Shown here: positions 1 to 64,000 of the stretch, one piece after another | Layout: the number at the start of each line of letters is the position of its first letter | Position numbering within the stretch: the stretch's first letter is position 1 | NCBI GenBank assembly: GCA_000091205.1 | Contig: AP006497.2 | DNA: 64,000 nt | Strand: one strand, 5' to 3' | Origin: Cyanidioschyzon merolae | Lineage: Eukaryota | The notes under the pieces: model-generated | What the model was told of the DNA's origin: nothing | The model's input: only the letters and a program-made list of their open reading frames with translations | Databases searched by the model: none | Made by a program: the position numbers and the translations under genes

Positions 1-1411
1 TCGACCGTTTCGATGTGCATCACGTCGCGATACATCTCCCTCACCAAATGCATCAGTCCTGACGACGCCTTGACAATACTCTTGGAGTACGAGTCGACAC
101 GTTTTTCGATAGCGTCTTGCAGCCTTTCCCTGTACGGATCCTTGATATGTCCAAGAAGAAAGGTTTTCACCACCATCTCGTTCTACGGTTGTCTTTCTTG
201 TCGCCTTCAACGTAGGGCCTCCCACTTTCGGTCCTTCTTCTCTCCCTTTTCTTCTGGACTCGGCACTGTTTTTCGTTTTTTTCTGGCAGCCGGCGACCCT
301 GGGCCTCCAGGATCGTGGACTTGCTTTTTCATAGCTTTCCTTTTTTAGTTTTTTTTTGAAAAACAACGCTCTGTGAACGCTTCTGTTATATACTGCGAAA
401 AAAACTTGAATACACTTGTTTGAGGTTTGAAAGAAAAATGAACTAAAAAACTGTACTCTGCTAAGACCTTAACGGAAATCCAATTTTTCCAGTACAACAA
501 CACGCTACTGATCAGGATCGCGTTTCCCTTCAACAGCGGCATTCGCATCGTGTCAGTAGACTGGCCGATCTCCGAGGTATCTGGGCGTCGATCTGGTCGT
601 GGTGAGCAAAACCCCGGGTACAAAAACACCGATAACAAAACAAACTAGTCGCAAACTATTTATTAAAGAACAACTATCTTAAAGACTCACATATCACGCC
701 CGCCTTAGAGGTCTAGTTTTTCCGGAGAAGCTCTGAAAGTGGGTTAACGCGGGGTGCTTGGGCGACAGCGAAGGAAGCCCACACCAGGGACCTTAACCGC
801 AACGAACGGAGGGGCGGCGGCAGTAGCACCAGAAAATGTTGACGAAAATCCTGATCAGTCATCCGCCCCTCCCGAATCAACGCTGCAGGTTCCGGCGCAA
901 ATCTTGGATCGATCCTTAAACTCGGGCTCCGGTTTACCTCCTACATTGGGTACCTACCTCAACTTTGGAAACAGTCTCGGCGGATACTTTGGAAGACGGC
1001 TGGCAGCATGTTCACTGTCAAAAGTGGAATAAGCGGCTTGCCCGCCTATGTGTTTGGGGAGCGGATACGAAGCCGCTGAAAGGTTGGTTCATAGAGTATC
1101 CCCTGTGGTTGAGGGTAGCTTCACGCGTCCGGCAAGATAAAGGTCGCATTTGAATCGACCTTGACTAGCGTACATCTGATTCTACGCTAGCGCTGCGGCA
1201 GACACTCAGTGAACGACTGGAATGCAGGAGGCGCTGGAGGCATGTGCGATCACACACGCCATGGAGGGTGCGTCTAAATTGACGACGTATCTCTGGAATG
1301 CCGCAGCGCTATTCCTATTCCCTTACGCGCTACGAATCGGTAGGTATTGCATCATGGAATATTTGTGGGATAGCCTCGGAATTGAGCTACGAAATATCGA
1401 ATTACCAGTAG

Positions 1412-4400
1412 AGTAAAGAGGAACTTATACAAGTCGGGGACTCTACAATAGGGAAAGAGACCCAACCAGATACGGAAAAGGAGGCACAAAGTCCTCATGA
1501 TCCACGTACCAGAAGAGTAACTAGAGAAAGCAGCTCAGCAAAAAGCCCGAAGAAGAAGAAGACCAACAAGAAAAGACAGAAGAATAGAGAGAAGAACACC
1601 CAAGCGGGCCCATCACAAGGTATCCCCCGAAAGGGCACTCCAGCGGGAACTCAAGAAAGCTGTCAACAAACCGAGTCACCTACTCACAGCGCTGAAGATC
1701 CGAAAAGCCGTGCATGCAAGTCTTTAGACCAATTGGCACGCGAGTTTGTAGATGAGAATCAGAAGATCGCCAGAGAACTGGGACTGCTGGCACCAGAACG
1801 CAACAGTTGCAAACCTCAGTACCTGAAACGACGTAAAAAAGCACAGATTGATGAATGCCACCGACTCAACAAGATCGTCAACCGCACCGCCATACGCGCC
1901 AACGCCGGAGACAAGGAAGCGAAGGCAGCGCTACCGGCGCTACAGGCGCAACATGAGGAAGCTATCAAAAGAAAGAAGAAACTTTCCAGAGAAAACAAAC
2001 GAGGGGATCGAAACCGCAGAATCGCCTCCCTGGCGAAATCTATGCTAGAGAGCACCAACGAAGATGAGACTTGGCGCTACATCCGATCGAGACTGGACCC
2101 ACCAAAAAAGTGCTTGGGGCTCACACCAATCGTTTATAAGGAAGCGCTGAGGACGGAGAGTTCCTCAGTGAATGAGGCCTGGACGGACCACGGGATAGAG
2201 CTGCATGAAGAAGCAACTGGGAACTGCCAAGACCGAATCTATTGGCACCAATATGCTGCAGAACTACCGCGCCTCGACCTGGTACCAGAATGGAACGACC
2301 CAATCTTCTGGCCTGAATCTGTTCGGACCCTCTTAAGGTCATGCAACCGCAAAACACCTGGCTTTAACGGTATCCCTGCGGAGTGGATGAGACTGGCGAC
2401 CCCAAAAGACGGGACAACAGGGACACCATCGATACCAGATGAACCTGACACAATCTTAGGCAAACGCCCTCTGGAGCTCATCCAACGCATGTTTGAAGAG
2501 GCATACATCCCTGATGTATGTAGGAGTGTTGAGGTCGCACCGATCCTCAAAAAGGACTCCCACATACACAGACATGAACAACTACCGGACTATTCGCCTC
2601 ATCCCGTCAATCATGAAGCTACTTTGCGCCATCCTCACAAACCGGATCCAGAGGGGCCTCTAGGAGCGCAAGTTCTTCGCCCCAAAACAGGCTGGACTCC
2701 GGAGCCGCGAGGAGTGCATGAGCCATGTCCTGACCCTCATTGAAGTGGCGCAACGTCGCTTCATTAGCGACCAACAACCAACTTACGTATGCTTCATCGA
2801 CTTCCAAGAGGCATTTGACACGGTCCCGCATGAGGCTCTATTTCTGAAGATGGAACGAGCCGGAGTCTCCGCAAACTGCTTGGCGTTTTTCCGTGCGCTC
2901 TATGCAGACTCGTGGATGCGCATCCGACTGGGCGACGGCTCAAGAACCCCTTGTATAAGAATACGCCGTGGACTGCGACAGGGCGACCCCGCATCCCCGC
3001 TCCTTTTCAACATCTTCATCAACGATCTGCTGAACAATTGCAGACAATACGGGCTTGAGGTGCCGTGGATAGACTGTGGAGATGCTCGGTGAGGAGCCCT
3101 CACGTAGGAACCGCCTCGCAGGCCTTCTATTTGCGGACGATGTCGTGCTGTTGGCACCCGCCCCGGAAACGCTTGCGGCTAGCATGGAACAAGTCAGCGC
3201 CTGGGCCGATCGCTGGGAGATGAGCATAGGAGCATCGAAGTGCGGCGTTATGGCCATCCATGGAGACTCGCAGAGCATTCGCAATCGCTCGTGGCGGTTG
3301 CAGAATCAGGAAATTCCGATCGTGGAAAAATATCGCTACCTGGGGGTCTGTCTCACGCCGACGCTTGACGAAAAGGCACACGTCGACGAGATGATCGCCA
3401 AGATGCATAGACGTACAGCGATCGCACGCCCAGTCCTATCCGACCCTTCTATCCCCTTAGCAATCCATACGAGGGCACTAAGGATGTGTATCATCCAGCC
3501 TACGACCTGGGGTGCTGAATGGTGCAGCATGAAGCACCCAAATGCCTCGCGTCTGCAGACAGCCGCCAACAGGGCAATGCGACTCGTTGTTGTTGTTGGA
3601 TGCTCAGTGCAGAGCAGAGCGACCAACCTGCTGGCACTCGGACTTGAACTCGAAATACCCTCGATAGAAGCGATAGCAGCAGGCTGCTGGGCATGTATAC
3701 GGACCAAAGGGCCCGCCATGCGCACCTCTTTGAGTCGGATTTTCATGCAGACCCCAACGCACCGCAAGAAAACTTGGATGAAATCAGCGCAGATTTGGCT
3801 GATGCGCCTCTTAGGCGAAAACACGCTCCAATCGTTCCCCAGGAATATAGAATTCTCCCGTCGCCTCAAGCGAACGGTCCAAACACCAATATGGGAACGT
3901 ATACACGGTACCAGTCGCGCCAGTAACGCCGGCTTGACCCTATCCGGAACTACAACCTAGAATACACATGCAAGCACTGATGGGAGGCGCTGGAATTCCC
4001 GGGACTTGCTCGAGGTGCCCAGTAGCTCGCCAAAATCCACGTTGGTGGCTCCTGGCTACCAGCACGTGCTCTAAGCCGTATAGGAACACTGGAATCGCAC
4101 TGGGAATCACACTGTCCCTGCTGTCGAGACGAGACCCCCCCCCCCCCCGAGACGCTGACATATTTAGGCTTACAGTGCCCGCGCTGGAAGCAGGAGCGCA
4201 GCGAGCTCCTTGAAGGACAGCAGCAGCTGGGCATCAGCGTGATAGTCGAAGGCCGGACACTCACTCTGAGTGTAGCACTGGCAACTGATGGTCCGTTAAC
4301 GGAGCCTCAGCGCTCATCAATGGCGAACAAACTCACATGCTACGTTCTAGGCAGAAGGTCCAGCGAATCGGATGCGCACACGGGCCCAGTGCGCTTTCTG

Positions 4401-4898
4401 CGCCTACCCACTGTGGTGGGTATCGAGCACAAACCCACGTTGCCAACCGACAACAATGCATTCCATGCATGATCACGAAGGAGAGAGGCGGCTCCCAGGA
4501 TATATCCTAACAACCAAGTTTCTCCAGCGTGTCGTGCAGCGAATACAAGCCTGCATCCGCAGACTGTCCGAGCACAAACTGACGACGAGACCCGATTCTA
4601 CGTCGGGTGAACCACACCTCGAGCCGACGCCCTTTGTGGTACGCCAACGCCGTTCTGTCTCCGTGCAGCGACAGCACCGGCGCTGTAGGCGCTATTGCTG
4701 TCGCTTTCGGCAGGTACTAGGCACACACGATAGGACGTATGAAATGACCAGTATATTCGAGAAGAAGTAGAGGTAATGTAAAATGGAGGTAGGGGGTTGA
4801 TGGATACCTCACCTCGCACTGAAAACCCCAAAAAGAAAAGAAAAATGCGCATAATCGGAGAACGCTGGCCTATGGAAACGTCTTGGCAATGAAAAAAA
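1412..4898 (+). mobile_element. Degenerate non-LTR (LINE-like) retrotransposon copy. The 5' boundary is uncertain and the 3' end is a short A-run.
   Basis: Reverse-transcriptase motifs are spread over three overlapping frames (FIDFQEAFDTVPHEALF, RGLRQGDPASPLLFNIFINDLL, LLFADDVVLLAP). A Cys-rich C-terminal knuckle (HCPCC...LQCPRW) lies around 4110-4190. The reading frame stays open upstream to 1412. The element ends ...GGCAATGAAAAAAA at 4898. Its last ~560 bp recur at 33269-33562 and 44697-45251. No AP-endonuclease domain was recognised upstream, so the copy may be 5'-truncated. Confidence 0.8.
1733..3960 (+). pseudogene. Reverse-transcriptase ORF disrupted by frameshifts (three overlapping ORFs: 1733-2743, 2718-3092, 3076-3960)
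   Basis: The RT domain continues from one frame into the next near 2570-2720 and again near 3076-3092. None of the three frames covers the whole RT domain. Confidence 0.8.
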
Positions 4899-5355
4899 TT
4901 CAGGGCGTCCCTTTCCCACGGTGTCCGCTATGGCGATTCGATGCGCCGCGATCGCCGCCGACGTCGCCCGAGGCGGGTGCCGCGTGCGCGGCGCCGCCTT
5001 CTTTCGCCGATGTCGCGACCTACTCCGCCGACACTTGTTTCTAAGGCGACCACCGCGACAGTGTCGACGGCTTGAAGCTTCGGTTTGTGTCTTGCCAGTG
5101 ACGTTTGGACTATAGTCGCGACACTCGTCTCTCCGTGTGACTCGTTCTAGGAAGATTACTCAAAGCACTAAGCACAGATCTTCAAGCGTCTCTAACAAAC
5201 GAGTGCGTTGGACTTTGGGTTGGACGGCAAGCTCGTGAGGCCCTCCGAGTGAAGTGGAACCCTGTCGAAACGAAAGCGCTGTGGGCTGTTTCTGAAAAAG
5301 CGGTCGCACTGGCGCTTCTCTGAACCGCTGCGTTTCCGTGGCGTGTATCGAGTTT

Positions 5356-5466
5356 ATGCTGATCGAGCAAATTAGCTTGTTCCCGTTCTCGGACGAGGAA
5401 GTCTGGCTGGCCGCTATCAAGTGGAAGTGTGCAGCGTTCACGGACGTGGAGACCGACCCTGGCTAG
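5356..5466 (+). promoter_or_regulatory. Candidate upstream ORF (36 codons) in the presumed 5' leader of the AdoMetDC gene
   Basis: This is the only ATG in the ~400 nt upstream of the main ATG. It encodes MLIEQISLFPFSDEEVWLAAIKWKCAAFTDVETDPG-stop. The stop at 5464-5466 lies 45 nt before the main ATG at 5512. The transcription start is unknown. Confidence 0.35.
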
Positions 5467-5511
5467 CGTTGGCTTTTCGGTGAGGAAACTCACAAGTAGG
5501 AAACAAACTCA

Positions 5512-6843
5512 ATGGGGTCCGTTTATGAGCCAGTAGGGTTTGAAGGCCCAGAGAAAAAGCTCGAAATCGACTTTCAACCAGCAGGTGAGGTAGCCGGTTC
5601 GCCCTGCTCGCCAAAGCATAGCCTTCGGTCGGTTCCGCGTAGCAAATGGGAAACAATTCTGGCGGTTGCGCAGTGTAATATCCTCTCGGTATTGCAGAAC
5701 GCACACTGCGACGCCTATTTGCTTTCAGAGTCATCCATGTTCGTCTTCGATCGAAAAGTCATGATCAAGACCTGCGGGACGACTTCGCTCCTCCGCACAG
5801 TTCCCGAGCTGATGGCGGTCGGCCAGCAGCTGCAATTGGAGATAGGATTTCTGCAGTATTCACGCACTGCCTTCCGTTACCCAGAATACCAGCCCGCGCC
5901 GCATCAGAGTTTCCGCGACGAGATCGCATACCTCCGCCAGTACCTACCTGAAGGCTTCGAGCGCGTCATGGCGGATGACCACGCCATTCCGCCTGCCCAA
6001 CGCATGGCGTGGCATGTCTTCACCTACGATAATCAGCGAATGCCCACGAATGAGCAGAGCCTCGAGGTGTGCATGTTTGATCTAGATCCGATGGCAATGC
6101 GGTGCTTTTTCGGCGATGATTCGTTACACGGAGGCGATCCAGTGCTGTGCACGCATGTGTCCGGCATCGATGATCTCTTGCGCGCCGCAAAGCGCCTCGA
6201 TCAGAATGCAGTGGATGACGACGGCGCCGCGCCGCTCGTCGACGCGCACCTCTTCTCGCCGTGCGGGTATTCCATGAACGCCCTGGACGGATCAACCTAC
6301 TACACGATTCATATAACGCCTGAGAACCACTGCAGTTATGTGTCCTTTGAGACAAACGCCCACTTGGGCTCTTTCGTGCCAGTTTTACGCTGCGTTCTTG
6401 AAACATTTCGGCCAGCGCGGTTTCAGGTTGCATACGTAGGCGATGAGCAGGCAGCAGGGACACACGCGGCGCGCGACTGGCCCAAGCACCTTCACGCTGG
6501 GGAGCAGCGTTTCTCGCGTCGCGACGCTCTACAGACCGGGGGATGCGCAAAACCCAAGTGCTCCCCGATGGTATGGAGAAGGACTGGGCCGTACAATCAC
6601 TGGATGGCGAGCAGTGCAACCTATCAGTGCGTGTTGGGCTGGCCGTCCCTAGCTTGCGATGAGATCGCCGGCGAGAGGGCGCACTGCGGCTACAATGGGT
6701 GGAGTTCACCTGTCTCCGGTGACTCGTGGAGTACCCGGCCGACGCCGTCGCTCTGTTCCGACTCCGAGCGCGACCTCGATGACGTTCCACTGGACTCCTC
6801 AACGACATTGGATGGACAGGCTCCGAACATATCCATCGGGTAG
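5512..6843 (+). CDS. SAMDC: S-adenosylmethionine decarboxylase proenzyme
   Basis: ATG start, 443 aa. The N-terminus MGSVYEPVGFEGPEKKLEIDF and the self-cleavage motif YLLSESSMFV are typical of eukaryotic AdoMetDC. The C-terminal ~100 aa look like a lineage-specific extension. Confidence 0.93.
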   Translation: MGSVYEPVGFEGPEKKLEIDFQPAGEVAGSPCSPKHSLRSVPRSKWETILAVAQCNILSVLQNAHCDAYLLSESSMFVFDRKVMIKTCGTTSLLRTVPELMAVGQQLQLEIGFLQYSRTAFRYPEYQPAPHQSFRDEIAYLRQYLPEGFERVMADDHAIPPAQRMAWHVFTYDNQRMPTNEQSLEVCMFDLDPMAMRCFFGDDSLHGGDPVLCTHVSGIDDLLRAAKRLDQNAVDDDGAAPLVDAHLFSPCGYSMNALDGSTYYTIHITPENHCSYVSFETNAHLGSFVPVLRCVLETFRPARFQVAYVGDEQAAGTHAARDWPKHLHAGEQRFSRRDALQTGGCAKPKCSPMVWRRTGPYNHWMASSATYQCVLGWPSLACDEIAGERAHCGYNGWSSPVSGDSWSTRPTPSLCSDSERDLDDVPLDSSTTLDGQAPNISIG

Positions 6844-6955
6844 CGAAGCGAAGGCGGTAGCTGCGCTCGCAGACGTAGCGATCAGAATTTCACCAGGACT
6901 GCAACATCACCGAGGGGAACCGAGTTCACTCGATTCATGGAAAGATTTCGATGCC

Positions 6956-7942
6956 CTAGGCTTCACGGTTCGTAAACGATACTTTCAACGAATAATCAAC
7001 GCACTCGTATCCCTGCGATAAGCTCACGCTGATAATGTCCGCAGCAGCACACATATAGCGAGGTGCTGTTTCCAGCGTGATACCACCACTCGCTTCGATC
7101 AGGTACCGACAATGGGGCATGGTTGCGGTCTTCTCACGGAGCCGTTTCGCTGTCTCACAAAAAGTCTCTGGATCCATGTTATCCAGCATAATCACATCGG
7201 CGCCCGCTGTGATGGCGGCAAGGGCGCTCGCTTCCGAACCGCACTCAACCTCGACGCTGACTGAGAAACCAGCACAGTTGCGTGCTCTGCGAACGGCCTC
7301 TTGAATGACGATTGGGTCATCGGGTGCTCGCTGGAGCTCCAGCCCGATGCAGGCCAGGTGATTATCCTTTAGCATGATCATGCCAGAGAGGTCCACCCGG
7401 TGCATGTCAGCACCACCAATGTGCATGCCATACTTCTCAACCAGTCGAAACCCTGGCGTCGTTTTACGTGTTCCCGCGATGACACCATGCCACTGGCGTA
7501 CCCGACAGAGTTGCTTGAACTGGCGAGCACGCGTCGCAACACCCGAACAGCGTGAAAGCAAGTTCAAGGCGGTGCGCTCGCCCTGGAGCAAACGCCGAGC
7601 AGGCCCGCGAACGGTGGCAAGAGGTCGTTTGCCTGCACTCGAACTACCTTCCGCGCCATCCCAGTACTGTCCTTCTAGACTAGTGGTAGAAGTGGTACCT
7701 TCGTCGCGCCAAGTGACGCTGCAGCCGAGTGTTTCGAAGACCGCGTCGAAGAACGGACGTCCCGCCACGACGCCAGCACTTTTCTGCCAGAGCGTTCCAC
7801 TAGCGGGCCGCAGATCTACGAGAGAACCACTGAAATCGAAGGATGGGGCATCTTCAAGGAGCCAGCGCTCTATGTGCGCGTTCAGCAGCAGCGGCAGAGG
7901 TGCGACACGCGCTCGCTCCAGCTGCTTTTCTTTGCTATTCAT
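6956..7942 (-). CDS. QPRT: Quinolinate phosphoribosyltransferase (nicotinate-nucleotide pyrophosphorylase, carboxylating)
   Basis: Motifs present: WLLEDAPSFDFSG, IAGTRKTTPGFRLVEKYGMHIGGADMHRVDLSGMIMLKDNH, and VEVEC...GADVIMLDNM. The ORF-track start at 7999 is TTG. The first ATG is at 7942, giving 328 aa. Confidence 0.9.
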   Translation of the reverse strand: MNSKEKQLERARVAPLPLLLNAHIERWLLEDAPSFDFSGSLVDLRPASGTLWQKSAGVVAGRPFFDAVFETLGCSVTWRDEGTTSTTSLEGQYWDGAEGSSSAGKRPLATVRGPARRLLQGERTALNLLSRCSGVATRARQFKQLCRVRQWHGVIAGTRKTTPGFRLVEKYGMHIGGADMHRVDLSGMIMLKDNHLACIGLELQRAPDDPIVIQEAVRRARNCAGFSVSVEVECGSEASALAAITAGADVIMLDNMDPETFCETAKRLREKTATMPHCRYLIEASGGITLETAPRYMCAAADIISVSLSQGYECVDYSLKVSFTNREA

Positions 7943-9641
7943 GCAAAGCGATTCTCGAACGACTGGAGCTTGCGCTGAATAGCGTTTGGTAAATCTCAAA
8001 CAGCTTGAGCTCTACTACAAGTTATGCTCCGTCCAGAGGGCAACACAGCGGCTAACGCAAAGCAGCCTGGACTCTTGAATGAAGCATCTGGGGCACTTCT
8101 TGAATGAGCGATCGCTCTGCGCCAGACGCCGATGCCCAGCTCGGGTGCACTGGGGTCCATCGCTACCGCTACTTGTCCGTACGCTGAAGCGTAAAGAAAC
8201 GCCCGAGAATCCACCCTGGAAATCACTGGAGAGAAAAGAACGTATGGAGACCGGACGATGCCTCCTGTGAGTCACGGAGACAGGGATGTAGCAGTTGGAT
8301 CACCGTTTGCGGTGAGACGCTGGCATCAGGCTCGGGAAACGTTTGTATGTGCGGTCGTATCCGTGGGAGTGCTGGTGTGCTGTGGCGGTGGTGCTTGCGA
8401 ATCAGACGACACATGACCGCGAGGCATTCAACCAGCTGCGCATGCTAGTGCTGACGCAGGAGCACGTACTATGTCCGAAATGTGTGCTCTAGCTTTCACT
8501 GAAGCTGTGGCGTTGTCGGTGCTAGGCACGGTATCCGTTCTAATGCTGGAGGTTTTGCGCATTCCAGGAATCCCCAGGAACGCTTCGGTTGCCTCGATGG
8601 ACTACATTGCTGCAAATTCTTCTGCTTGGGCAAGTGTTTCCGTTTAGAAGTATTTCGACGAGAAGCGCTGACCACTGCATGAAGCCGAAATCTTAGAGGG
8701 AGCCAGCAGTCCGCGCAGATGCTTTTTACTGGACACAAAGTGTCATCAAGTGCTGCTGTAGGTTTTTCCCCATTTACTGAAGAGGCGTGTCGGTGCCGAA
8801 CTCGGCCCGCTGATCAGTCGTGCAAGCTCCCAGCTTGCTCTCGGAACGCATAAATGCGCTTCGTGCAGACAAGGAATGGAAGCGTTGTAGTGGTTCGTAG
8901 GTTCTTTCTTCTTTCGAGCTGTTCGATAGCGTTCACATAGAACGCTCTCATGCGCTCGCTTATTCGCTGCCATTGTCAGCTGCGGACCTGAACGGTTCCA
9001 CAGGCACTTTTTTTGAGGCGATCGGCTAGCGCACGCACGCCATGTTTTCCAGTCCGCTGCACCGATAAACCAGCGCGGCGTGGGTACTCTCGTCGACGAC
9101 GCGACCGCAGCACTGCTGTTACGGGTTTACGCGGGATAGATTCCAGCCGGAAACCTTCGATAGGCAGTACTGGAAGCGGTTGGAAAACGATCGCCCACGC
9201 TTCACTCGGGAAACCTTACTATAGTCTGTGCTATAGAGAGGAATATGCTCTGCGACCTCGAGCACCGTACGCGGCGTCCGGATCAATATCGCTGAAGCTG
9301 CTCTAGCACGGAACCCGCATTCAAGTTCATGTTTTAAACTGAAACATGCTCTGCGCTCATGAACAGTGTGGAGGCCATTCGAGCTATCTCCGTGCTCCTT
9401 TTCACGCCCTCGCGTGTCATCGAGTTCTTTCCCAAGACGCGTTTTGCGAAAGAAATTCTCCCTGTAAATTCATAAGGCAGAGCAGAGAGCCGGCGCTCAG
9501 CACGCCATGACTTTAGCAGCGCTCGCGTTGCAAGTTGCCAACGCCGTACAATGCCAGGGAGCCTCGGCTTGGTCTGCCACACTCAGGTCAAAATAACGTG
9601 GGACGAACCTGCGTAACTGACTCGGACGTACGTACGAAACC

Positions 9642-10893
9642 TGGTTCTCTTCCCAGTATCATCAGCAACAGCCTTTGCGAGATTCTTCGGCGACTGCTCC
9701 CTTTTCCGGTCTCTTGTCTCTGGCGTGCCATAGCCGATCTCTCCTGTGATCGATGTACTATGTCAGCAGTCAACGGATGCCGATGGCAGCATCGAAGCCT
9801 CGATTTCGCTGCTTCTGGCTGTCGCCGACGCGCTTCATGAACAGACCGTAGATGCGATCTACGCCCCGCTTGGCATGTTCGCCTTCTTCATCATATACCG
9901 CCTCTGTACGCCGTATACAGCGGTGACGCTTCGCTACCGTCGGTTATTCGCGTATGTCGACTGCGCGTCTTCCGCGGGCCGTCCTACAACGCGTGAACGC
10001 TTGCCTCATCGCCCGGCACATGCCCCGCCATGGCACAGAACGCTTCTCTGGGTGCGGTCCTCGGTTTCAGCACGCGGTGCCGTGCACTACGATTACGTGC
10101 TCCACCCGGGCGATCCTCTCGCCATTGTCTCTGTCCTCTGCACGAGCAAGCGCGCGCTCTTCCAATGGATAGATGATTTATGGAACGCGATGTCGTCCAC
10201 GATGAAACTTGTGTCGGAAGGAAAACCAGGGCTGGATCAGCATTCGAGAGATTCGGATGCGTCAACGCTGCCTCTGTACGAATCGATGACGCACTCTGCA
10301 CTAGCCGCACTCGCGGCGATACAAGAAGGCCGGTTCGAAACCTCTTCTACGTGCAACCGGAAGCGTCGTGTGCCTCAGGGAGTACAAGCCATGAGGTATG
10401 CCATGCTCCTGGGGAATGCGGTTCCGTTAGTGGCCTCAGAGAGAGGATAATTTGGCTTTCCGTGAGATTGTTTATTTGATGTGAGTGTCTCAGTGAACTC
10501 TTGGCGTGGACTTGCGAAGAGGTCGATGAGGGTCTTCGATGGGTTTTTCCTATTCAATCCAGATGCGCAGAATGCTGAGCCCACGACTTGCCTACAAAAA
10601 CTGGTTGATCGAAAACTTGGTGAATGCTTATGTTGAGCATGCTGCGCGCAATAAATGGAGAAGCGCGGAGTCTCGTACTTACGCATTGGATAACGATATC
10701 GGTTCTTTTACGGAACCCTGCTGGAGGGCGTCGTGCTTCATCATGATTTCGATAAAGGATCGAATTCCAGCAGTAAAGCATCCGAGGCGCTACAGCAAAA
10801 TGACGACCGAAAAAGCCACATCTGGCGTATGCATCCGTACGCTCTTGTTGCTGCAGGTCGAACGGTGAGGCTGGTCATCCCATAAAATTCTGA
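9642..10893 (+). repeat. Dispersed element family, copy A1. The near-identical core shared with A2 is 9642-10768.
   Basis: 9642-10768 matches 20960-22085 at a constant offset of 11317, apart from a 1-bp indel at the extreme 5' end. Paired ORF translations show only a handful of substitutions (about 99% identity). The left terminus is TGGTTCTCTTCCCAGTATC and the right terminus is ...AAAATTCTGA near 10893. Confidence 0.85.
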
Positions 10894-11102
10894 CAAAATC
10901 GACATGCAGTTCAGTATGCCACGTTAGCGTTGACATGGATGTCGCGCCTCTGAATTGTGTGCGCAAATTTGCGCACCGCAGTTAACCAGAGTCGCCTGTA
11001 CTCCATGATTGCTCAGGATATTTCCGGCGTGATACACGGAACAGCAAGCCTTGATCATTGCAGCACGCATCGTACCCAATCAGAAGCCGCAGACGAAAAT
11101 CG

Positions 11103-13325
11103 TTAGTCTGAACTCGCGGCCTCGATCGCTGACGAGGCATTGTCGCTGGCATGCGGCGGCTCTGCTGTTGAACGCTGCGACGCTGCAACGTCTGGCGTGC
11201 CTCTGTCTGATATGGGTGTGGCGGTCTGCGACCTCCAGGCCGGGGCCGCCGCAGCTGCTGCAGCTGCTGCAGCCTCGCGCGCAGCTTCCTCCGCCAGGTC
11301 CTCCGGGATGCGGTACCGATCCATGGAAGCGAACAACGTAGATGGCGCTCCCGTCGGTAGCGGCATTTTCAGGGCTGATATCAGCGGATTGCCCGTAGGT
11401 CTTGGTCTATAGAGTGGCTTTTCACCGGGCGATGTATGCACCGATCCGATAATTTGAAGACCGTGGAAGAGGTCGACGCCCAGCTCTGCCTTACAACGGC
11501 GATAGAAATCTTTCGGCGCCAGTTTTCCGCGACCGGTGCCGCGTGCAATCATGCGCTGCGACTTGACCCAGAGCCGCACCGAGCGAAAGCGATCTCGACG
11601 ACAAATAACGCTCGGATACGGATGCAATGGAGTCCATTCATCCGTTTCGTAACGCCATTGGCGGAGCTCGGCAAAACGCTCCTCCAGAGAATGTGTTCGC
11701 TTGTTTCTCTCAGCCTGAGGCGTATCTGCTGGCGCCGTCGATACGCCCTCATCCGAAAGATGATCGCCCTCAGATTGTTCAGTGGATTGTCTGGGGTGAG
11801 CGCGCGGCTGCGTGAAGCTATCGCTGCCAGTCTGGGAAGCCTCTGGTGACTGCTGCTCCAGTTCGTTTTGTTGCGAGCCCGCGTGCGTTGGTGTTGCGCG
11901 CCCCTCACTATCAACCTGAGACGTGACCTGCTGTTCCTTGTCCCGTTGGCGCTCCTCGCGTTTTCGTTGCCGCTCTGCTTCACGTTCTGCTCTACGTTTC
12001 GCAAGCAGCTCCGATTCCCGTTTTCGATAGACCGACTCCAGATCCTTGGCTGTTACACTAGCGTCGTTCACAAAGACAGGATGTTGTTTCAGCTCGGCTG
12101 CGAAAACTTTGAGCATTTTGGAGACGCTGCGGGGTTTCTTGTAGCGAAAATTAGCAGCATTCAACGCTTGAACCTGGTGGACAAAGTACTGGTGCACGCA
12201 ATCAAGAAGCGCTGGCCTCTCGAGCAGGTTCGATTCCGTTGCTCCGTCCGCAGCAGGCAGCTGCTCCGCTACAATGTGGAGCTGATCTCGTATCTGGCGT
12301 AGCTGCTCTTCGGCGTCGCGCTCTACCTGACGCCAGTATCGAGCAGATGCAACCTGCAAAAGCTTCGGCTTGGTTGTTCGCAGGAATGCTAAACGATTGA
12401 AGAGTTCCTCTTGAAAGCGGTACGGGACGGAGCCCTCACTGGTGGGCACCGAAGCAAGTCGAGCAGCAACAGCGCTTTCGCAAAATTCTGCCAGCAATTC
12501 CACGAGTTCTGGTACTTTCTCCCATCCATTCGGCTTCTTGTCTCCGTAGAGGTCACGAATGCGTGCCTCTAGACGCCGTGCCACCTCTTCCACTCGCTGT
12601 GGGAGCACAACTCGTGAATGGCGCCGCGACCAGGCCCATTCCTCAAAGTCATCGTCCTGGGATGGCCCCGAGCGTCCCGTCATCCCCGAAGCGAGCTGAT
12701 GACGCTCCGGCGTCGATGCCGCACTAGCAGGCCGCGGATCCGCCGAAGGAATCCGATTCCAGCGCTGCCCCAGGATGCTGGATAATACGCCAAAACCAGG
12801 CTGCATATCAGCTGCAAAATCCTCGGTTATTTCAGAGTCATCAATAAAGTCGGAGTCATAGTCATAAACGGAGTCGTCGGACTCGTAGTTGCCACGAACT
12901 GCAGCGTTCAGCCGTCGGCGTCGCCGTTTGCGACCTTGACGTTGTCGTCCGGTTGGAACTGTCGCCCTCACAGGTGCAATAGTCTGTGGAATTGAGGCAG
13001 GTGACCCCGGAGGCTGCTCGCGAACGTTTGTTTCCAGATCTCCCTGCTTCGTGGGAAGCCGCAAGCTCCCCGTCGCTTCCAAAGCGGAGACTGGCTTGTT
13101 TGCTTCCGTTTGAGAGGGCTGGGCAGCCTCAGTCCTGAATGCGACACCATCGGACGCTTCTAAAGTTCCTGAAGCGACGACGGAAGCGGTAGCAGTGGAC
13201 GGCGCAAGCACGCGAGTCGCGCCGGCCGTTTCCTCGCGTACGGGAGCCGGAGCAACAGCGCTCTGCCGACGCATGAGCTCCCGAAAGTTCAGTTCATTGG
13301 TCCGCTCAGGATCCAGCCTCAACAT
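11103..13325 (-). CDS. Protein of uncertain function with an Hpc2/ubinuclein-type (HUN-like) acidic motif and a coiled-coil, Lys/Arg/Glu-rich region
   Basis: ATG start, 740-aa uninterrupted ORF. The motif NYESDDSVYDYDSDFIDDSEITEDF resembles the HUN/HRD motif of HIRA-complex subunits. A poly-Ala run lies near the C-terminus. The functional call is tentative. Confidence 0.6.
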   Translation of the reverse strand: MLRLDPERTNELNFRELMRRQSAVAPAPVREETAGATRVLAPSTATASVVASGTLEASDGVAFRTEAAQPSQTEANKPVSALEATGSLRLPTKQGDLETNVREQPPGSPASIPQTIAPVRATVPTGRQRQGRKRRRRRLNAAVRGNYESDDSVYDYDSDFIDDSEITEDFAADMQPGFGVLSSILGQRWNRIPSADPRPASAASTPERHQLASGMTGRSGPSQDDDFEEWAWSRRHSRVVLPQRVEEVARRLEARIRDLYGDKKPNGWEKVPELVELLAEFCESAVAARLASVPTSEGSVPYRFQEELFNRLAFLRTTKPKLLQVASARYWRQVERDAEEQLRQIRDQLHIVAEQLPAADGATESNLLERPALLDCVHQYFVHQVQALNAANFRYKKPRSVSKMLKVFAAELKQHPVFVNDASVTAKDLESVYRKRESELLAKRRAEREAERQRKREERQRDKEQQVTSQVDSEGRATPTHAGSQQNELEQQSPEASQTGSDSFTQPRAHPRQSTEQSEGDHLSDEGVSTAPADTPQAERNKRTHSLEERFAELRQWRYETDEWTPLHPYPSVICRRDRFRSVRLWVKSQRMIARGTGRGKLAPKDFYRRCKAELGVDLFHGLQIIGSVHTSPGEKPLYRPRPTGNPLISALKMPLPTGAPSTLFASMDRYRIPEDLAEEAAREAAAAAAAAAAPAWRSQTATPISDRGTPDVAASQRSTAEPPHASDNASSAIEAASSD

Positions 13326-14790
13326 AGTCCACCTTTTCGGACTAGAAATTTGTTCTCAGATTGTGAAGACTGACCAGCGACAGACCCAACTGTTACGTTT
13401 CGTACGGAAAACGTGGATGCGGAGGAGATTGGTGGCGCGCAATGTCGCGCGCTCTGCCCTAGGCGGCGTACTAAGGAGCGGCCGTGCGTCTGGCAGAACG
13501 CGTTTCTGTTGTTGTTGTTGTTGTTGCTGAGTAACACTTTCATTACACTGTAGGTATAAAGCTGCCTCTATCCTAGTCTCATGCCCTGGTCAGGCTGTGG
13601 TATGGTAAAGACGGCAGCGCAACGCGGATCGGCATAGGACGGGTACCTAATGGAGCTCGGACGCTTGCAATCGTCGTGTGTGCGAGACCGAAAGCGCGCT
13701 GCATGGGTCCCAAGTGCAAGCTGCTGACCGTGCTTTATTGAAAAGCGTTGTTGGGATTTCCCATTTCGTTCTTGTGTCCCTACGTGAACGGATTGTGCAT
13801 CAGACGTTGAGGGTCAGCGCATTGCAGACAATGCAAACCGACCGCTAGCACATTTGCATCAGTACAGATTTTTCGTGCTTGCAGCCAGGCAATTCGTTCG
13901 GTGCATCCACGAGAGGGCCGAAACACTCCCCCAAAGTCACGTTTCCTATCAACTCTTACAACAAAAGCAGCGCACAGCTGGCGCGAGATAAAGCCGTCTC
14001 TCAAGTTCGTCACTCCGGGGGCGCGCACACGCGTACCTCTTGCGCACCGATACGATAACAGCGATGCTAAGGCGAAAGCGTCCCATATACATTCGGGATC
14101 CGTAGTGAGCTCGACAACTCGGTGGTAACTGCGTGGATCAAGCCTTTCTTTCCTGACGGACTACTACCCTGACGCTGAGGCGTGGAAATTCCCGCGAAAG
14201 GCATCAGGCAAAGCACGCTGAGGATCGCAGTCTAGCGGCCTGCTCGAGTCGCGAGTCCGGGAGCTTCCAGCTCGATGTAACCGGGCGAGACGATATAGAG
14301 TGTGTCCGCACGAGCGCGAACGGGCGTCGCGACCTCAGCACCCAAACCTCATGACAACAAAAACCACAAGCAATTGCGGGTTCCGGCAAAACTGATCAAT
14401 GGTTCTTTTAGCCACGTTACGTCGTCGAGTCTGGCCAAATGACCCCGCGAATTATCTTCAGACTAGACAGGTCCTGGTTGTTTGGTCAAAGTGCGTGGCG
14501 CGAAGCTCCCCATAGCTGCTTGCAGTTGGTGCTTCTGGTGACGCCGTGCAGGGCGAACGCTTTCGCAACCAAGGCCAGTACCGACCAACACTTCACATTG
14601 TAAATCGGTACCAGTATACTGAGACCTGAGCGGTTTGGTCTGCCGGGGTATCGGTAATATACCTCACCCGCCGATGAGTGCCATTGCGTAACAACGCAGC
14701 AGCGTACACGGTCTTGGTTTGTGTACAAAAGCCTGTGGACTGTCCGCTGGCTGCGCCAAGAAGAACGCTTGTCTTTGCGCTACATCCGGG

Positions 14791-16105
14791 TCAGATGAAA
14801 AAGGAACAGTAAACAGTTCGTTCTGGTCTAGATGTTTGATTTTTTCGGATCTTATGAACGATGTACAGCATCGACACTCAATGACCAAAAGTAGCACTAT
14901 TGGATTCATAAGATGCCTACCGATGCTCGGTCGCCGTTTCGGGATGGCATCTTCGGCGTTTCGTAGCTGGAATCGTAATGGAACCTAAACCATGAGCATT
15001 TATAACGCCCGCGAGCAACGGCTCCTAAAAATACCCGATATCGTTATCCAGTGTATACGGACTGGCCTCCACGCTTCTCTGCTCTGTATGTGCAGCGTGC
15101 CCAAATCGTGCAGTCTTCGAGCCTCTTCGGTTTCTGTTCCGAGGCAACGACTGGGCGCATCAATGCTGGCCACTGGATTCTCGGGGAATCGCGGTCGACG
15201 TTCTCCCTTGACGGCTTGTTTGCATGGTCATCCCGAAAGTCCACGGAGATGCTCATGTCAAACGATCGATTCGGTTCGAAAGACATATCCTGCTCTCTTT
15301 GTGGCCACTGAAGACTCCCGTTTTTTGAACAGCACCGTGATACCTCACTCTCTCACGGAGGTATGCTCCAAGAGGCTCTCCTCTGTCTCCCATTCGCATG
15401 GACAGAGGTCTTCGACTCGGACTTGAGCTGTCGCAGTGAACGCTCCCAGTGCAGCGCTCATTGCCGGTCCGCACCGAGCGATCATAGACAGATCGACGAA
15501 TCTCGACTTCCTCTACATCCTTTACTTGCCGCACGCTACGTGTTTCATCGCGGGTAGCATCGCGCTCCACACATCTTTTTTATCGAATGAAGCAGTGTGC
15601 GTTTGCGTGTGCAACGCATAGAGCAAGTGCCGAGACGATCTCCCGGGAAAAGCACGTCATCGAAGTGCGTCGCACCGGCTGCTGAAGCCGTGCATGGCAT
15701 CGAAAGAGGCGTCCTGTGTCCATCAATAGGGTCTGTCTAGCGACCGAACAAAAGGTCACGGGTTATAGGACGGCGCTCGGTCGGGAAGATGCGTTGGACA
15801 TACCGAAGCACCTGACCACAGTCAAGCGTTATTGCCCGAAAAGGCGCACCAGGCCGTATACAAAGATGAAGAATAGAACGGGCGAGGCGTGGATCGCTGC
15901 TGCTGACTCTACGTTACCTTTTGTCGATAACAGCCAGACGCAGCGAGCTTCAGAAGAGAAAGCTGCCGTCAGCTTCATTCAACAGCTGAAAAAGGATAAC
16001 GATCGCAGAAGAGACCTGAATACGTAAAGCCGGAGAAAACAGACTGAGAAAGGAGCAGAACGGCAGACAAAGACCGATGAATATAAATCTAGAGATAAGA
16101 GAGCA
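14791..16105 (-). repeat. Dispersed element family, copy B1 (inverted relative to A). The near-identical core shared with B2 is 14791-16068.
   Basis: 14791-16068 matches 23986-25261 at offset 9195, with a 2-bp indel near 15590. ORF pairs differ at about 7 of 144 aa, or roughly 98% identity. The reverse complement aligns along its length with copy A; for example CCGATATCGTTATCC at 15035 matches GGATAACGATATCGG at 10688. Confidence 0.85.
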
Positions 16106-16392
16106 GTGTCAGTGTTAGAGAACTCATTCTGACAAGAATCTGATGCGGTCGCAACTAGCTCCAGGCTGCCTACGCGGCGAGTTTGCGACGCACCTGCTGC
16201 GTCCAACGCTGCCGTGCCCCTGAACTATTAAATCCTGAAAAGGGAAAGTTATGTCGTCCAATGTACCGCATAGACTGCTTGATTACAAGGGTAACAGCAC
16301 TATCCGGTTGTGGAGCAATGCTTTCGTGGAGTATCGATTCCAAAATTTACTTGAGTCCGCAAAAAATGCGACTGAGCGCTGAGCACGGGTCC

Positions 16393-16632
16393 CTGCCGCT
16401 GTCGCTTGGTACCCGCGCACGGACACCAAGTGACGACTTGCAACCTCTACACGATCCATACTCAATTATGATCGCTGCCGGTGTCGCTTGGTACCCGCTC
16501 ACTGACGCCAAGTGGCGACTTGCAACCTCTATACGATCTATTCTCAATAATGACCGCTGCCGGTCTCGCTTGGTACTTGCGCACGGACACCAAGTGGCGA
16601 CTTGCAACCTCTACACGATCCATACTCAATCA
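16393..16632. repeat. Tandem repeat, 82-bp unit, about 2.9 copies
   Basis: CTTGCAACCTCTA recurs at 16437, 16519 and 16601. The unit begins CTGCCG(C/G)TGTCGCTTGGTACC. The repeat lies 160 bp downstream of the UCH37 stop codon. Confidence 0.85.
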
Positions 16633-16793
16633 TGTGTCCAATACAGCACCACAGCAAAGCGCTGTGCCCTTTACATCAGCGCCACCTGCGCTGATCTCGA
16701 CCGCATCATTTCAACAGACGCAGGAAGATTCTTGTCCCGGTTGTCAGCGGCATCAACGTTGGCGATGCGCTGCAATGGCGCAGCGGCGACGAA

Positions 16794-17834
16794 TTATGAG
16801 TGTTCGGCATGATTTGCGACCTGTTGCTCTCGCTTTCGCTTGGCCTCCTCTAGAAGCTCAACAAAGTGTCCATGATCAGCGAACAGAATCAGCAGCCGGA
16901 TCGCCAGCGGCACCAGGTCCATTCTTCGGAGCGTGGTGTCCAGCTGCCATCGTGCGTGCTTGGCCTCCTCCTGGGCCAACAGGGATGCAGCAACTTGATC
17001 ACCACCGCTCGCTCGGACCTGGAGCTCTGGACGAGGATCCCGATGAACAACCAAGACACTGAAGCGCAATTCTTGATTCGATGCTCGAGAGATGCGTTGC
17101 CGAACAGCCCGCAACGCTACGCAGACCCAGGCCAAATCATTGTGATGCTGCGCTTCGGCCGTGGGTAACTGTTGTTTCGAGTCTGGCGTTCCAGGCGCCA
17201 AAAGTGAAGCATCAAAAGTGCCCACTGCCGACGGTCCAGTCTGCAGGCCATCCAACTCGTATACCTTGCCGCCGAGAGGCACATAGGAGACGTAATGGAA
17301 GACATCTTCGCGCGGAAGCAAGTTACGAAGGGATGGATCCTCTTCCAGTAAAATACCCCGCAGAGGGGAGAATGAGTTGTGAACCGCGCAAATATCCCTA
17401 GCATTGGCCAAAAGCTCGCCCCGTGTCTCCGCATCAAGTGCCTGCGCAAACTCCGCGTACTCTGTCAAAAGCGGGCCCAGTTGCAGACCTCGTTGCCGTG
17501 CGTTCAAGAGCACTGCAAGCAAAGCTTGGGTGGCACACGCATTACGAATGACTTGCCGCGAAAAGATTAAATGATGAGGAGTTTCGGCAGTCGAGAGCGG
17601 CTCAGACGCCGGCGCTGCCAATACTTGGTCGTACTTGAAGAGAAAGATGAGGCCGAAAACCGGACACGCGAGGTTGGCTGCAACAAACGCTTCTTCACTG
17701 AGGTCCACGAGTTCGTCCACCTGGACACCTTTCACGCCCAGTTCAGTTATCATGGCAGTAAAGACACCAGGATCCGATTCGATGGTACACCAGCCTCCCT
17801 CCGAGTCAGCGCCGTCATCAACGGAGCTCGCCAT
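16794..17834 (-). CDS. UCHL5: Ubiquitin C-terminal hydrolase, UCH37/UCH-L5 type (peptidase C12 with C-terminal ULD tail)
   Basis: ATG start, 346 aa. Motifs WCTIESDPGVFT, VFGLIFLFKY and QVIRNACATQALLAVLLN are present. The C-terminal LRRMDLVPLAIRLL...EEAKRKREQ corresponds to the UCH37 RRKHNYLPF tail region. Confidence 0.9.
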   Translation of the reverse strand: MASSVDDGADSEGGWCTIESDPGVFTAMITELGVKGVQVDELVDLSEEAFVAANLACPVFGLIFLFKYDQVLAAPASEPLSTAETPHHLIFSRQVIRNACATQALLAVLLNARQRGLQLGPLLTEYAEFAQALDAETRGELLANARDICAVHNSFSPLRGILLEEDPSLRNLLPREDVFHYVSYVPLGGKVYELDGLQTGPSAVGTFDASLLAPGTPDSKQQLPTAEAQHHNDLAWVCVALRAVRQRISRASNQELRFSVLVVHRDPRPELQVRASGGDQVAASLLAQEEAKHARWQLDTTLRRMDLVPLAIRLLILFADHGHFVELLEEAKRKREQQVANHAEHS

Positions 17835-18279
17835 TGTCGTCGGTCAGTGCTGAACTTTTACGCTTCGCCAAAGGTGTACCCGTTGCGCTGCGTCTTTTCG
17901 ATACGCCTTCCCGAACTGATACCACGATCTATCTGGACTGTGAAACTCCGCAGGTAGACGCACAGACGGCAACCGCAGCCGAGAAGTTCTCGCCACCCTC
18001 AGGGCTGGATGTAGAGGCGTTGTTGACGGCTTGCGCGCGGCGGCCGCTGCGGTCGTGAGCATCCGCTCATGCCATTGGTGTACCATAGGTGACGTCGCTT
18101 TTACCGCTGCGTTGCGCCGACGCGGTGACTGTTCAGCGTCCGCGGAGGCCAGGTCTCTGGTCGCTACGGGCACCGGGCACAGGTTTTCTCAGTACGAGTG
18201 GCGCGGCAGCTTCTGGACTCGCGCATCTGGTACCAGTCTGTGCACGAACGGGACTGTTGCGTCTCCGTTTCCCGCGCGC

Positions 18280-19554
18280 ATGGCAGGGAAACGAGCGAGC
18301 GACGGTGCAGCGGCGAGCAACCCGTATAACTCGCTGTTTGCCGACATTCTTACGTCAGTAATATCCGTCACAGCCTTATTCATTGGTGCAAACATTATTC
18401 GAAAAAGGCTGGACCCAGCATTTGAATCGAAGAAGGAGCTTGAACGACGTCGCAAGGAGCTCGAGGAGCGCCTCCGGAAGCAACGCAGCAGCTGTGGGCG
18501 GCCACCGCTGGACCTTTCGGACTTGACCCCTAACGAAGAGGTTGTCGCGCACTATCTGGTCGATCCTGACGAACTTGATGTGCAGTCATTGGATGATGTT
18601 GGCGGCCTAGAAGAAATCAAAGAGGAACTGCGCGAACTTGTGATCTTACCGTTCCATCGCCCCGAACTCTTTCCTCCCGGCTCGCTTTTGCAACCGCCAA
18701 AAGGGATCCTTTTATATGGACCGCCAGGAACTGGGAAAACGATGCTCGCGAAAGCACTTGCAGCTGAGTCAAAGGCGTGTTTCTTAGCTATTTCGCCAGC
18801 GACGCTGTTGAGCAAGTGGGTTGGCGAAACGCAGCAGCTCACCCGGGCAGTCTTCTCGCTCGCGTACAAAATCCAGCCGTGCATCATATTCATCGATGAG
18901 ATTGACGCGCTGTTCCGCACGAGGAGTGCGCAGGATCACGAGGTATACCGGGATTTCAAAGCGGAGATGATGCAGCTCTGGGACGGATTGACGACGGACT
19001 CCAGCGCCCAAGTGCTGGTACTGGGTGCCACGAACCGTCCCTGGGATGTCGATACAGCGATACAACGTCGGATGCCGAGGAGCTTCCTGGTGGACCTCCC
19101 GGGCGTGGAACAACGCAAGCGCATTCTTGATGTCATTCTCCGGTCCGACAGGCACCGCTTGGAGGCATCTACCGAAGAACTCGCGAAGCTTACCGAAGGT
19201 TATTCGGGAAGCGATTTGCGCGAGCTCTGCAGGGCCGCTGCGCTTCTTGTCCTACGAGATGCAATGCGCGAAGCCAAAAAGTGCGGCGTCGACGTTTCCC
19301 AAGTGCAGCTGCGCAGCATGCGACTTGAGGATTTTGAGCGAGCGATGGAGCGAGTAGCACCGACCGGTGCCCATGCTGAAATTTTTCGGTACCGCCAAAC
19401 TCTGGAACGTGTGCGGAAGCTGCGCGTCGCGCAAGAAAACAGTAATGTAGAGTCCAGAGAACCCGATGAGCAAACATTGGTTGCCGGAATCGAGGAGGCG
19501 CTCCTGGTAGAGGCTAATGAGTTTGTGGAGCGCGTTGGTCGTCGGCTGGGCTGA
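18280..19554 (+). CDS. MSP1: Membrane-anchored AAA ATPase of the MSP1/ATAD1 family
   Basis: There is an N-terminal hydrophobic segment (ILTSVISVTALFIGANII), Walker A GILLYGPPGTGKT, Walker B IIFIDEIDALF, and DHEVYRDFKAEMMQLWDGL. The ORF-track start at 18031 adds an implausible leader. I prefer the ATG at 18280 (MAGKRASD..., 424 aa). Confidence 0.87.
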   Translation: MAGKRASDGAAASNPYNSLFADILTSVISVTALFIGANIIRKRLDPAFESKKELERRRKELEERLRKQRSSCGRPPLDLSDLTPNEEVVAHYLVDPDELDVQSLDDVGGLEEIKEELRELVILPFHRPELFPPGSLLQPPKGILLYGPPGTGKTMLAKALAAESKACFLAISPATLLSKWVGETQQLTRAVFSLAYKIQPCIIFIDEIDALFRTRSAQDHEVYRDFKAEMMQLWDGLTTDSSAQVLVLGATNRPWDVDTAIQRRMPRSFLVDLPGVEQRKRILDVILRSDRHRLEASTEELAKLTEGYSGSDLRELCRAAALLVLRDAMREAKKCGVDVSQVQLRSMRLEDFERAMERVAPTGAHAEIFRYRQTLERVRKLRVAQENSNVESREPDEQTLVAGIEEALLVEANEFVERVGRRLG

Positions 19555-19647
19555 GCGGCAAACCCGCGTAAGGCAATGGCAATTGTTTCCAGCAAGTGCT
19601 TCTCGTTGATCGAGGTGCCTGACGCAGCGCGGTCCAGAATGGAGCAT

Positions 19648-19740
<93 letters not shown>
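19648..19740. repeat. (CACG)n microsatellite, about 23 units
   Basis: An uninterrupted GCACGCAC... run is read directly, starting ~95 bp downstream of the AAA ATPase stop codon. Confidence 0.95.
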
Positions 19741-20959
19741 TGTTCCTGTGACGTGTCCACCAGATCGGGGCGCACGCATTGCCACAGGCAGCGTTTAATG
19801 CGCGGATCACTCGTTGGGAAGCGCGCGTATAAATGCAGCGCGCGATCTCATACGATGCGTGTGACGATACGCAAGGCACGTTCAAGCTGCACAGCTGATG
19901 CAGTGTACCTCTGGATACAGAGCAGGATTGCGTTGTGCTCCTGCCTAGTATGGGTTGTGTGTACGGCGGGCACCTGCATCTTTGCGTAAAGACACCAGCG
20001 AAGCTTCGCAGCCGATACTATCTACCCGTAGATATGTCCCTGAATTGCGTTGTGCTTCTGCCCGTCATCAATGTGTTATGCGAAGGTTCTACCAGACGCT
20101 GCTACGCAGGAATACGCTTGCAGATCACTTCGCGCGCCGTGATTTGAGCAATTCTTGTTGGTGAAGCGGACAGACGTTGCACGCCGCGCACATCAGGCAT
20201 GTGTGCACGCGATCCGCTCGTCGCTGCGTGCTGCATGAGGAAGCACAACCGTTTGACTTTGTGAGTCTTATTCGAGCCTGCCTGCTAGTTTCAGGATGGG
20301 CTTGCACCTTCAAAAGCAAAATATGAGCCAGCAATAATGATCATGTGAACCCCCAGTGCTTCCTTTCGTTCGAGGCAGGACAAACCCGGTTTCATTGGCA
20401 GAATTCCTTTCTGATTCGCAGATACCAACTTTTACCGTTTTCCTTGCAAAGCGTTGCAAGAATGAAATAAACCTCTGGCGGAGCGCTTGACACGTTCAAC
20501 TGCTAGCATGCTTGCCAAACGCCACTCGAATCCCGGAACACCGAAATGAAACCCAGTTTTTCGTCCTGAAATTCTCATCCTAGAGACGCCAGCAAGATGA
20601 GCATGGATGCTGTGGGCTTTGAGCCCTGCAGCGTGCTGCGACATGCTACCGCCCACGATCGCACCTCCGAGGCTAAGAAGGCATAGGCTCGTGTGCGATG
20701 GCGCAACGTTCCGTGAATGCCATGCCCCGTGAACAGCTCGCTTGACGTCGATACAATCGCCACCGTACTGGAGCTAAGTTCGCCGTAGCGTCCAATGCAG
20801 CACCCGCTTGTTTTCGACGAGCACGACGATATTTCGTCCTGTGGAGCGGCCGAAACATGTCCAATACCATGGCCACAAAAAGAAACGTTGATCCTCTCTA
20901 CTTTCATGTCAGAATATAATTTCAGAGGTTGTCTACCAAGGTCGTTCACCGTGAAGTTT

Positions 20960-22209
20960 TGGTCTCTTCCCAGTATCATCAGCAACAGCCTTTGCGAGAT
21001 CCTTCGGCGACTGCTCCCTTTTCCGGTCTCTTGTCTCTGGCGTGCCATAGCCGATCTCTCCTGTGATCGATGTACTATGTCAGCAGTCAACGGATGCCGA
21101 TGGCAGCATCGAAGCCTCGATTTCGCTGCTTCTGGCTGTCGCCGACGCGCTTCATGAACAGACCGTAGATGCGATCTACGCCCCGCTTGGCATGTTCGCC
21201 TTCTTCATCATATACCGCCTCTGTACGCCGTATACAGCGGTGACGCTTCGCTACCGTCGGTTATTCGCGTATGTCGACTGCGCGTCTTCCGCGGGCCGTC
21301 CTACAACGCGTGAACGCTTGCCTCATCGCCCGGCACATGCCCCGCCATGGCACAGAACGCTTCTCTGGGTGCGGTCCTCGGTTTCAGCACGCGGTGCCGT
21401 GCACTACGATTACGTGCTCCACCCGGGCGATCCTCTCGCCATTGTCTCTGTCCTCTGCACGAGCAAGCGCGCGCTCTTCCAATGGATAGATGATTTATGG
21501 AACGCGATGTCGTCCACGATGAAACTTGTGTCGGAAGGAAAACCAGGGCTGGATCAGCATTCGAGAGATTCGGATGCGTCAACGCTGCCTCCGTACGAAT
21601 CGATGACGCACTCTGCACTAGCCGCACTCGCGGCGATACAAGAAGGCCGGTTCGAAACCTCTTCTCCGTGCAACCGGAAGCGTCGTGTGCCTCAGGGAGT
21701 ACAAGCCATGAGGTATGCCATGCTCCTGGGGAATGCGGTTCCGTTAGTGGCCTCAGAGAGAGGATAATTTGGCTTTCCGTGAGATTGTTTATTTGATGTG
21801 AGTGTCTCAGTGAACTCTTGGCGTGGACTTGCCAAGAGGTCGATGAGGGTCTTCGATGGGTTTTTCCTATTCAATCCAGATGCGCAGAATGCTGAGCCCA
21901 CGACTTGCCTACAAAAACTGGTTGATCGAAAACTTGGTGAATGCTTATGTTGAGCATGCTGCGCGCAATAAACGGAGAAGCGCGGAGTCTCGTACTTATG
22001 CATTGGATAACGATATCGGTTCTTTTACGGAACCCTGCTGGAGGGCGTCGTGCTTCATCATGATTTCGATAAAGGATCGAATTCCCGCTGCAAAGAGTCG
22101 AGGAAGCCACTTGGAAAATACGACCGAGACTCCCAGAACTACCTAAGAATCCGTAAGCCGCCATTGTTGCACGTCCTTTTTCGAAGCTGTTCATCTAGAA
22201 AATTTCGGA
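20960..22209 (+). repeat. Dispersed element family, copy A2. The near-identical core shared with A1 is 20960-22085.
   Basis: See A1. Beyond 22085 the similarity to A1 drops to roughly the inter-subfamily level, but ATCCGTA, TTGTTGC and AAAATT anchors can still be followed. Confidence 0.8.
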
Positions 22210-22924
22210 GAATTCGAAGAGCAGGAATATGGCGAGCGATTCTGCGTCCCATTCTAAGCTGGCACGGGCCTAGAAGAAATGATATTTGAAGCTGCATCAG
22301 CATGCATTATTCGTTTGCTCGCAGCATCCGACAACTGTAGAATGACTCGATAGCCTCGAATCCACCCGGTAGGAGCACCAGCCTCCTTTCGATACGCATG
22401 CCTGTTCAAGAGCATCCCAGAGAAATGACCTCGGAAGGTACGGGACTCGACAGTGTGATATCGCAGAAGCATTGGGCTACTTCAGCATGTTCACCTACAA
22501 CGGCGCACTTGGTGCTGTGAATGTCATAGGGCGCCATGTGTACGATTGCCCCGCCCGATTCAGGGCTTGTATCTTTCCAGCAGGAAAAGTTATCCTCAAT
22601 TCGAGTGCTCCTTCCTGGAAGCGGTCGTGTAACAATGTGCTTTGAGGAATCACATGCCGCGCCTAGTCTAGACTTGAACGATGAAAGCGCCGCGACGATC
22701 TCGCTCGCTGCCTCACAGACGTCGGGCTCCGAGCGAAACCTAGTCGTTGCGGAGACCTCTTCTGCATGTCTGCAGCATAAATCGGATTTCTCTCGGGTGC
22801 ATCTTTTGAGCACTTCATGGAACGACAATCACAACGTTCCAATCGAGAGCCCTGGTTGTGTACTGCAATACCTCCGATTAGATCATCGAAGCCGGATTTC
22901 TCTGCTGTACCTCGTACGAGCATC

Positions 22925-23734
22925 TCAAGGGGCATAGATCACAACGTCTCCATCAAGAGCACTTGTCGAATGCTGCAATTCTTCCGGGTAGACGATGGAA
23001 ACGAGCGCATTCACTGTATTCCGATAATGTGCAAGCATCTCAACTGTCCCCAGTCGGTTCGCGACATGGAAAAACCCAGTAACGTGGAGTACCTGAGCCT
23101 TTGGATAGCGTTCTAAAGCTTCCGCGATACTGAAAGCCATTGTTGCGTCCCAGAGAGATTGCGCTTGGAGCATTCTCTGCATGCGCTCCTGTTGAGCTTG
23201 TGCAGAGCTCGGATCCGGTCGCATTACCTGCTGCATGATGGCCTGAAAGGCTTCGCTGTAGGCGTTACTGGGTGCAGGCCAGGGCGTCGGTGCGCACCAC
23301 GCACGTTCCTTCGGTGAGAGCGTCTCCATAACCGCTTGCTGGCCTTGTTTTGCCACTCGGCTTGTGATACTGCGAGGGGCGTTCGCGGCGAGTACAGCAA
23401 GGTTATTGGTGCGGGCGAAACGCACCAACGGCACGTACGGTTCGGGAACCACGCTCTCTATCTCGTCACGAAGCATCGCCTCGTTGAGTACATGTTGTTG
23501 GGATCGATCTAGGAACTCCAAAGAGAGCAAAAGTTGTCGATTCTGTCGTTGACTACTTAGCCACAGAGCTTCCAGAATACGAAGTTCAAGCTGCTGCGCG
23601 ACCGAGTGCTCGTGATTTTCACCAATAAACACGACTTGTTCACAAACTTCAGAGGCGAAGATGCTCAAAAGTTTTTCAAGGGATACCGACTGCCCACGGA
23701 AAAAACAACGGTGCACACCCGACGGAACCGCCAT
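22925..23734 (-). CDS. ChaN/DUF399-like (haem-binding uptake, Tiki superfamily) protein
   Basis: ATG start, 269 aa. VVFIGENHEHSVAQQLELRILEAL, LLLSLEFLDRSQQHVLN and LAANAPRSITSRV match the GExH / EMF..Q / NAPR pattern of the ChaN family. Confidence 0.75.
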   Translation of the reverse strand: MAVPSGVHRCFFRGQSVSLEKLLSIFASEVCEQVVFIGENHEHSVAQQLELRILEALWLSSQRQNRQLLLSLEFLDRSQQHVLNEAMLRDEIESVVPEPYVPLVRFARTNNLAVLAANAPRSITSRVAKQGQQAVMETLSPKERAWCAPTPWPAPSNAYSEAFQAIMQQVMRPDPSSAQAQQERMQRMLQAQSLWDATMAFSIAEALERYPKAQVLHVTGFFHVANRLGTVEMLAHYRNTVNALVSIVYPEELQHSTSALDGDVVIYAP

Positions 23735-23985
23735 GAAAGCAATATATCGTGAACCGGTCTATCGTGTGGATGCTTTCAAGTTTCAAGCGCCGCGGCTTGC
23801 CTCGTGCCGTCGTATCGGCTTTGAGGCGAGCGCTCGAGTTTTGAACCGTGTAATTGGTACTCACAGGAATTCATCGGTCATTTTCGTAACATTAGGAAGG
23901 AAACGCAACTTGCCGCGCTCGATGGGCAAGAGATAGGGAGCATGTGCCGAGAAAACGGGTACAGCAGTGCCATGCTAGAAGCGAA

Positions 23986-25305
23986 TCAGATGAAAAAGGA
24001 ACAGTAAACAGTTCGTTCTGGTCTAGATGTTTGATTTTTTCGGATCTTATGAACGATGTACAGCATCGACACTCAATGACCAAAAGTAGCACTATTGGAT
24101 TCATATGCTGTTTACCGATGCTCGGTCGCCGTTTCGGGATGGCATCTTCGGCGTTTCGTAGCTGGAATCGTAATGGAACCTAAACCATGAGCATTTATAA
24201 CGCCCGCGAGCAACGGCTCCTAAAAATACCCGATATCGTTATCCAGTGTATACGGACTGGCCTCCACGCTTCTCTGCTCTGGATGTGCAGCGTGCCCAAA
24301 TCGTGCATTCTTCGAGCCTCTTCGGTTTCTGTTCCGAGGCTACGACTGGGCGCATCAATGCTGGCCACTGGATTCTTGGGGAACTGCGGTCGACGTTCTC
24401 CCTTGACGACTTGTTTGCATGGTCATCCCGAAAGTCCACGGAGATGCTCATGTCAAACGATCGATTCGGTTCGAAAGACATATCCTGCTCTCTTTGTGGC
24501 CACCGAAGACTCCCGTTTTTTGGACAGCACCGTGATACCTCACTCTCTCACGGAGGTATGCTCCAAGAGGCTCTCCTCTGTCTCCCATTCGCATGGACAG
24601 AGGTCTTCGACTCGGACTTGAGCTGTCGCAGTGAACGCTCCCAGTGCAGCGCTCATTGCCGGTCCGCACTGAGCGATCACAGACAGATCGACGAATCTCG
24701 ACTTCCTCTACATCCTTTACTTGCCGTACGCTACGTGTTTCATCGCGGGTAGCATCGCGCTCCACAAATCTTTTTTCAAATGAAGCAGTGTGCGTTTGCG
24801 TGTGCAACGCATAGAGCAAGTGCCGAGACGATCTCCCGGAAAAAGCACGTCATCGAAGTGCGTCGCACCGGCTGCTGAAGCCGTGCATGGCATCGAAAGA
24901 GGCGTCCTGTGTCCATCAATAGGGTCTGTCTAGCGACCGAACAAAAGGTCACGGGTTATAGGACGGCGCTCGGTCGGGAAGATGCGTTGGACATACCGAA
25001 GCACCTGACCACAGTCAAGCGTTATTGCCCGAAAAGGCGCACCAGGCCGTATACAAAGATGAAGAATAGAACGGGCGAGGCGTGGATCGCTGCTGCTGAC
25101 TCTACGTTACCTTTTGTCGATAACAGCCAGACGCAGCGAGCTTCAGAAGAGAAAGCTGCCGTCAACTTCATTCAACAGCTGAAAAAGGCCAACGATCGCA
25201 GAAGAGACCTGAATACGTAAAGCCGGAGAAAACAGACTGAGAAAGGAGCAGAACGGCAGACGAATCCATCAAAGGCTGGTGCTTATGATACTGAGAAGAG
25301 ACCCA
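23986..25305 (-). repeat. Dispersed element family, copy B2 (inverted relative to A). The near-identical core shared with B1 is 23986-25261.
   Basis: See B1. 25262-25305 (GGCTGGTGCTTATGATACTGAGAAGAGACCCA) is the reverse complement of the A left terminus (TGGTTCTCTTCCCAGTATCATCAGCAACAGCC) with a few substitutions. This defines a shared element end. Confidence 0.85.
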
Positions 25306-25714
25306 GACGCTACAGTGTCCGCACGAGTTCGTAGACCCGTCCCTTTTTCCTGGCAGTGGTGTAGTACAGTACACGGACTCTGGATTTCACTCGTTCAAAC
25401 TAAGAGCTCGATACCCCCGGATTCTCGACCGCTCATGCTCCTGGATACGTCGGTAATGCTCCAGACTGATCTACGCTGTTTCACTTCAAGAGCCGCAGCA
25501 ACGAGAACAAGCTCAATAGCGATAAACAGTTGTCGCTCGACGACCTGACGCCCGCCGGTGACGCCCACCGTAGCGACGCGTGCCCACCGGCGACGGAGCC
25601 CTGCAGAGCTCTATATTCTTCCTCGTTGACCTCAAGTAAGCCTTGGAGCGCACTGCAGTCCGCTTCTTTATAGATTGATAGATCGAACGATACAGGTTAG
25701 CTAGAGCTAACGAT

Positions 25715-28700
25715 ATGGAGGTTGAACAGGCGGCAACAATGCCCCAAGTTGCCAATGGAGGGGATTTTCCTCGAGGTAGAGACGATGATCTGCCGGTTAC
25801 CGCAGCTGCCGCCGTCACCTCTGACAGGCGGACTCGACAAACCGGAACGAAACGGAGTAAAAGAGCGAGCACCAGCGTGATCCGCAAGCCACAAAAAATC
25901 AACTTGTCACCGTTGGTGCGCTCTGAGCGGGCAAAGGTTCCCGCGTGGCTACAGGTCGGCGACCTCCAGCCAGGGACACTGCTGCTGGGTTGCGTCGTCA
26001 CCGTTAGGCCCGAAAGAGCAGTTATTCTCTTGCCTTACGGCATCTGGGGCACTTGTCCACTTGCCGGCACAGAGGCGCTGGAACGGAGCGCCTCGGGAGC
26101 TCCGACTGCAAGCGTGGCGGTTGCTGCCACCTTGAAGCTCCAACCGCAAACAATCGTGCGAGCCTGCGTTCTCAGCCGGCCACTTGCGTCCCACGAACTA
26201 GAGCCGGAGCGCAGAGCAACACATCAGAGTGGTAAACGCGAACGAAGCATCCATCTGAGCGTGGATCCGCGTCACGTGAACCGCGGGTTAGGTCTGTCGG
26301 AGCGGCTCGCGGACTATGGTCCCATTCAGGTGCGACTGTCGCTCCCGTTAGATGACGCACAGAAGCGTTTCACTGTCGAGGCGCTGGCAGAGGACCCGTC
26401 GCAAGATCGGCGTCTTGCGTTGCAGGTCAGCGGAGCGGGTGCAACTGCTTCGAATGATACGGGAATGGTGTGTTGGGCGTCGCTCGCATCATGGAACGAG
26501 CAACGACGTACAGGCATCCTACAGAATGATCCGAAAATGGTCGCAGAAGCGTTCACACGAGGCCATTGGACGCTCGAGCAGCTGAGTCCCGGAATGCTTG
26601 TGGAGGCACAGGTTCTATCACGTGACGAGCGCTTCGCCATCGTGCGCTTCCTCCAAGTCTTTGAAGGCATCCTTGAATGGTTCCATTTGGATCAGTGGGA
26701 AGACTTTGCTCGACTCGAGCCGGACGCCATTCTTCGTGTCCGCCTGATTTACATCGATTGTAGGCGTCGTCGGATCATGGTGACCGCCCGTACTAGTCTC
26801 GTGAACACGCTGACTCTGCCGCTATTGGTGTCTGCTGCCCGCAGGTATCACCGCGGCTCTTTCGTTGAAAGTCTTCGTGTGTTCAAAATAGAAAACGGAC
26901 GCGGAATCTGGCTCCGCAAGGACAAGGAGGCGATTTACTTTTTCGCGGATCGCAAGATGCTCAGCGATGAGCGATTTTCTCGAATGGAAAGGCTGTTTCC
27001 GCTGGGCACAGTCGTACCCCGCGCCCGAGTCGTGAGTCACATGGCGATGGAAGGCATCGTGCGCGTGAGTCTGAAGCCGTCTCTTCTTGAACGAAAGTTT
27101 ATGGACGTTTCAGAGTTGGAGCCTGGTGCCTTGGTGCGCTGTCGGGTCCTCGGATGGATATCCGTGACCCCGGCGACAGCGACTCCTTCACTGCGCGTCT
27201 CCATTGAGGACTGCCTCTCCGGTGAAATTCCTCTGGAGCTGCTCACCGATGTACCGGTCCAGTGGCGGCGACTAGAGAAGAAGTTTCCACCGGGCTCGCA
27301 ACTGCGATGCCGGGTCTGGCTCGTCTACCCCAAGCGCAAACAAGTGCTTTTGACAGCTCGCCGATCGCTCGTGGACTCGGACCTGCCGATTCTCGCTGGC
27401 TGGGATACCATGCAGCAGGGCCAAGTATACGCTGGTATCCTGGGGCCGCGCGATCCTTCAGGCGCATACCGTGTGCTTTTCTATCAACGCTTCACAGGTA
27501 TTCTGCCAGCAAATCTAGGAACGGAAATGGCCTCGTTCAAGTCCGGCCAAGTTATTCGCGTCCGAGTGGAACGAATCCATTCAAGGAGGGCGAAGCAACT
27601 GCTGGTGAGTCTAGATAATAGTGCAGTCACTGCGACGCCGATGGCGGCAGCAGCAGCAGCAGCAGCATCAGAGCAGCAGAGCGATCAAGGCAGGTTACGT
27701 CCAGGCACCCTTGTGCGTATTCAGAGCGCCTTTCGCGACCAGGTAGGGCGCATCCTGGCTCTCGTGTACATCGACGAGCCCCGCGCGAAAGACGCTGGTG
27801 CGCAGTCTGCGAAGAGAACTTGGCTTGTGCTGCTTCCTCGCCAGCATCTCACCGATTATCCGATGTTCCAGAAATCTTGGGCCGCTGATGCCGGTCTAGC
27901 CGCACTCTGTGACGAAGTTGCGCTAGTGATCGATGCTGGTCACACTGGAGACAGCTCTCTGCCGCTCATCTCGCATCGCTGGTCGCTCTGTCGAGCAGCA
28001 GCTTGTGGACTGCTGGATGACGGGGCGGTGGAGCGATCTGCACCTGGTTCCATCGGAGTCGGGTATGTGGAGCGGATAGGTGCCGCTCAGGCCTACGCTG
28101 TAGTGCGTCTGGGGCTATCGTCGCGACGGGTTCACGTCCAGCGAGCCCTGCTTGCCGATCGCTTCGTGGATCAATCCACGAGCGTGCTTCTCGAAGGCCA
28201 GCTTGTTCTCTACTCCGTTCGAAATGGATCTCGGTATAGTTTGCGCTACAGCGACGTCCAGCCTGCGCTCGAAACAGAGCCGTATCGCGAATTCTTCCAA
28301 GAGATGCGCTCTCTGGTGCCGCTCGTTCGAGAACTAGCGCGACTGTGGCGAGCACATGAAGCATCCCAATCCCTGGGTCTGAGCTTGCCGCTACCCGGCA
28401 CGCTTGTTCGTGGTCGCGTGCTTTACAGTGGCGACGATAGAATGGATATGGAGGTTCAGCACGAGCAGGTCATCTATCGGGGAGTCGTTGGATCGTACCA
28501 TTTTGTGGACACACAGGCTGGCGAGCAGGCTCCAACTGCCAGCCGAGAAACATCCACAACTCGTGCCGCAGTGGGGCAACTCTGCACTGCTTTGGTGCTC
28601 TGGATGGATCCACTTGCCAAAACAATGGTATTATCACGCAAAGCGAGCCTGTTGAAAACAGCACCGTTGCCATGGAGCGACGCTCAATGCCTAACTGCGA

Positions 28701-31700
28701 CCGATAGCACTGTATCGTCGTCACTAGGCGGATGTACTCGAGTTCAAAAGGCGCAGGTCTTGGCTGTCTATGGCCAAGTTGCTGTACTTTTGGCCCAAGC
28801 TCGCCTCGCGTTCATGAGTACCCTCGATATCAATGGACGCGGAACAGAGCGGCCTGTCCATGTCGGACAGCAACTCACGGTAACTGCTAGAACGGCGAAC
28901 GCAACAGCACGACCGCCTCCTGCACCTGCTGCTTCGACTCCTGCTGCTGACGACGAGAATAACGGAGCCAAGAACGGTGACGACGCTGCAGAGTGGCCTG
29001 CCTGGATGCGCGCCATGTTGCGTGCCAGTGTGCGACCTGCTGCTCCTAGTACAGAGACTGCCGCTCAGAGCGCGGGCGTTCAGACGAAACGGCAAGTGCC
29101 ACAACCGCTATCCAGACCGCCTGTACGTATCGGTGACGTCGTTACGGACGCCGAGGTGACGGCTGTGCACTCGTTTCAGGTACATGTGCGCTGGTCCGAT
29201 GGCCAAACAGGTCGCGTGCACATTATCAACGTAGAGAACGAGGGCGCCTTTCGGGAGCTTCAGGTCGGCCAGTTGCTGCCGCCTGCTCGCATTGTCGCTC
29301 AGCGGCGGCCGCGGCAGTGGGAACTCTCGCTGCGTCAACGCGACCTCGAAGCCACCGATGTATTGTCGTTGGACTCGCTGCCTCAAACTGGCGACCTTGT
29401 CGAGCGAGCAGTGGTGAAGACCACCGACCTCAATGCACAGGGTGACGTTTTGGCTGTATGGCTCTACGTTCGACCGGGGCTCGTTGCCCGCCTCTCACGC
29501 CTGGAGGCTACACCGCGAGTGCTCGATGAAAGCTGGGTACCCGGACGCTTTGTGCAGGGTCTACGCGTTCTCCGCGCGGATGCTGATCGCAAACGATATG
29601 ACTTGACCACAACGGACCCGCTGCTTGCTGGCCAGTGCATCACTGGGGCACGAGTACGGTCGGTGCATCCAGTGGATGGTATCGTGCGGGTGCAGCTTCC
29701 GCGAGGGCAAATGGGGGTCCTTTTTATCGGCTGTCTGCCCTATGAAGACCCCAAGGATCCATTCCGAACGCTGCAAGGTATTCAAAAACTGGATGTTTAC
29801 CTCGTTGAAGATTGGATTCCTTCCAAGCAAGTGCCGGTTACCGCGATACCGGAGCGTCAACCGCTCCGCTGGGCGCAACTCCACCGCGGTGATGTCGTCG
29901 GTGCTTTTGTGCGGCACGTTGACCAGGCGGGGGTCTTTCTGAACCTTGCTCCAGGGCTAGTTGCCAGGTGCCTATTGCGCGATCTCGCAGAGGGCTTTGT
30001 GCCCGACCCTGTCCAGGTGTATCCAGTCGGTATGCACGTGCAAGCGATGATCACCGACTGCGGCGGCAGTGACGCACGCCACGTACGCGTCTCGTTGCGA
30101 GCAGCGCAACAACAACAACAGCAGCAGCAGCAACGGGCCGTTGCAGCGGAGCAGGCACCAACGTCAGCGGTTCACATCGGGGGCGTGTATTTGGGGCGCG
30201 TTCGTCGCGTCGTTCCGTTTGGTATCTTTGTGGAGCTGCTGACAGATCGTACAGACGAGGGCGATGCACAAGTGCTCGCTACGGCGCTCTGTCATCGAAG
30301 TGAGCTGGTAGAGCAGGGACCATGGCCTCTGCCCGAGGAGCTTCCACAAAGGTTTCGGGTCGGTCAGCACCTGCCGGTGTTGGTGGTAGCGAGAGACGCT
30401 GCTGGTCGCTTGTCACTATCAGCGAAGGCCTCTTTGATAAAGGAGGCGTTGGCTACGCAATGCGCCTCTGCGAAGTCCATCGATGAGGTGGACTTGGGTG
30501 CTGGTTTCACTCCAGCGCTCAAGGACGTCATCGTGTCCGCCACAGAGGACGAGAATGTCGCGCACGAACCGATCTCTAGAAGCGGTAACTGCGACTCGCC
30601 AGCATCTGCGGCTACCAAATACGCAGCTTCATCTTTGATGGGGAGCGAACGATCTCCTCAGCAGAGGGATGCGATGGCGTGTCTGGGATCGAACACAACA
30701 GCACTCGATCATCTCGAGGAGAATACGGAGACGGAGGAGATGGAGCACACTGCGCACCAACCGAATGGCGTCTATGCAGCTGTGAACGGTGCATCGGCGG
30801 GTACGCTTCCGTTCCTCGCGATACCAAGCGAGACAGAACTGGTACGCGAGGACGCGGACACACATGCATCCAAAGATTGGTCACGGTCTGTCGATGAAGC
30901 ATCTGGGGCTGCAAGAGCACCTCTCGACGATGAAGCGCTAGAACGTGGCGAACGTGCGCTCGTAGAATCGTTGCACAAGCCACAGACCGCAGCAGACTTT
31001 GAGCGCGCGCTACTGGGGCGCCCCAACGATCCCCAGCTCTGGATCGGCTACATGGCCTTGCATCTCGCTACCGGGAACGAGCTTGAGGCAAGAGGCATCG
31101 CAGAGAGAGCTCTGCAAACAATTCACTACCGCGAGTACCAGGCTCGCATGCGTGTGTGGATTGCGTACCTGAACCTGGAGCGTTCCGCAAACGCTGCCGC
31201 GGATCCACTCGAGAGCGACATCTTTCGCCGAGCGCTTCAGAACTGTGATAGCTTGCAGCTGCACCTGCGCTTGGCGCGTTCCCTAGAGGCAGCTCAGGAA
31301 GTCAAACTCGCTGGCCGAGTCTACGAACATGCATGCCGACGACACGGTCACCAGACGGCGTCTGTTTGGATAGCGTATGGCGCATTCTGTTTCCTTCGAA
31401 GCTCACAAGAGGTCCTGGGGCGCACGCTTCTAGAACGAGCGCTACGAGCACTGATGGACCCCGCTCAGCACGTTCAGTGCATCCTCAAGTTCGCTACGTT
31501 TGAGTTCAAGGGTTCCGGTGAACCTGAACGCGGGCGAACGCTATTGGAGAACCTGATTCAGGCGTTCCCCAAACGATTAGACTTTTGGAACGTGTACTTG
31601 GATATGGAGCTGATGCTTTTACGCCAAGAACGCGGCAAACTCGAACTCGTTCGCAGATTGTTTCGTCGATGCACAGCGCTTCCCAATCTTAGTCTGAAAC

Positions 31701-31831
31701 AGGCCAAACACTTCTTCAAGCGATACTTGGAAGTGGAACGAGCATTTGGCGACGCGTCTTCCGTCGAGCACGTGAAGCAGGCCGCGCGCGCCTACGTTGC
31801 CCAGCGCACGGGCGAGGCGCCGCAGCGCTAA
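25715..31831 (+). CDS. RRP5: rRNA biogenesis protein RRP5 (multiple S1 RNA-binding domains plus C-terminal HAT/TPR repeats)
   Basis: ATG start, 2038-aa uninterrupted ORF. S1-like modules of the form G.L..G.V recur along it. The C-terminal HAT repeats include WIGYMALHL, VWIAYLNLE, VWIAYGAFCF and FWNVYLDMEL. There are internal poly-Ala and poly-Gln runs. Confidence 0.92.
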   Translation: MEVEQAATMPQVANGGDFPRGRDDDLPVTAAAAVTSDRRTRQTGTKRSKRASTSVIRKPQKINLSPLVRSERAKVPAWLQVGDLQPGTLLLGCVVTVRPERAVILLPYGIWGTCPLAGTEALERSASGAPTASVAVAATLKLQPQTIVRACVLSRPLASHELEPERRATHQSGKRERSIHLSVDPRHVNRGLGLSERLADYGPIQVRLSLPLDDAQKRFTVEALAEDPSQDRRLALQVSGAGATASNDTGMVCWASLASWNEQRRTGILQNDPKMVAEAFTRGHWTLEQLSPGMLVEAQVLSRDERFAIVRFLQVFEGILEWFHLDQWEDFARLEPDAILRVRLIYIDCRRRRIMVTARTSLVNTLTLPLLVSAARRYHRGSFVESLRVFKIENGRGIWLRKDKEAIYFFADRKMLSDERFSRMERLFPLGTVVPRARVVSHMAMEGIVRVSLKPSLLERKFMDVSELEPGALVRCRVLGWISVTPATATPSLRVSIEDCLSGEIPLELLTDVPVQWRRLEKKFPPGSQLRCRVWLVYPKRKQVLLTARRSLVDSDLPILAGWDTMQQGQVYAGILGPRDPSGAYRVLFYQRFTGILPANLGTEMASFKSGQVIRVRVERIHSRRAKQLLVSLDNSAVTATPMAAAAAAAASEQQSDQGRLRPGTLVRIQSAFRDQVGRILALVYIDEPRAKDAGAQSAKRTWLVLLPRQHLTDYPMFQKSWAADAGLAALCDEVALVIDAGHTGDSSLPLISHRWSLCRAAACGLLDDGAVERSAPGSIGVGYVERIGAAQAYAVVRLGLSSRRVHVQRALLADRFVDQSTSVLLEGQLVLYSVRNGSRYSLRYSDVQPALETEPYREFFQEMRSLVPLVRELARLWRAHEASQSLGLSLPLPGTLVRGRVLYSGDDRMDMEVQHEQVIYRGVVGSYHFVDTQAGEQAPTASRETSTTRAAVGQLCTALVLWMDPLAKTMVLSRKASLLKTAPLPWSDAQCLTATDSTVSSSLGGCTRVQKAQVLAVYGQVAVLLAQARLAFMSTLDINGRGTERPVHVGQQLTVTARTANATARPPPAPAASTPAADDENNGAKNGDDAAEWPAWMRAMLRASVRPAAPSTETAAQSAGVQTKRQVPQPLSRPPVRIGDVVTDAEVTAVHSFQVHVRWSDGQTGRVHIINVENEGAFRELQVGQLLPPARIVAQRRPRQWELSLRQRDLEATDVLSLDSLPQTGDLVERAVVKTTDLNAQGDVLAVWLYVRPGLVARLSRLEATPRVLDESWVPGRFVQGLRVLRADADRKRYDLTTTDPLLAGQCITGARVRSVHPVDGIVRVQLPRGQMGVLFIGCLPYEDPKDPFRTLQGIQKLDVYLVEDWIPSKQVPVTAIPERQPLRWAQLHRGDVVGAFVRHVDQAGVFLNLAPGLVARCLLRDLAEGFVPDPVQVYPVGMHVQAMITDCGGSDARHVRVSLRAAQQQQQQQQQRAVAAEQAPTSAVHIGGVYLGRVRRVVPFGIFVELLTDRTDEGDAQVLATALCHRSELVEQGPWPLPEELPQRFRVGQHLPVLVVARDAAGRLSLSAKASLIKEALATQCASAKSIDEVDLGAGFTPALKDVIVSATEDENVAHEPISRSGNCDSPASAATKYAASSLMGSERSPQQRDAMACLGSNTTALDHLEENTETEEMEHTAHQPNGVYAAVNGASAGTLPFLAIPSETELVREDADTHASKDWSRSVDEASGAARAPLDDEALERGERALVESLHKPQTAADFERALLGRPNDPQLWIGYMALHLATGNELEARGIAERALQTIHYREYQARMRVWIAYLNLERSANAAADPLESDIFRRALQNCDSLQLHLRLARSLEAAQEVKLAGRVYEHACRRHGHQTASVWIAYGAFCFLRSSQEVLGRTLLERALRALMDPAQHVQCILKFATFEFKGSGEPERGRTLLENLIQAFPKRLDFWNVYLDMELMLLRQERGKLELVRRLFRRCTALPNLSLKQAKHFFKRYLEVERAFGDASSVEHVKQAARAYVAQRTGEAPQR

Positions 31832-32045
31832 GCCACTCCGACGCGATGCACTTGCGAAAGACGCGCCCTTCTCTCGTTTCCATAAAGCATACTCACGAGG
31901 CATACAAGCCCAGCATCAAGGTTTGAGGAGCCTACAGCGAATTCATCGTGCTTTTCTCGCTCAAATACATCAAGCGTACTTGTTCTCGTTTTCATAGAGC
32001 GAACCCATGGAACACGCACGCTCACGAACAAGGTTCAACGGTCGT

Positions 32046-32243
32046 TCAGCGAAGTCGTCGTGCTTCGCGTTCGCTTTCGAGGAGCGTGAGGATGTCGCCC
32101 TCGCGCACTGGACCCTTCACGTTGCGGATGATCGAACGATTCTGATCATCCAGAAACTCCACCCGAACTTGAATGACACCACCCCGGGACCCAGTTCGCC
32201 CAAGAATCTGTTTCACTCTTGCAAGTTTTACCGGTTGATCCAT
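32046..32243 (-). CDS. RPS28: 40S ribosomal protein S28 (eS28)
   Basis: [65 protein letters not shown] is near-identical in pattern to eS28. The true start is the internal ATG at 32243, not the ORF-track start at 32372. Confidence 0.93.
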
Positions 32244-33268
32244 CGCAAACACAAGCGAACTTGGATGCAAACGCAGGCACACAGCGCTCAACAAGAAACA
32301 ATGCGAAACAGCGCGTCCTGAATGCGACAGATGCGCACGCAGCGTCGTCGCTGCGGCGCGCCGCGATGTCACGCGCCTAGCCCGATGTGACGTTCGCGGT
32401 GCGATGCGCCAAGCACCAGCGCACGCCGACGGGCGGCGGCGTAACCGCGGGATGCTTCACCTGCAGTATCCCTGGATGTGCGAATTCGGCGTGGAACTCG
32501 GGGAAAGGAACCTCAAGTACCGCAGAGCACTGAAGACGCTGCGTCAAAATTCTGACGAGTAACGCATTGAGGACGAATCGGTCGCGTGATTTCCACAGTG
32601 CCGAGCGCATTCGTGTCGTTCAATGGGGTGAACTTGGGGCATTCTTCCACATGGGTCCAGATGTTTATAGGGTGCAAGTAGTTAGCAAATAGGCCGTTGT
32701 TCATGTACAGGCACTTTCGCAAAACGCCAGATTCAGAGGACGCTTGCGTATGGCCTTAGTAGCGAGACCCTGCGATGATGCTGGTGGCGAGTCGGGCGCT
32801 GGTGCTTACTGCAGCACCAGATGCACAGCCCAGAAGTGTGTCGCGAGAAGGAACGGTCACGCGGTAACTGCCTCTGCTTTTTGGTTTCACACCTGCACTG
32901 TCCACGTTTCTTTCTCTCTGTCCAACACTTGATGATCGCCATCATGGTTCAGAGCCCGTCGCATGGAAACTTCAGCGGGATGCAATTCCATGACAACGGA
33001 TGCGCTGGATTCGTGCTGAAGCCCACGCACGCTCAGCGATGTTGTTCTGTCTGGGAGGAAACGAGACGACGCTGGAACATCCACCATCGAAAAACTTGCC
33101 TACAGTCTGCTCCGCGTCAACAGAGTCGCTGGATGGACTGATCTGTGGCTCGTGCGCAGCGTCCTCACATCCGCTAAAAACAAGTGATGATCGCTCGTCT
33201 GGTTTTGGGCGGCAACTGCACCTTTAGTGGACTACTGTGCGACGTATCCATCAAACTGCATGAAGCGA

Positions 33269-33562
33269 GAAGCCGACGCCCTCTGTGTGTGCTACGGCAA
33301 CGCCGTACTGTCTCCGTGCAGCGACCGCACCGGCGCTATAGACGACATTGCGGTCGCTTTTGGCAGGCACTAGGCACACACGATAGGACGTATGAAACGA
33401 CCAGAATATCCGAGAAGAAGTATAGGTCATGTAACTTGGAGGTAGCGGGTTTGATGGATACTTCACCGCGCACTGAAAAAACACAAAGAAACAGAAAGAA
33501 AAGAAAAAAGCGCATAATCGGAGAACGCTGGTCTATGGAAACGTTTTGTCAATGAAGAAAAG
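33269..33562 (+). mobile_element. 5'-truncated copy of the retrotransposon 3' module (E2), flanked by an 18-bp target-site duplication
   Basis: It aligns to 4621-4898 of the RT-bearing element and ends ...GTCAATGAAGAAAAG. The sequence TCAAACTGCATGAAGCGA occurs perfectly at 33251-33268 and again at 33563-33580, immediately flanking the insert. Confidence 0.88.
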
Positions 33563-33758
33563 TCAAACTGCATGAAGCGAAAAGGCGCCGCCGCCGCCGC
33601 TGCCGCCTGCTGCGCAACGAAACATCGCGCGACGTCCAAGTCCGATACAAGCTCTGCTGCTACACATCACGCCTGTAAACGTACTCGCCGCGAGTCGCGT
33701 CGTTCTTCTGTACTTTGTGAGAGCGCTTGGGAGCATGCCTGGTTGAGCACGAGTGCTC

Positions 33759-34370
33759 ATGCGATACCTGCGATCAAGCGCATTGACTGCGCGACTGATC
33801 AAAGCCGGGTGTTTGCGTGAACCAGCGTGGATGTCGGCGCTCCGGGGTCTGGAGGCTGTACGCGCACAGCCCGTGCTTGATCCGGACGCTCGGGTTCCGA
33901 AGCCTGGAACCCGGACGCGTACGGCGAATGACCACACTTCACGGGTATCGCTGCTGCAACGACTGCGCCGCCGACTTGCGGAACGTCACCCCGAGTGGCT
34001 ACTCCACGTTGTGGTTGACCTCAATGCACCAACGAGAGCAGAGCGCGACGTGATCGAAAAGTTTGTTCGTATGCAGGCGGAGCTCATTCAGAGGGAGCAG
34101 TTGTCCGAAGAGGAAGCTTATGAACGCACGCTGGCCGTGCTACGCAGCGAACTACCGCGGACGTCGCAGCTGGCGGCGCTGGTTGAACAGCAGCAGACCG
34201 CGTCAAAGAGTGTCGGGTTGTCTCAGGTTATGGTGGCCGCACCGTCGCTTTCCGTTGCTAGTCCCGAGCGCCCACTCCAGGATCCAGAGGCCGTTTTTCT
34301 GGCAAGTCTCCAGGATGCACAACGTGATCGCTGGTTATTCGAGCAGTTTAGTAGACGTTTAACGAGTTAG
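33759..34370 (+). CDS. Hypothetical protein, possibly mitochondrial ribosomal protein mS23-like
   Basis: 203 aa counting from the first ATG. The N-terminal ARLIKAGCLREPAWMSAL and the later VIEKFVRMQAELIQREQLSEEEAYERT resemble the mS23 pattern (R.L..AG.L.E.P.W, then FVEKY..LQ....EE). The assignment is weak and made by eye only. Confidence 0.45.
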   Translation: MRYLRSSALTARLIKAGCLREPAWMSALRGLEAVRAQPVLDPDARVPKPGTRTRTANDHTSRVSLLQRLRRRLAERHPEWLLHVVVDLNAPTRAERDVIEKFVRMQAELIQREQLSEEEAYERTLAVLRSELPRTSQLAALVEQQQTASKSVGLSQVMVAAPSLSVASPERPLQDPEAVFLASLQDAQRDRWLFEQFSRRLTS

Positions 34371-36272
34371 AGACGAGGTTTCCGCGTGAACACTGCGAAC
34401 GAGTCTGTCGATGTGAACGAGCAAGATCTACTGGGCAAGCGTTCGCGGAACAGCGTTGGGGCGTTATTGTGTTCCGTGCTGGTCACGCGCGAGCATCCCA
34501 GAAACTGAGCGTGCATCAGTAGGCGGCACGCCTCTGTGTCAAAGGCGTCGCACACACACACACACACAAGTACGCACGATATGAATTTCAGCGGTGCTTG
34601 GTATCGTTGCACAGGATACCGCCGGCATTCGCTTTCCAAGGCGGGCTCCTCATACCATGTATCGATATCATGGCTCCTCCGCAAAACACGGATGATCGCC
34701 AACAGCAACGAAAACGGTTAGACAAGTCTGATGGAATCCGTGAGACAGCATTGGTGTAGCGAGCTTCGTTCAAGGGGTGCGCTATCGCATACTTCGTCGA
34801 AACAGATCGATATGATGCGCTGGCGCTCAGCGAGGCAGTATGCACCAAGAAACAAGGGAGAGACGCTGACGACCATACGTCTTTGATCGTGTGTGCGAGG
34901 TAAATTACGAACAGGCACGGGCTTGTAGAACGGGTTCATCGCTGGCGAGCTCTCGTCGAGCATGCGTCTCATGTACGTGATACCGACATAAACAGCAAGA
35001 GACACGACATTCTTGCGGTGAGCATTTCTGAGTACAGTGTAAAGAGGCCATGGGCGCAGTTAGAGAGGAAGCATCCTCGACAGATCGCCGATGGTACCGG
35101 TTGGTGTCATATATGCGCATATGTTTCGTAAATGACCCGCTTGCAAGCGAGCTCGCTTCTTTCGTATGAACTTCGAAGCCTGTTGGTCATTCAGGGTGGC
35201 GCTGAAACCCGCTCCATCTCCCGAGACATGTTTCTGGGGTGCAGCATCATTCACATGAAAAGAGGATCATCGAATCTACCGCGAGCACCGTCACGGGCGC
35301 TCCGACAGTTTCGTGCTGTGCTAAGCGACTGCAGGTGCTCCACTGGTGCAACTTGCCCCAGTGTCTGCTGACCGCATCTCATCCCCGAAACCCGACATAC
35401 ACCAGCTTTACCAGTGCATCATCGACAGATGTAACCAATCGTGCGCGTAACACGCAACACCAATGCCCGTATAAACATCAGAAGACCTCCGGTAGGAGAC
35501 CTCGAATCTGATGCCTCAAATATGATCCGTAAACCAAAAAATATCGCCGGATCATGAAGCGTCCATTGATACCTACTCAGTGGCGCTGCCCAGCTTTTTC
35601 GGACCGGCCGCCTGCAATCGGTCTCAGTTTACCCAAACACATTTCGAGCTTGAGAGGCTGCCGTGCGATTCTAGATCGCTTCAGTTCCTCGGGCATCGTC
35701 TTGATCAGCACAAGTCTCATGATGTTGACGGCCGGTGTTGGAGTATCGGCTCACAAACTCCGTGCGTTTCTTGCCGCTGGCGGATCGCATCGATGTACGG
35801 GTTGCTAGTACTCGTGCCGTCTCTGCCACTGCAGTCTCGTCATCGTCCTGTCGAGCAAACACCTTTTCCCGCCGATCTCCTCTCTTCTTCTTGTTCTTCG
35901 TGACTTGCTCTTCTTCACTCGATATTCGACGACGAGACGATTTTTTCGTTGTTTTCCGGTACCCGGCGATGCCAACCCTCTAGGATCCTTGACTTCCATG
36001 TCCATGCCTTGCCATGAGTTCTTTATTTCTTCAAATGAACGCACTTGGAACACGTCTGCTATAAACCGCGAAAAACCTCTTCATTTCCAGTCGCCTCGGT
36101 ATGAACCAAAATGAACTCGAAAGACTCGGCAGGGCACCCGTCTGTGCCAGGGTGTTCGGCCAGATTTTGCCGCCCCGCGGATCAAGTCGCTACCCAGAGA
36201 CGCCACTGTTCTTGTCCCAACTTCGTCTGAGAAGGGGTCGTGCGCCAACACAGTGTTTCGAATCAGACGTAT

Positions 36273-36863
36273 ATGGACTTGAGCAGCCCGCAGGAGACCT
36301 TGCGTCCTCGCTATAACGCGGTAGCGTGGTCGGTGTTGCTGGTGCGGCGTCCAAGAACGCTGTTGGCGACGGCTGGTCAAGCTGCGCTGCGCCCAGCGCT
36401 GATGGTTCGTGGATTCAACGTCAGGGTCGGGATCGTGTTGCATCAGCTACCTGATGCACCGATCCGTGCTAGAAATTACCTATACTGTCTTTCTGAGAAA
36501 CAACCGGACTCTAAAAAGCCGACGGACCGGAGCCGGCGGGACGCTTCGCAACCAGTGCCCAGAGACCAGTCCGTTGAGCAACGCCTCGCACGAGAAGCCA
36601 CTCAGCACGGGCACGGATCAGAGGAGGAAGCGCCTGTCTTTGATGAGACTGCCGCACGGGCTGCTGAGATTCTGGAACTTTTGGAAGGTCTGCGCGCATT
36701 CCGGCAACGAATTATTGATGATGCGCAAGCCATGGCGAAGCAGATCAGAACCCCGAAGGAGCAAGTTGATGCGAGTTTAGCGAAACATCCCGATATCGCT
36801 AAGATTGATGCGAGCATCCGCCGACTGGAAGCGGAGCTGAAGGCGATCAGCGATAACGTGTGA
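36273..36863 (+). CDS. Hypothetical protein with a C-terminal coiled-coil segment. The start is uncertain.
   Basis: The open frame is 36240-36863 with the first ATG at 36273. The C-terminal AAEILELLEGLRAFRQRIIDDAQAMAKQIRTPKEQVDASLAKHPDIAKIDASIRRLEAELKAI looks protein-like. I recognised no family. Confidence 0.4.
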   Translation: MDLSSPQETLRPRYNAVAWSVLLVRRPRTLLATAGQAALRPALMVRGFNVRVGIVLHQLPDAPIRARNYLYCLSEKQPDSKKPTDRSRRDASQPVPRDQSVEQRLAREATQHGHGSEEEAPVFDETAARAAEILELLEGLRAFRQRIIDDAQAMAKQIRTPKEQVDASLAKHPDIAKIDASIRRLEAELKAISDNV

Positions 36864-37149
36864 GTTGCGGATCTCGGGCAGAGGCGCTCCGATACGTGGC
36901 CATATGCCACGTCAGTAGGAGTAAGAAAGCGTGAAGCACCTTCCGGCTGGCTGATCGAACGCAGCCGCCGTGCCACTCGCAAGCCGGTGATGGTGCATGG
37001 AATTCCCGTCAGATTCTGAAGCGACTAGCTATGAAGACGAGGTATATAGGTGGCAGCCAACGCAATGCTAGGATTTGCAACGATAACGGCTCAGCTTCGG
37101 GCCTGTTTGAGACGGAATGGAGCTAGCCGCTGCATTGTACAATTTTTTC

Positions 37150-38229
37150 TCAGCAAAGGAGCTCCGCCATGACGCGCTCTTCATCCGCTGGCGATGCAAC
37201 GATTCGACAGAAACCGATTCCTTCACCAGGTGACGGATTTTCCCATTTGCCTGCAAACGACGTCACCACTTTCACCACATCGTTCTCGGTGCTTTCAAAA
37301 AGAGTCGGGTGATTGGGTCCCCGCAAAAGCACTCTCCGTATGCATTCATCCAGTGGAACCGGGAAAACGAGAACGCCTACGGGGTAGGCATTCGCTTGCG
37401 CTGCAATCGCTATCCAGACCGCTCGTTGTGCGCTATCCACGTTGCACCGGTCGACAATGACGTGGCGAGGAGGATCAGACGTGAGCGCCTCCTGCATCAT
37501 GCGCTCACACTCCTGCCGAGATCCGAGATCATCCTGGCTGACTCGTACCCAGTTTTCACCTCCGTGTTTTAACACGAGTTTCGCGAATGTCGACTTTCCC
37601 GATCCAGGAATGCCACAGAGTAGGACTACGCGGGACCGATGCGCTCTCCCCGAGCTCTGGAGTTGCTCCTCCGAGGACCTGTATTGAAACTCGGAACTGG
37701 CTGCTGTCACCTCGGTCAGCGGCGCAGCCACACCCCAGCGTTGATCAGCTTCGCGGGTGCGCCCGATGTCGCAGTCGTGACCAGCAGTGTCGTCGGTGTT
37801 GCTCGGCGAACACGCAGTCGATGATAGGCAGCTCACGTGCAGCTCTCCACGCTCCTTACTGGCCAGAACCGACTGTTGCGGGCGCAACCGCTCCAGGTCC
37901 GAAGTGCCGTCTGTTCGCGAAAGCAGTGGCGCTCGGACAGCGCTCCGGATCGAAACGAAAAGCCTCTGTAAACGGTGTACCAACTGTACCGTTTGGCGAG
38001 CTGGGTTGTTCCCTGAGGCAGTGCTGGTCCGCATATCGCCAGAAAACAATGTCTGGCGTAGAGGGTGCTCGCTCAGAGCCAGCGTCACTTTGCAGTGTCG
38101 CCGCGCAGCGGGCTCCCTGCTCTTGCAGCAAAGTCGTCGAGCACACGTGTTTGCCGGCGTCGGTCGCTGCTGAACCAGAACCAAAGTTGGACCCACGAAA
38201 AGTCGAGTTCCAAGCTTCCTCTTGAGCAT
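37150..38229 (-). CDS. P-loop kinase-like protein (AAA_33 / polynucleotide-kinase-like domain) with a long low-complexity N-terminus
   Basis: Walker A VVLLCGIPGSGKSTFAK is followed by VRVSQDDLGSRQECERMM and HVIVDRCNVDSAQR in the C-terminal ~170 aa. The ORF-track start at 38430 is GTG. The first ATG is at 38229, and the true start could lie further downstream. Confidence 0.65.
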   Translation of the reverse strand: MLKRKLGTRLFVGPTLVLVQQRPTPANTCARRLCCKSREPAARRHCKVTLALSEHPLRQTLFSGDMRTSTASGNNPARQTVQLVHRLQRLFVSIRSAVRAPLLSRTDGTSDLERLRPQQSVLASKERGELHVSCLSSTACSPSNTDDTAGHDCDIGRTREADQRWGVAAPLTEVTAASSEFQYRSSEEQLQSSGRAHRSRVVLLCGIPGSGKSTFAKLVLKHGGENWVRVSQDDLGSRQECERMMQEALTSDPPRHVIVDRCNVDSAQRAVWIAIAAQANAYPVGVLVFPVPLDECIRRVLLRGPNHPTLFESTENDVVKVVTSFAGKWENPSPGEGIGFCRIVASPADEERVMAELLC

Positions 38230-38540
38230 GGTCCTCAGCGACACCGCGATAGCCAGCCAGCTGCACAGTGCATAGTTTTCGGACAGTGCTGCGGCCAGAA
38301 GCTGCCGTTCAGTAGGGTTTACGCTGCGCGAACGGCGCTGCGGGAAGTTTGGGCGTTTTGCGCGCACATCGAATCCCAGGCGCTGGCCGCGCTGCTCCCC
38401 AGACCTGCTACGGTACAACAGGGGATTCACCGGCGTTGTCGGTGCTTATGTACTCATCTGGGGTGGCGTCCGACCAGTGGGGCTTGACTGAAATGATATA
38501 TGTTGGAGTATGTTTTGTGTGGAGCGTGCATCTGGGGATA

Positions 38541-38929
38541 CAGCACGCGCATGATGCGTGCGTGCTTGGCACCGAACGCAGTAGCCACGACGACTCCTAC
38601 AGAGCGCCTCCTCTGGGTCGTTGAGGGCGTCAGATTCCATGCCACACTTGAGACTGGCAGTGCCCATACACGCACTGGAGCTGAGCGTTGTCATAAATCG
38701 GGACCTGGGGCTGCGAAACAATCGCTCTCAATGGTATTGCTGGCGTGCAACGAATGGACAGCGGGCACCACAACGCAAGTGCCCGCGGAATGCGGTGCGC
38801 TGGATGATTTCCTTGCATCTGTATGCAAGGATGCGCGCTCTGCTTCTTGTGCTGGTGCTGCTGCTTTGGGGAATTTGTGCACGTGCGTCATCCACGCTGA
38901 TGGTTGCTTTTCGAATGGTGACTACTGAG
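38541..38929 (-). repeat. Repeat D1, the inverted partner of D2 (44303-44690)
   Basis: The translated ORF pair 38500-38928(+) and 44307-44711(-) differs at 4 of ~125 aa, which implies about 98% nucleotide identity in inverted orientation. Confidence 0.88.
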
Positions 38930-39709
38930 GCGCATTCGCGAACATACATACTGATCTTTACCGAGCAGCAAGCGCGAAGCAGTCGCATGTAAGCGATTGT
39001 TGCGACAATCAGCTACCCGCATGCGTAAAGCTCTACCATTGCCAACGATGCTCTCTACTGAAACCGCATCATCCTCGGAAGGCACGTATCACCGATGCGC
39101 TATTATCATTGGACGCAAGCCGCCGAATCATCGTGCCGTTCGGCAGCGCGTGCACCACCAAACGATCAAAAAGCGCAGGTTACACCTGCACCCGTTCGCC
39201 TGCACCGCAGTATCTCGTTCAAGCAGTCGCACGATGATGGGGCTATTGCGCCAATCTGGAAACCGCACCGCCGTCCACCGACAATCCCGCGAACACCCGT
39301 GTCCTTTCCTACCTAACAAAATGTTAACGTACACCGGGGGATTCCGATTGGGCGCCAGCTAGCAGCGCTCTATGTAGCAAACACACGTCCACGTGTCGAT
39401 CGCGCGTGCACCGGAATCCCGCCTCTGCCAGCAGCTGTGCGCTGCGGTGATCGCGGATTCGCGCCAACGACGCCAAGCGCTGCTGCTGGTGCTCTCGGTG
39501 CCCGTAATCCGTTGTTGCGCTCAGACGATATGCGCGCGCGCGCACGCTGGCGGGGGCACTGGCTGCGATCCGCGAACGTACGTTGCCGTAGCGCTGCATT
39601 TTTCGTTGAGGCTGTGCTTGCTCGTAGGTCGAGAAGCGGCCCGGTTGCGGCCGCAAACAAGTTCGAGTCCAAACGGGACCCGCAACAACACGAACAAGTG
39701 TTTTGGTGA

Positions 39710-40573
39710 ATGTTCCTCTTTGCTAGCACGTTTGTGTGTCAGCGAGCCTGGCCGCGAGCGCGCTTTCGGAACGCCCCGTGTCGGCGCGTGACGTTGGACG
39801 CTAGGGGTGACTCAGTGAGTGCAGGTGCCGAACAGCCGACGCGTCGTCCTGAGGCGCCCGCGAAAAGGCGTGGGAGTCGCTTTCTCATCAAGGTCCGAAA
39901 GTCTGTGCGCACCACACGCAAGCACGGTAGCGTCATTCCAGCTGATGTTTGGTTACCACCCGAACTAACAAGTGACGTTTTGCCTTGCGGCGACAGCAAA
40001 CTCTTGGATAATGAGGCGCACTTACCGGCGCTGGTGCTCAACGCGGACTATAGACCCCTTTCGTACCTGCCACTGTCGTTGTGGTCCTGGCAAGAAGCAA
40101 TAAAGGCGTCGCTTTCGGGTCGCGTTCGTGTTGTTGCCGAGTACGATAAAATTATTCGTGCACCGTCGATGAGCATGCGGTTGCCTGCTGTGGTGTGCCT
40201 CAAGCGCTTTCAGCAGAGCACGGTCTCTCGGGCAGCTTTCACACGTTTTAACGTCTTCCTTCGGGACTCGTTCCAGTGCCAGTATTGTGGTACGAGCGGG
40301 CCTATCACAGATCTGACGTTTGATCACGTCGTGCCGCGTTCGCGCGGTGGCAAGACGTGCTGGCGCAATGTCGTCACCTGCTGCACGGCCTGCAATCGAC
40401 GCAAAGGCGGCAAACTGCCCCACGAAATACCAAATATGACGTTGCAACGTCAACCTTATGTACCGCTATACTGTGAATTGCAGGAAGTGGCCCGTAAGTT
40501 TCCCCCGCGATTCTTGCATGAGACCTGGGCAGACTACCTGTTCTGGGATGTGCCCCTGCAACGAGACGAATGA
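39710..40573 (+). CDS. HNH endonuclease domain protein (bacterial/cyanobacterial McrA-like type) with a basic N-terminal extension
   Basis: ATG start, 287 aa. The HNH core is FQCQYCGTSGPITDLTFDHVVPRSRGGKTCWRNVVTCCTACNRRKGGKLP, preceded by LVLNADYRPLSYLPLSLWSWQEAI. The N-terminal ~90 aa is rich in Arg, Ala and Ser. Confidence 0.85.
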   Translation: MFLFASTFVCQRAWPRARFRNAPCRRVTLDARGDSVSAGAEQPTRRPEAPAKRRGSRFLIKVRKSVRTTRKHGSVIPADVWLPPELTSDVLPCGDSKLLDNEAHLPALVLNADYRPLSYLPLSLWSWQEAIKASLSGRVRVVAEYDKIIRAPSMSMRLPAVVCLKRFQQSTVSRAAFTRFNVFLRDSFQCQYCGTSGPITDLTFDHVVPRSRGGKTCWRNVVTCCTACNRRKGGKLPHEIPNMTLQRQPYVPLYCELQEVARKFPPRFLHETWADYLFWDVPLQRDE

Positions 40574-42893
40574 TGGAGGTTTGGGGTACGAACGTGACTT
40601 GGAAGTGCCCCGCCCCGCGGTTGCGTATCTCGAACGTTTGCCTGTCTGGGGCAAGCCTCGTTAGAATGCAGCACTTCAGTGCGAAGTGAGTATACGAGCT
40701 GCAAGAGCTGTCGACCAATCCACGGAGCGCGCGCTTCGTGGAACCATCTGATTCAGAGGATCCCGGGCAGAGCCATGATCTCTAGGCTTTCGAAGGCGTA
40801 TCGCTGCTTTTGCCGGCATTGGCGCTGTTCGTGGTCCAGATGTATTGGAAGCGAGTCCGACCGAACGCTATGCGCTGTCGAGAGAAACGACTGATTCAGC
40901 GTGTTATTTACTTTGCGATGGAGACGAATCCGCAGGCCACGATCGAGCCCTTTGCGAACAGTGCTTATTTCTGGTCGATCTGTAGATGTGCAGAATGGAG
41001 GTGTCAGGTGCATGGAATGCGCGTCACGATACAACGCGGATCTTGTGGCACGACATGGCATTGCACAGCTGGTACCGAGGAAGCTTCGTCAGAAACCAAC
41101 AGGGAGCTATTCTTTCCGTGTGGAATCGTGAGAAGCGTGCAATCGCTATGGGTTGCCATCCGTCGTGTATTTCAACGCAGCGAGGCCGTTTCATCTAGCG
41201 TGAATTCTAAAATGTGCAGTATCTGCTCATCGGTCAACTGCAGTACACTCGTGTCCGAATGAAGTGGAACCTGTCCACTTGCCTACGACAGGCGCACGCT
41301 CTCAAGTCTGGACAGCTCCCACTGCCATGAACACTGGTCTTTGCGGGCTTTTTATACAACTGATTCTTTTTTCTTCTTGACATCTTCGGCTCTAAACTCG
41401 CCTGGCTCTCCTGCCCGACCAGCTCCATCGTCCGCAATTCAAAGGATTTTGGCGGAGGCGTTCAATTCTCGTGTTCACCGCTTCTGCACGTGATTCACAA
41501 GCACCACGCGTAAGCGGAAAACTTGCGATCTACGCTTCGCTTGTTGCTTTCAATATCTTTTTGTCAGGTTTTGCGCGCCCTTCGCAGCGCTGACGCGTCA
41601 CAATTGGTAACGGTTCCCGAATGCGTCGGCCGCTCCTCGCTCTTCGGTAGACGCCCTGTGGCGCGCTAACGCTCGCTTGATCGCTTGTTTCATGCCCTTG
41701 ACAGGTACAGAAAGGAGGTCTCCGCTGCTTTGCTGTGTTTTGGCTCCTAGTCCGAGCCATGCGAACAACCCCTCGACTGGGAGACGCCCTCGGAGAATAC
41801 TCTGTTCGCTACAGGCGCAAGCGCACGCTGTTCCATTTGATGGAGGAATCGTTGAAAGCGATATTGTCCGGGATGGAAGAAGCACCCGAAAAGGAATTCT
41901 AGGCTCGAGAACACGTCGAGAAATGTTGATCCATCTCCGGCTCCTTGTTTCCAAAATGCTGACGCTTGCTCTATCGGAAGCCGTCGCTTTATGGACAGAG
42001 GTCCATGTCCAAGACACGTGTCCGTGCAAAAACCAGGATGCCGATGCCTTTCGAGGCATATCTCGTGATAGGCTTCGAGCTGGTGTCGCATGCATTTTGC
42101 CGATGGCCTCTAAGAGAGGGGCAATTTGTTTCTTGAGCGGAATCGATTCTTTGAAGTGAAAAGATCGTTGAATTCGCAGCGTGAACCTGTGAACAAGCAA
42201 TCAACGGATGACGTCGAGGTGTTTCCCTTTTCAAGTCAGCGGTGCGAATTCCAACGGCCACGATTTGTCCTGGAACAGAGAGATCGAAATCTTGAAAAAT
42301 GTGAAATTTGAGCATGCTACACGTACAAAAAGGAGAAGCGTGGAAGCCTGCACATGTTAATTGGATGAAGATATCCACTTTTTTAAGAGCTCTTGTTTCA
42401 TTGTGTCGCGAATCATTTCGATTCCGGCGACGTAACGAATTCCAGCAGCAAAGGATCGAAGGAATCGCTGCGAAAAGACTACCAAGAATAACAAACCCCG
42501 TATGCAACCGAACGTTCTTTCTACTGTTCTGCGACCACCAAAGCTCCACGTCTAGAACATCTTCTGAAAAACAATCACAACGCAGGAACAAAGCGACTGC
42601 TTCAGTGTTCCGTGTTTATCCGACACAACTCCAGCGGACGGAAATCTGTCCCTATCCGAGAACAGCGAATAGTTGCAACGCAGGCATGCCCTGCACCCGA
42701 TCGCATCAGGTAAACGGCCTTCTTCGATTGAGACAACGTTTCTCCGCACCGGGGATTCCCGATTTATCCATCCCACAGAGCAGGCAAACCATGGAGATCA
42801 CGTATTCGGTGAAAGCGTTGTCACCAGGTCTCCTCTGGTTGCGTTCAGCGCGATTGCATGCCCATGGACGTTGCCATACGACGCATCGGTCGC

Positions 42894-43733
42894 CTAGGCA
42901 TTGGGCACTTTGACTGGCGATAGACCCATCTGTTCAAAGCGGCCGCTCTGCTCCCAGGCATGAACGCCGCCCTCAATTTCCTCGAGCACACGAGCGGCCG
43001 TCTCCGAGGAAGCTCGGAATCCCTCGAGGAGTTGCTGGAGCCGCGGACGGTTCCGGAACACCGGACGATGATGCCACTTGGGCATGATCGCAGCGTACAT
43101 CGCCAGTGTGGGCGCCAAAGCGATATCTGCGAGGGTCACCATTTGCGTTTCGACGGCATGACGTCTGGTATTGTCCTCAGTGAGCATGGTCTCGAGTGTA
43201 TCGAGATGTAGCTCGATTTGCGAGAGCCCATGCTCTCGCTCCGCAGGTGTATTTGTAGGCCGATACAGCACCGCCTGATTCGTCGTGAGGTACAGATCGT
43301 GCACTCGTACATAGAGACGCGCGCGAGCTCTTTTCTCTGGAGTCTGCGGCCGGTATCGCTCCCCGAGTCCGTATTTGTCGAGGAGATACTCGACGATGAC
43401 GTCACTTTCCCAGATGCTCTCTCCCGTGGGCAGCACTAACGCAGGGAACTTGCCATACTTGTGCACTCTCTGTCGATATTCCGAAGTTTTCAGGTATGAA
43501 CCTGGAGGTTCAATTTTTATGTCCAGGTTGTTATCGTAGATGATATACCGAACGCGAGCAGAAAAGTTCGACACGGGAACCGAGAAAAGCGTAGCAGTCT
43601 GGTTGCTTGTCGTGTCGTTCATCAGCACGCACAAGGTTCCCTTGTTGATAAAGTGACGCCGTTGGGCTCGCGGAAATATTGCTTGGATAGGCGTATGCTT
43701 AGGTCGAACAGGCAGAGCGTGAATGAAAGCCAT
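42894..43733 (-). CDS. Glutathione S-transferase-like protein
   Basis: ATG start, 279 aa. The thioredoxin-like N-domain (LFSVPVSNFSARVRYIIY...KFPALVLPTGESIWESDVIVEYLLDKYG) carries the ES..I..YL signature and is followed by a helical C-domain. Confidence 0.75.
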   Translation of the reverse strand: MAFIHALPVRPKHTPIQAIFPRAQRRHFINKGTLCVLMNDTTSNQTATLFSVPVSNFSARVRYIIYDNNLDIKIEPPGSYLKTSEYRQRVHKYGKFPALVLPTGESIWESDVIVEYLLDKYGLGERYRPQTPEKRARARLYVRVHDLYLTTNQAVLYRPTNTPAEREHGLSQIELHLDTLETMLTEDNTRRHAVETQMVTLADIALAPTLAMYAAIMPKWHHRPVFRNRPRLQQLLEGFRASSETAARVLEEIEGGVHAWEQSGRFEQMGLSPVKVPNA

Positions 43734-43903
43734 CGGTTGTTGCGTAGGCCCCAGAAATACAGCGCGCTCTCTACGTGCCTCTGGGCGGGTCTAAGCGAAA
43801 GGACACAATAGTAATTGACAACTCTGGCTGCAAGCGATGCGATGCAGAGGCCACCGGGCGGCGGCTGCGGAGGCGTCCGGTGCTCGATGGAGCGATTCGC
43901 GAG

Positions 43904-43904
43904 G

Positions 43905-43964
<60 letters not shown>

Positions 43965-43965
43965 C
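43904..43965. repeat. (GCCT)n microsatellite, about 15 units
   Basis: An uninterrupted GCCTGCCT... run is read directly, about 170 bp upstream of the GST-like ATG. Confidence 0.95.
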
Positions 43966-44302
43966 TTCTCGCTACTGCTGAACAGCGTTTCGCGCCACGT
44001 GTGGTGGATGAGCTTAGGCGCTGCTCGATCAATGTTTACGCCAAGAGCTACCCGCATTGCTCTGTGGCTTGCAAACCCGGATGCTGGCCGACCGCATGGG
44101 TCCAGTACGTGCTGCTGCCAGATGAAGATCGAAGAACGAGTAGTTTTGGTGTTTAGGGTTCTCGGAATGGAGGCTCATTCCTGGTAGCGTTCATTAGAGA
44201 TTCGCAAAAGAAGCCGCCGATGATTTCAGGGCTGGGTTGAGCGTCTTTTGCGCGCTAGATGACAGGCGTATGCAGAGGTATCCACCATCAAGCACCCTTC
44301 GG

Positions 44303-45251
44303 GACCTCAGTAGTCACCATTCGAAAAGCAACCATCAGCGTGGATGACGCAAGTGCACATATTCCCCGAAGCAGCAGCACCAGCACAAGCAGCAGAGCGC
44401 GCATCCTTGCATACAGATGCAAGAGAATCATCCAGCGCACCGCATTCCGCGGGCACTTGCGTTGTGGTGCCCGCTGTCCATTCGTTGCACGCCAGCAATA
44501 CCATTGAGAGCGATTGTTTCGCAGCCCCAGGTCCCGATTTATGACAACGCTCAGCTCCAGTGCGTGTATGGGCACTGCCAGTCTCAAGTGTGGCATGGAA
44601 TCTGACGCCCTCAACGACCCAGAGGAGGCGCTCTGTAGGAGTCGTCGTCGCCACTGCGTTCGGTGCCAAGCACGCACGCATCATGCGCGTGCGCGTACCT
44701 TCTAGGCACAAGGTCCAGCGAATCGGATGCGCACACGGGTCCAGTGCGCTCTCTGCGCCTACCCACTGTGGTGGGTGTCAAGCACAAACCCGCATTGCCA
44801 ACCGACAACGCATTCCATGCATGATCACGAAGGAGAGAGGCCGCTCCCAGGATTCATCCTAACAGCCAAGTTTCTCCAGCGTGTCGTGCAGCGAAGGCAA
44901 GCCTGCATCCGCAGACTGTCTGAGCACAAACTGACGACGAGACCCGATTCTACGTCGTGTAAACCACGCTTCGAGCCGACGCCCTCTGTGGTATAGAAAA
45001 GCTATTCTAGCTCTATGAACTATCTGCTCCAGCGGTTCAGGCGCAAAGGCGGATGATTAGGGTAGGTACTAGACACACCCGATAGGGCATATGAGACGAC
45101 CAGAATATCCGAGAAGAAGTATAGGTAATGTAACTTGGGAGTAGGAGGTTGATGGATACTTCACCTCGCACTGAAAAACCCAAAAAGAAAAGAAAAATGC
45201 GCATAATCGGAGAACGCTGGCCTATGGAAACGTTTCGTCAATGAAAAAAAA
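44303..45251 (+). mobile_element. Composite retroelement fragment: repeat D2 (44303-44690) fused to the 3' module E3 (44697-45251), ending in an A-run
   Basis: E3 aligns with 4337-4898 and ends ...GTCAATGAAAAAAAA at 45251. D2 contains a degenerate Cys-knuckle-like stretch (WCPLSIRC...TIES...) at the position where the RT-bearing copy has HCPCC...LQCPRW. This suggests a 5'-truncated copy of a related subfamily. Confidence 0.7.
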
Positions 45252-45510
45252 TGTGCATGCGCGCCGTCGCCGCGTCGCTGCGTGCGTGCCCCGTCATCGA
45301 TGCCGTGCACGCGGTAGCGCTGAACGCTCTAGCGAGCGAGGCAGCAGCGTCTTCATTCCTTCTTTGTGACAGAGGCACCGCGCTACCTTCATACGTCTTG
45401 ATCTGGTTACCTCACAACGTGCATAGCGTTTGAAACTGCACTCGTATCCTACTTACAAAGGACGTGGCGGCGTGAGAGGAAAAGCAGTGGCACGGACGCG
45501 ATCCCGCGAG

Positions 45511-46287
45511 ATGGATACCACCGCCAGCTACCACGTGTTGCTGGTGTTGCTCTCCGTTGAGACTTTTCTCTTCTTTGCAGTTATTGCACAGACAGCAGTG
45601 CAGGAGCCGCTCGCACACGGGAAAATCGCCCGCTTTTTTGGCCTTGCTTTTCTGTCAGAGTCGGTTGCGGGCCTCGCACTTGCAGTTACGCCACTGCTGC
45701 GCGGAAGCGTGTTCCTGCTGGACCTTTTTGCGCTGATCGCTGTTGTGGCGATATGGGCGGGCGCCGCTGTTGCAATCATTGGTGCGGCACACGTTGTTTT
45801 TCCAGAGGATGCGAGACGGGAAGTTCGGGTAGCTCTGGTCGTGCTGTTTGCGTTTGTGTTCGCGTTCGGAACCGCGCGTCTCTATGTCGCAGTAAGTGCC
45901 GCGACACCGGCTTTGCCCCTCTGGTCCACAGACTCGCTGCGGGTGTCTGTTGCGGTTAGCCAGGGCGCTATGGCCAGCGTGGGTGCTGCTTGTGTCCTGC
46001 GAGCGCTGGCTCGACCGAAAATACGGGGCCGGAACGGGGCTTCAGTTTTGCTCCTGGGAACCTTGGTTTGCCTTGTAGGTTCAGTGATTTGGACATGGCT
46101 GTTAGGCAAATGCGAGTTGTCGCAGACGTTGGACAAGGAAGATGTACGGTGTCCGCTTCCACCGGTGTTCGATCACAACGCTCTTTACTGTCTGTTTCTT
46201 ATTGCAGGCAATATTCTGAGTGCAGAAGGCGTCCTGCGTCTTATGGCTGTCGGGGACGGCGCGTTGAACTATGCAGAGATTCCCTGA
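45511..46287 (+). CDS. Multi-pass (about 7 TM) membrane protein of unknown function
   Basis: 258 aa counting from the ATG at 45511; the ORF-track start at 45430 is TTG. It has successive hydrophobic helices, for example FLFFAVIAQTAV, FFGLAFLSESVAGLALAV, LFALIAVVAIWAGAAVAIIGA, ALVVLFAFVFAFG, VLLLGTLVCLVGSVIW and LYCLFLIAGNIL. Confidence 0.6.
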   Translation: MDTTASYHVLLVLLSVETFLFFAVIAQTAVQEPLAHGKIARFFGLAFLSESVAGLALAVTPLLRGSVFLLDLFALIAVVAIWAGAAVAIIGAAHVVFPEDARREVRVALVVLFAFVFAFGTARLYVAVSAATPALPLWSTDSLRVSVAVSQGAMASVGAACVLRALARPKIRGRNGASVLLLGTLVCLVGSVIWTWLLGKCELSQTLDKEDVRCPLPPVFDHNALYCLFLIAGNILSAEGVLRLMAVGDGALNYAEIP

Positions 46288-46863
46288 AGGGCATTGCACT
46301 CCGTTCGCCCTCCGGTGATCCTAAGTCGACTGCTTACCGGTTCCATTGAGCGACAGGGTACATCAGCGAACGATAAAAAATGCATCGTGCCCGTGAGTCG
46401 CGCGCTAAAGACGCTTGGAAACTGCGTCGTACATTGTCGCCCAATGGGCAGCTGCTTGGTTTCGACGCTTGACCGACAATTGGAACCGTACCGCGCTGCG
46501 GGCGTGCATGTGGGTACCTGTTTGTGCGGGCCTTGCGTTCGTCTGGAGACAGGCATGCCGAACATGAAACCAGCCTGTTAGCAGGCTACCGTGTGGAGTC
46601 GCTATCGGACTCGCTGCGATTCCCGGACACAACGCGGCCCGTGTTCTTTTTCGCTGCGAATGCGAGGAATAACACAACCGCTTTGAGGCATCGCAAAACC
46701 AGGCTAGGAGAGTCAAAAGCTACTGACTACCGTCCAGGACGCAGTAAACACTCTCTAGTACTCTTTCTGGTAGAACTAGGGCAGATCGCTGCCTAGTTCA
46801 TTAGCCGCCATTAAGAGGCGCTCGGTATGTTCCCCGGGGAGGCGTGCGGGGTAACCCGATGAC

Positions 46864-47638
46864 GAAAGCGAATTTTTCCATGATGAAACAAGTACCGGAA
46901 GGAATGCGCAGTTTGCATATACTGTCGAGACATACCGATCGATCTACGCTCCCCTTGTGCAGAGCGATGACCCAAGCTCCTCTGCAGGATATCGCTGGGT
47001 CCACAGCACGCCGTGCTCAAGATGCTTTTCTTTGCAAGCACTGGAGACAGGAGTCTCTGGAGGCACGTCCCGTGAGCGGTTTCGTTCGGCTGTGGACTGC
47101 CGTTTCTTCCACAGCGACAAAGGGATGAGGATTTGTGTCTCGAACCGGATCGATTGCTTGCTGACGTTCCAGGTCCAGGGAGTATGCGGCGCGCGCTCCT
47201 GAACACGTCCTCAAGCCACGTCGTCGAGTTTTGGTCTCTCGTCTATCCAGCGGCGTGCACGACCGCGCCCTCGACTTGCCCTGAACTCGAAAGATCCACA
47301 GCATGAAACATGTGTGATTTGCGCACAGTACACGTCATGACATGGGAAGCGTGGCGGCGTGTCCGTATGAACTGCATCACGATAGCGGTTGGTTAGGATT
47401 CCTTGCTCCAGCGTGTCGAGAATCAGCGTGCCTGCTGTAGCATACCGAGAATCCGGCGGCAAAGAGACGATGGAGCCAGTCCGAAAAGGCATCGAAGCAC
47501 CCTAAATTTACGTATGAACCCGAAAGCCCATCTTGCAGCACTGAGCGTGTCGAGTCTATATACCTACAACATTGGACGGGAGCAAAACAATCGAGTCGCA
47601 GAAACAGTGAGGAGTAGAGCGCTCCACCGTCTTCTGAC
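46864..47638 (+). repeat. Dispersed element family, copy C1 (5'-truncated, near-identical to 54192-54966)
   Basis: It matches at a constant offset of 7328, and paired ORF translations are identical or differ by 1-3 aa (about 99% identity). It ends ...CCACCGTCTTCTGAC, 323 bp upstream of the Yip1-domain gene ATG. Confidence 0.88.
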
Positions 47639-47961
47639 ACGAGAGTTGTTCGCGTTCGCAAGCCCTGCAACGGCGGGTTCTCAGCCAGAACCGGCGGTGG
47701 ATCTTGCTCTTCTGCCATAGCGTACTCGTTCAAGTGACAAAAACACGTGCCAGTTGCGTGCGTTTCTCTGTCGCTTCTTGACAGCGGTGCTTACACCCTG
47801 GACTTTTGCTCTGCTTCGTGTTACTCGTGGGTACGGAAAACCAGGGCTGTAACAAGAACGCATTTCCCTACGACCTGTCTGTGTTGGGGAAGCTGCTGGG
47901 CGAGGACGCTGCAGCACCCGGTTCAACGCAGGTGAGCGCTCTCGTCTTGACGCCTTGGAGC

Positions 47962-49194
47962 ATGCAACCAGGCACCGAAGATGATCCGCTTCCGTACTCT
48001 GAAGCAGTAGTTGAGCCACTTACTCTAGAGTATGAAGCTCCAGAGCACGACACTATGCTGGGAAACGGAGAAGCGGCGCGAGCGGGCAGTGCGGGAACCC
48101 CAAGCCGCCCAGCGCATCCCGAGGATGCAGTCAGTTTTCGTTTTGATCCCAAAGTTTGGGAGCAGGTGCACCTGAAGGATGAGAGCAACTTGATTTTTTA
48201 CGAGGGCGGCCTCGACGACGAAAACGACGGCACAGCTGGAGGTTTCGACGAGATTCAGGAGCAGTTTCGGGAATCCGAGGAAATACAGGCCTCTGGGGCG
48301 CATACTCAGTCAAACTCGGCGGAGCACAGTTGTATGAGCGCGCCGTTCTACTTCTTATGGGGTATAATGCTACGCATTCTCCAACCTTATTTCGAAATCG
48401 ATAGTAGCGATGTGATGCTCCGCTTGAGCCGCTCATTCGTACCTATTCGACCACTGCTCGCCGGCGAGCATCACCAGATGAATATGGTATTGCGCCTGCA
48501 CAAAATATGGACCAGGATTCGCCAGTTTTCTCAGGCGCGTTCGCCGGAAACCGCTGAAACTAATGCGACTATCGACAGTGATATCAGCGACGACGAGTGG
48601 ACCTACTCGAGGAGAGCGGACTTGTATGGGCCGTTCTGGATCGCGACCACCTTGATCCTGTTACTCTCGCTGAGCGGGACAGTTTCTCACCTGCTTCATC
48701 GTGCCTCGGTGCATGCTGTACAGACAGCAAAGGCGTCTACAGCTGTGAAACCGGTTTGGAAGACCTCTGAGATTATCCGCCTAACCGTTTCAGCAGCGAT
48801 TATCTATGGATACGAGCTTCTGGCCGCCACTGTGCTTTGGGCGCTGCGGCTTGTTTATCGTTCGCAGGGCCAAGTACCGCCCTGGACTACCATGTTGTGC
48901 GTTGTAGGGTATGCTCAGGGCCCGCTGGTACCGGCGTCATTGCTTGCGCTGTTTCCCTATCAGTTCTTTCAGTTTGTTGTTATGGTTGTTGCTTTTGCCC
49001 TTAGCGTGGGTTTTTTGGCGCGCAACCTGCTAATTGAGCCACTGGCCGGCGCCGATACTAGTCTGGATGCTGGTGAAGCCACGATTACGGAACCTATCTG
49101 GTTGTTGAAGCAGCGTGCACTCGTGCCGGCGCTTGTAGCTGGCTTGCTCCAGATCGGCTTTGCGATCTGGTGCGTACTCTTCATCATTCTGTAA
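47962..49194 (+). CDS. Yip1-domain (YIPF/YIF-like) Golgi membrane protein
   Basis: 410 aa counting from the first ATG; the ORF-track start at 47806 is TTG. It has an acidic cytosolic N-half, then DLYGPFWIATTLILLLSL and four more hydrophobic helices, which is typical of the Yip1 family. Confidence 0.75.
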   Translation: MQPGTEDDPLPYSEAVVEPLTLEYEAPEHDTMLGNGEAARAGSAGTPSRPAHPEDAVSFRFDPKVWEQVHLKDESNLIFYEGGLDDENDGTAGGFDEIQEQFRESEEIQASGAHTQSNSAEHSCMSAPFYFLWGIMLRILQPYFEIDSSDVMLRLSRSFVPIRPLLAGEHHQMNMVLRLHKIWTRIRQFSQARSPETAETNATIDSDISDDEWTYSRRADLYGPFWIATTLILLLSLSGTVSHLLHRASVHAVQTAKASTAVKPVWKTSEIIRLTVSAAIIYGYELLAATVLWALRLVYRSQGQVPPWTTMLCVVGYAQGPLVPASLLALFPYQFFQFVVMVVAFALSVGFLARNLLIEPLAGADTSLDAGEATITEPIWLLKQRALVPALVAGLLQIGFAIWCVLFIIL

Positions 49195-49635
49195 ATGGGA
49201 AAACGCTGAAAACCATATCGGAATCCGAGTATGTGACGAAAAGCGGTGTTTGAACGGGTCCGGAGACGATTCAGGAAGCAAGCAATGCAATGCATTTGGA
49301 TGCTAATGATATCTATGTTTTGACATCGTTGGCCTTCATGCACGCACTAGAATTCCGGTGCGAGGAAGCGGCTCGGGGTCCGTTCTCACTGCAGCTGCAG
49401 TGTCGATTGGATCGAGTCCTTCCGTACAAACAGAAGCGACTCATGGCTGCTGGAGAATGCACTGGTCCTCTGAGCGCGGGCGACACCGGCCCCCAGAAGA
49501 AACAACAACAGAAGACAGAGATGACAGGGAATAGCTCCATTAGCTTTTCTAGATTAGAGACAAAACGTATGGAGTGCCTTGCCGCCGTTGTCTTAGAACG
49601 CTGTTCCGCAGGGGCGTCGGCATCGACAGCCTACG

Positions 49636-49824
49636 GCGTCTTCGATGCCCCTTGCAGACCAAGAATGCGTGACCGCCCGCTGGTATAGGGCGCTGTAGCA
49701 ACTACTTGGAGCGTCTTCGATGCCCCTTGCAGACCAAGAATGCGTGACCGCCCGCTGGTATAGGGCGCTGTAGCAACTGCTTGGAGCGTCTTCGATGCCC
49801 CTTGCAGACCAAGAATGCGTGACC
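49636..49824. repeat. Tandem repeat, 75-bp unit, about 2.5 copies
   Basis: CTTGCAGACCAAGAATGCGTGACC recurs at 49651, 49726 and 49801. The repeat lies in the intergenic region between the Yip1-domain and PMS1 genes. Confidence 0.9.
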
Positions 49825-50294
49825 ACATAACGACGGTGGCCATAGTAGCTGGCGACCGGGCGCCAGTGACAAGTAGACTCGAGGAGTTTTCATGAACAAG
49901 CGTCTTGTTCCGGGGACTGCTGCTTCCTATCCCCCATATACATCCGTATTCCGAAAGAAGCTTCCCATTGGTTTTCGATCACCAAACGCATCTATACATC
50001 TATCAAGTCTAGTATGGGACTGTCCCATCGCGCGTCATGAGCATCGGACATTGCGACTTCATCCTGTGTGGTAGAGCGTGAGCGCCAGAGACACAATGTC
50101 CAGATTTGTGCGCTTTCAAAAAACGCAGCGTTTCGTACCCGGACAACGACCACACCACCAGGAGCGTTTCTCGACCAGTGAGTCGAGCGCCTGCACAAAC
50201 TGGGTTACTCTTCGTCTTTGGAAACAAGAGCAATATGTTTTCTGTATCCTAATGGCGTCGAACGCCCTGTCAACGGCTGCTTTCTTATACCTTC

Positions 50295-52787
50295 ATGCTC
50301 CAGACGCTACCGCCTGAAGTGGTGCGCCACCTCACCAGCGCTCCCGTGGTAACAAGTCTAGCCAGTGTTACCAAGGAACTGGTTGAAAATGCACTGGATG
50401 CAGAGGCAACCCAAATCAGTGTCTTTCTCTCTGGATATGGCCTGGAGTTCATCGAAGTAAGCGACGATGGCTGCGGAATCGCCAAACAGGACCTTGAGCA
50501 GCTCGCGCAACTCCACACAACCTCAAAGCTTCGAGCTTTCGCGGAACTATCGAGCATATCTACGTACGGGTTTCGCGGCCAGGCTCTAGCATCACTGGCT
50601 ATGACGGGTCGACTGGAGATTTCATCACGACCGCGAGATCGGGACGCCTCGGCGGTACCTGGCGTCGCTTTTCGTGCTAGGTACCAGGCTGGTAGGCGCA
50701 TCTCTGACCTGGAGCCCGAGGCGCGTCCCTATGGTACGACGGTGCGCGTATATGAACTCTTTGCATCCATGCCCGTTCGTAGACGGGAGGCAGAGTCTCA
50801 GAAAAAACGAGAACTTCAAAAGGCAATTCAAATCCTGCAGACGTATGCGTTAGCGGCGCCCACGGTGCGCTTTTCGGTTCAGTGGACGCCGAAAGGTCGC
50901 GAACGTCCAACGCTCTGCCTAGCCACACAGGGCAAATGCACGCTCCGTTCGTGCTTCAGCCTGTTGTACGGTGCGGAACAGCTCACGAAGCTGGTGGACC
51001 TCGCGGTAATTGTAAAGTGGCCCACACCGCTGCCCGGTGCCTGCACAGAACCTGAACTCCACATGCGGGGCCTCCTGAGCCGATGTTACCCAGCAGCAGG
51101 GCGCTCTGCCCCAGATCGACAGATGTTGCTACTGCAGGCAAAGCGGCCGGTGCAGTGGACCAGAATGCGCCGAATGTTGGACTCGGAGTTTCGCCAACGA
51201 ACGTGCACTTCGCTCTACCCTGTTTACGTGTTGGCCATCGACCTGCCACCAGATACCTTCGACGTCAATGCGAGTCCCGACAAAACCGAGGTCCTCATTC
51301 ACGACGATGCAGCGGTGGTTGCCTCGGTTCGGGAGGCATTGCGTACATCATGGACACAGGTGGCTGACGTCCGCACCAGGGCCCCATTCTCGGTGCAGAC
51401 TGGAAAGTGCGCCGATGCGCGAGCGAAAGCCCCCGACGATCATCTGCGAGCTGCTCAACTAGCGAATCAGCTGGAATGGTCTGTCACCACAGAACAGAAG
51501 CGAGACACTAGTCAGAGGCTTGTCACAGATGCGAGACCCGCATGCGTCAAGGAAAGTGCTACATCGACGCTCGCTGCGTCGGAAACGACGCTGTCGTCGT
51601 CAGGGATGAGCGCGGGAGTTTGCGTCGCCTCGAGAGCTGAAGTAGAGGCTGCGTCCTTCATCGTCGACCATGTGAAGCCGCACACAACCGAACAGCCATT
51701 CCGTGAATCCCTGCAAGCATCCTCGGCGGCGGTTGCGGCGACGACGGGAGCCCATGAACAATGGGAAACAGCTGAGCCACTTGCTCAGCGATGGACGCAT
51801 CACAACGCTGAGGCTGCCTCTAGCGGAACGGAGTCCTCGGGCACGATTCATAGAAGCGCGGATACGATCCTGAGTGGTGTGAGCGGTGTCAACAGCCACG
51901 AGCACGATCGTGTAGTCGCTCGCGCGTCTGGTGCGTCCATGGAGCGCTGGCTCGCAGTCCACGTCGTAATCGATCCTTTCCAGTGGACGTCATCTGCGAA
52001 TATCTCTCGCAGCTCAGGTTGCGCCCGCGATGCCGACTTGCCGCATGTGGAGCCTATCATTCGTGCCCGTGTTGGTGAGCGTTTGCAATTGGCGTGCCTC
52101 TTGGAAGCCAGTACTCCGAATACGACGGAGGATTGCGTCACAGAATCAAGCACTGAGGCAGACCGGGAACTAGAACAGCGATTTCACAAGCATTGGTTCG
52201 AAGAGATGCGTATCATCGGTCAGTTCAACTGCGGTTTCATCCTCGCAACCTATGGTTCCGACCTTTTCATCATCGATCAGCACGCGGCTGACGAAAAGTA
52301 CATCTATGAGTCATTGGCGAGGGCATTGCGTCCGCGTACACAGAGCATGCTCCAGCCACTTTCGATACCCGCTTCGGCCTCGGAAGAGCTCACGCTCTGG
52401 GAACAGCGCGAAAACCTGGCAGCGCTTGGGTTCGAGCTCGAGTTTCGGTGGAGTGCGCCTCCCACGGAGCGTGTCTGGATGTTGGGAGCTCCCACGGTAT
52501 GTCAGACGGTGCTGGAAGCAACCGACTTGCTAGAGATTGCGCATCAAGCACCGCTCACTGGTCGGGTTGCCGACCTGCTGCGTGCCAGTCGAGTGAAGTT
52601 GCTGCTTGCGACTCGCGCTTGTCGTCGAGCAGTGATGATCGGGATGCCGCTGGATCGTACCCACATGCAGAGTATTGTTGCTCGTTTGGCGACGCTGGAG
52701 CAGCCGTGGAACTGCCCACACGGACGACCGACAATGCGTCATTTAGTACGGGTCTCCGAAATCGGGTTCCGCAGGGCGGTCACCTGA
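50295..52787 (+). CDS. PMS1: DNA mismatch repair protein, MutL homolog of the PMS1 (yeast) / PMS2 (human) type
   Basis: ATG start, 830 aa. The N-terminal GHKL ATPase region reads VVTSLASVTKELVENALDAEAT and TYGFRGQALASL. The C-terminal endonuclease motif is IIDQHAADEKYIYESL, and the end reads WNCPHGRPTMRHL. Confidence 0.92.
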   Translation: MLQTLPPEVVRHLTSAPVVTSLASVTKELVENALDAEATQISVFLSGYGLEFIEVSDDGCGIAKQDLEQLAQLHTTSKLRAFAELSSISTYGFRGQALASLAMTGRLEISSRPRDRDASAVPGVAFRARYQAGRRISDLEPEARPYGTTVRVYELFASMPVRRREAESQKKRELQKAIQILQTYALAAPTVRFSVQWTPKGRERPTLCLATQGKCTLRSCFSLLYGAEQLTKLVDLAVIVKWPTPLPGACTEPELHMRGLLSRCYPAAGRSAPDRQMLLLQAKRPVQWTRMRRMLDSEFRQRTCTSLYPVYVLAIDLPPDTFDVNASPDKTEVLIHDDAAVVASVREALRTSWTQVADVRTRAPFSVQTGKCADARAKAPDDHLRAAQLANQLEWSVTTEQKRDTSQRLVTDARPACVKESATSTLAASETTLSSSGMSAGVCVASRAEVEAASFIVDHVKPHTTEQPFRESLQASSAAVAATTGAHEQWETAEPLAQRWTHHNAEAASSGTESSGTIHRSADTILSGVSGVNSHEHDRVVARASGASMERWLAVHVVIDPFQWTSSANISRSSGCARDADLPHVEPIIRARVGERLQLACLLEASTPNTTEDCVTESSTEADRELEQRFHKHWFEEMRIIGQFNCGFILATYGSDLFIIDQHAADEKYIYESLARALRPRTQSMLQPLSIPASASEELTLWEQRENLAALGFELEFRWSAPPTERVWMLGAPTVCQTVLEATDLLEIAHQAPLTGRVADLLRASRVKLLLATRACRRAVMIGMPLDRTHMQSIVARLATLEQPWNCPHGRPTMRHLVRVSEIGFRRAVT

Positions 52788-53675
52788 TACCTGGGCAATG
52801 CAGATAGATCGTTTGCAGACGATGTATACGGTATGCATGAAGTAACCCGACTTTAGATGCACTCCAGACGAGTGCTGGTTGTATTGGGTCTGCGTGCGAA
52901 TGCAGTGCGGGTTACGAAGGTAGAATCCTTTATGTTTTGTCGTGAAGATTTTCGCCGGCTCGTCTCGCGATGCGTAAAGTTTATGTCAAGAGAAGGGGAC
53001 GAGCCTCATCGAAATGAGGCGCGAACTACTTCTACTTCTACTGATGCTGCTGCTGCTGGTGGTGGCGGTGGCGGCGGTGGCGGTGCTAGGTGCATTGCAT
53101 TCCGGGCCAGATATCGCTATTTAGAACCCGAGTTTCCGTCCTGGAAACTATGCGACAAGATCTCTGAAGACCATGATGAGTGCTCTGTGCATTGACGCAA
53201 GCCAGAGTACGTTCCACGGATGTCAAGGAGGATTGTTCGACCTCAAAACAAACCGTGCTCTGCGCTTTGAACGGAGCACGCTGCAGTGGGTTGCACGGGT
53301 ACATGAAATCAATGTTGGACCTGAAGCAAAATGTTCTTTCGTGCCTGTAATCCAATTCACCCGGTACGAGCGGAATAAGGCGTCTGGGTCTCAGCCGTCG
53401 TAGAAAGGCAGACAGCAAGCTCGATAACCTCGTCGCAGTGCAGACTATGTATGCGCTTACTTCACAAAATATTTAGCGTCACAGACAAGTCATGCTTTTG
53501 TGCCAAAATCGTAGGAAAAAGTTCGATTGCGTTTCCTAAAGAACCAATTCGAGTATCACGAAACAGGTTTATCCAACGCATCCTCACAATCGTGGCAGAA
53601 TGAAGTGAAACGATTTCAACCAGCCTATTCTGGCGTTCAAATGAGTGGTTGAGTATATCCGGCTGTTACCAAAAC

Positions 53676-54966
53676 TGGTCTTTGCGCGCTCGTTCGGTAA
53701 TGTCTTTCGTATACCTTCGGCAAGCTTCTGCGCTGGGTGTGCAGGTCTCCTGTGTCATTCGAGCTTCGGTTTCAGTAGTGGATGGATATTGATGGCAACG
53801 GTAGTGGTACGATGCCGCAATTTCGAGTTGCTGTCGAGGCATTTCATGCACAGAAGGTAGTTGCGATCAACGTTTTGCTCGCCATGATCATCTTCATTGC
53901 AGACAGCTTCGGTGGGCGCTTTGTACCGCTGACGCATGCCTGTGATAAGGTGCCCCCATATGTCCATCGTGCCTCCGTTCCCGATAGCCGCCCTGGGTCG
54001 CGTCAAGGCCAGCATCATCGCTCAGGAACCGTCCTCGAAGCGTACAGAAGGTGTCAGTGGATACCCGCTCCCGTTTCCGCGCCCGTTGCCGTGCCCTACA
54101 ACCATGTGCTTCTTCTGGGGGATCCACTCCTCGAGTACGCTCTCCACTGCACACGAAAGCGCATGATGTGCTTTGCAGTTGTGGATTTGCAGAAAGCGAA
54201 TTTTTCCATGATGAAACAAGTACCGGAAGGAATGCGCAGTTTGCATATACTGTCGAGACATACCGATCGATCTACGCTCCGCTTGTGCAGAGTGATGACC
54301 CAAGCTCCTCTGCAGGATATCGCTGGGTCCACAGCACGCCGTGCTCAAGATGCTTTTCGTTGCAAGCACTGGAGACAGGAGTCTCTGGAGGCACGTCCCG
54401 TGAGCGGTTTCGTTCGGCTGTGGACTGCCGTTTCTTCCACAGCGACAAAGGGATGAGGTTTTGTGTCTCGAACCGGATCGATTGCTTGCTGACGTTCCAG
54501 GTCCAGGGAGTATGCGGCGCGCGCTCCTGAACACGTCCTCAAGCCACGTCGTCGAGTTTTGGTCTCTCGTCTATCCAGCGGCGTGCACGACCGCGCCCTC
54601 GACTTGCCCTGAACTCGAAAGATCCACAGCATGAAACATGTGTGATTTGCGCACAGTACACGTCATGACATGGGAAGCGTGGCGGCGTGTCCGTATGAAC
54701 TGCATCACGATAGCGGTTGGTTAGGATTCCTTGCTCCAGCGTGTCGAGAATCAGCGTGCCTGCTGTCGCATACCGAGAATCCGGCGGCAAAGAGACGATG
54801 GAGCCAGTCCGAAAAGGCATCGAAGCACCCTAAATTTACGTATGAACCCGAAAGCCCATCTTGCAGCACTGAGCGTGTCGAGTCTATATACCTACAACAT
54901 TGGACGGGAGCAAAACAATCGAAACGCAGAAACAGTGAGGAGTAGAGCGCTCCACCGTCTTCTGAC
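53676..54966 (+). repeat. Dispersed element family, copy C2 (full length). The near-identical core shared with C1 is 54192-54966.
   Basis: 54192-54966 matches C1. The part left of 54192 has no match in C1 but aligns to copy A; for example TCCATGATGAAACAAGTACCGGAAGGAA at 54205 matches TCCACGATGAAACTTGTGTCGGAAGGAA at 10196. It starts TGGTCTTTGCG at 53676 and ends ...TCTGAC 328 bp upstream of the DEAD-box gene ATG. Confidence 0.8.
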
Positions 54967-55294
54967 GCAGGCGTGTCGCGCAGCCACCGTCGCAGGCGCT
55001 TCGAGTGCAGCAACAACTTGTTGTCTCTGAGCCGAGTTATCGGGCAGTTTCCACAAGCGCTGCTTTCTTCGTAGTGACTCTTTGCAGTCTGTCATCAGAT
55101 ACCTGGTTGACTCCGCAACGAGTAAGCCTACGACACAGCAGTAGTCGACTAAAGTGCACGAGCGCTCTGGTCCAGTGAGACGGTTCGTGAACCAGCCGAA
55201 GGTTGACGTCAGATAAACGCAGATTCCAGAAACGAGAGCCCCACAGGTCGTTGTGCTCAGCTCTGTGCTCGACATAGCAGCTGCAGTTTTTGCA

Positions 55295-57406
55295 ATGTTT
55301 GATACGGAAAACGGCATCGTCTATACCATTGAAGAAGCCGATCCTGAACAGCTTTCGTCAACGATAGAACAGGAGAGCGATGCCTCATCAGCTAGTGAAC
55401 TCTCCTTCGCTGCAGAGTTTTTCGACTGGACAGGTCCGGAGGCGCTAGTAGAGAACGCTGCCTCTCGTCGAAGATCGGAGTCTGAACAAGCACGCGTTGA
55501 CCGGGACCCACGCCACGAAACTCCTGAACACAGAGCTAATCACCACGTCACCGATTCTGGTGAAGGCACCAAGCCTGACAGCAACGGCACCGATGCGCAT
55601 ACGGCGCTCGCTACTCATGATCGTCTGAAACCGCTTGAGAAACGCGTTCATGCTGCTAGCGCTACAAAGCATTCCAGCCCAGAGGCGAAAGTTGATACCG
55701 TCCGACAAAGCGAGTCTTGGGCGGCGCTTGCGCTCTCGCCTCGCATGCTACGGGTCGTCGAGTCGCTGGGCTGGATGCAACCAACTCCTATTCAGGCCCA
55801 AGCGATACCGGTTGCACTCGCTGGACGAGATGTGCTCGGATCTGCTGTAACGGGCTCCGGGAAGACGGCAGCCTTCCTGATCCCCATTATCGAGCGTCTG
55901 TATCGGGCGCAGCGTGCCGATGGCGTACGCTTCGCCGCTGATGCCTCACAGACTGCAGCTATACGCGTTCTTATCGTCTTACCGACTCGTGAACTCGCAG
56001 TCCAGTGTCATGCGGTGCTTGAGGCAATTTGCGATCGTACGGCGAGGGAAAGTGCACGCCGGATGAAGCAGGGCGTCGCAAAGTTCGTTGGCACGCCCGA
56101 GCAGACGCGCCTTCGCTCCGTGCTCCTAGTCGGTGGACTAGCGCTGAAACCGCAGGAACTCGCGCTGCGCCATGTTCCAGATATCATCATTGGTACCCCG
56201 GGGAGAATCATTGATCACGCTCGAAACGCTCCAAACTTCACTCTCGATGACGTTGAAATCCTGGTACTCGATGAAGCAGATCGATTGCTGCAGATGGGCT
56301 TCATGGATGAACTGCGAGAGGTGGTTCGACTATGCGCGGCGAGTGCGCCCTATCGACAGACGATGCTGTTCAGCGCGACACTGGACGCTGGTGTTGAGGA
56401 ACTGGCTCGTTTCGCGCTCGCGCCGGATCGAGTTGTAACGGTTCGCGTGGATGCTACGTTTGATCTCGTTGGAACGCTTGTCCAAGAGTTCGTGAAACTG
56501 CAAATGCCCGAAGTTCTCGTGGAGCCGGCACAAGATACGCGCGATACCCTGACGCACGCCGAGCAAGTTGTGCAGACTGAGCGCGCCGCGTTATTGCTGG
56601 CGCTCTGTTCCCGCAGCTTCACCCGCCGAGTCATTGTTTTTTTCGCCCGCAAAAGGACTGCACATCTCTTCAAAATTATCTTTGATCTCGTCGGACTACG
56701 TGCCGCGGAGTTGCACGGGAACCTAACCCAGGCGCAGCGCCTTGATGCATTGGAGGCCTTTCGCACCTGCACCAATGCAGATTTTCTGCTCTGCACCGAT
56801 CTCGCAGCGCGGGGCCTCGATATCCACGGGGTAGAAACGGTGTTGAATTATGAGTTGCCGAAAGATATTCGGGAATACGTCCACCGGGTGGGCCGCACTG
56901 CACGCGCGGGTAAGCATGGTCGGGCAGTCTCGATATTCCAACAGACAGACCGGAAGGAGCGTCATCTGCTGCGACGCTTGCGGGAGCAGGCTCGACGATA
57001 TCGGGTAGATGCTCTCCGGGGAGATGCACCTGTACCCGCTCCTGTTCTCCTTGAACGTCGAATACCTGCAACGGTGATCCGGGAGTGGCGTGATCGGCTG
57101 CATTCCCTCCTGGATAGCGTTCGAGAGAAACTGCGACAGGAACGGGAGCATCGGGAGCTCGAACGTGCTGAACGGCTCGAGCGAAAAGCGCATAATCTTC
57201 TCATCCATGAGCAGGAGATATATGCACGACCGCCGCGAACTTGGTTCCAGAGCAAGGCCGAACGAAAACGTGCGCAGATGGTTGATCAGGAACCTGCCTC
57301 GAAGGAGCGTTCTGAACGTTCTAATTCTCACAAACACGATAAGGTGCGGAAGCGCAAGCTGGTAACAGCGACAAATCGAGGTGCGCACAACCGGAGTAGG
57401 ATGTGA
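55295..57406 (+). CDS. ATP-dependent DEAD-box RNA helicase (DDX27/Drs1-like, ribosome biogenesis type)
   Basis: 703 aa counting from the first ATG; the ORF-track start at 55253 is GTG. Motifs present: the Q motif with PTPIQ, then AVTGSGKT, PTRELA, TPGR, VLDEAD, FSAT and HRVGRTARAG, plus a basic Lys/Arg-rich C-terminal tail. Confidence 0.92.
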   Translation: MFDTENGIVYTIEEADPEQLSSTIEQESDASSASELSFAAEFFDWTGPEALVENAASRRRSESEQARVDRDPRHETPEHRANHHVTDSGEGTKPDSNGTDAHTALATHDRLKPLEKRVHAASATKHSSPEAKVDTVRQSESWAALALSPRMLRVVESLGWMQPTPIQAQAIPVALAGRDVLGSAVTGSGKTAAFLIPIIERLYRAQRADGVRFAADASQTAAIRVLIVLPTRELAVQCHAVLEAICDRTARESARRMKQGVAKFVGTPEQTRLRSVLLVGGLALKPQELALRHVPDIIIGTPGRIIDHARNAPNFTLDDVEILVLDEADRLLQMGFMDELREVVRLCAASAPYRQTMLFSATLDAGVEELARFALAPDRVVTVRVDATFDLVGTLVQEFVKLQMPEVLVEPAQDTRDTLTHAEQVVQTERAALLLALCSRSFTRRVIVFFARKRTAHLFKIIFDLVGLRAAELHGNLTQAQRLDALEAFRTCTNADFLLCTDLAARGLDIHGVETVLNYELPKDIREYVHRVGRTARAGKHGRAVSIFQQTDRKERHLLRRLREQARRYRVDALRGDAPVPAPVLLERRIPATVIREWRDRLHSLLDSVREKLRQEREHRELERAERLERKAHNLLIHEQEIYARPPRTWFQSKAERKRAQMVDQEPASKERSERSNSHKHDKVRKRKLVTATNRGAHNRSRM

Positions 57407-57679
57407 ACGGGTGCGGTGGTGGTATCCACGGCTTTGTACTCAGTCGCATGGTTGTGTCGATTCTGTTTAAGCAGCTTTGGCAAAAGCCAAAACGAGCGTG
57501 TTCATCGTTCAACCACGATTTCTTAGCCCGCAGCGACTGAAAGCAACTGGGCGCGCTTTAGGTTTCCGCGGCAGCGACGGGCGAGTCGCTTCACGACGCT
57601 TCGTTCAGTTGCAAGTCGAGCATCCTGTGGTCTGTGCACCTGGGATAGACTAACGCCGTGGAGGATGCGGAACCACGCT

Positions 57680-58713
57680 GCAGCTGGTAAAAAGAGGTAC
57701 CTCCAAAGACGCTGATACTCTCCGCTAATCGAGCTACAAGACATGCTCTGCAAAGAAGAGCTAGGAAGGGCTCTTGCAGTATGCTGCAGCTGGTAAAACG
57801 AGGTACCTCCAAAGACGCTGATACTCTCCACTAATCGAGCTACCTAGACATGCTCTGCAAAGAAGAGCTAGGAAGGGCTCTTGCAGTATGCTGCAGCTGG
57901 TAAAACGAGGAACCTCCAAAGACGCTGATACTCTCCGCCAATCGAGCTACCAAGACATGCTCTGCAAAGAAGAGCTAGGAAGGGCTCTTGCAGTATGCTG
58001 CAGCTGGTAAAACGAGATACCTCCAAAGACGCTGATACTCTCCACTAATCGAGCTACCTAGACATGCTCTGCAAAGAAGAGCTAGGAAGGGCTCTTGCAG
58101 TATGCTGCAGCTGGTAAAACGAGGAACCTCCAAAGACGCTGATACTCTCCGCCAATCGAGCTACCAAGACATGCTCTGCAAAGAAGAGCTAGGAAGGGCT
58201 CTTGCAGTATGCTGCAGATGGTAAAACGAGATACCTCCAAAGACGCTGATACTCTCCACTAATCGAGCTACCTAGACATGCTCTGCAAAGAAGAGCTAGG
58301 AAGGGCTCTTGCAGTATGCTGCAGATGGTAAAACGAGATACCTCCAAAGACGCTGATACTCTCCACTAATCGAGCTACCTAGACATGCTCTGCAAAGAAG
58401 AGCTAGGAAGGGCTCTTGCAGTATGCTGCAGATGGTAAAACGAGATACCTCCAAAGACGCTGATACTCTCCACTAATCGAGCTACCTAGACATGCTCTGC
58501 AAAGAAGAGCTAGGAAGGGCTCTTGCAGTATGCTGCAGATGGTAAAACGAGATACCTCCAAAGACGCTGATACTCTCCACTAATCGAGCTACCTAGACAT
58601 GCTCTGCAAAGAAGAGCTAGGAAGGGCTCTTGCAGTATGCTGCAGCTGGTAAAACGAGGTACCTCCAAAGACGCTGATACTCTCCGCTAATCGAGCTACC
58701 TAGACATGCTCTG
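57680..58713. repeat. Tandem array, 107-bp unit, about 9.7 copies
   Basis: CTCCAAAGACGCTGATACTCTCC recurs at 57701, 57807, 57914, 58021, 58128, 58235, 58342, 58449, 58556 and 58663. The period is 107 bp, except that the first unit is 106 bp. Units 6-9 appear identical. All frames are closed by TAA/TAG. Confidence 0.95.
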
Positions 58714-58806
58714 TAGCGATGATCCAGCTGGCGCCCCTACACCTAACTGTATCCCCAGCTGTGGAGCGGAGCACCGCTCGAGCGACACCAACCTGGAACT
58801 CGCCGC

Positions 58807-61800
58807 ATGCACCTGCCAGCGCATCCCGTGAACAACTTTTATCGGATTCTAGCGCCTGGAGTGCGAACCGACACGTCCTGCTCCAGCCGAACACTTTCGA
58901 GGAGAGGTTTTGCGTTGATGGACGCTGATTTTCCCGAATGGGAAGCTCCAGCGGTCAGCCTCTTCGATTGTTTGCTCCAGGGGTGTCACGAGAACCCGAA
59001 CGGTCGTTGTGTACGCTGCGAGAACAGCGTCGGGTGTCCTGTCGCCTCCGTTTCTTCGGACGGCTGGCTGGCCTACGCACAAGTCAGAGCGTACGTGGAT
59101 CGCCTTATCGCATACCTGCAGAGCGAGCCATTGAAACTGACTCCAGGGAAACGCGTTGCCGTTTATAGCGTGTTTCGGTGGGAGGTCTCGATCGTTCTTA
59201 GCGCGGCGAGCTTTCTGCAACTGCCCGTCGTGCTCATCGACGCACACGAAGACGTCTCCTTTGCTCGTGCGCTACTCAATAACCAATGTGTTTCACTTCT
59301 GTTTCTTGGTCAGGAACAGAACTGCGAGGAACTCCAGAGCTATGCAGGTAGGTGTCTGCTTTTGGGAGCGGCGGCTCTAGACCTGCCGTCGCAGCCGCCG
59401 ACACTATTCTCGGTACTGCAGGTCGACACTGCCCCGGAGGTCGTGACATCTGGGCAACCTCGTCGAAAAGACTCCGTCGCGCTGATCATGCCAACCGCGG
59501 GCATGACAGGTCCACGACGAGTCATCTGCGTAACCGAAGAACAGCTAGCCCAAGCCGCACATGCGCTAGCCCCGTTGCTTCAGTATACATCGTCGGATGT
59601 AGTCTGTTTTCTGACATACTCCATATTTCATCCATTTTTTATTGTACATATCCTGCTGTTATTCCGAGCTGGCGGTGCCTTTGGAGCCGAACTCCAGACA
59701 CTCGACAATATACGAAAAATGCGTACAACCGTGCTTGTTGGCCCAGGTGCTATACTATCCACATTCTATGAGCTTCTCCGCAAAGAGGGTGAAAAGCTTC
59801 GCGGACTTGCGCGTCGCATCTTTGCGCTGCTCGTGGAGCAACCTCCATTGAATCAATGGGACCCAAAAGCGGCGCTGAAGAGCACGCGAACAGGCATCGC
59901 GCGCTCGGTGATGCGCAGCATCCGCGACCTCTTCGTGCCCCAGTATCGCCTGACGGTCAGCGGCATCTCGCGACTCGCCGAGGACACACGACTCTGTCTG
60001 GAGCGGCTCCTTCTGGAACCTGTACTCGATGTATACGGGCCATCGGAGTGGGCTGGCGTGTGTCTTGCTCGAACGCGCAAACGAGAGCATGACGAATGGT
60101 TCTGTATCCTGAGCAGTCCCTTCAACCGTCTGGGCCGTCTCTCGACACTCATGCGTCAGGGCGAACATACGGCGTACGGCGAGCTGCACCTCCATATCAA
60201 CGGAAAATGGACAGCGACGGGGGATCTCTTTCGTTTCATCATGAACCGGGGTCCAAGTGACCCTGAAGCACCGCAATGGCGAGCGCTCGCATTTGTGGAT
60301 AGGATCTCGAAGATCGTGCTTTGTGCAGAGCACGGTGCGAACGAGTTGGATACCTCTTTGGTGGAGCCAATTGAGCTTTCTCCACATGAGAAACAACCGC
60401 CGTTTCTCTCACTGAGTCTCATGGAACGGGCATCACAGCGCAGTGCCTTTGTTCGACAGTGCTGGATCTCGTTTGAGGCACCACAGCGTCTCATGGTTCT
60501 TCTGGTTCCCGTCCGCGACATGGTATGGAAATGGCTACGAATGCGACAATCCGCGAATGGCACTGCACTCGTGCCGTCCAGAGACGCGCTTTCGGTCGAG
60601 CCGATGCGAGATGTCTGCAACGACGCCCTGTTCCAGGAGGCTGTTGTGTGCGACCTGCGGCGCGTGCTCGTCAACTGTCGTGCCATCAGAGACGAATGGT
60701 TTGATGCGCTCTCCTGGGAAATCTATTTTGAGCCACAACTCGATGCGGGCTGCTTCGATTTGGGCTTCACTCCGCGCAACCGCCTCTTAACACCGTCGTT
60801 CGAATTGAGAACGAAATCACTTCGTGCCTATTATGGGAAAGAGCTTGGTATTCCGGTGCCGAGGGCCTCGCTGGAGCGCGGTGCGTTACTCGCAGAGCAG
60901 CTTGATGAGGAGGGCAGGCTCTCGGAATCCTCGAATAGCGACGAATTCGAATCAGACATAGGCGACGAGCCGGAGACTGCAACCGCTTCGAGTCTACAGC
61001 GATGGCTTTTGACGCTCTGGTCGGCTTTGCGCGCTGACCTCGTCGATCCTGTTTTGAATGCTGATGAAGAATGCATCGAGCATCGCTCGTTTTGGGGACG
61101 CATATTTCACCGTCAGCTAGTCACGTCCGATTCCGCCGAAAGGGCAACTACGCGAAGCACGCGAGAGACCTCAGCTGGTGAAGCTGCATCCACCAGCATA
61201 CCTCGCACAGACCCCGATCCAGATGGTGCTTCAAAAGGCCCAGCACCCGCTCAGGAGATAGGCTGGATCGCACGTTTCTGGCGATCAGCGGGCGATCCTG
61301 GTCTCAGCGAGCGTCCCCCGGTGCATTTGCCACGCTTCGCGAGCCTCGATGCTGACCTGCCCGATGGTGCTTGTTTGCCGCTGTTGCATTCGACGCGAAA
61401 TACTGGTCGACGACAAAGACAAAAGGCGCACGATGGACGGCTACGTAGCCGTGATGGTGGTGCAGCTTCAGGGCACTCGCGATGGCGCCTCGGTCGATTG
61501 TGGAACACGTTGGTCCATGAATCGCCAGATCACGACTGTGTGGATGCTGGTGCTGCTACACAAGTTGATCGTGGAGCGGGCGACGGGGCGGATATGGTGG
61601 GAGGCCTCACGGCATCGGGCGCCTCAGAAGCTGCAGCGCAGATGCCTCGATGGCGGCGCTGGTTGCACGTCCCGAGAGTCACAGCGTCAGGCGTGTGCGG
61701 TGCTCCCCAAATGAACGAGCACATGAGAACGATTCGGAAAGGGCGTAAGCGGAACCGCTATGATCACCACTCTGCCGAGTCGCTTTCCATATCTGATTCT

Positions 61801-62085
61801 GAGATAGCACGGCGATTTCAGCGCCCGTGGCGGAAGTTTCCTGTACAGTTCCATGCAGCGGCTGCCGGTCGCATTCGGCAATGGTGGACGGGCCGCGACT
61901 CCAGTGACCGGCACGTGAACGCGAGCGTCACTAGCATTCGAGAGCACAGTGATGATCACTGCATCGCAAGTGCTTCAAATGCCACTGAGCAAGGAGTTTG
62001 TACAGAGACGAGTTCGAATGTGAGCGCGGTAGATTCGCTTTCAGAGAACTACCAGGGATCCATGCGTATTCAAGGTCTTCCATGA
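58807..62085 (+). CDS. Divergent AMP-dependent synthetase/ligase-like protein (related to long-chain acyl-CoA synthetases) with a ~400-aa low-complexity C-terminal extension
   Basis: 1092-aa uninterrupted ORF from the ATG at 58807; an alternative ATG lies at 58918 (MDADFPEW). The adenylation motifs are recognisable but degenerate: IMPTAGMTGPRRV versus the canonical TSGTTGxPKG, YGPSEWAG versus YGxTE, WTATGDLF, and LTPSFELRTKSLRAYYGKEL versus LTPTxKxKR...Y. Confidence 0.7.
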   Translation: MHLPAHPVNNFYRILAPGVRTDTSCSSRTLSRRGFALMDADFPEWEAPAVSLFDCLLQGCHENPNGRCVRCENSVGCPVASVSSDGWLAYAQVRAYVDRLIAYLQSEPLKLTPGKRVAVYSVFRWEVSIVLSAASFLQLPVVLIDAHEDVSFARALLNNQCVSLLFLGQEQNCEELQSYAGRCLLLGAAALDLPSQPPTLFSVLQVDTAPEVVTSGQPRRKDSVALIMPTAGMTGPRRVICVTEEQLAQAAHALAPLLQYTSSDVVCFLTYSIFHPFFIVHILLLFRAGGAFGAELQTLDNIRKMRTTVLVGPGAILSTFYELLRKEGEKLRGLARRIFALLVEQPPLNQWDPKAALKSTRTGIARSVMRSIRDLFVPQYRLTVSGISRLAEDTRLCLERLLLEPVLDVYGPSEWAGVCLARTRKREHDEWFCILSSPFNRLGRLSTLMRQGEHTAYGELHLHINGKWTATGDLFRFIMNRGPSDPEAPQWRALAFVDRISKIVLCAEHGANELDTSLVEPIELSPHEKQPPFLSLSLMERASQRSAFVRQCWISFEAPQRLMVLLVPVRDMVWKWLRMRQSANGTALVPSRDALSVEPMRDVCNDALFQEAVVCDLRRVLVNCRAIRDEWFDALSWEIYFEPQLDAGCFDLGFTPRNRLLTPSFELRTKSLRAYYGKELGIPVPRASLERGALLAEQLDEEGRLSESSNSDEFESDIGDEPETATASSLQRWLLTLWSALRADLVDPVLNADEECIEHRSFWGRIFHRQLVTSDSAERATTRSTRETSAGEAASTSIPRTDPDPDGASKGPAPAQEIGWIARFWRSAGDPGLSERPPVHLPRFASLDADLPDGACLPLLHSTRNTGRRQRQKAHDGRLRSRDGGAASGHSRWRLGRLWNTLVHESPDHDCVDAGAATQVDRGAGDGADMVGGLTASGASEAAAQMPRWRRWLHVPRVTASGVCGAPQMNEHMRTIRKGRKRNRYDHHSAESLSISDSEIARRFQRPWRKFPVQFHAAAAGRIRQWWTGRDSSDRHVNASVTSIREHSDDHCIASASNATEQGVCTETSSNVSAVDSLSENYQGSMRIQGLP

Positions 62086-64000
62086 AGAATCGCGTTGACA
62101 GAGAGGCATGGAGGCAGACAGTGGTGCATTTCGCTATGGCAGCCGATCCTAGTGCATCCAGATTCTGGGCACGGTTTGCAAAGGGACCTACTTGGGCGAC
62201 AAGTCGGGTAGATGCCATTATTCATCTTTCGCATGGTTGCGAGTATTGCATTCCAGACGGTCTTTATGATCGTATGAAACGAAATGTTAATGTGACGGTG
62301 GCAAAATCTCATGGCGTCCTACAGTGTACGCAGAGCAGTGCTTTTGGATACACATGTGTGAGCGCGCTCCCTTTTTTGTTGTTGTTTTTCGAGTAGGTAT
62401 TCAACAAAATGGGTGTATCCATAATATTCGAGAGACGTGGCCGGAACACGTGAAGCTACCCCTTGAAGCTTGTGGAAAATGGATTCACTTGCTCTAGAAA
62501 GTTTTGTCTAGGCTTAATAGGTGGGTGAACCATGTCTCTTTCAGGTCTGGTTGCGAGCGTCATGGACCTAAACAGACCATGTCAAACATAATTCACGCAA
62601 TTGGCCCCTGGTCAGTACGTATCACTCCCGATATTCTCTACGACCTATGACAAAACGCCACAGGATGTGAGGTTCACACAAGGATCATACTTATAATCAT
62701 GCATAGACACAGATGGAGGGAACAAAGCATGCCTTGATGTGCGATTCGTGCATATTGAACAATACACGATCGATTCGGGAGTGAAATGCGAACGCCTGAT
62801 ACAAGAGCGAAAAGCGTTCGTCTCAGTTGATGAGAATGTCCTCACGCGAAATGATAGATATGGATATGGGGATCGAATGGATGACAAAGCGCTGTTCCTA
62901 AGGAAGAGACAAGCCAGCATAATGACATCTTCGGTAATAGCGACGACTTAGCCGTGTGAAGGCCTACAAGACGCGTCAAACGGAAGATATCGCTCAACAC
63001 CAGAACCGTCGTTGAAGCAGTTCTTGCCTGCATTGTCCCGTATTCGGCGGTCATGCTCCTGCTCAGCGCGACTTCCCGTTGTTCCAAAGCGGTCGAGGTG
63101 TACGCAGCTGACGTTGGTTTTGCGATACTGCACTTGCGAACATCTCCTCCCTGGTTCCGTTCAATCGACGGCGTATGCTGTCTTGTCGAACACCATCTCT
63201 ACGACGGCGTATACGTAGACGAGTCATTCGCATCTGGAACATCAAAGTTCTTCGAGGAGTCGTACGCGACCTTCACCAGTCCTGAACGGGCCTGTTGCTC
63301 CTCTGCACATGCGTAGGAGCGGACGGAGCGGCGCGCTTCGGTACGTGAGCGTGCTCGCGACAGCAAAGGCCTAAACCGTACATGAGGAATTGTGTTCACT
63401 GATGCATCGAAGAGAAGGGCACCATTGCCAACGTCTACTCAGGTCGTCTGATTTCCGTTGACTCAATGGGCTTGGAGTGGAGCGCCCACGCCTACGCAAA
63501 CCTGAAAACTCACGGAGAAGGCGAAGCGGTAGAAGGGGAAGAATGTCACCTCACAAGCAACAGTCAGTTGCTTTCGAAAACAGCACAAGGAGAGATCGGA
63601 AGGAAAACTGGTTGTTGCGGGGAGGTCACTCTGGACGCAGTGTCAACGCCTCGCTATGACGACACGTCAACGGGGAGGATCCTCCAAAAAACGAGTTTCG
63701 GGACGCCATGAAGTCTCTCGAAGCTTTCCTCATCTTGATGCGCATCGTCAAACACTTGTGCTTAGGCGAACCGGACGCACGATTTCGGTCTCCCGTACAC
63801 TTCTTGGGATTTGCTCTATCCATCCGGCATGCGGCAACACAACTGATACCCAGGCCAGAAGATGCAACACCGCCTGATTGTAGGATAAGAACGTTGAAAA
63901 CGCGCTCTCGAGGATAGCTTGCGGCGTCGCCGTGCCACCTCGGCGATGAGCGCGTCTACGACGCGTTTGCGGAAACTTGTGAAACTAACCTCCGCATCCA

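What the first reader, a model, noticed from the sequence alone, without database searches (positions are those of the whole stretch)
9642..25305. Inverted A and B copies bracket a single minus-strand gene, twice in a row
The order along the sequence is as follows: A1(+), the ubinuclein-like gene (-, 11103-13325), B1(inverted), the UCH37 and MSP1 genes, A2(+), the ChaN-like gene (-, 22925-23734), B2(inverted). In both cases the A copy lies just 3' of the gene, 209 bp and ~715 bp from the stop codon. In both cases the inverted B copy lies 5' of the gene. The two enclosed genes are unrelated and the spacings differ (about 3.9 kb versus 1.8 kb between the flanking A and B copies), so this is not a simple segmental duplication. 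A gene enclosed by inverted copies of the same element can invert or be mobilised as a unit. It could also reflect the elements acting as paired boundary or regulatory modules.
Basis: partly seen in the sequence, partly recalled or inferred. Interest (0 to 1): 0.62.

Follow-up and report, generated by a model that had tools for sequence, protein, structure and literature searches.

The report
Decayed transposon relics flanking two genes
The "A" and "B" elements are long-dead copies of a Tc1/mariner-type jumping gene that litter the DNA between genes in the red alga Cyanidioschyzon merolae; they did not move the enclosed genes, but one of those genes (ChaN) has been flipped between its two oppositely oriented copies.

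Summary
A1/A2 and B1/B2 are near-identical direct pairs, and A and B are distant inverted relatives (about 59-63% identical).

The window is C. merolae 10D chromosome 15. A and B are two of at least five old lineages of a ~1.3-kb repeat family, with seven copies in this window alone. The family consensus encodes, on the strand opposite A(+), an IS630/Tc1-mariner-type transposase (HTH plus DDE_3; 38% identical to an intact relative, E=2e-42). Every copy is full of stop codons, and I found no terminal inverted repeats or target-site duplications.

The A,B,A,B look comes from mosaic copies. The A1/A2 cores are 99.5% identical but their last ~170 bp are as diverged as unrelated lineages. This points to local gene conversion between old relics.

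Three relatives (Cyanidiococcus, Cyanidium and a metagenomic relative) keep the same gene order without any element, so the genes were not mobilised. ChaN alone is inverted in C. merolae, with both breakpoints in the intergenic regions that hold the inverted A2 and B2.

Metagenome contigs also show a "ChaN cassette at the other site" junction. I could not decide whether these are assembly chimeras or real recombinants.

Overall this is an ordinary transposon-relic landscape with one suggestive inversion.

The parts
9646..10934 (+). A1: relic of an IS630/Tc1-mariner-type transposon. The strand given is the 'A orientation'; the transposase remnant reads on the opposite strand. Core 9646-10768 is 99.5% identical to A2; tail 10769-10934 is old and diverged.
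11103..13325 (-). It keeps the ancestral position and orientation.
14790..16110 (-). B1: relic of a second lineage, 98.2% identical to B2 over 14791-16071. Its 5' ~40 nt (16072-16110) are diverged from B2.
16794..17834 (-). UCH37/UCH-L5 (BAM81415), in ancestral orientation.
18280..19554 (+). MSP1-like AAA ATPase (424 aa from the ATG).
20963..22263 (+). A2: core 20963-22086 is A-lineage; tail 22087-22263 belongs to a different old lineage, so the copy is a mosaic.
22925..23734 (-). ChaN-like haem-binding protein (PF04187; BAM81417). It is inverted relative to three related genomes.
23986..25305 (-). B2: full-length B-lineage relic.
41277..42624 (+). C: a third, full-length old lineage of the same family.
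53668..54966 (+). D: a fourth, full-length old lineage.
46864..47638 (+). E: a 5'-truncated copy, 99% identical to D 54192-54966. It ends at the family's 3' terminus.
10660..10700 (+). The most conserved block of the family (22 of 40 columns invariant in five lineages). It falls in the HTH-coding part of the transposase remnant and recurs in all seven window copies.

Best explanation
A and B are two independently decayed lineages of a ~1.3-kb IS630/Tc1-mariner-superfamily DNA transposon. This family filled the intergenic DNA of Cyanidioschyzon merolae after its split from Cyanidiococcus. That much is shown.

Each of the four long intergenic regions around CMO015C and ChaN holds one relic. Later, non-allelic gene conversion (homology-bounded overwriting) between same-orientation relics 9-11 kb apart made A1 and A2 99.5% identical over 1123 bp, and B1 and B2 98.2% identical over ~1280 bp. 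The original diverged ends were left in place, and this produces the A,B,A,B appearance. This step is inferred from the mosaic structure.

The enclosed genes were never moved; the gene order is ancestral. This is shown.

ChaN was inverted in the C. merolae lineage, with both breakpoints in the intergenic regions that carry the inverted pair A2/B2. The most likely cause is recombination between the two inverted copies while they were still similar, or aberrant transposition using ends of two copies. This step is inferred. The relics themselves have no demonstrated function.
For: Family:
- The profile finds 7 copies in the window, plus B3 just left of the window and F elsewhere.
- Five lineages are 54-59% identical pairwise in a star-like pattern, with 1-7-nt indels not in multiples of three and no period-3 signal.
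- No frame is open: 6-18 stops per frame.

Identity:
- The consensus gives Pfam DDE_3 E=1.8e-6, HTH_Tnp_Tc3_2 E=2.6e-4 and HTH_33 E=1e-3, in one frame and in the right order. Single copies give nothing.
- A profile of relic ORFs retrieves 165 protein clusters. These include intact transposases P0102, P0147 and P0132, whose DDE_3 scores are E=6e-23, 3e-29 and 4e-18.
- The consensus is 38% identical to P0102 over 204 aa, E=2e-42.
- One relic is annotated as CME048C on chromosome 5.

Mosaics:
- A1/A2 core matches 1117/1123, while the tails are no more alike than unrelated lineages.
- B3's 3' part is 95.6% identical to B, while its 5' part is 57-62%.
- In 10D, A2 carries A1 alleles at 9775, 9789 and 9817, where an environmental A2 differs.

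Synteny:
- L042, L043 and L044 have the same gene order and no element (nhmmer E>0.4).
- ChaN is the only gene whose orientation differs between C. merolae and Cyanidiococcus.

Literature:
- A repeat expansion to 12.7% of the C. merolae genome against 0.59% in Cyanidiococcus doubles the intergenic length (PMC9812998).
- Few intact transposons but many interspersed repeats are reported (PMC1955436).
Against: - Gene conversion between sequences only ~55-70% identical outside the converted tract is mechanistically unfavourable. The pre-conversion similarity is unknown.
- The A tract ends exactly at the family's 5' terminus. A transposition-like copy would also produce this.
- A2 and B2 are now only ~59-63% identical with no segment of higher identity, so nothing in the sequence records an A2 x B2 exchange.
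- Single-gene inversions also occur without any visible element: MSP1 is inverted in Cyanidium.
- One inversion among seven genes coinciding with one of two bracketed genes has p~0.29.
- No TIRs or TA duplications were detectable.
Confidence: 0.6

Rival explanations
1. Recent transposition: A and B are non-autonomous elements mobilised in trans. Each inserted twice recently, and the alternating order and orientation are chance.
For: Identity boundaries coincide with family termini at the A 5' end, the B 3' end and the D/E 3' end. Intact relatives of the transposase exist in public data.
Against: - A2's tail, B1's 5' 40 nt and B3's 5' part are colinear, homologous and old. A fresh insertion would not land in register inside an old copy three times.
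- There are no TIRs or TSDs.
- All copies are stop-ridden.
- No A- or B-lineage copy was found outside this ~70-kb region in the metagenome scan.
Confidence: 0.12
2. The ChaN inversion has nothing to do with the elements. It is one of the small inversions common in compact genomes, and the relics merely occupy the enlarged intergenic regions.
For: MSP1 is inverted in Cyanidium relative to the others with no family element at that locus. About 40% of intergenic regions in the window hold a relic, so co-location is cheap. A2 and B2 are only ~59-63% identical.
Against: Both breakpoints fall in regions that hold oppositely oriented family members. The inversion is specific to the one lineage that has the elements.
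Confidence: 0.35
3. Composite-transposon or cassette behaviour: A-gene-B units move or are exchanged as units, with A and B acting as ends or as homology arms.
For: Environmental contigs join the A1 left flank-A-ChaN (6 contigs) and UCH37-B-ChaN (2 contigs), as if the ChaN cassette sat at the CMO015C site. C. merolae is known for efficient homologous recombination (my own knowledge).
Against: - Both genes sit at their ancestral positions.
- Reference-type junctions are also found: A1 left flank-A-CMO015C in 3 contigs and UCH37-B-CMO015C in 2, partly in the same samples.
- The contigs are short-read assemblies that also switch or stop at other repeats (L001 and L011 at w~4500-5070).
- There is no TSD around the units.
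Confidence: 0.1
4. Tandem segmental duplication of an A-...-B block, followed by differential gene loss.
For: A1-A2 and B1-B2 have similar spacing (11.3 kb and 9.2 kb) and the same order and orientation.
Against: - There is no residual similarity outside the elements.
- Identity boundaries lie at or inside the element ends.
- The A and B pairs differ in divergence: 0.5% against 1.8%, about p=0.002 by my chi-square on the counts.
- Relatives without elements already have both genes at these positions.
Confidence: 0.02
5. The relics have been co-opted as paired chromatin or regulatory boundaries around single genes.
For: A 40-nt block is unusually conserved across lineages. Repeats in C. merolae are reported to carry H3K27me3 (cited in PMC13353863).
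Against: - The conserved block lies in the HTH-coding part, and lineage F was ascertained with it.
- The rest of the element decays uniformly with no structure or family hit.
- Element orientation and distance relative to neighbouring genes are inconsistent for C, D and E compared with A and B.
- Relatives manage the same genes without the elements.
Confidence: 0.05

Closest known systems
IS630/Tc1/mariner (ITm) superfamily DNA transposons (Pfam DDE_3 plus HTH_Tnp_Tc3_2), as decayed genomic relics
   Same: The length (~1.3 kb) fits. The consensus carries an N-terminal HTH, then the 'DE(T)' and 'DN(I)AFH' catalytic motifs, then a 'YSP' motif, in the right order. It is 38% identical to an intact DDE_3 transposase whose D-to-E spacing is 35.
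   Different: No copy is intact. The third catalytic residue is not recoverable (YSPRGSP in place of YSPNFNPIE). No terminal inverted repeats or TA duplications can be seen.
Interspersed repeats and repeat expansion of C. merolae (Nozaki et al. 2007, PMC1955436; Cho et al. 2023, PMC9812998)
   Same: The repeats are dispersed, intergenic and specific to C. merolae versus Cyanidiococcus. They make up about 13% of this window, against 12.7% genome-wide. They carry truncated ORFs.
   Different: The published 253-copy family is described as 3.2 kb on average, with a WSV486-like ORF. I could not test whether it is the same family. The published 'eight class II elements related to bacterial transposases' may be the least decayed members.
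Inversions between inverted repeats or transposon copies (IS- or TE-mediated inversions)
   Same: A single gene is inverted in the lineage that carries oppositely oriented family members at both breakpoint regions.
   Different: The present identity of the two copies is only ~59-63%. The breakpoints cannot be mapped to the nucleotide. There is no evidence of ongoing flipping.
Non-allelic (ectopic) gene conversion and concerted evolution of dispersed repeats
   Same: There are sharp switches from more than 98% identity to lineage-level divergence inside colinear homologous copies. The flanks are unrelated, the partners lie within ~20 kb, and the pattern is seen three times (A1/A2, B1/B2, B3).
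   Different: One tract end coincides with the end of homology. The divergence of the unconverted parts is higher than is usual for conversion partners.

Membership tests
IS630/Tc1/mariner transposon | Transposase with an N-terminal HTH DNA-binding domain followed by a DDE/D catalytic domain (Pfam DDE_3) | tested here: met
   The consensus of 5 lineages gives DDE_3 E=1.8e-6 (28.3 bits against a cut-off of 28.6), HTH_Tnp_Tc3_2 E=2.6e-4 and HTH_33 E=1e-3, in the same frame and correct order. BLASTP to the intact transposase P0102 gives E=2e-42. P0102 and P0147 score DDE_3 at E=6e-23 and 3e-29.
IS630/Tc1/mariner transposon | Complete catalytic triad D, D, E/D | tested here: inconclusive
   The first motif (ATDETAF) and second motif (VDNIAFH) are recognisable. 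At the third the consensus reads YSPRGSP, where P0102 has YSPNFNPIE.
IS630/Tc1/mariner transposon | Terminal inverted repeats | tested here: not met
   Local alignment of the first 120 nt against the reverse complement of the last 120 nt, for the consensus and five copies, scores 16-26. Shuffled controls score 17 +/- 3, with a maximum of 36.
IS630/Tc1/mariner transposon | TA target-site duplication | tested here: not met
   The flanks of the seven copies show no TA...TA or other direct duplication. The exact termini are uncertain by a few bases.
IS630/Tc1/mariner transposon | Open transposase reading frame (autonomous copy) | tested here: not met
   There are 6-18 stops per frame in every copy, and the longest open stretch is 238 codons.
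Composite transposon / gene cassette mobilised as a unit | The cargo gene sits at a new genomic position relative to genomes that lack the element | tested here: not met
   The gene order Rrp5-ChaN-MSP1-UCH37-CMO015C-QRPTase-SAMDC is identical in L042, L043 and L044, which lack the elements.
Composite transposon / gene cassette mobilised as a unit | Alternative junctions in other strains | tested here: inconclusive
   Eight short-read contigs show the ChaN cassette at the CMO015C site and five show the reference arrangement. None crosses the second site. Chimeras cannot be excluded.
Inverted-repeat-mediated inversion | The enclosed segment is inverted relative to the ancestral state, with oppositely oriented homologous copies in both breakpoint regions | tested here: met
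   ChaN is plus/plus while all other genes are plus/minus in BLASTN of L042 and L044 against the window. Gene calls in L043 agree. A2(+) and B2(-) flank it.
Inverted-repeat-mediated inversion | Breakpoints inside the repeats, and repeat identity sufficient for recombination | tested here: not met
   A and B are 59-63% identical with uniform mismatch density. Breakpoints cannot be mapped because intergenic DNA does not align between species.
Non-allelic gene conversion | Mosaic identity: a near-identical tract abutting colinear, homologous but old-diverged sequence, with unrelated flanks | tested here: met
   A1/A2 match 1117/1123, then the tails are about as alike as other lineage pairs. B1/B2 are 98.2% identical, then 55% in the 5' 40 nt. 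B3 is 95.6% identical in its 3' part and 57-62% in its 5' part.
C. merolae 253-copy 'novel interspersed repetitive element' (Nozaki 2007) | Truncated ORF weakly similar to WSSV WSV486; mean size 3.2 kb | not testable with these tools
   No WSV486 sequence or genome-wide copy list was available. The size differs (1.3 kb).
Structured RNA gene | Match to a known RNA family or tRNA | tested here: not met
   Rfam at gathering thresholds gave 0 hits and ARAGORN found 0 genes in the whole window.

The most novel reading that the evidence does not exclude
The near-identical relic pairs act as natural homology arms. In wild C. merolae populations the segment between A and B is exchanged or replaced by homologous recombination, putting the ChaN cassette at the CMO015C site. 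This would be a standing structural polymorphism. ChaN's inversion would belong to the same relic-driven micro-rearrangement process, making dead transposons the main engine of gene-scale rearrangement in this otherwise very stable genome.
Probability: 0.15. Interest if true: 0.55.

Novelty: new member of a known kind. Interest (0 to 1): 0.3.

Why it matters
The result gives a concrete identity, decayed IS630/Tc1-mariner transposons, to at least part of the repeat expansion that doubled intergenic length in the model red alga C. merolae.

It shows that these relics still interact, through local homogenisation of copies. It also offers one dated example where a gene-sized inversion coincides with an inverted relic pair.

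For users of C. merolae genetics, 1.1-1.3-kb near-identical repeats 9-11 kb apart are potential off-target recombination substrates and sources of assembly error at CMO013-CMO019.

None of this calls for a new kind of system.

Tried and rejected
- **Protein-coding paralogues.** Rejected: A-versus-B mismatches are 162/160/154 by codon phase, there is no lag-3 autocorrelation, and stops occur in every frame.
- **RNA gene.** No Rfam or tRNA hit.
- **Pfam on single ORFs and single-copy translations.** Nothing found.
- **PDB sequence searches** with consensus fragments and with a profile. Nothing useful.
- **Word-indexed homologue search with the A ORF.** Only A itself was found.
- **TIR and TSD searches.** Negative.
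- **TnpB/Fanzor idea.** It came from the 'RDLNAAINIL' motif and a weak PF07282 hit (E=0.007). I dropped it in favour of the much stronger DDE_3/HTH evidence.
- **Intact relative on contig L045.** No clear inverted termini, and the host is unknown.
- **Phasing the recombinant-looking contigs with SNPs in A.** Uninformative, because real and chimeric recombinants look alike.
- **Extending the synteny comparison beyond Rrp5 and SAMDC.** Not possible within the look-up caps. Synteny with Cyanidiococcus ends near w5160, next to another repeat.
- **Link to the WSV486-like family.** Could not be tested.
Full report
**What is there**

- A1 9646-10851 and A2 20963-22170 are direct repeats, 97.1% identical.
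- B1 14791-16071 and B2 23986-25264 are direct repeats, 98.0% identical.
- A aligns to B only in inverted orientation, at about 63% over ~1.1 kb (E 2e-9 to 6e-16).

Exact protein look-ups place the window on the 902,900-bp chromosome 15 of Cyanidioschyzon merolae 10D. ChaN is BAM81417, UCH-L5 is BAM81415, SAMDC is BAM81412, and the 740-aa gene is CMO015C. The 'ubinuclein-like' label has no support: CMO015C has no Pfam hit at E<=0.001.

**A and B belong to a larger family**

A profile built from the four copies finds three more copies in the window:
- C, 41277-42624(+)
- D, 53668-54966(+)
- E, 46864-47638(+), a 5'-truncated copy 99% identical to D

A pattern scan of metagenome contigs adds B3, an internally deleted copy about 4 kb left of the window start. 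It also adds an unlinked copy, F.

Aligning the 3' regions shows that the family extends to a common terminus '...CATCTGAC'. The true spans are therefore A1 9646-10934, A2 20963-22263, B1 14790-16110 and B2 23986-25305.

The five lineages A, B, C, D and F are 54-59% identical to one another in a star-like pattern. Their small indels are not in multiples of three. Mismatches show no codon periodicity, 162/160/154 by phase. Every frame of every copy has 6-18 stops. There are no Rfam or tRNA matches.

**What the family is**

The majority consensus of the five lineages, read on the strand opposite to A(+), matches three Pfam families in one frame and in the right order:
- HTH_Tnp_Tc3_2, E=2.6e-4
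- HTH_33, E=1e-3
- DDE_3, E=1.8e-6

The individual copies match nothing. A consensus that looks more protein-like than any single copy is the behaviour expected of neutrally decayed copies of a coding ancestor.

A profile of the relic ORFs, searched against 1.84 billion representative proteins, finds 165 clusters at E<=1e-3. Most are short relic ORFs. They also include the intact transposases P0102, P0147 and P0132, whose DDE_3 scores are E=6e-23, 3e-29 and 4e-18.

The consensus is 38% identical to P0102 over 204 residues, E=2e-42. The DE and DNIAFH motifs are aligned, and the consensus has 'YSP' where P0102 has YSPNFNPIE. One relic ORF cluster contains the annotated CME048C on chromosome 5, so the family is dispersed across the genome.

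I found no terminal inverted repeats and no target-site duplications. The copies are therefore relics of an IS630/Tc1-mariner-type transposon, not recognisable active elements.

This fits the literature. C. merolae has few intact transposons but many interspersed repeats (PMC1955436). A repeat expansion to 12.7% of the genome, against 0.59% in Cyanidiococcus, doubled the mean intergenic length (PMC9812998). Family copies occupy about 13% of this window.

**Why it looks like A, B, A, B**

A1 and A2 are near-identical only from the family's 5' end to 10768 (1117 of 1123 matches). From there to the 3' terminus they remain colinear and homologous, but are no more alike than any two lineages.

B1 and B2 are 98.2% identical, except for the 5' ~40 nt. 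B3 is 95.6% identical to B in its 3' part and only lineage-level similar (57-62%) in its 5' part.

Three mosaics of this type, all between copies within ~20 kb, are best explained by non-allelic gene conversion between relics that were already in place.

A simple segmental duplication is excluded for four reasons:
- Nothing outside the elements is shared.
- Identity boundaries lie at or within the element ends.
- The two pairs differ in divergence, 0.5% against 1.8%.
- The related genomes show that both genes were already at these positions.

Fresh transposition is unlikely, because a new insertion would not land in register within an old copy three times. A weak point remains: conversion between such diverged partners is mechanistically unfavourable, so this step stays an inference.

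**Synteny test**

Three loci were compared with the window: the orthologue of CMO015C in Cyanidiococcus yangmingshanensis (L042), a metagenomic relative (L044), and Cyanidium caldarium (L043). All three show the same gene order: Rrp5, ChaN, MSP1, UCH37, CMO015C, QRPTase, SAMDC. None contains a family element (nhmmer E>0.4), and their intergenic regions are shorter. The genes were therefore not carried in by the elements.

One gene differs in orientation. In all three relatives ChaN lies on the strand opposite to CMO015C. In C. merolae it lies on the same strand. In BLASTN of L042 and L044 against the window, ChaN is the only gene aligned plus/plus while all the others are plus/minus.

The inversion is thus derived in the C. 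merolae lineage. Its breakpoints lie in the MSP1-ChaN and ChaN-Rrp5 intergenic regions, which are exactly where the oppositely oriented A2 and B2 sit. This is what recombination between inverted copies, or aberrant transposition using ends from two copies, would produce.

The evidence is circumstantial:
- A2 and B2 are now only ~59-63% identical, with no recombinant trace.
- CMO015C, in the other bracket, is not inverted.
- MSP1 is inverted in Cyanidium with no element in sight.
- One inversion among seven genes falling on one of two bracketed genes has a chance probability of about 0.29.

**Related strains**

Metagenome contigs about 99% identical to the window carry all four elements. Those that cross a complete A or B copy fall into two groups.

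| Junction | Type | Contigs |
|---|---|---|
| A1 left flank-A-CMO015C | reference | L040, L048, L056 |
| UCH37-B-CMO015C | reference | L017, L047 |
| A1 left flank-A-ChaN | alternative | six contigs |
| UCH37-B-ChaN | alternative | L004, L023 |

Both groups sometimes come from the same sample. No contig crosses MSP1-A-x or x-B-Rrp5.

The alternative junctions would be produced if the ChaN cassette replaced the CMO015C cassette by double crossover in A and B. They would equally be produced by short-read assemblers mis-threading 1.1-1.3-kb repeats. The same contigs also switch or stop at other repeats. I could not decide between the two. Long reads or the published T2T assembly of strain MS1 would settle it (PMC13353863).

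**Verdict**

There is a plausible but unproven link between one inverted relic pair and the inversion of ChaN.

With about 40% of intergenic regions in this window holding a relic, bracketing by itself is about what chance predicts. This is a new, decayed member of a known transposon superfamily in a genome already known for a repeat expansion. Interest is modest.

Noticed in passing
window 4341-4898, 33271-33565, 44696-45250; 38543-38930 vs 44305-44692: A second dispersed repeat family. Three copies are 85-87% identical. A 388-nt piece is 98% identical in inverted orientation, and it abuts the 44696-45250 copy. Environmental contigs L001 and L011 leave colinearity with the window inside or next to the 4341-4898 copy. 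Synteny with Cyanidiococcus also ends near w5160.
   Followed up: partly
window 57677-58713: A tandem array of a 107-bp unit, 9.7 copies, 97% matches, lying between the DEAD-box helicase gene and the next ORF.
   Followed up: no
window 16393-16634 and 49636-49824: Short tandem arrays: 82 bp x 3 (87% matches) between B1 and UCH37, and 75 bp x 2.5 (99% matches).
   Followed up: no
window 19649-19740 (also 43904-43965): A perfect (CGCA)23 microsatellite downstream of MSP1. Environmental contigs L017 and L019-L021 align around it with a break at 19668-19721, which suggests length variation. A (GCCT)15 run lies at 43904-43965.
   Followed up: no
L054 (joins window 10791 to 9519): One environmental contig lacks 9520-10790. 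This is a 1271-bp deletion removing most of A1 plus 126 bp of its left flank, with almost no junction microhomology. It is either a real deletion allele or an assembly artefact.
   Followed up: partly
L028/L029/L033; about 4 kb left of window position 1: B3 is a third B-lineage copy with an internal deletion of profile positions ~168-757. Its similarity to B1 runs 15 bp beyond the terminus shared with B2.
   Followed up: partly
family consensus, transposase strand; corresponds to about window 9760-9850 in A1: The motif 'FVKCVDNSQKQRNRDLNAAINILRLLK' gives a weak hit to Cas12f1-like_TNB (PF07282, E=0.007). It resembles both the TnpB RuvC-III motif and the Tc1 'PDLNPIE' motif. However, it lies 133 codons after the second catalytic D and in another frame, so it is probably chance.
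   Followed up: partly
L043 (Cyanidium caldarium) 7160-8440: MSP1 is inverted in Cyanidium relative to Cyanidiococcus, L044 and C. merolae, with no family element at the locus. Single-gene inversions therefore occur without these relics.
   Followed up: no
window 39710-40573: A 287-aa ORF with a clear HNH endonuclease domain (HNH_5, E=2e-15), about 700 bp upstream of relic C.
   Followed up: no
window 9775, 9789, 9817: An environmental A2 copy (L018) carries T, A and C at these sites. Both 10D copies and the environmental A1 copies carry G, G and G. This cluster suggests that A2 in 10D was overwritten by A1 after the strains split.
   Followed up: partly

What the first reader, a model, noticed from the sequence alone, without database searches (positions are those of the whole stretch)
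33251..33580. Clear retroposition footprint: a 294-bp 5'-truncated retroelement tail flanked by a perfect 18-bp target-site duplication
TCAAACTGCATGAAGCGA occurs at 33251-33268 and again at 33563-33580, directly abutting an insert. The insert aligns to the last ~280 bp of the RT-bearing element (4621-4898) and ends in an A-rich tail. This is the classic signature of target-primed reverse transcription with 5' truncation. The family was therefore active after the surrounding intergenic sequence existed. The insertion lies in the ~1.5-kb region between the divergently oriented RPS28 and mS23-like genes, about 200 bp upstream of the latter's ATG.
Basis: seen in the sequence. Interest (0 to 1): 0.5.

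Follow-up and report, generated by a model that had tools for sequence, protein, structure and literature searches.

The report
LINE tail insertion with target duplication

Summary
TCAAACTGCATGAAGCGA occurs only at 33251-33268 and 33563-33580. It brackets a 294-bp insert that is about 85% identical to the last 277 bp (4622-4898) of a frameshifted reverse-transcriptase element.

The window is C. merolae 10D chromosome 15. The element belongs to the non-LTR family annotated there as "retroelement".

I collected 49 independent tail copies from related hot-spring metagenomes. They show normal retroposition hallmarks:
- Target-site duplications (TSDs) have a median of 13 bp and a range of 9-27 bp. 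This 18-bp TSD is long but within range.
- Copies end in a short A7-8 run.
- The preferred target is C|ATCG. This site is CA|TCA.

Seventeen of 45 truncated copies start at the same place (element positions 4611-4622), and four more start at 4340-4345, including the window's third copy at 44696. The cause is unresolved.

All of the more than 14 related contigs (98.8-99.2% identical) carry the insertion. No empty site was found. No member of the family shows a complete endonuclease domain. This is ordinary transposon biology with some modestly new family-level detail.

The parts
33251..33268 (+). Left copy of the 18-bp target-site duplication TCAAACTGCATGAAGCGA
   Evidence: Exact, one of only two occurrences in the window. 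Invariant in all related contigs.
33269..33562 (+). 294-bp tail-only copy of the LINE. Its 5' end lies within 0-5 nt of the family's recurrent start (CCTCGAGCCGACG...), with 3 extra nt (GAA) at the junction.
   Evidence: 84.9% identity to 4622-4898. 7.4% from the consensus of the short copies. Alignments.
33563..33580 (+). Right copy of the 18-bp target-site duplication
   Evidence: It directly abuts the terminal GAAGAAAAG of the insert.
33249..33253 (+). Target motif CA|TCA at the first-nick site, a 4/5 match to the family preference C|ATCG
   Evidence: Position counts at 25 confident TSDs: -1 C 20/25, 0 A 18/25, +1 T 17/25, +2 C 19/25, +3 G 18/25.
33475..33509 (+). Internal purine-rich stretch whose length varies between copies
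   Evidence: Alignments.
33510..33562 (+). Conserved 3' block GCGCATAATCGGAGAACGCTGG...AACGTTTTGTCAATG followed by the terminal A-run (here GAAGAAAAG)
   Evidence: Invariant 22-mer in the three window copies. It was used as the search pattern and recovered at least 120 metagenome stretches.
590..4899 (+). About 4.3-kb degenerate LINE copy of the same family. The RT lies at roughly 2480-3350 and is split over three frames with one in-frame stop. There is a CCHC-like knuckle near 4100-4180. The 3' UTR tail (4617-4898) is the part homologous to the insert.
   Evidence: RVT_1 hits. Frame translations. 82-88% aa identity to family members, including two C. merolae 10D proteins named 'retroelement, alive'. 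Candidate degenerate TSD TCTGGGCGTC (580-589) / TCAGGGCGTC (4900-4909), 9/10, read (low confidence).
44696..45251 (+). Third copy in the window: a 555-bp tail-only copy starting at the second recurrent 5' boundary (element position 4341). Candidate 13-bp degenerate TSD ATGCGCGTGCGCG (44683-44695) / ATGTGCATGCGCG (45251-45263), 11/13.
   Evidence: 86.7% identity to 4341-4898. Sequence. Three other independent loci start at 4340-4345.
32046..32243 (-). RPS28 gene, left neighbour, 1025 bp from the insert
   Evidence: Pfam Ribosomal_S28e 3.7e-32. Exact match to BAM81419 of C. merolae 10D.
33759..34370 (+). 203-aa ORF of unknown function, right neighbour, with its ATG 197 bp from the insert end
   Evidence: Called as a gene in all related contigs. 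No Pfam or PDB hit. The only homologue is a Cyanidiococcus hypothetical protein at 50% identity.

Best explanation
SHOWN: A cDNA of the last ~290 nt of a C. merolae non-LTR retrotransposon was inserted into the RPS28 / 203-aa-ORF intergenic region. The signature is that of target-primed reverse transcription (TPRT). The inferred first nick on the bottom strand lies opposite CA|TC, a near match to the family's preferred C|ATCG. Reverse transcription started from the element's short terminal A-run. The inferred second nick lies 18 bp downstream on the top strand, and fill-in produced the perfect 18-bp duplication. The event is old. The copy is 7.4% from the short-copy consensus, and the insertion is present in every sampled C. 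merolae-like population (up to about 1.2% diverged). The copy has no coding capacity and was dead on arrival. INFERRED (about 45%): the copy is not a randomly truncated cDNA. It is an essentially complete copy of a discrete ~285-290-nt RNA species, or template end, that begins at element position ~4617. That species would be produced repeatedly from 'type A' LINE copies, by an internal start or by processing, and mobilised through the shared 3' tail. NOT IDENTIFIED: the nuclease that makes the nick. Every sampled member of the family keeps only about 45 residues resembling the N-terminus of an APE-type endonuclease.
For: - The repeat is exact and unique.
- Homology is confined to the element's 3' end, and that element encodes an RT.
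- Family-wide behaviour at 49 independent loci: copies have their own TSDs (25 confident; median 13 bp, range 9-27) and share the C|ATCG target consensus.
- The window is C. merolae 10D chromosome 15, a genome reported to carry 26 non-LTR class I elements (PMC1955436).
- The insertion is fixed: 14 or more contigs at 98.8-99.2% identity all carry both TSD copies 311-313 bp apart.
- For the discrete 5' end: 17 of 45 truncated loci start at 4611-4622, with the mode at exactly 4617 (p about 3e-18), and 4 start at 4340-4345 (p about 9e-4).
- TSDs abut that start directly at several loci, for example ATCGCCCTGAAAC|CCTCGAG and TCGAAAGAGTATC|CCTCGAG.
- Two internally deleted LINEs (L109, L127) have their junctions at the same two boundaries, as expected if reverse transcriptase switches template at an RNA 5' end.
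- Long type-A LINE copies nest among the short copies in the tree.
Against: - No empty site was recovered, so the pre-insertion state is only reconstructed.
- A perfect 18/18 TSD is slightly unexpected for a copy 7.4% from its consensus (P about 0.06-0.07). Part of that divergence may belong to the source lineage.
- No complete endonuclease domain was found in the window copy or in any of 35 family proteins, so the enzymatic basis of the nick is inferred, not shown.
- For the discrete-RNA sub-claim there are no RNA data. No Rfam ribozyme or tRNA-like head was found. No promoter was identified. No extra 5' G was seen at the junctions.
- The tail's predicted fold (z = -3.0) has no covariation support.
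Confidence: 0.88

Rival explanations
1. Plain 5' truncation. A full-length LINE RNA was the template, and reverse transcription simply stopped or fell off. The pile-up of ends at ~4617 reflects a pause or dissociation site for the reverse transcriptase, or chance for this copy, rather than a separate RNA species.
For: 22 of 45 truncated copies end at scattered positions, so ordinary truncation does occur in this family. Long type-A LINE copies are interspersed with short ones in the tree. This copy starts 3-5 nt inside the modal start and has 3 untemplated or slipped nt at the junction.
Against: A 12-nt window holds 17 of 45 ends (p about 3e-18). The RNA just upstream of either hot spot is not unusually stable (z about -0.75). 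Chimeric elements have their junctions exactly at the hot spots, which fits a template end better than a pause.
Confidence: 0.3
2. The ~290-bp unit is a separate SINE-like non-autonomous retroposon. It would have its own master copies and borrow the LINE machinery through a shared 3' tail.
For: The 5' end is discrete and shared at 17 loci. All short copies carry the 'type A' version of the 3' UTR segment. A TG-dinucleotide expansion near the 5' end is seen in 8 of 17 short copies and 0 of 9 long copies (Fisher p = 0.023).
Against: There is no tRNA-, 5S- or 7SL-like head and no Rfam hit. The whole unit is collinear with the LINE 3' UTR, so it has no sequence of its own. It contains a TTTT run 12 nt before its 3' end, which would terminate RNA polymerase III (from the sequence; established knowledge of pol III termination). 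Long LINE copies nest inside the short-copy clade, including a sub-lineage defined by a shared 4-nt deletion.
Confidence: 0.15
3. Not retroposition. The LINE fragment arrived by a DNA-level event (segmental duplication, gene conversion, or capture at a double-strand break), and the 18-mers are a by-product or part of a longer duplication.
For: Similarity at the two junctions runs to 27/30 rather than stopping at 18. No endonuclease domain was identified in the family.
Against: The extra 12 nt on the left match the element's own 5' consensus, and the similarity ends there. The insert ends precisely at the element's 3' terminus with its A-run. The site matches the family's target motif, and the TSD length lies within the family range. 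The rest of the intergenic region is single-copy among 120 loci.
Confidence: 0.02

Closest known systems
Class I 'retroelements' of Cyanidioschyzon merolae 10D (26 non-LTR elements; Nozaki et al. 2007, PMC1955436)
   Same: Same genome. The window's RT element is 82-86% identical in protein to two 10D proteins named 'retroelement, alive', and the insert is a tail fragment of this family.
   Different: The published count covers RT-related elements only. Tail-only copies, their TSDs, the C|ATCG preference and the recurrent 5' ends were not described in any paper I could search. At least 49 distinct tail loci exist in closely related populations.
5'-truncated L1 insertions of mammals (TPRT by ORF2p; from established knowledge)
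   Same: A tail-only copy, variable 5' ends across the family, a TSD of about 7-20 bp, a terminal A-run abutting the TSD, and junction microhomology or extra nucleotides.
   Different: The A-run is short and fixed (7-8 nt) rather than a long poly(A). The target preference is C|ATCG, not TT|AAAA. TSDs cluster tightly at 13-14 bp. There are two sharp 5'-end hot spots. No complete APE domain was detected. The RT scores slightly closer to R2 proteins than to L1 ORF2p among solved structures (1.4e-20 versus 2.1e-14), which does not settle the clade.
Non-autonomous partners that share a LINE 3' tail, such as eel UnaSINE1/UnaL2 and trypanosome RIME/ingi and NARTc/L1Tc (from memory, not tested here)
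   Same: A short element with a defined 5' end and a 3' tail identical to that of the autonomous LINE. This implies recognition of the tail by the reverse transcriptase.
   Different: The unit has no promoter-bearing head or other sequence of its own and lies entirely within the LINE 3' UTR. Phylogeny does not separate it from the LINE copies.

Membership tests
Non-LTR (LINE) retrotransposon insertion made by target-primed reverse transcription | Sequence homologous to the 3' end of an RT-encoding element, ending at that element's 3' terminus | tested here: met
   33271-33562 aligns to 4622-4898 at 84.9%. RVT_1 hits in the long copy.
Non-LTR (LINE) retrotransposon insertion made by target-primed reverse transcription | Flanking target-site duplication that differs from copy to copy | tested here: met
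   18/18 here. 25 other loci have their own TSDs, median 13 bp.
Non-LTR (LINE) retrotransposon insertion made by target-primed reverse transcription | A-rich 3' terminus abutting the downstream TSD copy | tested here: met
   GAAGAAAAG here; A7-8 in the family. It is short and apparently templated.
Non-LTR (LINE) retrotransposon insertion made by target-primed reverse transcription | Series of 5'-truncated copies sharing a common 3' end | tested here: met
   5' ends range from 4253 to about 4833, all sharing the 3' end at 4898, but with hot spots at ~4617 and ~4341.
Non-LTR (LINE) retrotransposon insertion made by target-primed reverse transcription | No terminal inverted or long terminal repeats | tested here: met
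   The only repeats in 33100-33750 are the TSD pair and one 16-nt inverted match between flank and insert interior.
Non-LTR (LINE) retrotransposon insertion made by target-primed reverse transcription | Family encodes an endonuclease (APE-type or restriction-like) that makes the target nick | tested here: inconclusive
   No Exo_endo_phos hit in the window copy or in 35 family proteins. Only an N-terminal ...ASWNIxG...ELIQV...GKET remnant is present. A distant relative (P0024) ends an APE-like domain with SDHWPIEV. A consistent nick-site motif implies that a nuclease acts.
C. merolae 10D class I retroelement family | RT protein closely related to the annotated 10D retroelements, in the same genome | tested here: met
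   82-86% identity to the two 10D proteins P0004 and P0008, named 'retroelement, alive'. Window proteins are exact matches to 10D chromosome 15 entries.
SINE | Head derived from tRNA, 5S or 7SL with an internal pol III promoter | tested here: not met
   ARAGORN found no tRNA gene. Rfam gave 0 hits at E<=10 on 33150-33700.
SINE | Discrete 5' end shared by independent copies | tested here: met
   17 loci start at 4611-4622, with the mode at 4617.
SINE | Lineage of its own, distinct from the partner LINE | tested here: inconclusive
   Long type-A LINE copies nest among the short copies. A TG expansion is enriched in short copies (p = 0.023).

The most novel reading that the evidence does not exclude
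The ~290-nt (and ~555-nt) tail units are discrete, previously undescribed retroposed RNA species of C. merolae. They would be sub-genomic or processed LINE 3' UTR RNAs, or a head-less SINE-like family. They would be mobilised by a LINE lineage that has lost most of its own endonuclease yet still inserts at a defined C|ATCG site with a 13-bp stagger. This would mean that a nuclease supplied in trans, or an unrecognised one, does the cutting. It would also mean that the mobile-element load of this 'simplest' eukaryotic genome is larger than the published 26 elements.
Probability: 0.3. Interest if true: 0.45.

Novelty: new member of a known kind. Interest (0 to 1): 0.25.

Why it matters
For the finding itself, little: it is a dead, fixed fragment of a known retrotransposon family in a well-studied genome. 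Its position 197 bp upstream of a gene start is the only hint of possible regulatory relevance, and that was not testable here.

The family-level results are of modest use:
- They give the first measured TSD length, target motif (C|ATCG) and 5'-end distribution for the C. merolae LINE that I could find.
- They show that tail-only copies outnumber the RT-bearing elements counted in the genome papers.
- They raise two concrete questions: what defines the two sharp 5' ends, and which nuclease cuts. Both are directly testable in a genetically tractable alga.

Tried and rejected
- **Empty-site search.** An exact scan of JGI metagenome contigs for the reconstructed junction TCCATCAAACTGCATGAAGCGAAAAGG gave 0 hits. 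Exact-protein look-ups of RPS28 and the 203-aa ORF returned only filled alleles, plus Cyanidiococcus, whose 295-bp intergenic region does not align. A homology search with the 203-aa ORF found no intermediate lineage.
- **Known RNA families.** Rfam gave no hits on the insert. On the LINE tail it gave only sub-threshold noise (snoR118, TCL6_1; E>2). ARAGORN found no tRNA. Ribozyme and tRNA-head explanations for the discrete 5' end are therefore unsupported.
- **RNA structure.** The insert folds better than shuffles (z = -3.0), but RNAalifold on 18 copies gave no covariation (term +0.97; 1 compensatory pair in 53). A stem I noticed by eye (AGCGACMGCA/TGCKGTCGCT) is mismatched in most copies. Part of the tail was fixed by my own search pattern, so it cannot be assessed.
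- **Stable hairpin upstream of the hot spots.** Not found.
- **Fetching the 10D 'alive' element by exact protein look-up.** Not on record. The Rrp5-like ORF was also not on record.
- **Endonuclease search.** Pfam scans of upstream ORFs, of the C-terminal region and of family proteins gave no EEP or other nuclease domain. A third protein search with the N-terminal region found 35 fragments, none with an APE domain.
- **Clade assignment.** Among solved structures the RT scores higher against R2 than against L1 ORF2p. I did not consider this enough to name a clade.
- **Older antisense copy at the target.** The target site is 15/16 complementary to an internal motif of the insert. The local alignment does not extend (score 27 versus shuffle maximum 28), and other loci lack the feature. 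I treat it as coincidence or microhomology.
- **Failed runs.** One ViennaRNA script timed out. Two Pfam calls failed on stop codons.

Full report
**Observation.** The 18-mer TCAAACTGCATGAAGCGA is present at 33251-33268 and 33563-33580 and nowhere else in the window, even when two mismatches are allowed. Dinucleotide-preserving shuffles give a mean of 0.01 matches. The 294 bp between the two copies align to 4622-4898 at 84.9% identity. That stretch is the 3' end of an element at about 590-4899. Its ORFs, split over three frames with one in-frame stop, hit Pfam RVT_1. A third copy lies at 44696-45251 and matches 4341-4898 at 86.7%. The three copies have unrelated flanks, so the 18-mer is not element sequence.

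The junction similarity runs to 27/30. The additional 12 nt on the left match the family's own 5' consensus, those on the right are flank, and similarity then ends. The 'longer local duplication' refutation therefore does not apply.

The 'A-rich tail' is CAATGAAGAAAAG. The family consensus is CAATGAAAAAAA, a short run of nearly constant length.

**Organism and family.** Four window proteins are exact matches to C. merolae strain 10D entries on a 902,900-bp record, the length of chromosome 15 (BAM81412, BAM81419, BAM81427; lengths in PMC1955436). The frameshift-corrected RT is 82-88% identical to fragments from hot-spring metagenomes. It is 82-86% identical to two 10D proteins named 'retroelement, alive'. 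Nozaki et al. 2007 reported 26 class I elements in this genome, all non-LTR, three of them with an intact RT ORF. The family itself is therefore known.

**Relatives of the locus.** Exact-protein look-ups with RPS28 and the 203-aa neighbour returned more than 14 metagenome or read-assembly contigs that are 98.8-99.2% identical to the window across the intergenic region.
- Every contig that spans the site has both TSD copies 311-313 bp apart.
- Three short-read contigs break about 31 bp into the insert, as repeats do.
- The TSDs are invariant, and the insert has 3 SNPs and one indel.
- Cyanidiococcus yangmingshanensis (JANCYV01; PMC9812998) has the same gene order but only about 295 bp between the genes, with no alignable intergenic sequence.
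- A scan of metagenome contigs for the reconstructed empty site found nothing.
- A homology search with the 203-aa ORF found no intermediate lineage.

The insertion is therefore fixed in all sampled C. merolae-like populations and postdates the split from Cyanidiococcus, or the region arose after that split. The empty site remains a reconstruction.

**Family-wide anatomy.** I scanned metagenome contigs for the invariant 22-mer GCGCATAATCGGAGAACGCTGG. Clustering by flanks gave 57 clusters. After removing tandem arrays and duplicate clusters, these reduce to 49 independent loci. Twenty-five of them have confident TSDs.
- TSD lengths are 9-27 bp, the median is 13, and 13 of the 25 are 13 or 14 bp. 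The window's 18 bp is the third longest.
- The first-nick site has a clear consensus C|ATCG: C 20/25 at -1, then A 18, T 17, C 19 and G 18. The -1 C lies outside the duplicated segment, which argues for enzyme recognition rather than only primer-template annealing.
- The window site reads CA|TCA, a 4/5 match.
- The 44.7-kb copy has a degenerate 13-bp TSD (11/13) of the modal length.

**The 5' end is not random.** Of 45 loci that are truncated within the last 700 nt, 17 begin at element positions 4611-4622. Eleven of these begin at exactly 4617 (CCTCGAGCCGACG...). Each has a different flank, and several have a TSD abutting that first base. Against uniform truncation this gives p about 3e-18.

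Four further loci begin at 4340-4345 (p about 9e-4), including the window's 44.7-kb copy. The 33.2-kb insert starts 3-5 nt inside the modal start, with three extra nucleotides (GAA) at the junction. Both tail-only copies in the window therefore belong to recurrent size classes.

Two internally deleted LINEs in the metagenomes join upstream LINE sequence to the tail exactly at these boundaries. L109 joins 634-2437 to 4611-4898, and L127 joins 688-1282 to 4345-4898.

All short copies carry one of two alternative versions ('type A') of a ~70-nt 3' UTR segment. Long type-A LINE copies nest among them in a neighbour-joining tree.

I favour (about 45%) a discrete RNA or template end generated repeatedly from type-A LINE transcripts. 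RT pausing (about 30%) and an independent SINE-like lineage (about 15%) remain open. Tests for a cause were negative:
- no Rfam family or tRNA-like head;
- no unusually stable hairpin upstream;
- a TTTT run inside the tail, which argues against pol III transcription.

The tail RNA is predicted to be more structured than shuffles (z = -3.0), but there is no covariation across 18 copies. That is expected for copies that decay neutrally after insertion.

**Mechanism and its gap.** The anatomy fits target-primed reverse transcription. What I could not find is the nuclease. The window copy, L109 and three independently assembled ORFs (P0053-P0055) all run from an N-terminal ...ASWNIxG...ELIQV...GKET stretch straight into a Lys/Arg-rich segment and then into the linker and RT. 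The N-terminal stretch resembles the first ~45 residues of an APE-type endonuclease. That resemblance is my reading of the sequence, not a database hit.

No Pfam EEP hit appears in these ORFs or in any of 35 proteins found with that region. A distant relative (P0024) does end an APE-like domain with SDHWPIEV, so the wider clade probably had one. The cutting enzyme could be a complete copy not sampled here, a protein acting in trans, or an unrecognised domain. All sampled ORFs are fragments of at most 501 aa, which is consistent with a largely decayed family.

**Age.** The insert is 7.4% from the short-copy consensus, and its nearest relatives are 7.4-7.5% away. At that divergence the chance of no change in 36 TSD bases is about 0.06-0.07. 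This is compatible if part of the divergence belongs to the source lineage.

**Verdict.** The copy is an ordinary dead fragment of a known family. The new material is descriptive and at family level: the TSD mode, the C|ATCG preference, the two 5'-end hot spots, the many tail-only copies, and the absence of a recognisable endonuclease. Interest is low to moderate.

Noticed in passing
window 38543-38930 and 44305-44692: A 388-nt inverted repeat, 98% complementary, with 5.4 kb between the arms. The right arm ends 4 nt before the 555-bp tail copy. Metagenome contig L117 carries the segment between the arms in the opposite orientation, while L057 has the 10D orientation. This suggests an inversion polymorphism mediated by the repeat.
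   Followed up: partly
window 1-578: A dispersed repeat found at 68-86% identity in 13 metagenome loci, often directly next to LINE tails in either orientation. It may belong to the ~150-copy Fanzor-associated CMe-1A / TE-N2_CMe elements described for C. merolae (PMC3627910). This was not tested.
   Followed up: no
window 33241-33256 versus 33449-33464: The target site (GACGTATCCATCAAAC, spanning the nick) is 15/16 complementary to a conserved internal motif of the insert (GTTTGATGGATAC...). None of 200 shuffles reached this, but the match does not extend. Only one other locus (L033, CCATCAAC) shows anything similar. It could be coincidence, a tiny antisense remnant, or RNA-DNA pairing; this is unresolved.
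   Followed up: partly
window about 1340-1480 (frame 2); P0053-P0055; L109 13240-13557: The family ORFs keep only a ~45-residue N-terminal APE-like remnant (...ASWNIxG...ELIQV...GKET), followed by a Lys/Arg-rich stretch. No complete endonuclease domain was found in any of 35 related proteins. Even so, insertions show a sharp C|ATCG target preference.
   Followed up: partly
L109 12337-14166 and 12043-12340; L127 13639-14794: Internally deleted or chimeric LINE copies whose internal junctions fall exactly on the two 5'-end hot spots (4611 and 4345). The L109 junction sits at a CATCGAT/ACCA microhomology.
   Followed up: partly
L034, L055, L075 (150-bp period); L093 2813-3376 (about 113-116-bp period): Tandem arrays built from the last ~100-130 bp of the LINE tail plus a short spacer. 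They are tail-derived mini-satellites in related genomes.
   Followed up: no
window 4640-4710 versus 44995-45065: Two alternative, barely alignable versions (A and B) of a ~70-nt segment of the LINE 3' UTR, embedded in otherwise collinear sequence. Most long copies are type B, and all ~290-bp copies are type A.
   Followed up: partly
Its only homologue is a 'hypothetical protein' of Cyanidiococcus at 50% identity. It is not listed among NCBI sources for 10D.
   Followed up: yes
window 580-589 and 4900-4909: Candidate degenerate TSD of the 4.3-kb LINE copy: TCTGGGCGTC versus TCAGGGCGTC (9/10). This would place its 5' end at about 590, just after the end of the upstream dispersed repeat (578).
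   Followed up: no

What the first reader, a model, noticed from the sequence alone, without database searches (positions are those of the whole stretch)
38541..44690. A 388-bp inverted repeat pair of ~98% identity brackets a 5.4-kb segment carrying the HNH endonuclease and GST-like genes
D1 (38541-38929) and D2 (44303-44690) are inverted copies that differ at only a few positions. Between them lie the HNH gene (+), about 2.3 kb with no convincing gene, the GST-like gene (-) and the (GCCT)15 microsatellite. Highly similar inverted repeats at this spacing are substrates for recombination that flips the intervening segment. D2 is contiguous with a retroelement tail (E3) but D1 is not. D1 is therefore either a fragment copied from D2 or the remnant of a second insertion.
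Basis: partly seen in the sequence, partly recalled or inferred. Interest (0 to 1): 0.5.

Follow-up and report, generated by a model that had tools for sequence, protein, structure and literature searches.

The report
Inverted duplicate fused to retroelement tail
A 388-bp stretch of non-coding DNA occurs twice, in opposite orientation, around two ordinary conserved genes on chromosome 15 of the red alga Cyanidioschyzon merolae. One copy is joined to a truncated retroelement at an old rearrangement breakpoint, the two copies keep each other alike by gene conversion, and flipping of the segment between them is plausible but unproven, so this is ordinary genome micro-evolution.

Summary
The inverted repeat is real: arms 38543-38930 and 44305-44692, 388 nt, 380/388 identical, 5374 nt apart. 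The window is Cyanidioschyzon merolae 10D chromosome 15.

D is a species-specific, two-copy, apparently non-coding sequence. It is not part of the E retroelement and not the terminal repeat of a mobile cassette. The HNH and GST genes between the arms are conserved host genes. They keep this order and orientation in Cyanidiococcus and Cyanidium.

D2 abuts the 5'-truncated non-LTR copy E3 with 3 nt between them. The D2-E3 intergenic region is also the left breakpoint of a C. merolae-specific inversion of about 25 kb. The best reading is that D2 is a templated copy of the D1 region, laid down together with E3 during insertion or break repair. This is inferred, not shown.

In about 50 wild metagenome contigs, three of the variable sites or site pairs that separate the arms in 10D are polymorphic at both arms. 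Arms within one genome differ at 0-2 sites. That indicates gene conversion.

Parental junctions dominate 32 to 2. The two flipped junctions, one of each reciprocal type, may be short-read mis-joins. Flipping is therefore plausible but unproven. Low to moderate interest.

The parts
38543..38930 (+). D1, left arm of the inverted repeat. It lies in the divergent intergenic region between the kinase-like gene (-) and the HNH gene (+).
   Evidence: Present in 22 wild contigs with the reference flanks A and HNH. Nucleotide diversity is 0.007, the same as neighbouring intergenic DNA.
44305..44692 (-). D2, right arm. It lies in the divergent intergenic region between GST (-) and CMO030C (+). Its outer end lies 3 nt from E3.
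   Evidence: Present in 10 wild contigs with the reference flanks GST and E3/B.
44693..44695 (+). A 3-nt filler (GCG) between the end of D homology and the start of E homology. There is possible TA(C)C microhomology at the join.
   Evidence: Read.
44696..45250 (+). E3, a 5'-truncated copy of a non-LTR retroelement. It comprises the last 555 nt and ends in an A-run at 45243-45250.
   Evidence: 87% identical to E1 at 4341-4898. The sister copy E2 has a clean 18-bp target-site duplication. E1 carries RVT_1.
44682..44689 (+). CATGCGCG at the outer end of D2, repeated at 45255-45262 just after the E3 tail. It is a candidate short target-site duplication or microhomology, but it does not abut E3.
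   Evidence: 72 of 5000 shuffles, and 46 of 5000 random pairs of window 30-mers, reach 8 nt.
45255..45262 (+). Second copy of CATGCGCG, 4 nt after the E3 A-run.
39710..40573 (+). HNH-domain gene (BAM81423). It is a conserved host gene, not cargo of a mobile element.
   Evidence: Pfam. Identity to BAM81423. Orthologue 77% identical and syntenic in Cyanidiococcus, and present in Cyanidium.
42894..43733 (-). Glutathione S-transferase gene (BAM81424), convergent with HNH.
   Evidence: Orthologues are 78% and 60% identical in Cyanidiococcus and Cyanidium.
41630..42490 (.). Diverged copy of an interspersed repeat inside the 2.3-kb gene-free gap between HNH and GST.
   Evidence: blastn and tblastx similarity to 9960-10812, 21277-22132, 15012-15542, 24207-24737, 47056-47387 and 54115-54817. 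The same gap is 0.76 kb in Cyanidiococcus and 0.17 kb in Cyanidium.
43904..43965 (+). (GCCT)15.5 microsatellite between GST and D2. Its length varies in wild contigs.
   Evidence: Alignments of wild contigs break at 43925-43948.
43734..45471 (.). The GST/CMO030C intergenic region. It is the left breakpoint of a C. merolae-specific inversion of about 25 kb, and it contains the microsatellite, D2 and E3.
   Evidence: Synteny with two outgroups ends here. The orthologue of the outgroups' GST neighbour is CMO040C (BAM81430). It lies about 6.8 kb beyond the AMP-binding gene, on the opposite strand.
37150..38229 (-). Kinase-like AAA_33 gene (BAM81422, 359 aa as annotated). It is the left neighbour of D1, with its ATG 314 nt from D1.
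45472..46287 (+). CMO030C (BAM81425 family), the right neighbour of E3.

Best explanation
D1/D2 is a two-copy, species-specific, non-coding inverted duplication on chromosome 15 of Cyanidioschyzon merolae. It brackets two conserved host genes, HNH and GST, arranged tail to tail.

It is neither retroelement sequence nor the terminal repeat of a mobile cassette.

Origin (inferred). D2 is the secondary copy. About 388 nt of the D1 region, 5.4 kb away, were copied in inverted orientation and joined, with 3 nt of filler or microhomology, to the 5' end of a truncated non-LTR cDNA (E3). There are two candidate routes. The reverse transcriptase may have jumped from the E RNA to a minus-sense template from the D1 region. 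Alternatively, both pieces may have been captured as filler during repair of a chromosome break. The site is also the left breakpoint of a lineage-specific inversion of about 25 kb, so the same break may have produced all three features.

Present behaviour. The two arms recombine with each other. Gene conversion is well supported by population data and keeps them 98-100% alike. Occasional crossing-over would flip the 5.4-kb HNH-GST segment. Because both arms are intergenic, a flip would break no gene. The reference orientation is ancestral and predominant. A flipped allele is possible but not demonstrated.
For: Identity of the locus:
- Exact protein matches to C. merolae 10D BAM81412-81427 on a 902,900-bp record.

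The repeat is real and also present in wild genomes.

D is not retroelement sequence:
- E1 and the longer E copy at the start of L016 continue 5' of the junction with unrelated retroelement sequence.
- E1 and E2 in the window have no D.

D occurs in two copies only, as far as could be searched:
- A 22-mer scan found only this locus in JGI metagenome contigs and nothing in the genome or viral collections.
- Every contig recovered through ORFs lying in D maps to these two sites.

D is non-coding:
- The 125-aa ORF has no homologue outside its own cluster.
- There is no Pfam or Rfam hit and no unusual folding.
- It is not annotated: BAM81422-81425 are consecutive.
- Diversity in D is 0.006-0.007, against 0.0015 in the HNH coding sequence.

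HNH-GST is not a mobile cassette:
- The order kinase(-)-HNH(+)-GST(-) and its orientation are conserved in Cyanidiococcus and Cyanidium.

Link between D2 and E3:
- D homology ends at 44692 and E homology starts at 44696.
- D homology does not resume after the E3 tail.
- An independent insertion landing within 5 nt of the boundary in a target of about 1.2 kb has a chance of roughly 1%.
- There is no target-site duplication around D2+E3 (longest shared string 3 nt), whereas family member E2 has an 18-bp one. That fits break repair.

Breakpoint:
- Synteny ends right of GST. The outgroups' neighbour gene is CMO040C, now inverted and about 25 kb away.

Gene conversion:
- The haplotypes at positions 41/44 (AC or GG) and 268/269 (TC or CT), and the allele 333A, each occur at both arms in different genomes.
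- Contigs spanning both arms show 0 differences (L028-L030) or 0-2 differences over the shared part.
- Three of the eight differences in 10D are private to 10D's D1.
Against: - Polarity (D1 to D2) is not proven. Intergenic DNA of the outgroups is too diverged to show which arm is older. No allele lacking E3 or D2 was found.
- An 8-nt CATGCGCG is shared by the outer end of D2 and the flank after the E3 tail (p about 0.01). It could be a short target-site duplication. That would mean the end of D2 was already at the site when E3 inserted.
- A template jump to RNA needs a minus-strand transcript starting at least 700 nt upstream of the kinase ATG. This is untested.
- The association with the 25-kb inversion breakpoint is only at the resolution of one 1.7-kb intergenic region.
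- Gene-conversion evidence comes from short-read metagenome contigs. Phasing of sites 120 nt from a flank is borderline, although sites 41/44 and 303-369 lie well within k-mer reach.
- The whole 10D genome could not be searched for further D copies.
Confidence: 0.5

Rival explanations
1. Two independent events. An older DNA-level inverted duplication created D1/D2. Later, E3 inserted by ordinary target-primed reverse transcription right at the outer edge of D2. It duplicated CATGCGCG and added 6 nt of filler.
For: CATGCGCG occurs at 44682-44689 and again at 45255-45262, with a chance probability of about 0.01. The E family makes target-site duplications: E2 has one of 18 bp. The window holds several other local duplications of 97-99% identity, so segmental duplication is common here.
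Against: The 8-mer does not abut E3: TGCGCG intervenes. It is also much shorter than E2's 18 bp, and it sits in GC-rich, low-complexity sequence. The model needs an insertion that by chance lands within 3 nt of the duplication boundary, which is about 1% likely. D homology does not continue beyond E3.
Confidence: 0.25
2. The inverted repeat was once longer. E3 inserted inside the right arm with loss of the outer remainder of that arm, so the homology boundary equals the E3 junction by construction.
For: This explains the exact boundary without co-insertion. There is no target-site duplication around E3 or around D2+E3, as expected for an insertion that deletes target DNA.
Against: No trace of A-flank sequence is found right of E3. 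The model needs a deletion that removed exactly the rest of the arm. There is no independent sign that the duplication ever extended toward the kinase gene.
Confidence: 0.12
3. D belongs to the retroelement or to a non-autonomous element that uses the E tail (D+E as a SINE-like unit). D1 would then be the remnant of a second insertion.
For: D2 and E3 are contiguous and could be read as a head plus a LINE-derived tail.
Against: E1 and the longer E copy at the start of L016 carry different sequence at the corresponding position. D1 has no E tail, A-run or target-site duplication. D was found only at these two sites in all the data that could be searched.
Confidence: 0.03
4. D1 and D2 are terminal inverted repeats of a DNA transposon or mobile cassette that carries the HNH endonuclease and GST genes.
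For: The arrangement looks like 388-bp terminal inverted repeats around 5.4 kb that includes a nuclease-domain gene.
Against: Kinase-HNH-GST synteny and orientation are conserved in two other genera. There is no transposase, no flanking target-site duplication and only a single locus.
Confidence: 0.02
5. A functional, regularly flipping genetic switch. Both orientations would coexist, and inversion would change expression of HNH and GST or their neighbours.
For: One contig for each reciprocal flipped junction was found (L007, L057). Each arm lies in the same orientation upstream of its inner gene.
Against: Junction counts are 32 parental against 2. Both exceptions switch inside stretches where the arms are identical, and L057's JGI sample series has other chimeric contigs. 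There is no recombinase gene and no conservation of D above the intergenic level. The three 34-kb contigs that span both arms all show the reference orientation.
Confidence: 0.05

Closest known systems
Chimeric LINE insertions made by reverse-transcriptase template switching (for example U6-L1 and mRNA-L1 chimeras in mammals), and captured filler DNA or retroelement cDNA at repaired double-strand breaks
   Same: A 5'-truncated non-LTR copy with its A-rich tail is joined head to tail to an unrelated cellular sequence. The join is precise, with a few nt of filler or microhomology.
   Different: No target-site duplication surrounds the composite. The source lies only 5.4 kb away and in inverted orientation. 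Whether the template was RNA or DNA is unknown. The site coincides with an inversion breakpoint.
Low-copy inverted segmental duplications that undergo concerted evolution and mediate inversions by non-allelic homologous recombination (for example the human Xq28 emerin/filamin flanking repeats, and Y-chromosome palindromes)
   Same: The arms are nearly identical and inverted, polymorphisms are shared between the arms, and within-genome identity is high. The intervening single-copy segment could invert without breaking genes.
   Different: The arms are much shorter (388 bp) and lie in a very compact, repeat-poor haploid algal genome. The inverted state is not demonstrated.
Inverted duplications at inversion breakpoints under the staggered-break model described for Drosophila inversions
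   Same: A duplicated sequence in inverted orientation sits at an evolutionary inversion breakpoint.
   Different: In that model the duplicates flank the inverted segment. Here the arms flank the neighbouring 5.4-kb segment, which is not inverted relative to the outgroups.

Membership tests
Part of the E non-LTR retroelement | The D sequence is present at the corresponding position in other, longer copies of the element | tested here: not met
   E1 (4230-4340) and the longer E copy at the start of L016 carry unrelated sequence 5' of the TACCTTCTAGG point.
Part of the E non-LTR retroelement | Each copy ends in the A-rich tail and is flanked by a target-site duplication | tested here: not met
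   D1 has no tail and no target-site duplication. E2 shows what a true insertion looks like, with an 18-bp duplication.
LINE-mediated chimeric retrocopy (template switch) | A precise fusion of foreign sequence to a 5'-truncated LINE, with both read in one direction | tested here: met
   D homology ends at 44692 and E homology starts at 44696, with 3 nt between them.
LINE-mediated chimeric retrocopy (template switch) | A target-site duplication flanks the whole chimera | tested here: not met
   The longest string shared between the 30 nt left of D2 and the 30 nt right of the tail is 3 nt.
LINE-mediated chimeric retrocopy (template switch) | The source region is transcribed in the required sense (minus strand across D1) | not testable with these tools
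   No transcript data were available.
TIR DNA transposon or mobile cassette | A transposase inside, a flanking target-site duplication, several copies, and absence from the orthologous site in relatives | tested here: not met
   There is no transposase domain and no target-site duplication. Only one locus was found. HNH-GST is syntenic in two other genera.
Paralogous repeats under gene conversion (concerted evolution) | Polymorphisms are shared between the paralogues, and the arms within a genome are more alike than expected from the polymorphism level | tested here: met
   The 41/44 and 268/269 haplotypes and 333A are seen at both arms. There are 0 differences in L028-L030 and 0-2 differences in partial pairs.
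Invertible segment (both orientations present) | Both reciprocal recombinant junctions are observed in reliable data | tested here: inconclusive
   L007 (B-D-HNH) and L057 (A-D-GST) stand against 32 parental junctions. Mis-assembly cannot be excluded.
Invertible segment (programmed switch) | A dedicated recombinase and conserved recombination sites | tested here: not met
   There is no recombinase in or near the segment. D diversity equals the intergenic level.
Staggered-break inversion duplicates | The duplicates flank the segment that is inverted relative to outgroups | tested here: not met
   The segment between the arms has the ancestral orientation. The inverted block lies to the right of D2.

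The most novel reading that the evidence does not exclude
In a genome with only 26 retroelements, one retroelement insertion or break-repair event at a 25-kb inversion breakpoint created a 388-bp inverted duplicate. That duplicate now acts as a natural recombination substrate. The HNH-GST segment would then exist in both orientations in wild hot-spring populations, and the L007 and L057 junctions would be real. If so, this is a traceable case of a retroelement seeding a polymorphic inversion in a minimal eukaryotic genome.
Probability: 0.2. Interest if true: 0.45.

Novelty: new member of a known kind. Interest (0 to 1): 0.3.

Why it matters
C. merolae is used as a 'simplest eukaryote' model with efficient homologous recombination and very little repeated DNA. 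This locus gives a compact and easily assayed natural test of three things:
- how a retroelement insertion or break repair creates low-copy repeats;
- how quickly 388-bp repeats 5.4 kb apart homogenise by gene conversion in wild populations;
- whether such short repeats produce inversion polymorphism.

There are two practical points. Short-read assemblies break or mis-join at these arms. The CMO027-CMO030 region should be treated with care as a targeting or neutral integration site. Nothing here suggests a new kind of biological system.

Tried and rejected
- Coding potential of D was tested and rejected. The 125-aa ORF spans almost the whole of D, but it has no homologue beyond its own cluster and no Pfam hit. 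Its diversity is at the intergenic level.
- Structured RNA was tested and rejected. There were no Rfam hits even at E<=1. Folding z-scores were -0.4 and -1.5.
- D as retroelement sequence or as terminal inverted repeats was rejected.
- I searched for D in the outgroup intergenic regions with blastn (word size 7) and nhmmer. Nothing was found, so polarity could not be settled.
- I looked for more flipped-junction contigs through junction-specific ORFs. The allowed ones returned only parental junctions.
- I looked for an 'empty site' allele. L016 at first seemed to lack D2 next to E3. However, its first 98 nt belong to another, longer E copy and differ from E3 right at the join, so it is a graph tip or chimera and not an allele.
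- I suspected a frameshifted kinase allele because many contigs carry 116-aa gene calls. The ORF is intact in all contigs checked, so this is a gene-caller artefact.
- Scans of the genome contigs and viral contigs collections for D were empty.
- A literature search found no description of this repeat.
Full report
**Observation**

The repeat finder reports a single long inverted pair in the region and in the whole window. The arms are 38543-38930 and 44305-44692, 388 nt each, 98% complementary, with 5374 nt between them. The alignment shows 8 substitutions and no indels. Homology stops abruptly at both ends.
- an HNH-domain ORF at 39710-40573 (+);
- a GST ORF at 42894-43733 (-);
- a (GCCT)15.5 microsatellite at 43904-43965;
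- a 2.3-kb stretch without any domain-supported ORF.

D2 is followed after 3 nt by E3 (44696-45250). E3 is 87% identical to the last 555 nt of E1, a longer degraded retroelement copy at the window start, and it ends in an A-run. D1 has nothing of the kind beside it.

**What the window is**

Long intron-less eukaryotic genes (RRP5, PMS2, Yip1, SAM decarboxylase and others) exactly match proteins BAM81412-BAM81427 of Cyanidioschyzon merolae 10D on a 902,900-bp record. That record is chromosome 15 (CMO locus tags). The accessions for the kinase-like gene, HNH, GST and CMO030C are consecutive, so nothing is annotated in D1, D2 or the 2.3-kb gap. The published genome description reports only 26 non-LTR retroelements and a 253-copy interspersed repeat in this genome (PMC1955436).

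**What D is not**

*D is not retroelement sequence.*
- Where E3 is truncated (TACCTTCTAGG...), E1 and a longer copy of the E3 subfamily caught at the start of contig L016 continue upstream with unrelated retroelement sequence.
- E1 carries the reverse-transcriptase domain, split by frameshifts.
- E2 (33271-33561) has a perfect 18-bp target-site duplication, TCAAACTGCATGAAGCGA. The family therefore inserts by target-primed reverse transcription.

*D is not a terminal repeat of a mobile cassette.*
- In Cyanidiococcus yangmingshanensis and Cyanidium caldarium the order and orientation RRP5, S28e, two small genes, kinase(-), HNH(+), GST(-) are the same as here.
- HNH and GST are therefore old resident genes, and the reference orientation of the segment is ancestral.

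*D shows no sign of coding or RNA function.*
- Its 125-aa ORF has no relative outside its own cluster among 5.8 billion proteins.
- There are no Pfam or Rfam hits and no unusual folding energy.
- Nucleotide diversity among wild contigs is 0.006-0.007 in both arms. That is the same as neighbouring intergenic DNA and four times that of the HNH coding sequence.

*D appears to exist only at these two places.*
- A 22-mer from its core hits only this locus in the JGI metagenome contigs and nothing in the genome or viral collections.
- All contigs retrieved through ORFs lying in D map here.
- The complete 10D genome could not be searched with these tools.

**Origin**

The end of D homology (44692) and the start of E homology (44696) are 3 nt apart, with possible TA(C)C microhomology. 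D homology does not resume after the E3 tail. An unrelated insertion into an intergenic target of about 1.2 kb would land that close to the boundary about 1% of the time. I therefore infer that the making of D2 and the insertion of E3 are mechanistically linked.

The simplest link is that D2 is the secondary copy. The growing E cDNA, or a repair polymerase, switched to a template from the D1 region 5.4 kb away. It copied 388 nt and was joined to the chromosome. No target-site duplication surrounds D2+E3, unlike E2. This fits break repair or an insertion with target loss better than a textbook insertion.

A new piece of context supports a break at this spot. Synteny with both outgroups ends exactly in the GST upstream intergenic region.
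- In the outgroups GST is followed by a 411-415-aa gene, then the AMP-binding gene(-), DEAD(-) and, in Cyanidium where the locus reaches that far, PMS2(-).
- In C. merolae GST is followed by D2, E3, CMO030C, Yip1, PMS2(+), DEAD(+) and the AMP-binding gene(+).
- The orthologue of the 415-aa gene is CMO040C (BAM81430). It lies about 6.8 kb beyond the AMP-binding gene, on the other strand.

So D2 and E3 sit in the left breakpoint region of a lineage-specific inversion of about 25 kb.

One observation counts against co-formation. CATGCGCG occurs at the outer end of D2 (44682-44689) and again just after the E3 tail (45255-45262), with a chance probability of about 0.01. It could be a short target-site duplication of an independent E3 insertion. 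However, it does not abut E3 and lies in GC-rich, simple sequence. Neither coincidence can be dismissed, and polarity remains unproven because outgroup intergenic DNA is unalignable.

**Present behaviour**

I collected about 50 distinct metagenome contigs of wild Cyanidioschyzon, 99.1-99.8% identical to 10D. They come from JGI, ENA and Logan samples. I classified every D copy by its flanks and its alleles.

Five of the eight sites that distinguish the arms in 10D are not arm-specific in the wild:
- The 41/44 haplotype is AC or GG next to flank A (15 versus 16 contigs) and also AC or GG next to flank B.
- The 268/269 haplotypes TC and CT occur on both the HNH side and the GST side.
- 333A occurs in both arms of L002 and L006, but only in D2 of 10D.

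The other three differences in 10D (303T, 325T, 341G) are private to its D1.

Contigs that span both arms show few or no differences between them. L028-L030, three 34-kb contigs, show 0 differences. Contigs covering only part of the second arm show 0-2. Shared polymorphism together with within-genome identity is the classical signature of gene conversion between paralogous repeats. The 98% identity therefore does not date the duplication.

Sites 41/44 and 303-369 lie within 90 nt of unique flanks, so their phasing in k=127-141 assemblies should be sound. Sites 268/269 are borderline.

**Flipping**

Among contigs that cross a whole arm with both flanks, the junction counts are as follows:

| Junction | Contigs |
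|---|---|
| A-D-HNH (parental) | 22 |
| B-D-GST (parental) | 10 |
| B-D-HNH (flipped; L007, JGI 3300027863) | 1 |
| A-D-GST (flipped; L057, JGI 3300050388, only 112 nt of GST-side flank) | 1 |

The two exceptions are the two reciprocal junctions expected from an inversion, and they come from different samples. In both, however, the switch can be placed inside a stretch where the arms of that population are identical. In addition, L035-L037, which come from JGI samples numbered in the same series as L057's, have plainly chimeric ends. The three contigs that span both arms all have the reference orientation. Flipping is therefore expected from first principles, since crossovers accompany some conversion events, but it is not shown.

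**Verdict**

The 'recombination substrate' reading is supported for gene conversion and remains open for inversion. The retroelement-remnant reading of D1 is not supported.

The feature is a new example of known phenomena: a low-copy inverted duplication, a chimeric or filler junction at a non-LTR insertion, and concerted evolution. It sits in a well-studied minimal genome. It has modest interest as an assayable locus and does not represent a new kind of system.

Noticed in passing
window 43734-45471 (left breakpoint) to about 6-6.5 kb beyond the window end (right breakpoint, upstream of CMO040C); L067, L068, L069: There is a C. merolae-specific inversion of about 25 kb relative to Cyanidiococcus and Cyanidium. 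The block CMO030C-Yip1-PMS2-DEAD-AMP-binding...CMO040C is reversed. In the outgroups, the CMO040C orthologue is the direct divergent neighbour of GST.
   Followed up: partly
window 9646-10851 / 20963-22170; 14791-16071 / 23986-25264; 46864-47638 / 54192-54966: Three pairs of direct local duplications of 0.8-1.3 kb are 97-99% identical and spaced 7-11 kb apart. All contain a diverged core (66-72% identity) that is also present at 41630-42490 between HNH and GST. They probably belong to the 253-copy interspersed element reported for this genome (PMC1955436). Metagenome contigs also break at 46864-46990.
   Followed up: partly
window 57677-58713: A tandem array of a 107-bp unit (9.7 copies, 97% matches) lies between the DEAD-box helicase gene and the AMP-binding gene. 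Smaller arrays lie at 16393-16634 (82 bp x 3) and 49636-49824 (75 bp x 2.5).
   Followed up: no
window 43904-43965 and 19649-19740: There are perfect tetranucleotide microsatellites, (GCCT)15.5 and (CGCA)23. Alignments of wild contigs break at the GCCT run (window positions 43925-43948), which indicates length polymorphism. Diversity in the GST-D2 spacer is inflated (0.027).
   Followed up: partly
window about 600-4898 (E1), 33271-33561 (E2): E1 is a degraded non-LTR retroelement. Its RVT_1 domain is split over two frames (2718-3092 and 3076-3960), and it has a C-run at about 4137-4149. E2 is a 290-bp 5'-truncated copy with a perfect 18-bp target-site duplication at 33251-33268 and 33563-33580.
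   Followed up: partly
L035 1-1355; L036 8940-9092; L037 8951-9060; L016 1-98: Several metagenome contigs have ends that do not belong to this locus. L035 starts with an AT-rich BTB-domain gene. L036 and L037 have two different tails that diverge about 40 nt upstream of the GST start codon. L016 begins with a piece of another E copy. These are assembly chimeras, which is a warning for any junction-based inference from these data.
   Followed up: yes
window 38810-38883 (D1 positions 268-341): Five of the eight arm differences in 10D lie at D1 positions 268-341, a 74-nt stretch. They comprise the three substitutions private to D1 of strain 10D (303T, 325T, 341G) and the 268/269 pair. No wild contig carries the three private changes. 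This may be a mutation cluster or a conversion tract of unknown source.
   Followed up: no
window 40574-42893 versus L067 10729-11489 and L068 10819-10988: The spacer between the 3' ends of HNH and GST is 2.3 kb in C. merolae, 0.76 kb in Cyanidiococcus and 0.17 kb in Cyanidium. The extra DNA includes the interspersed-repeat relic.
   Followed up: partly
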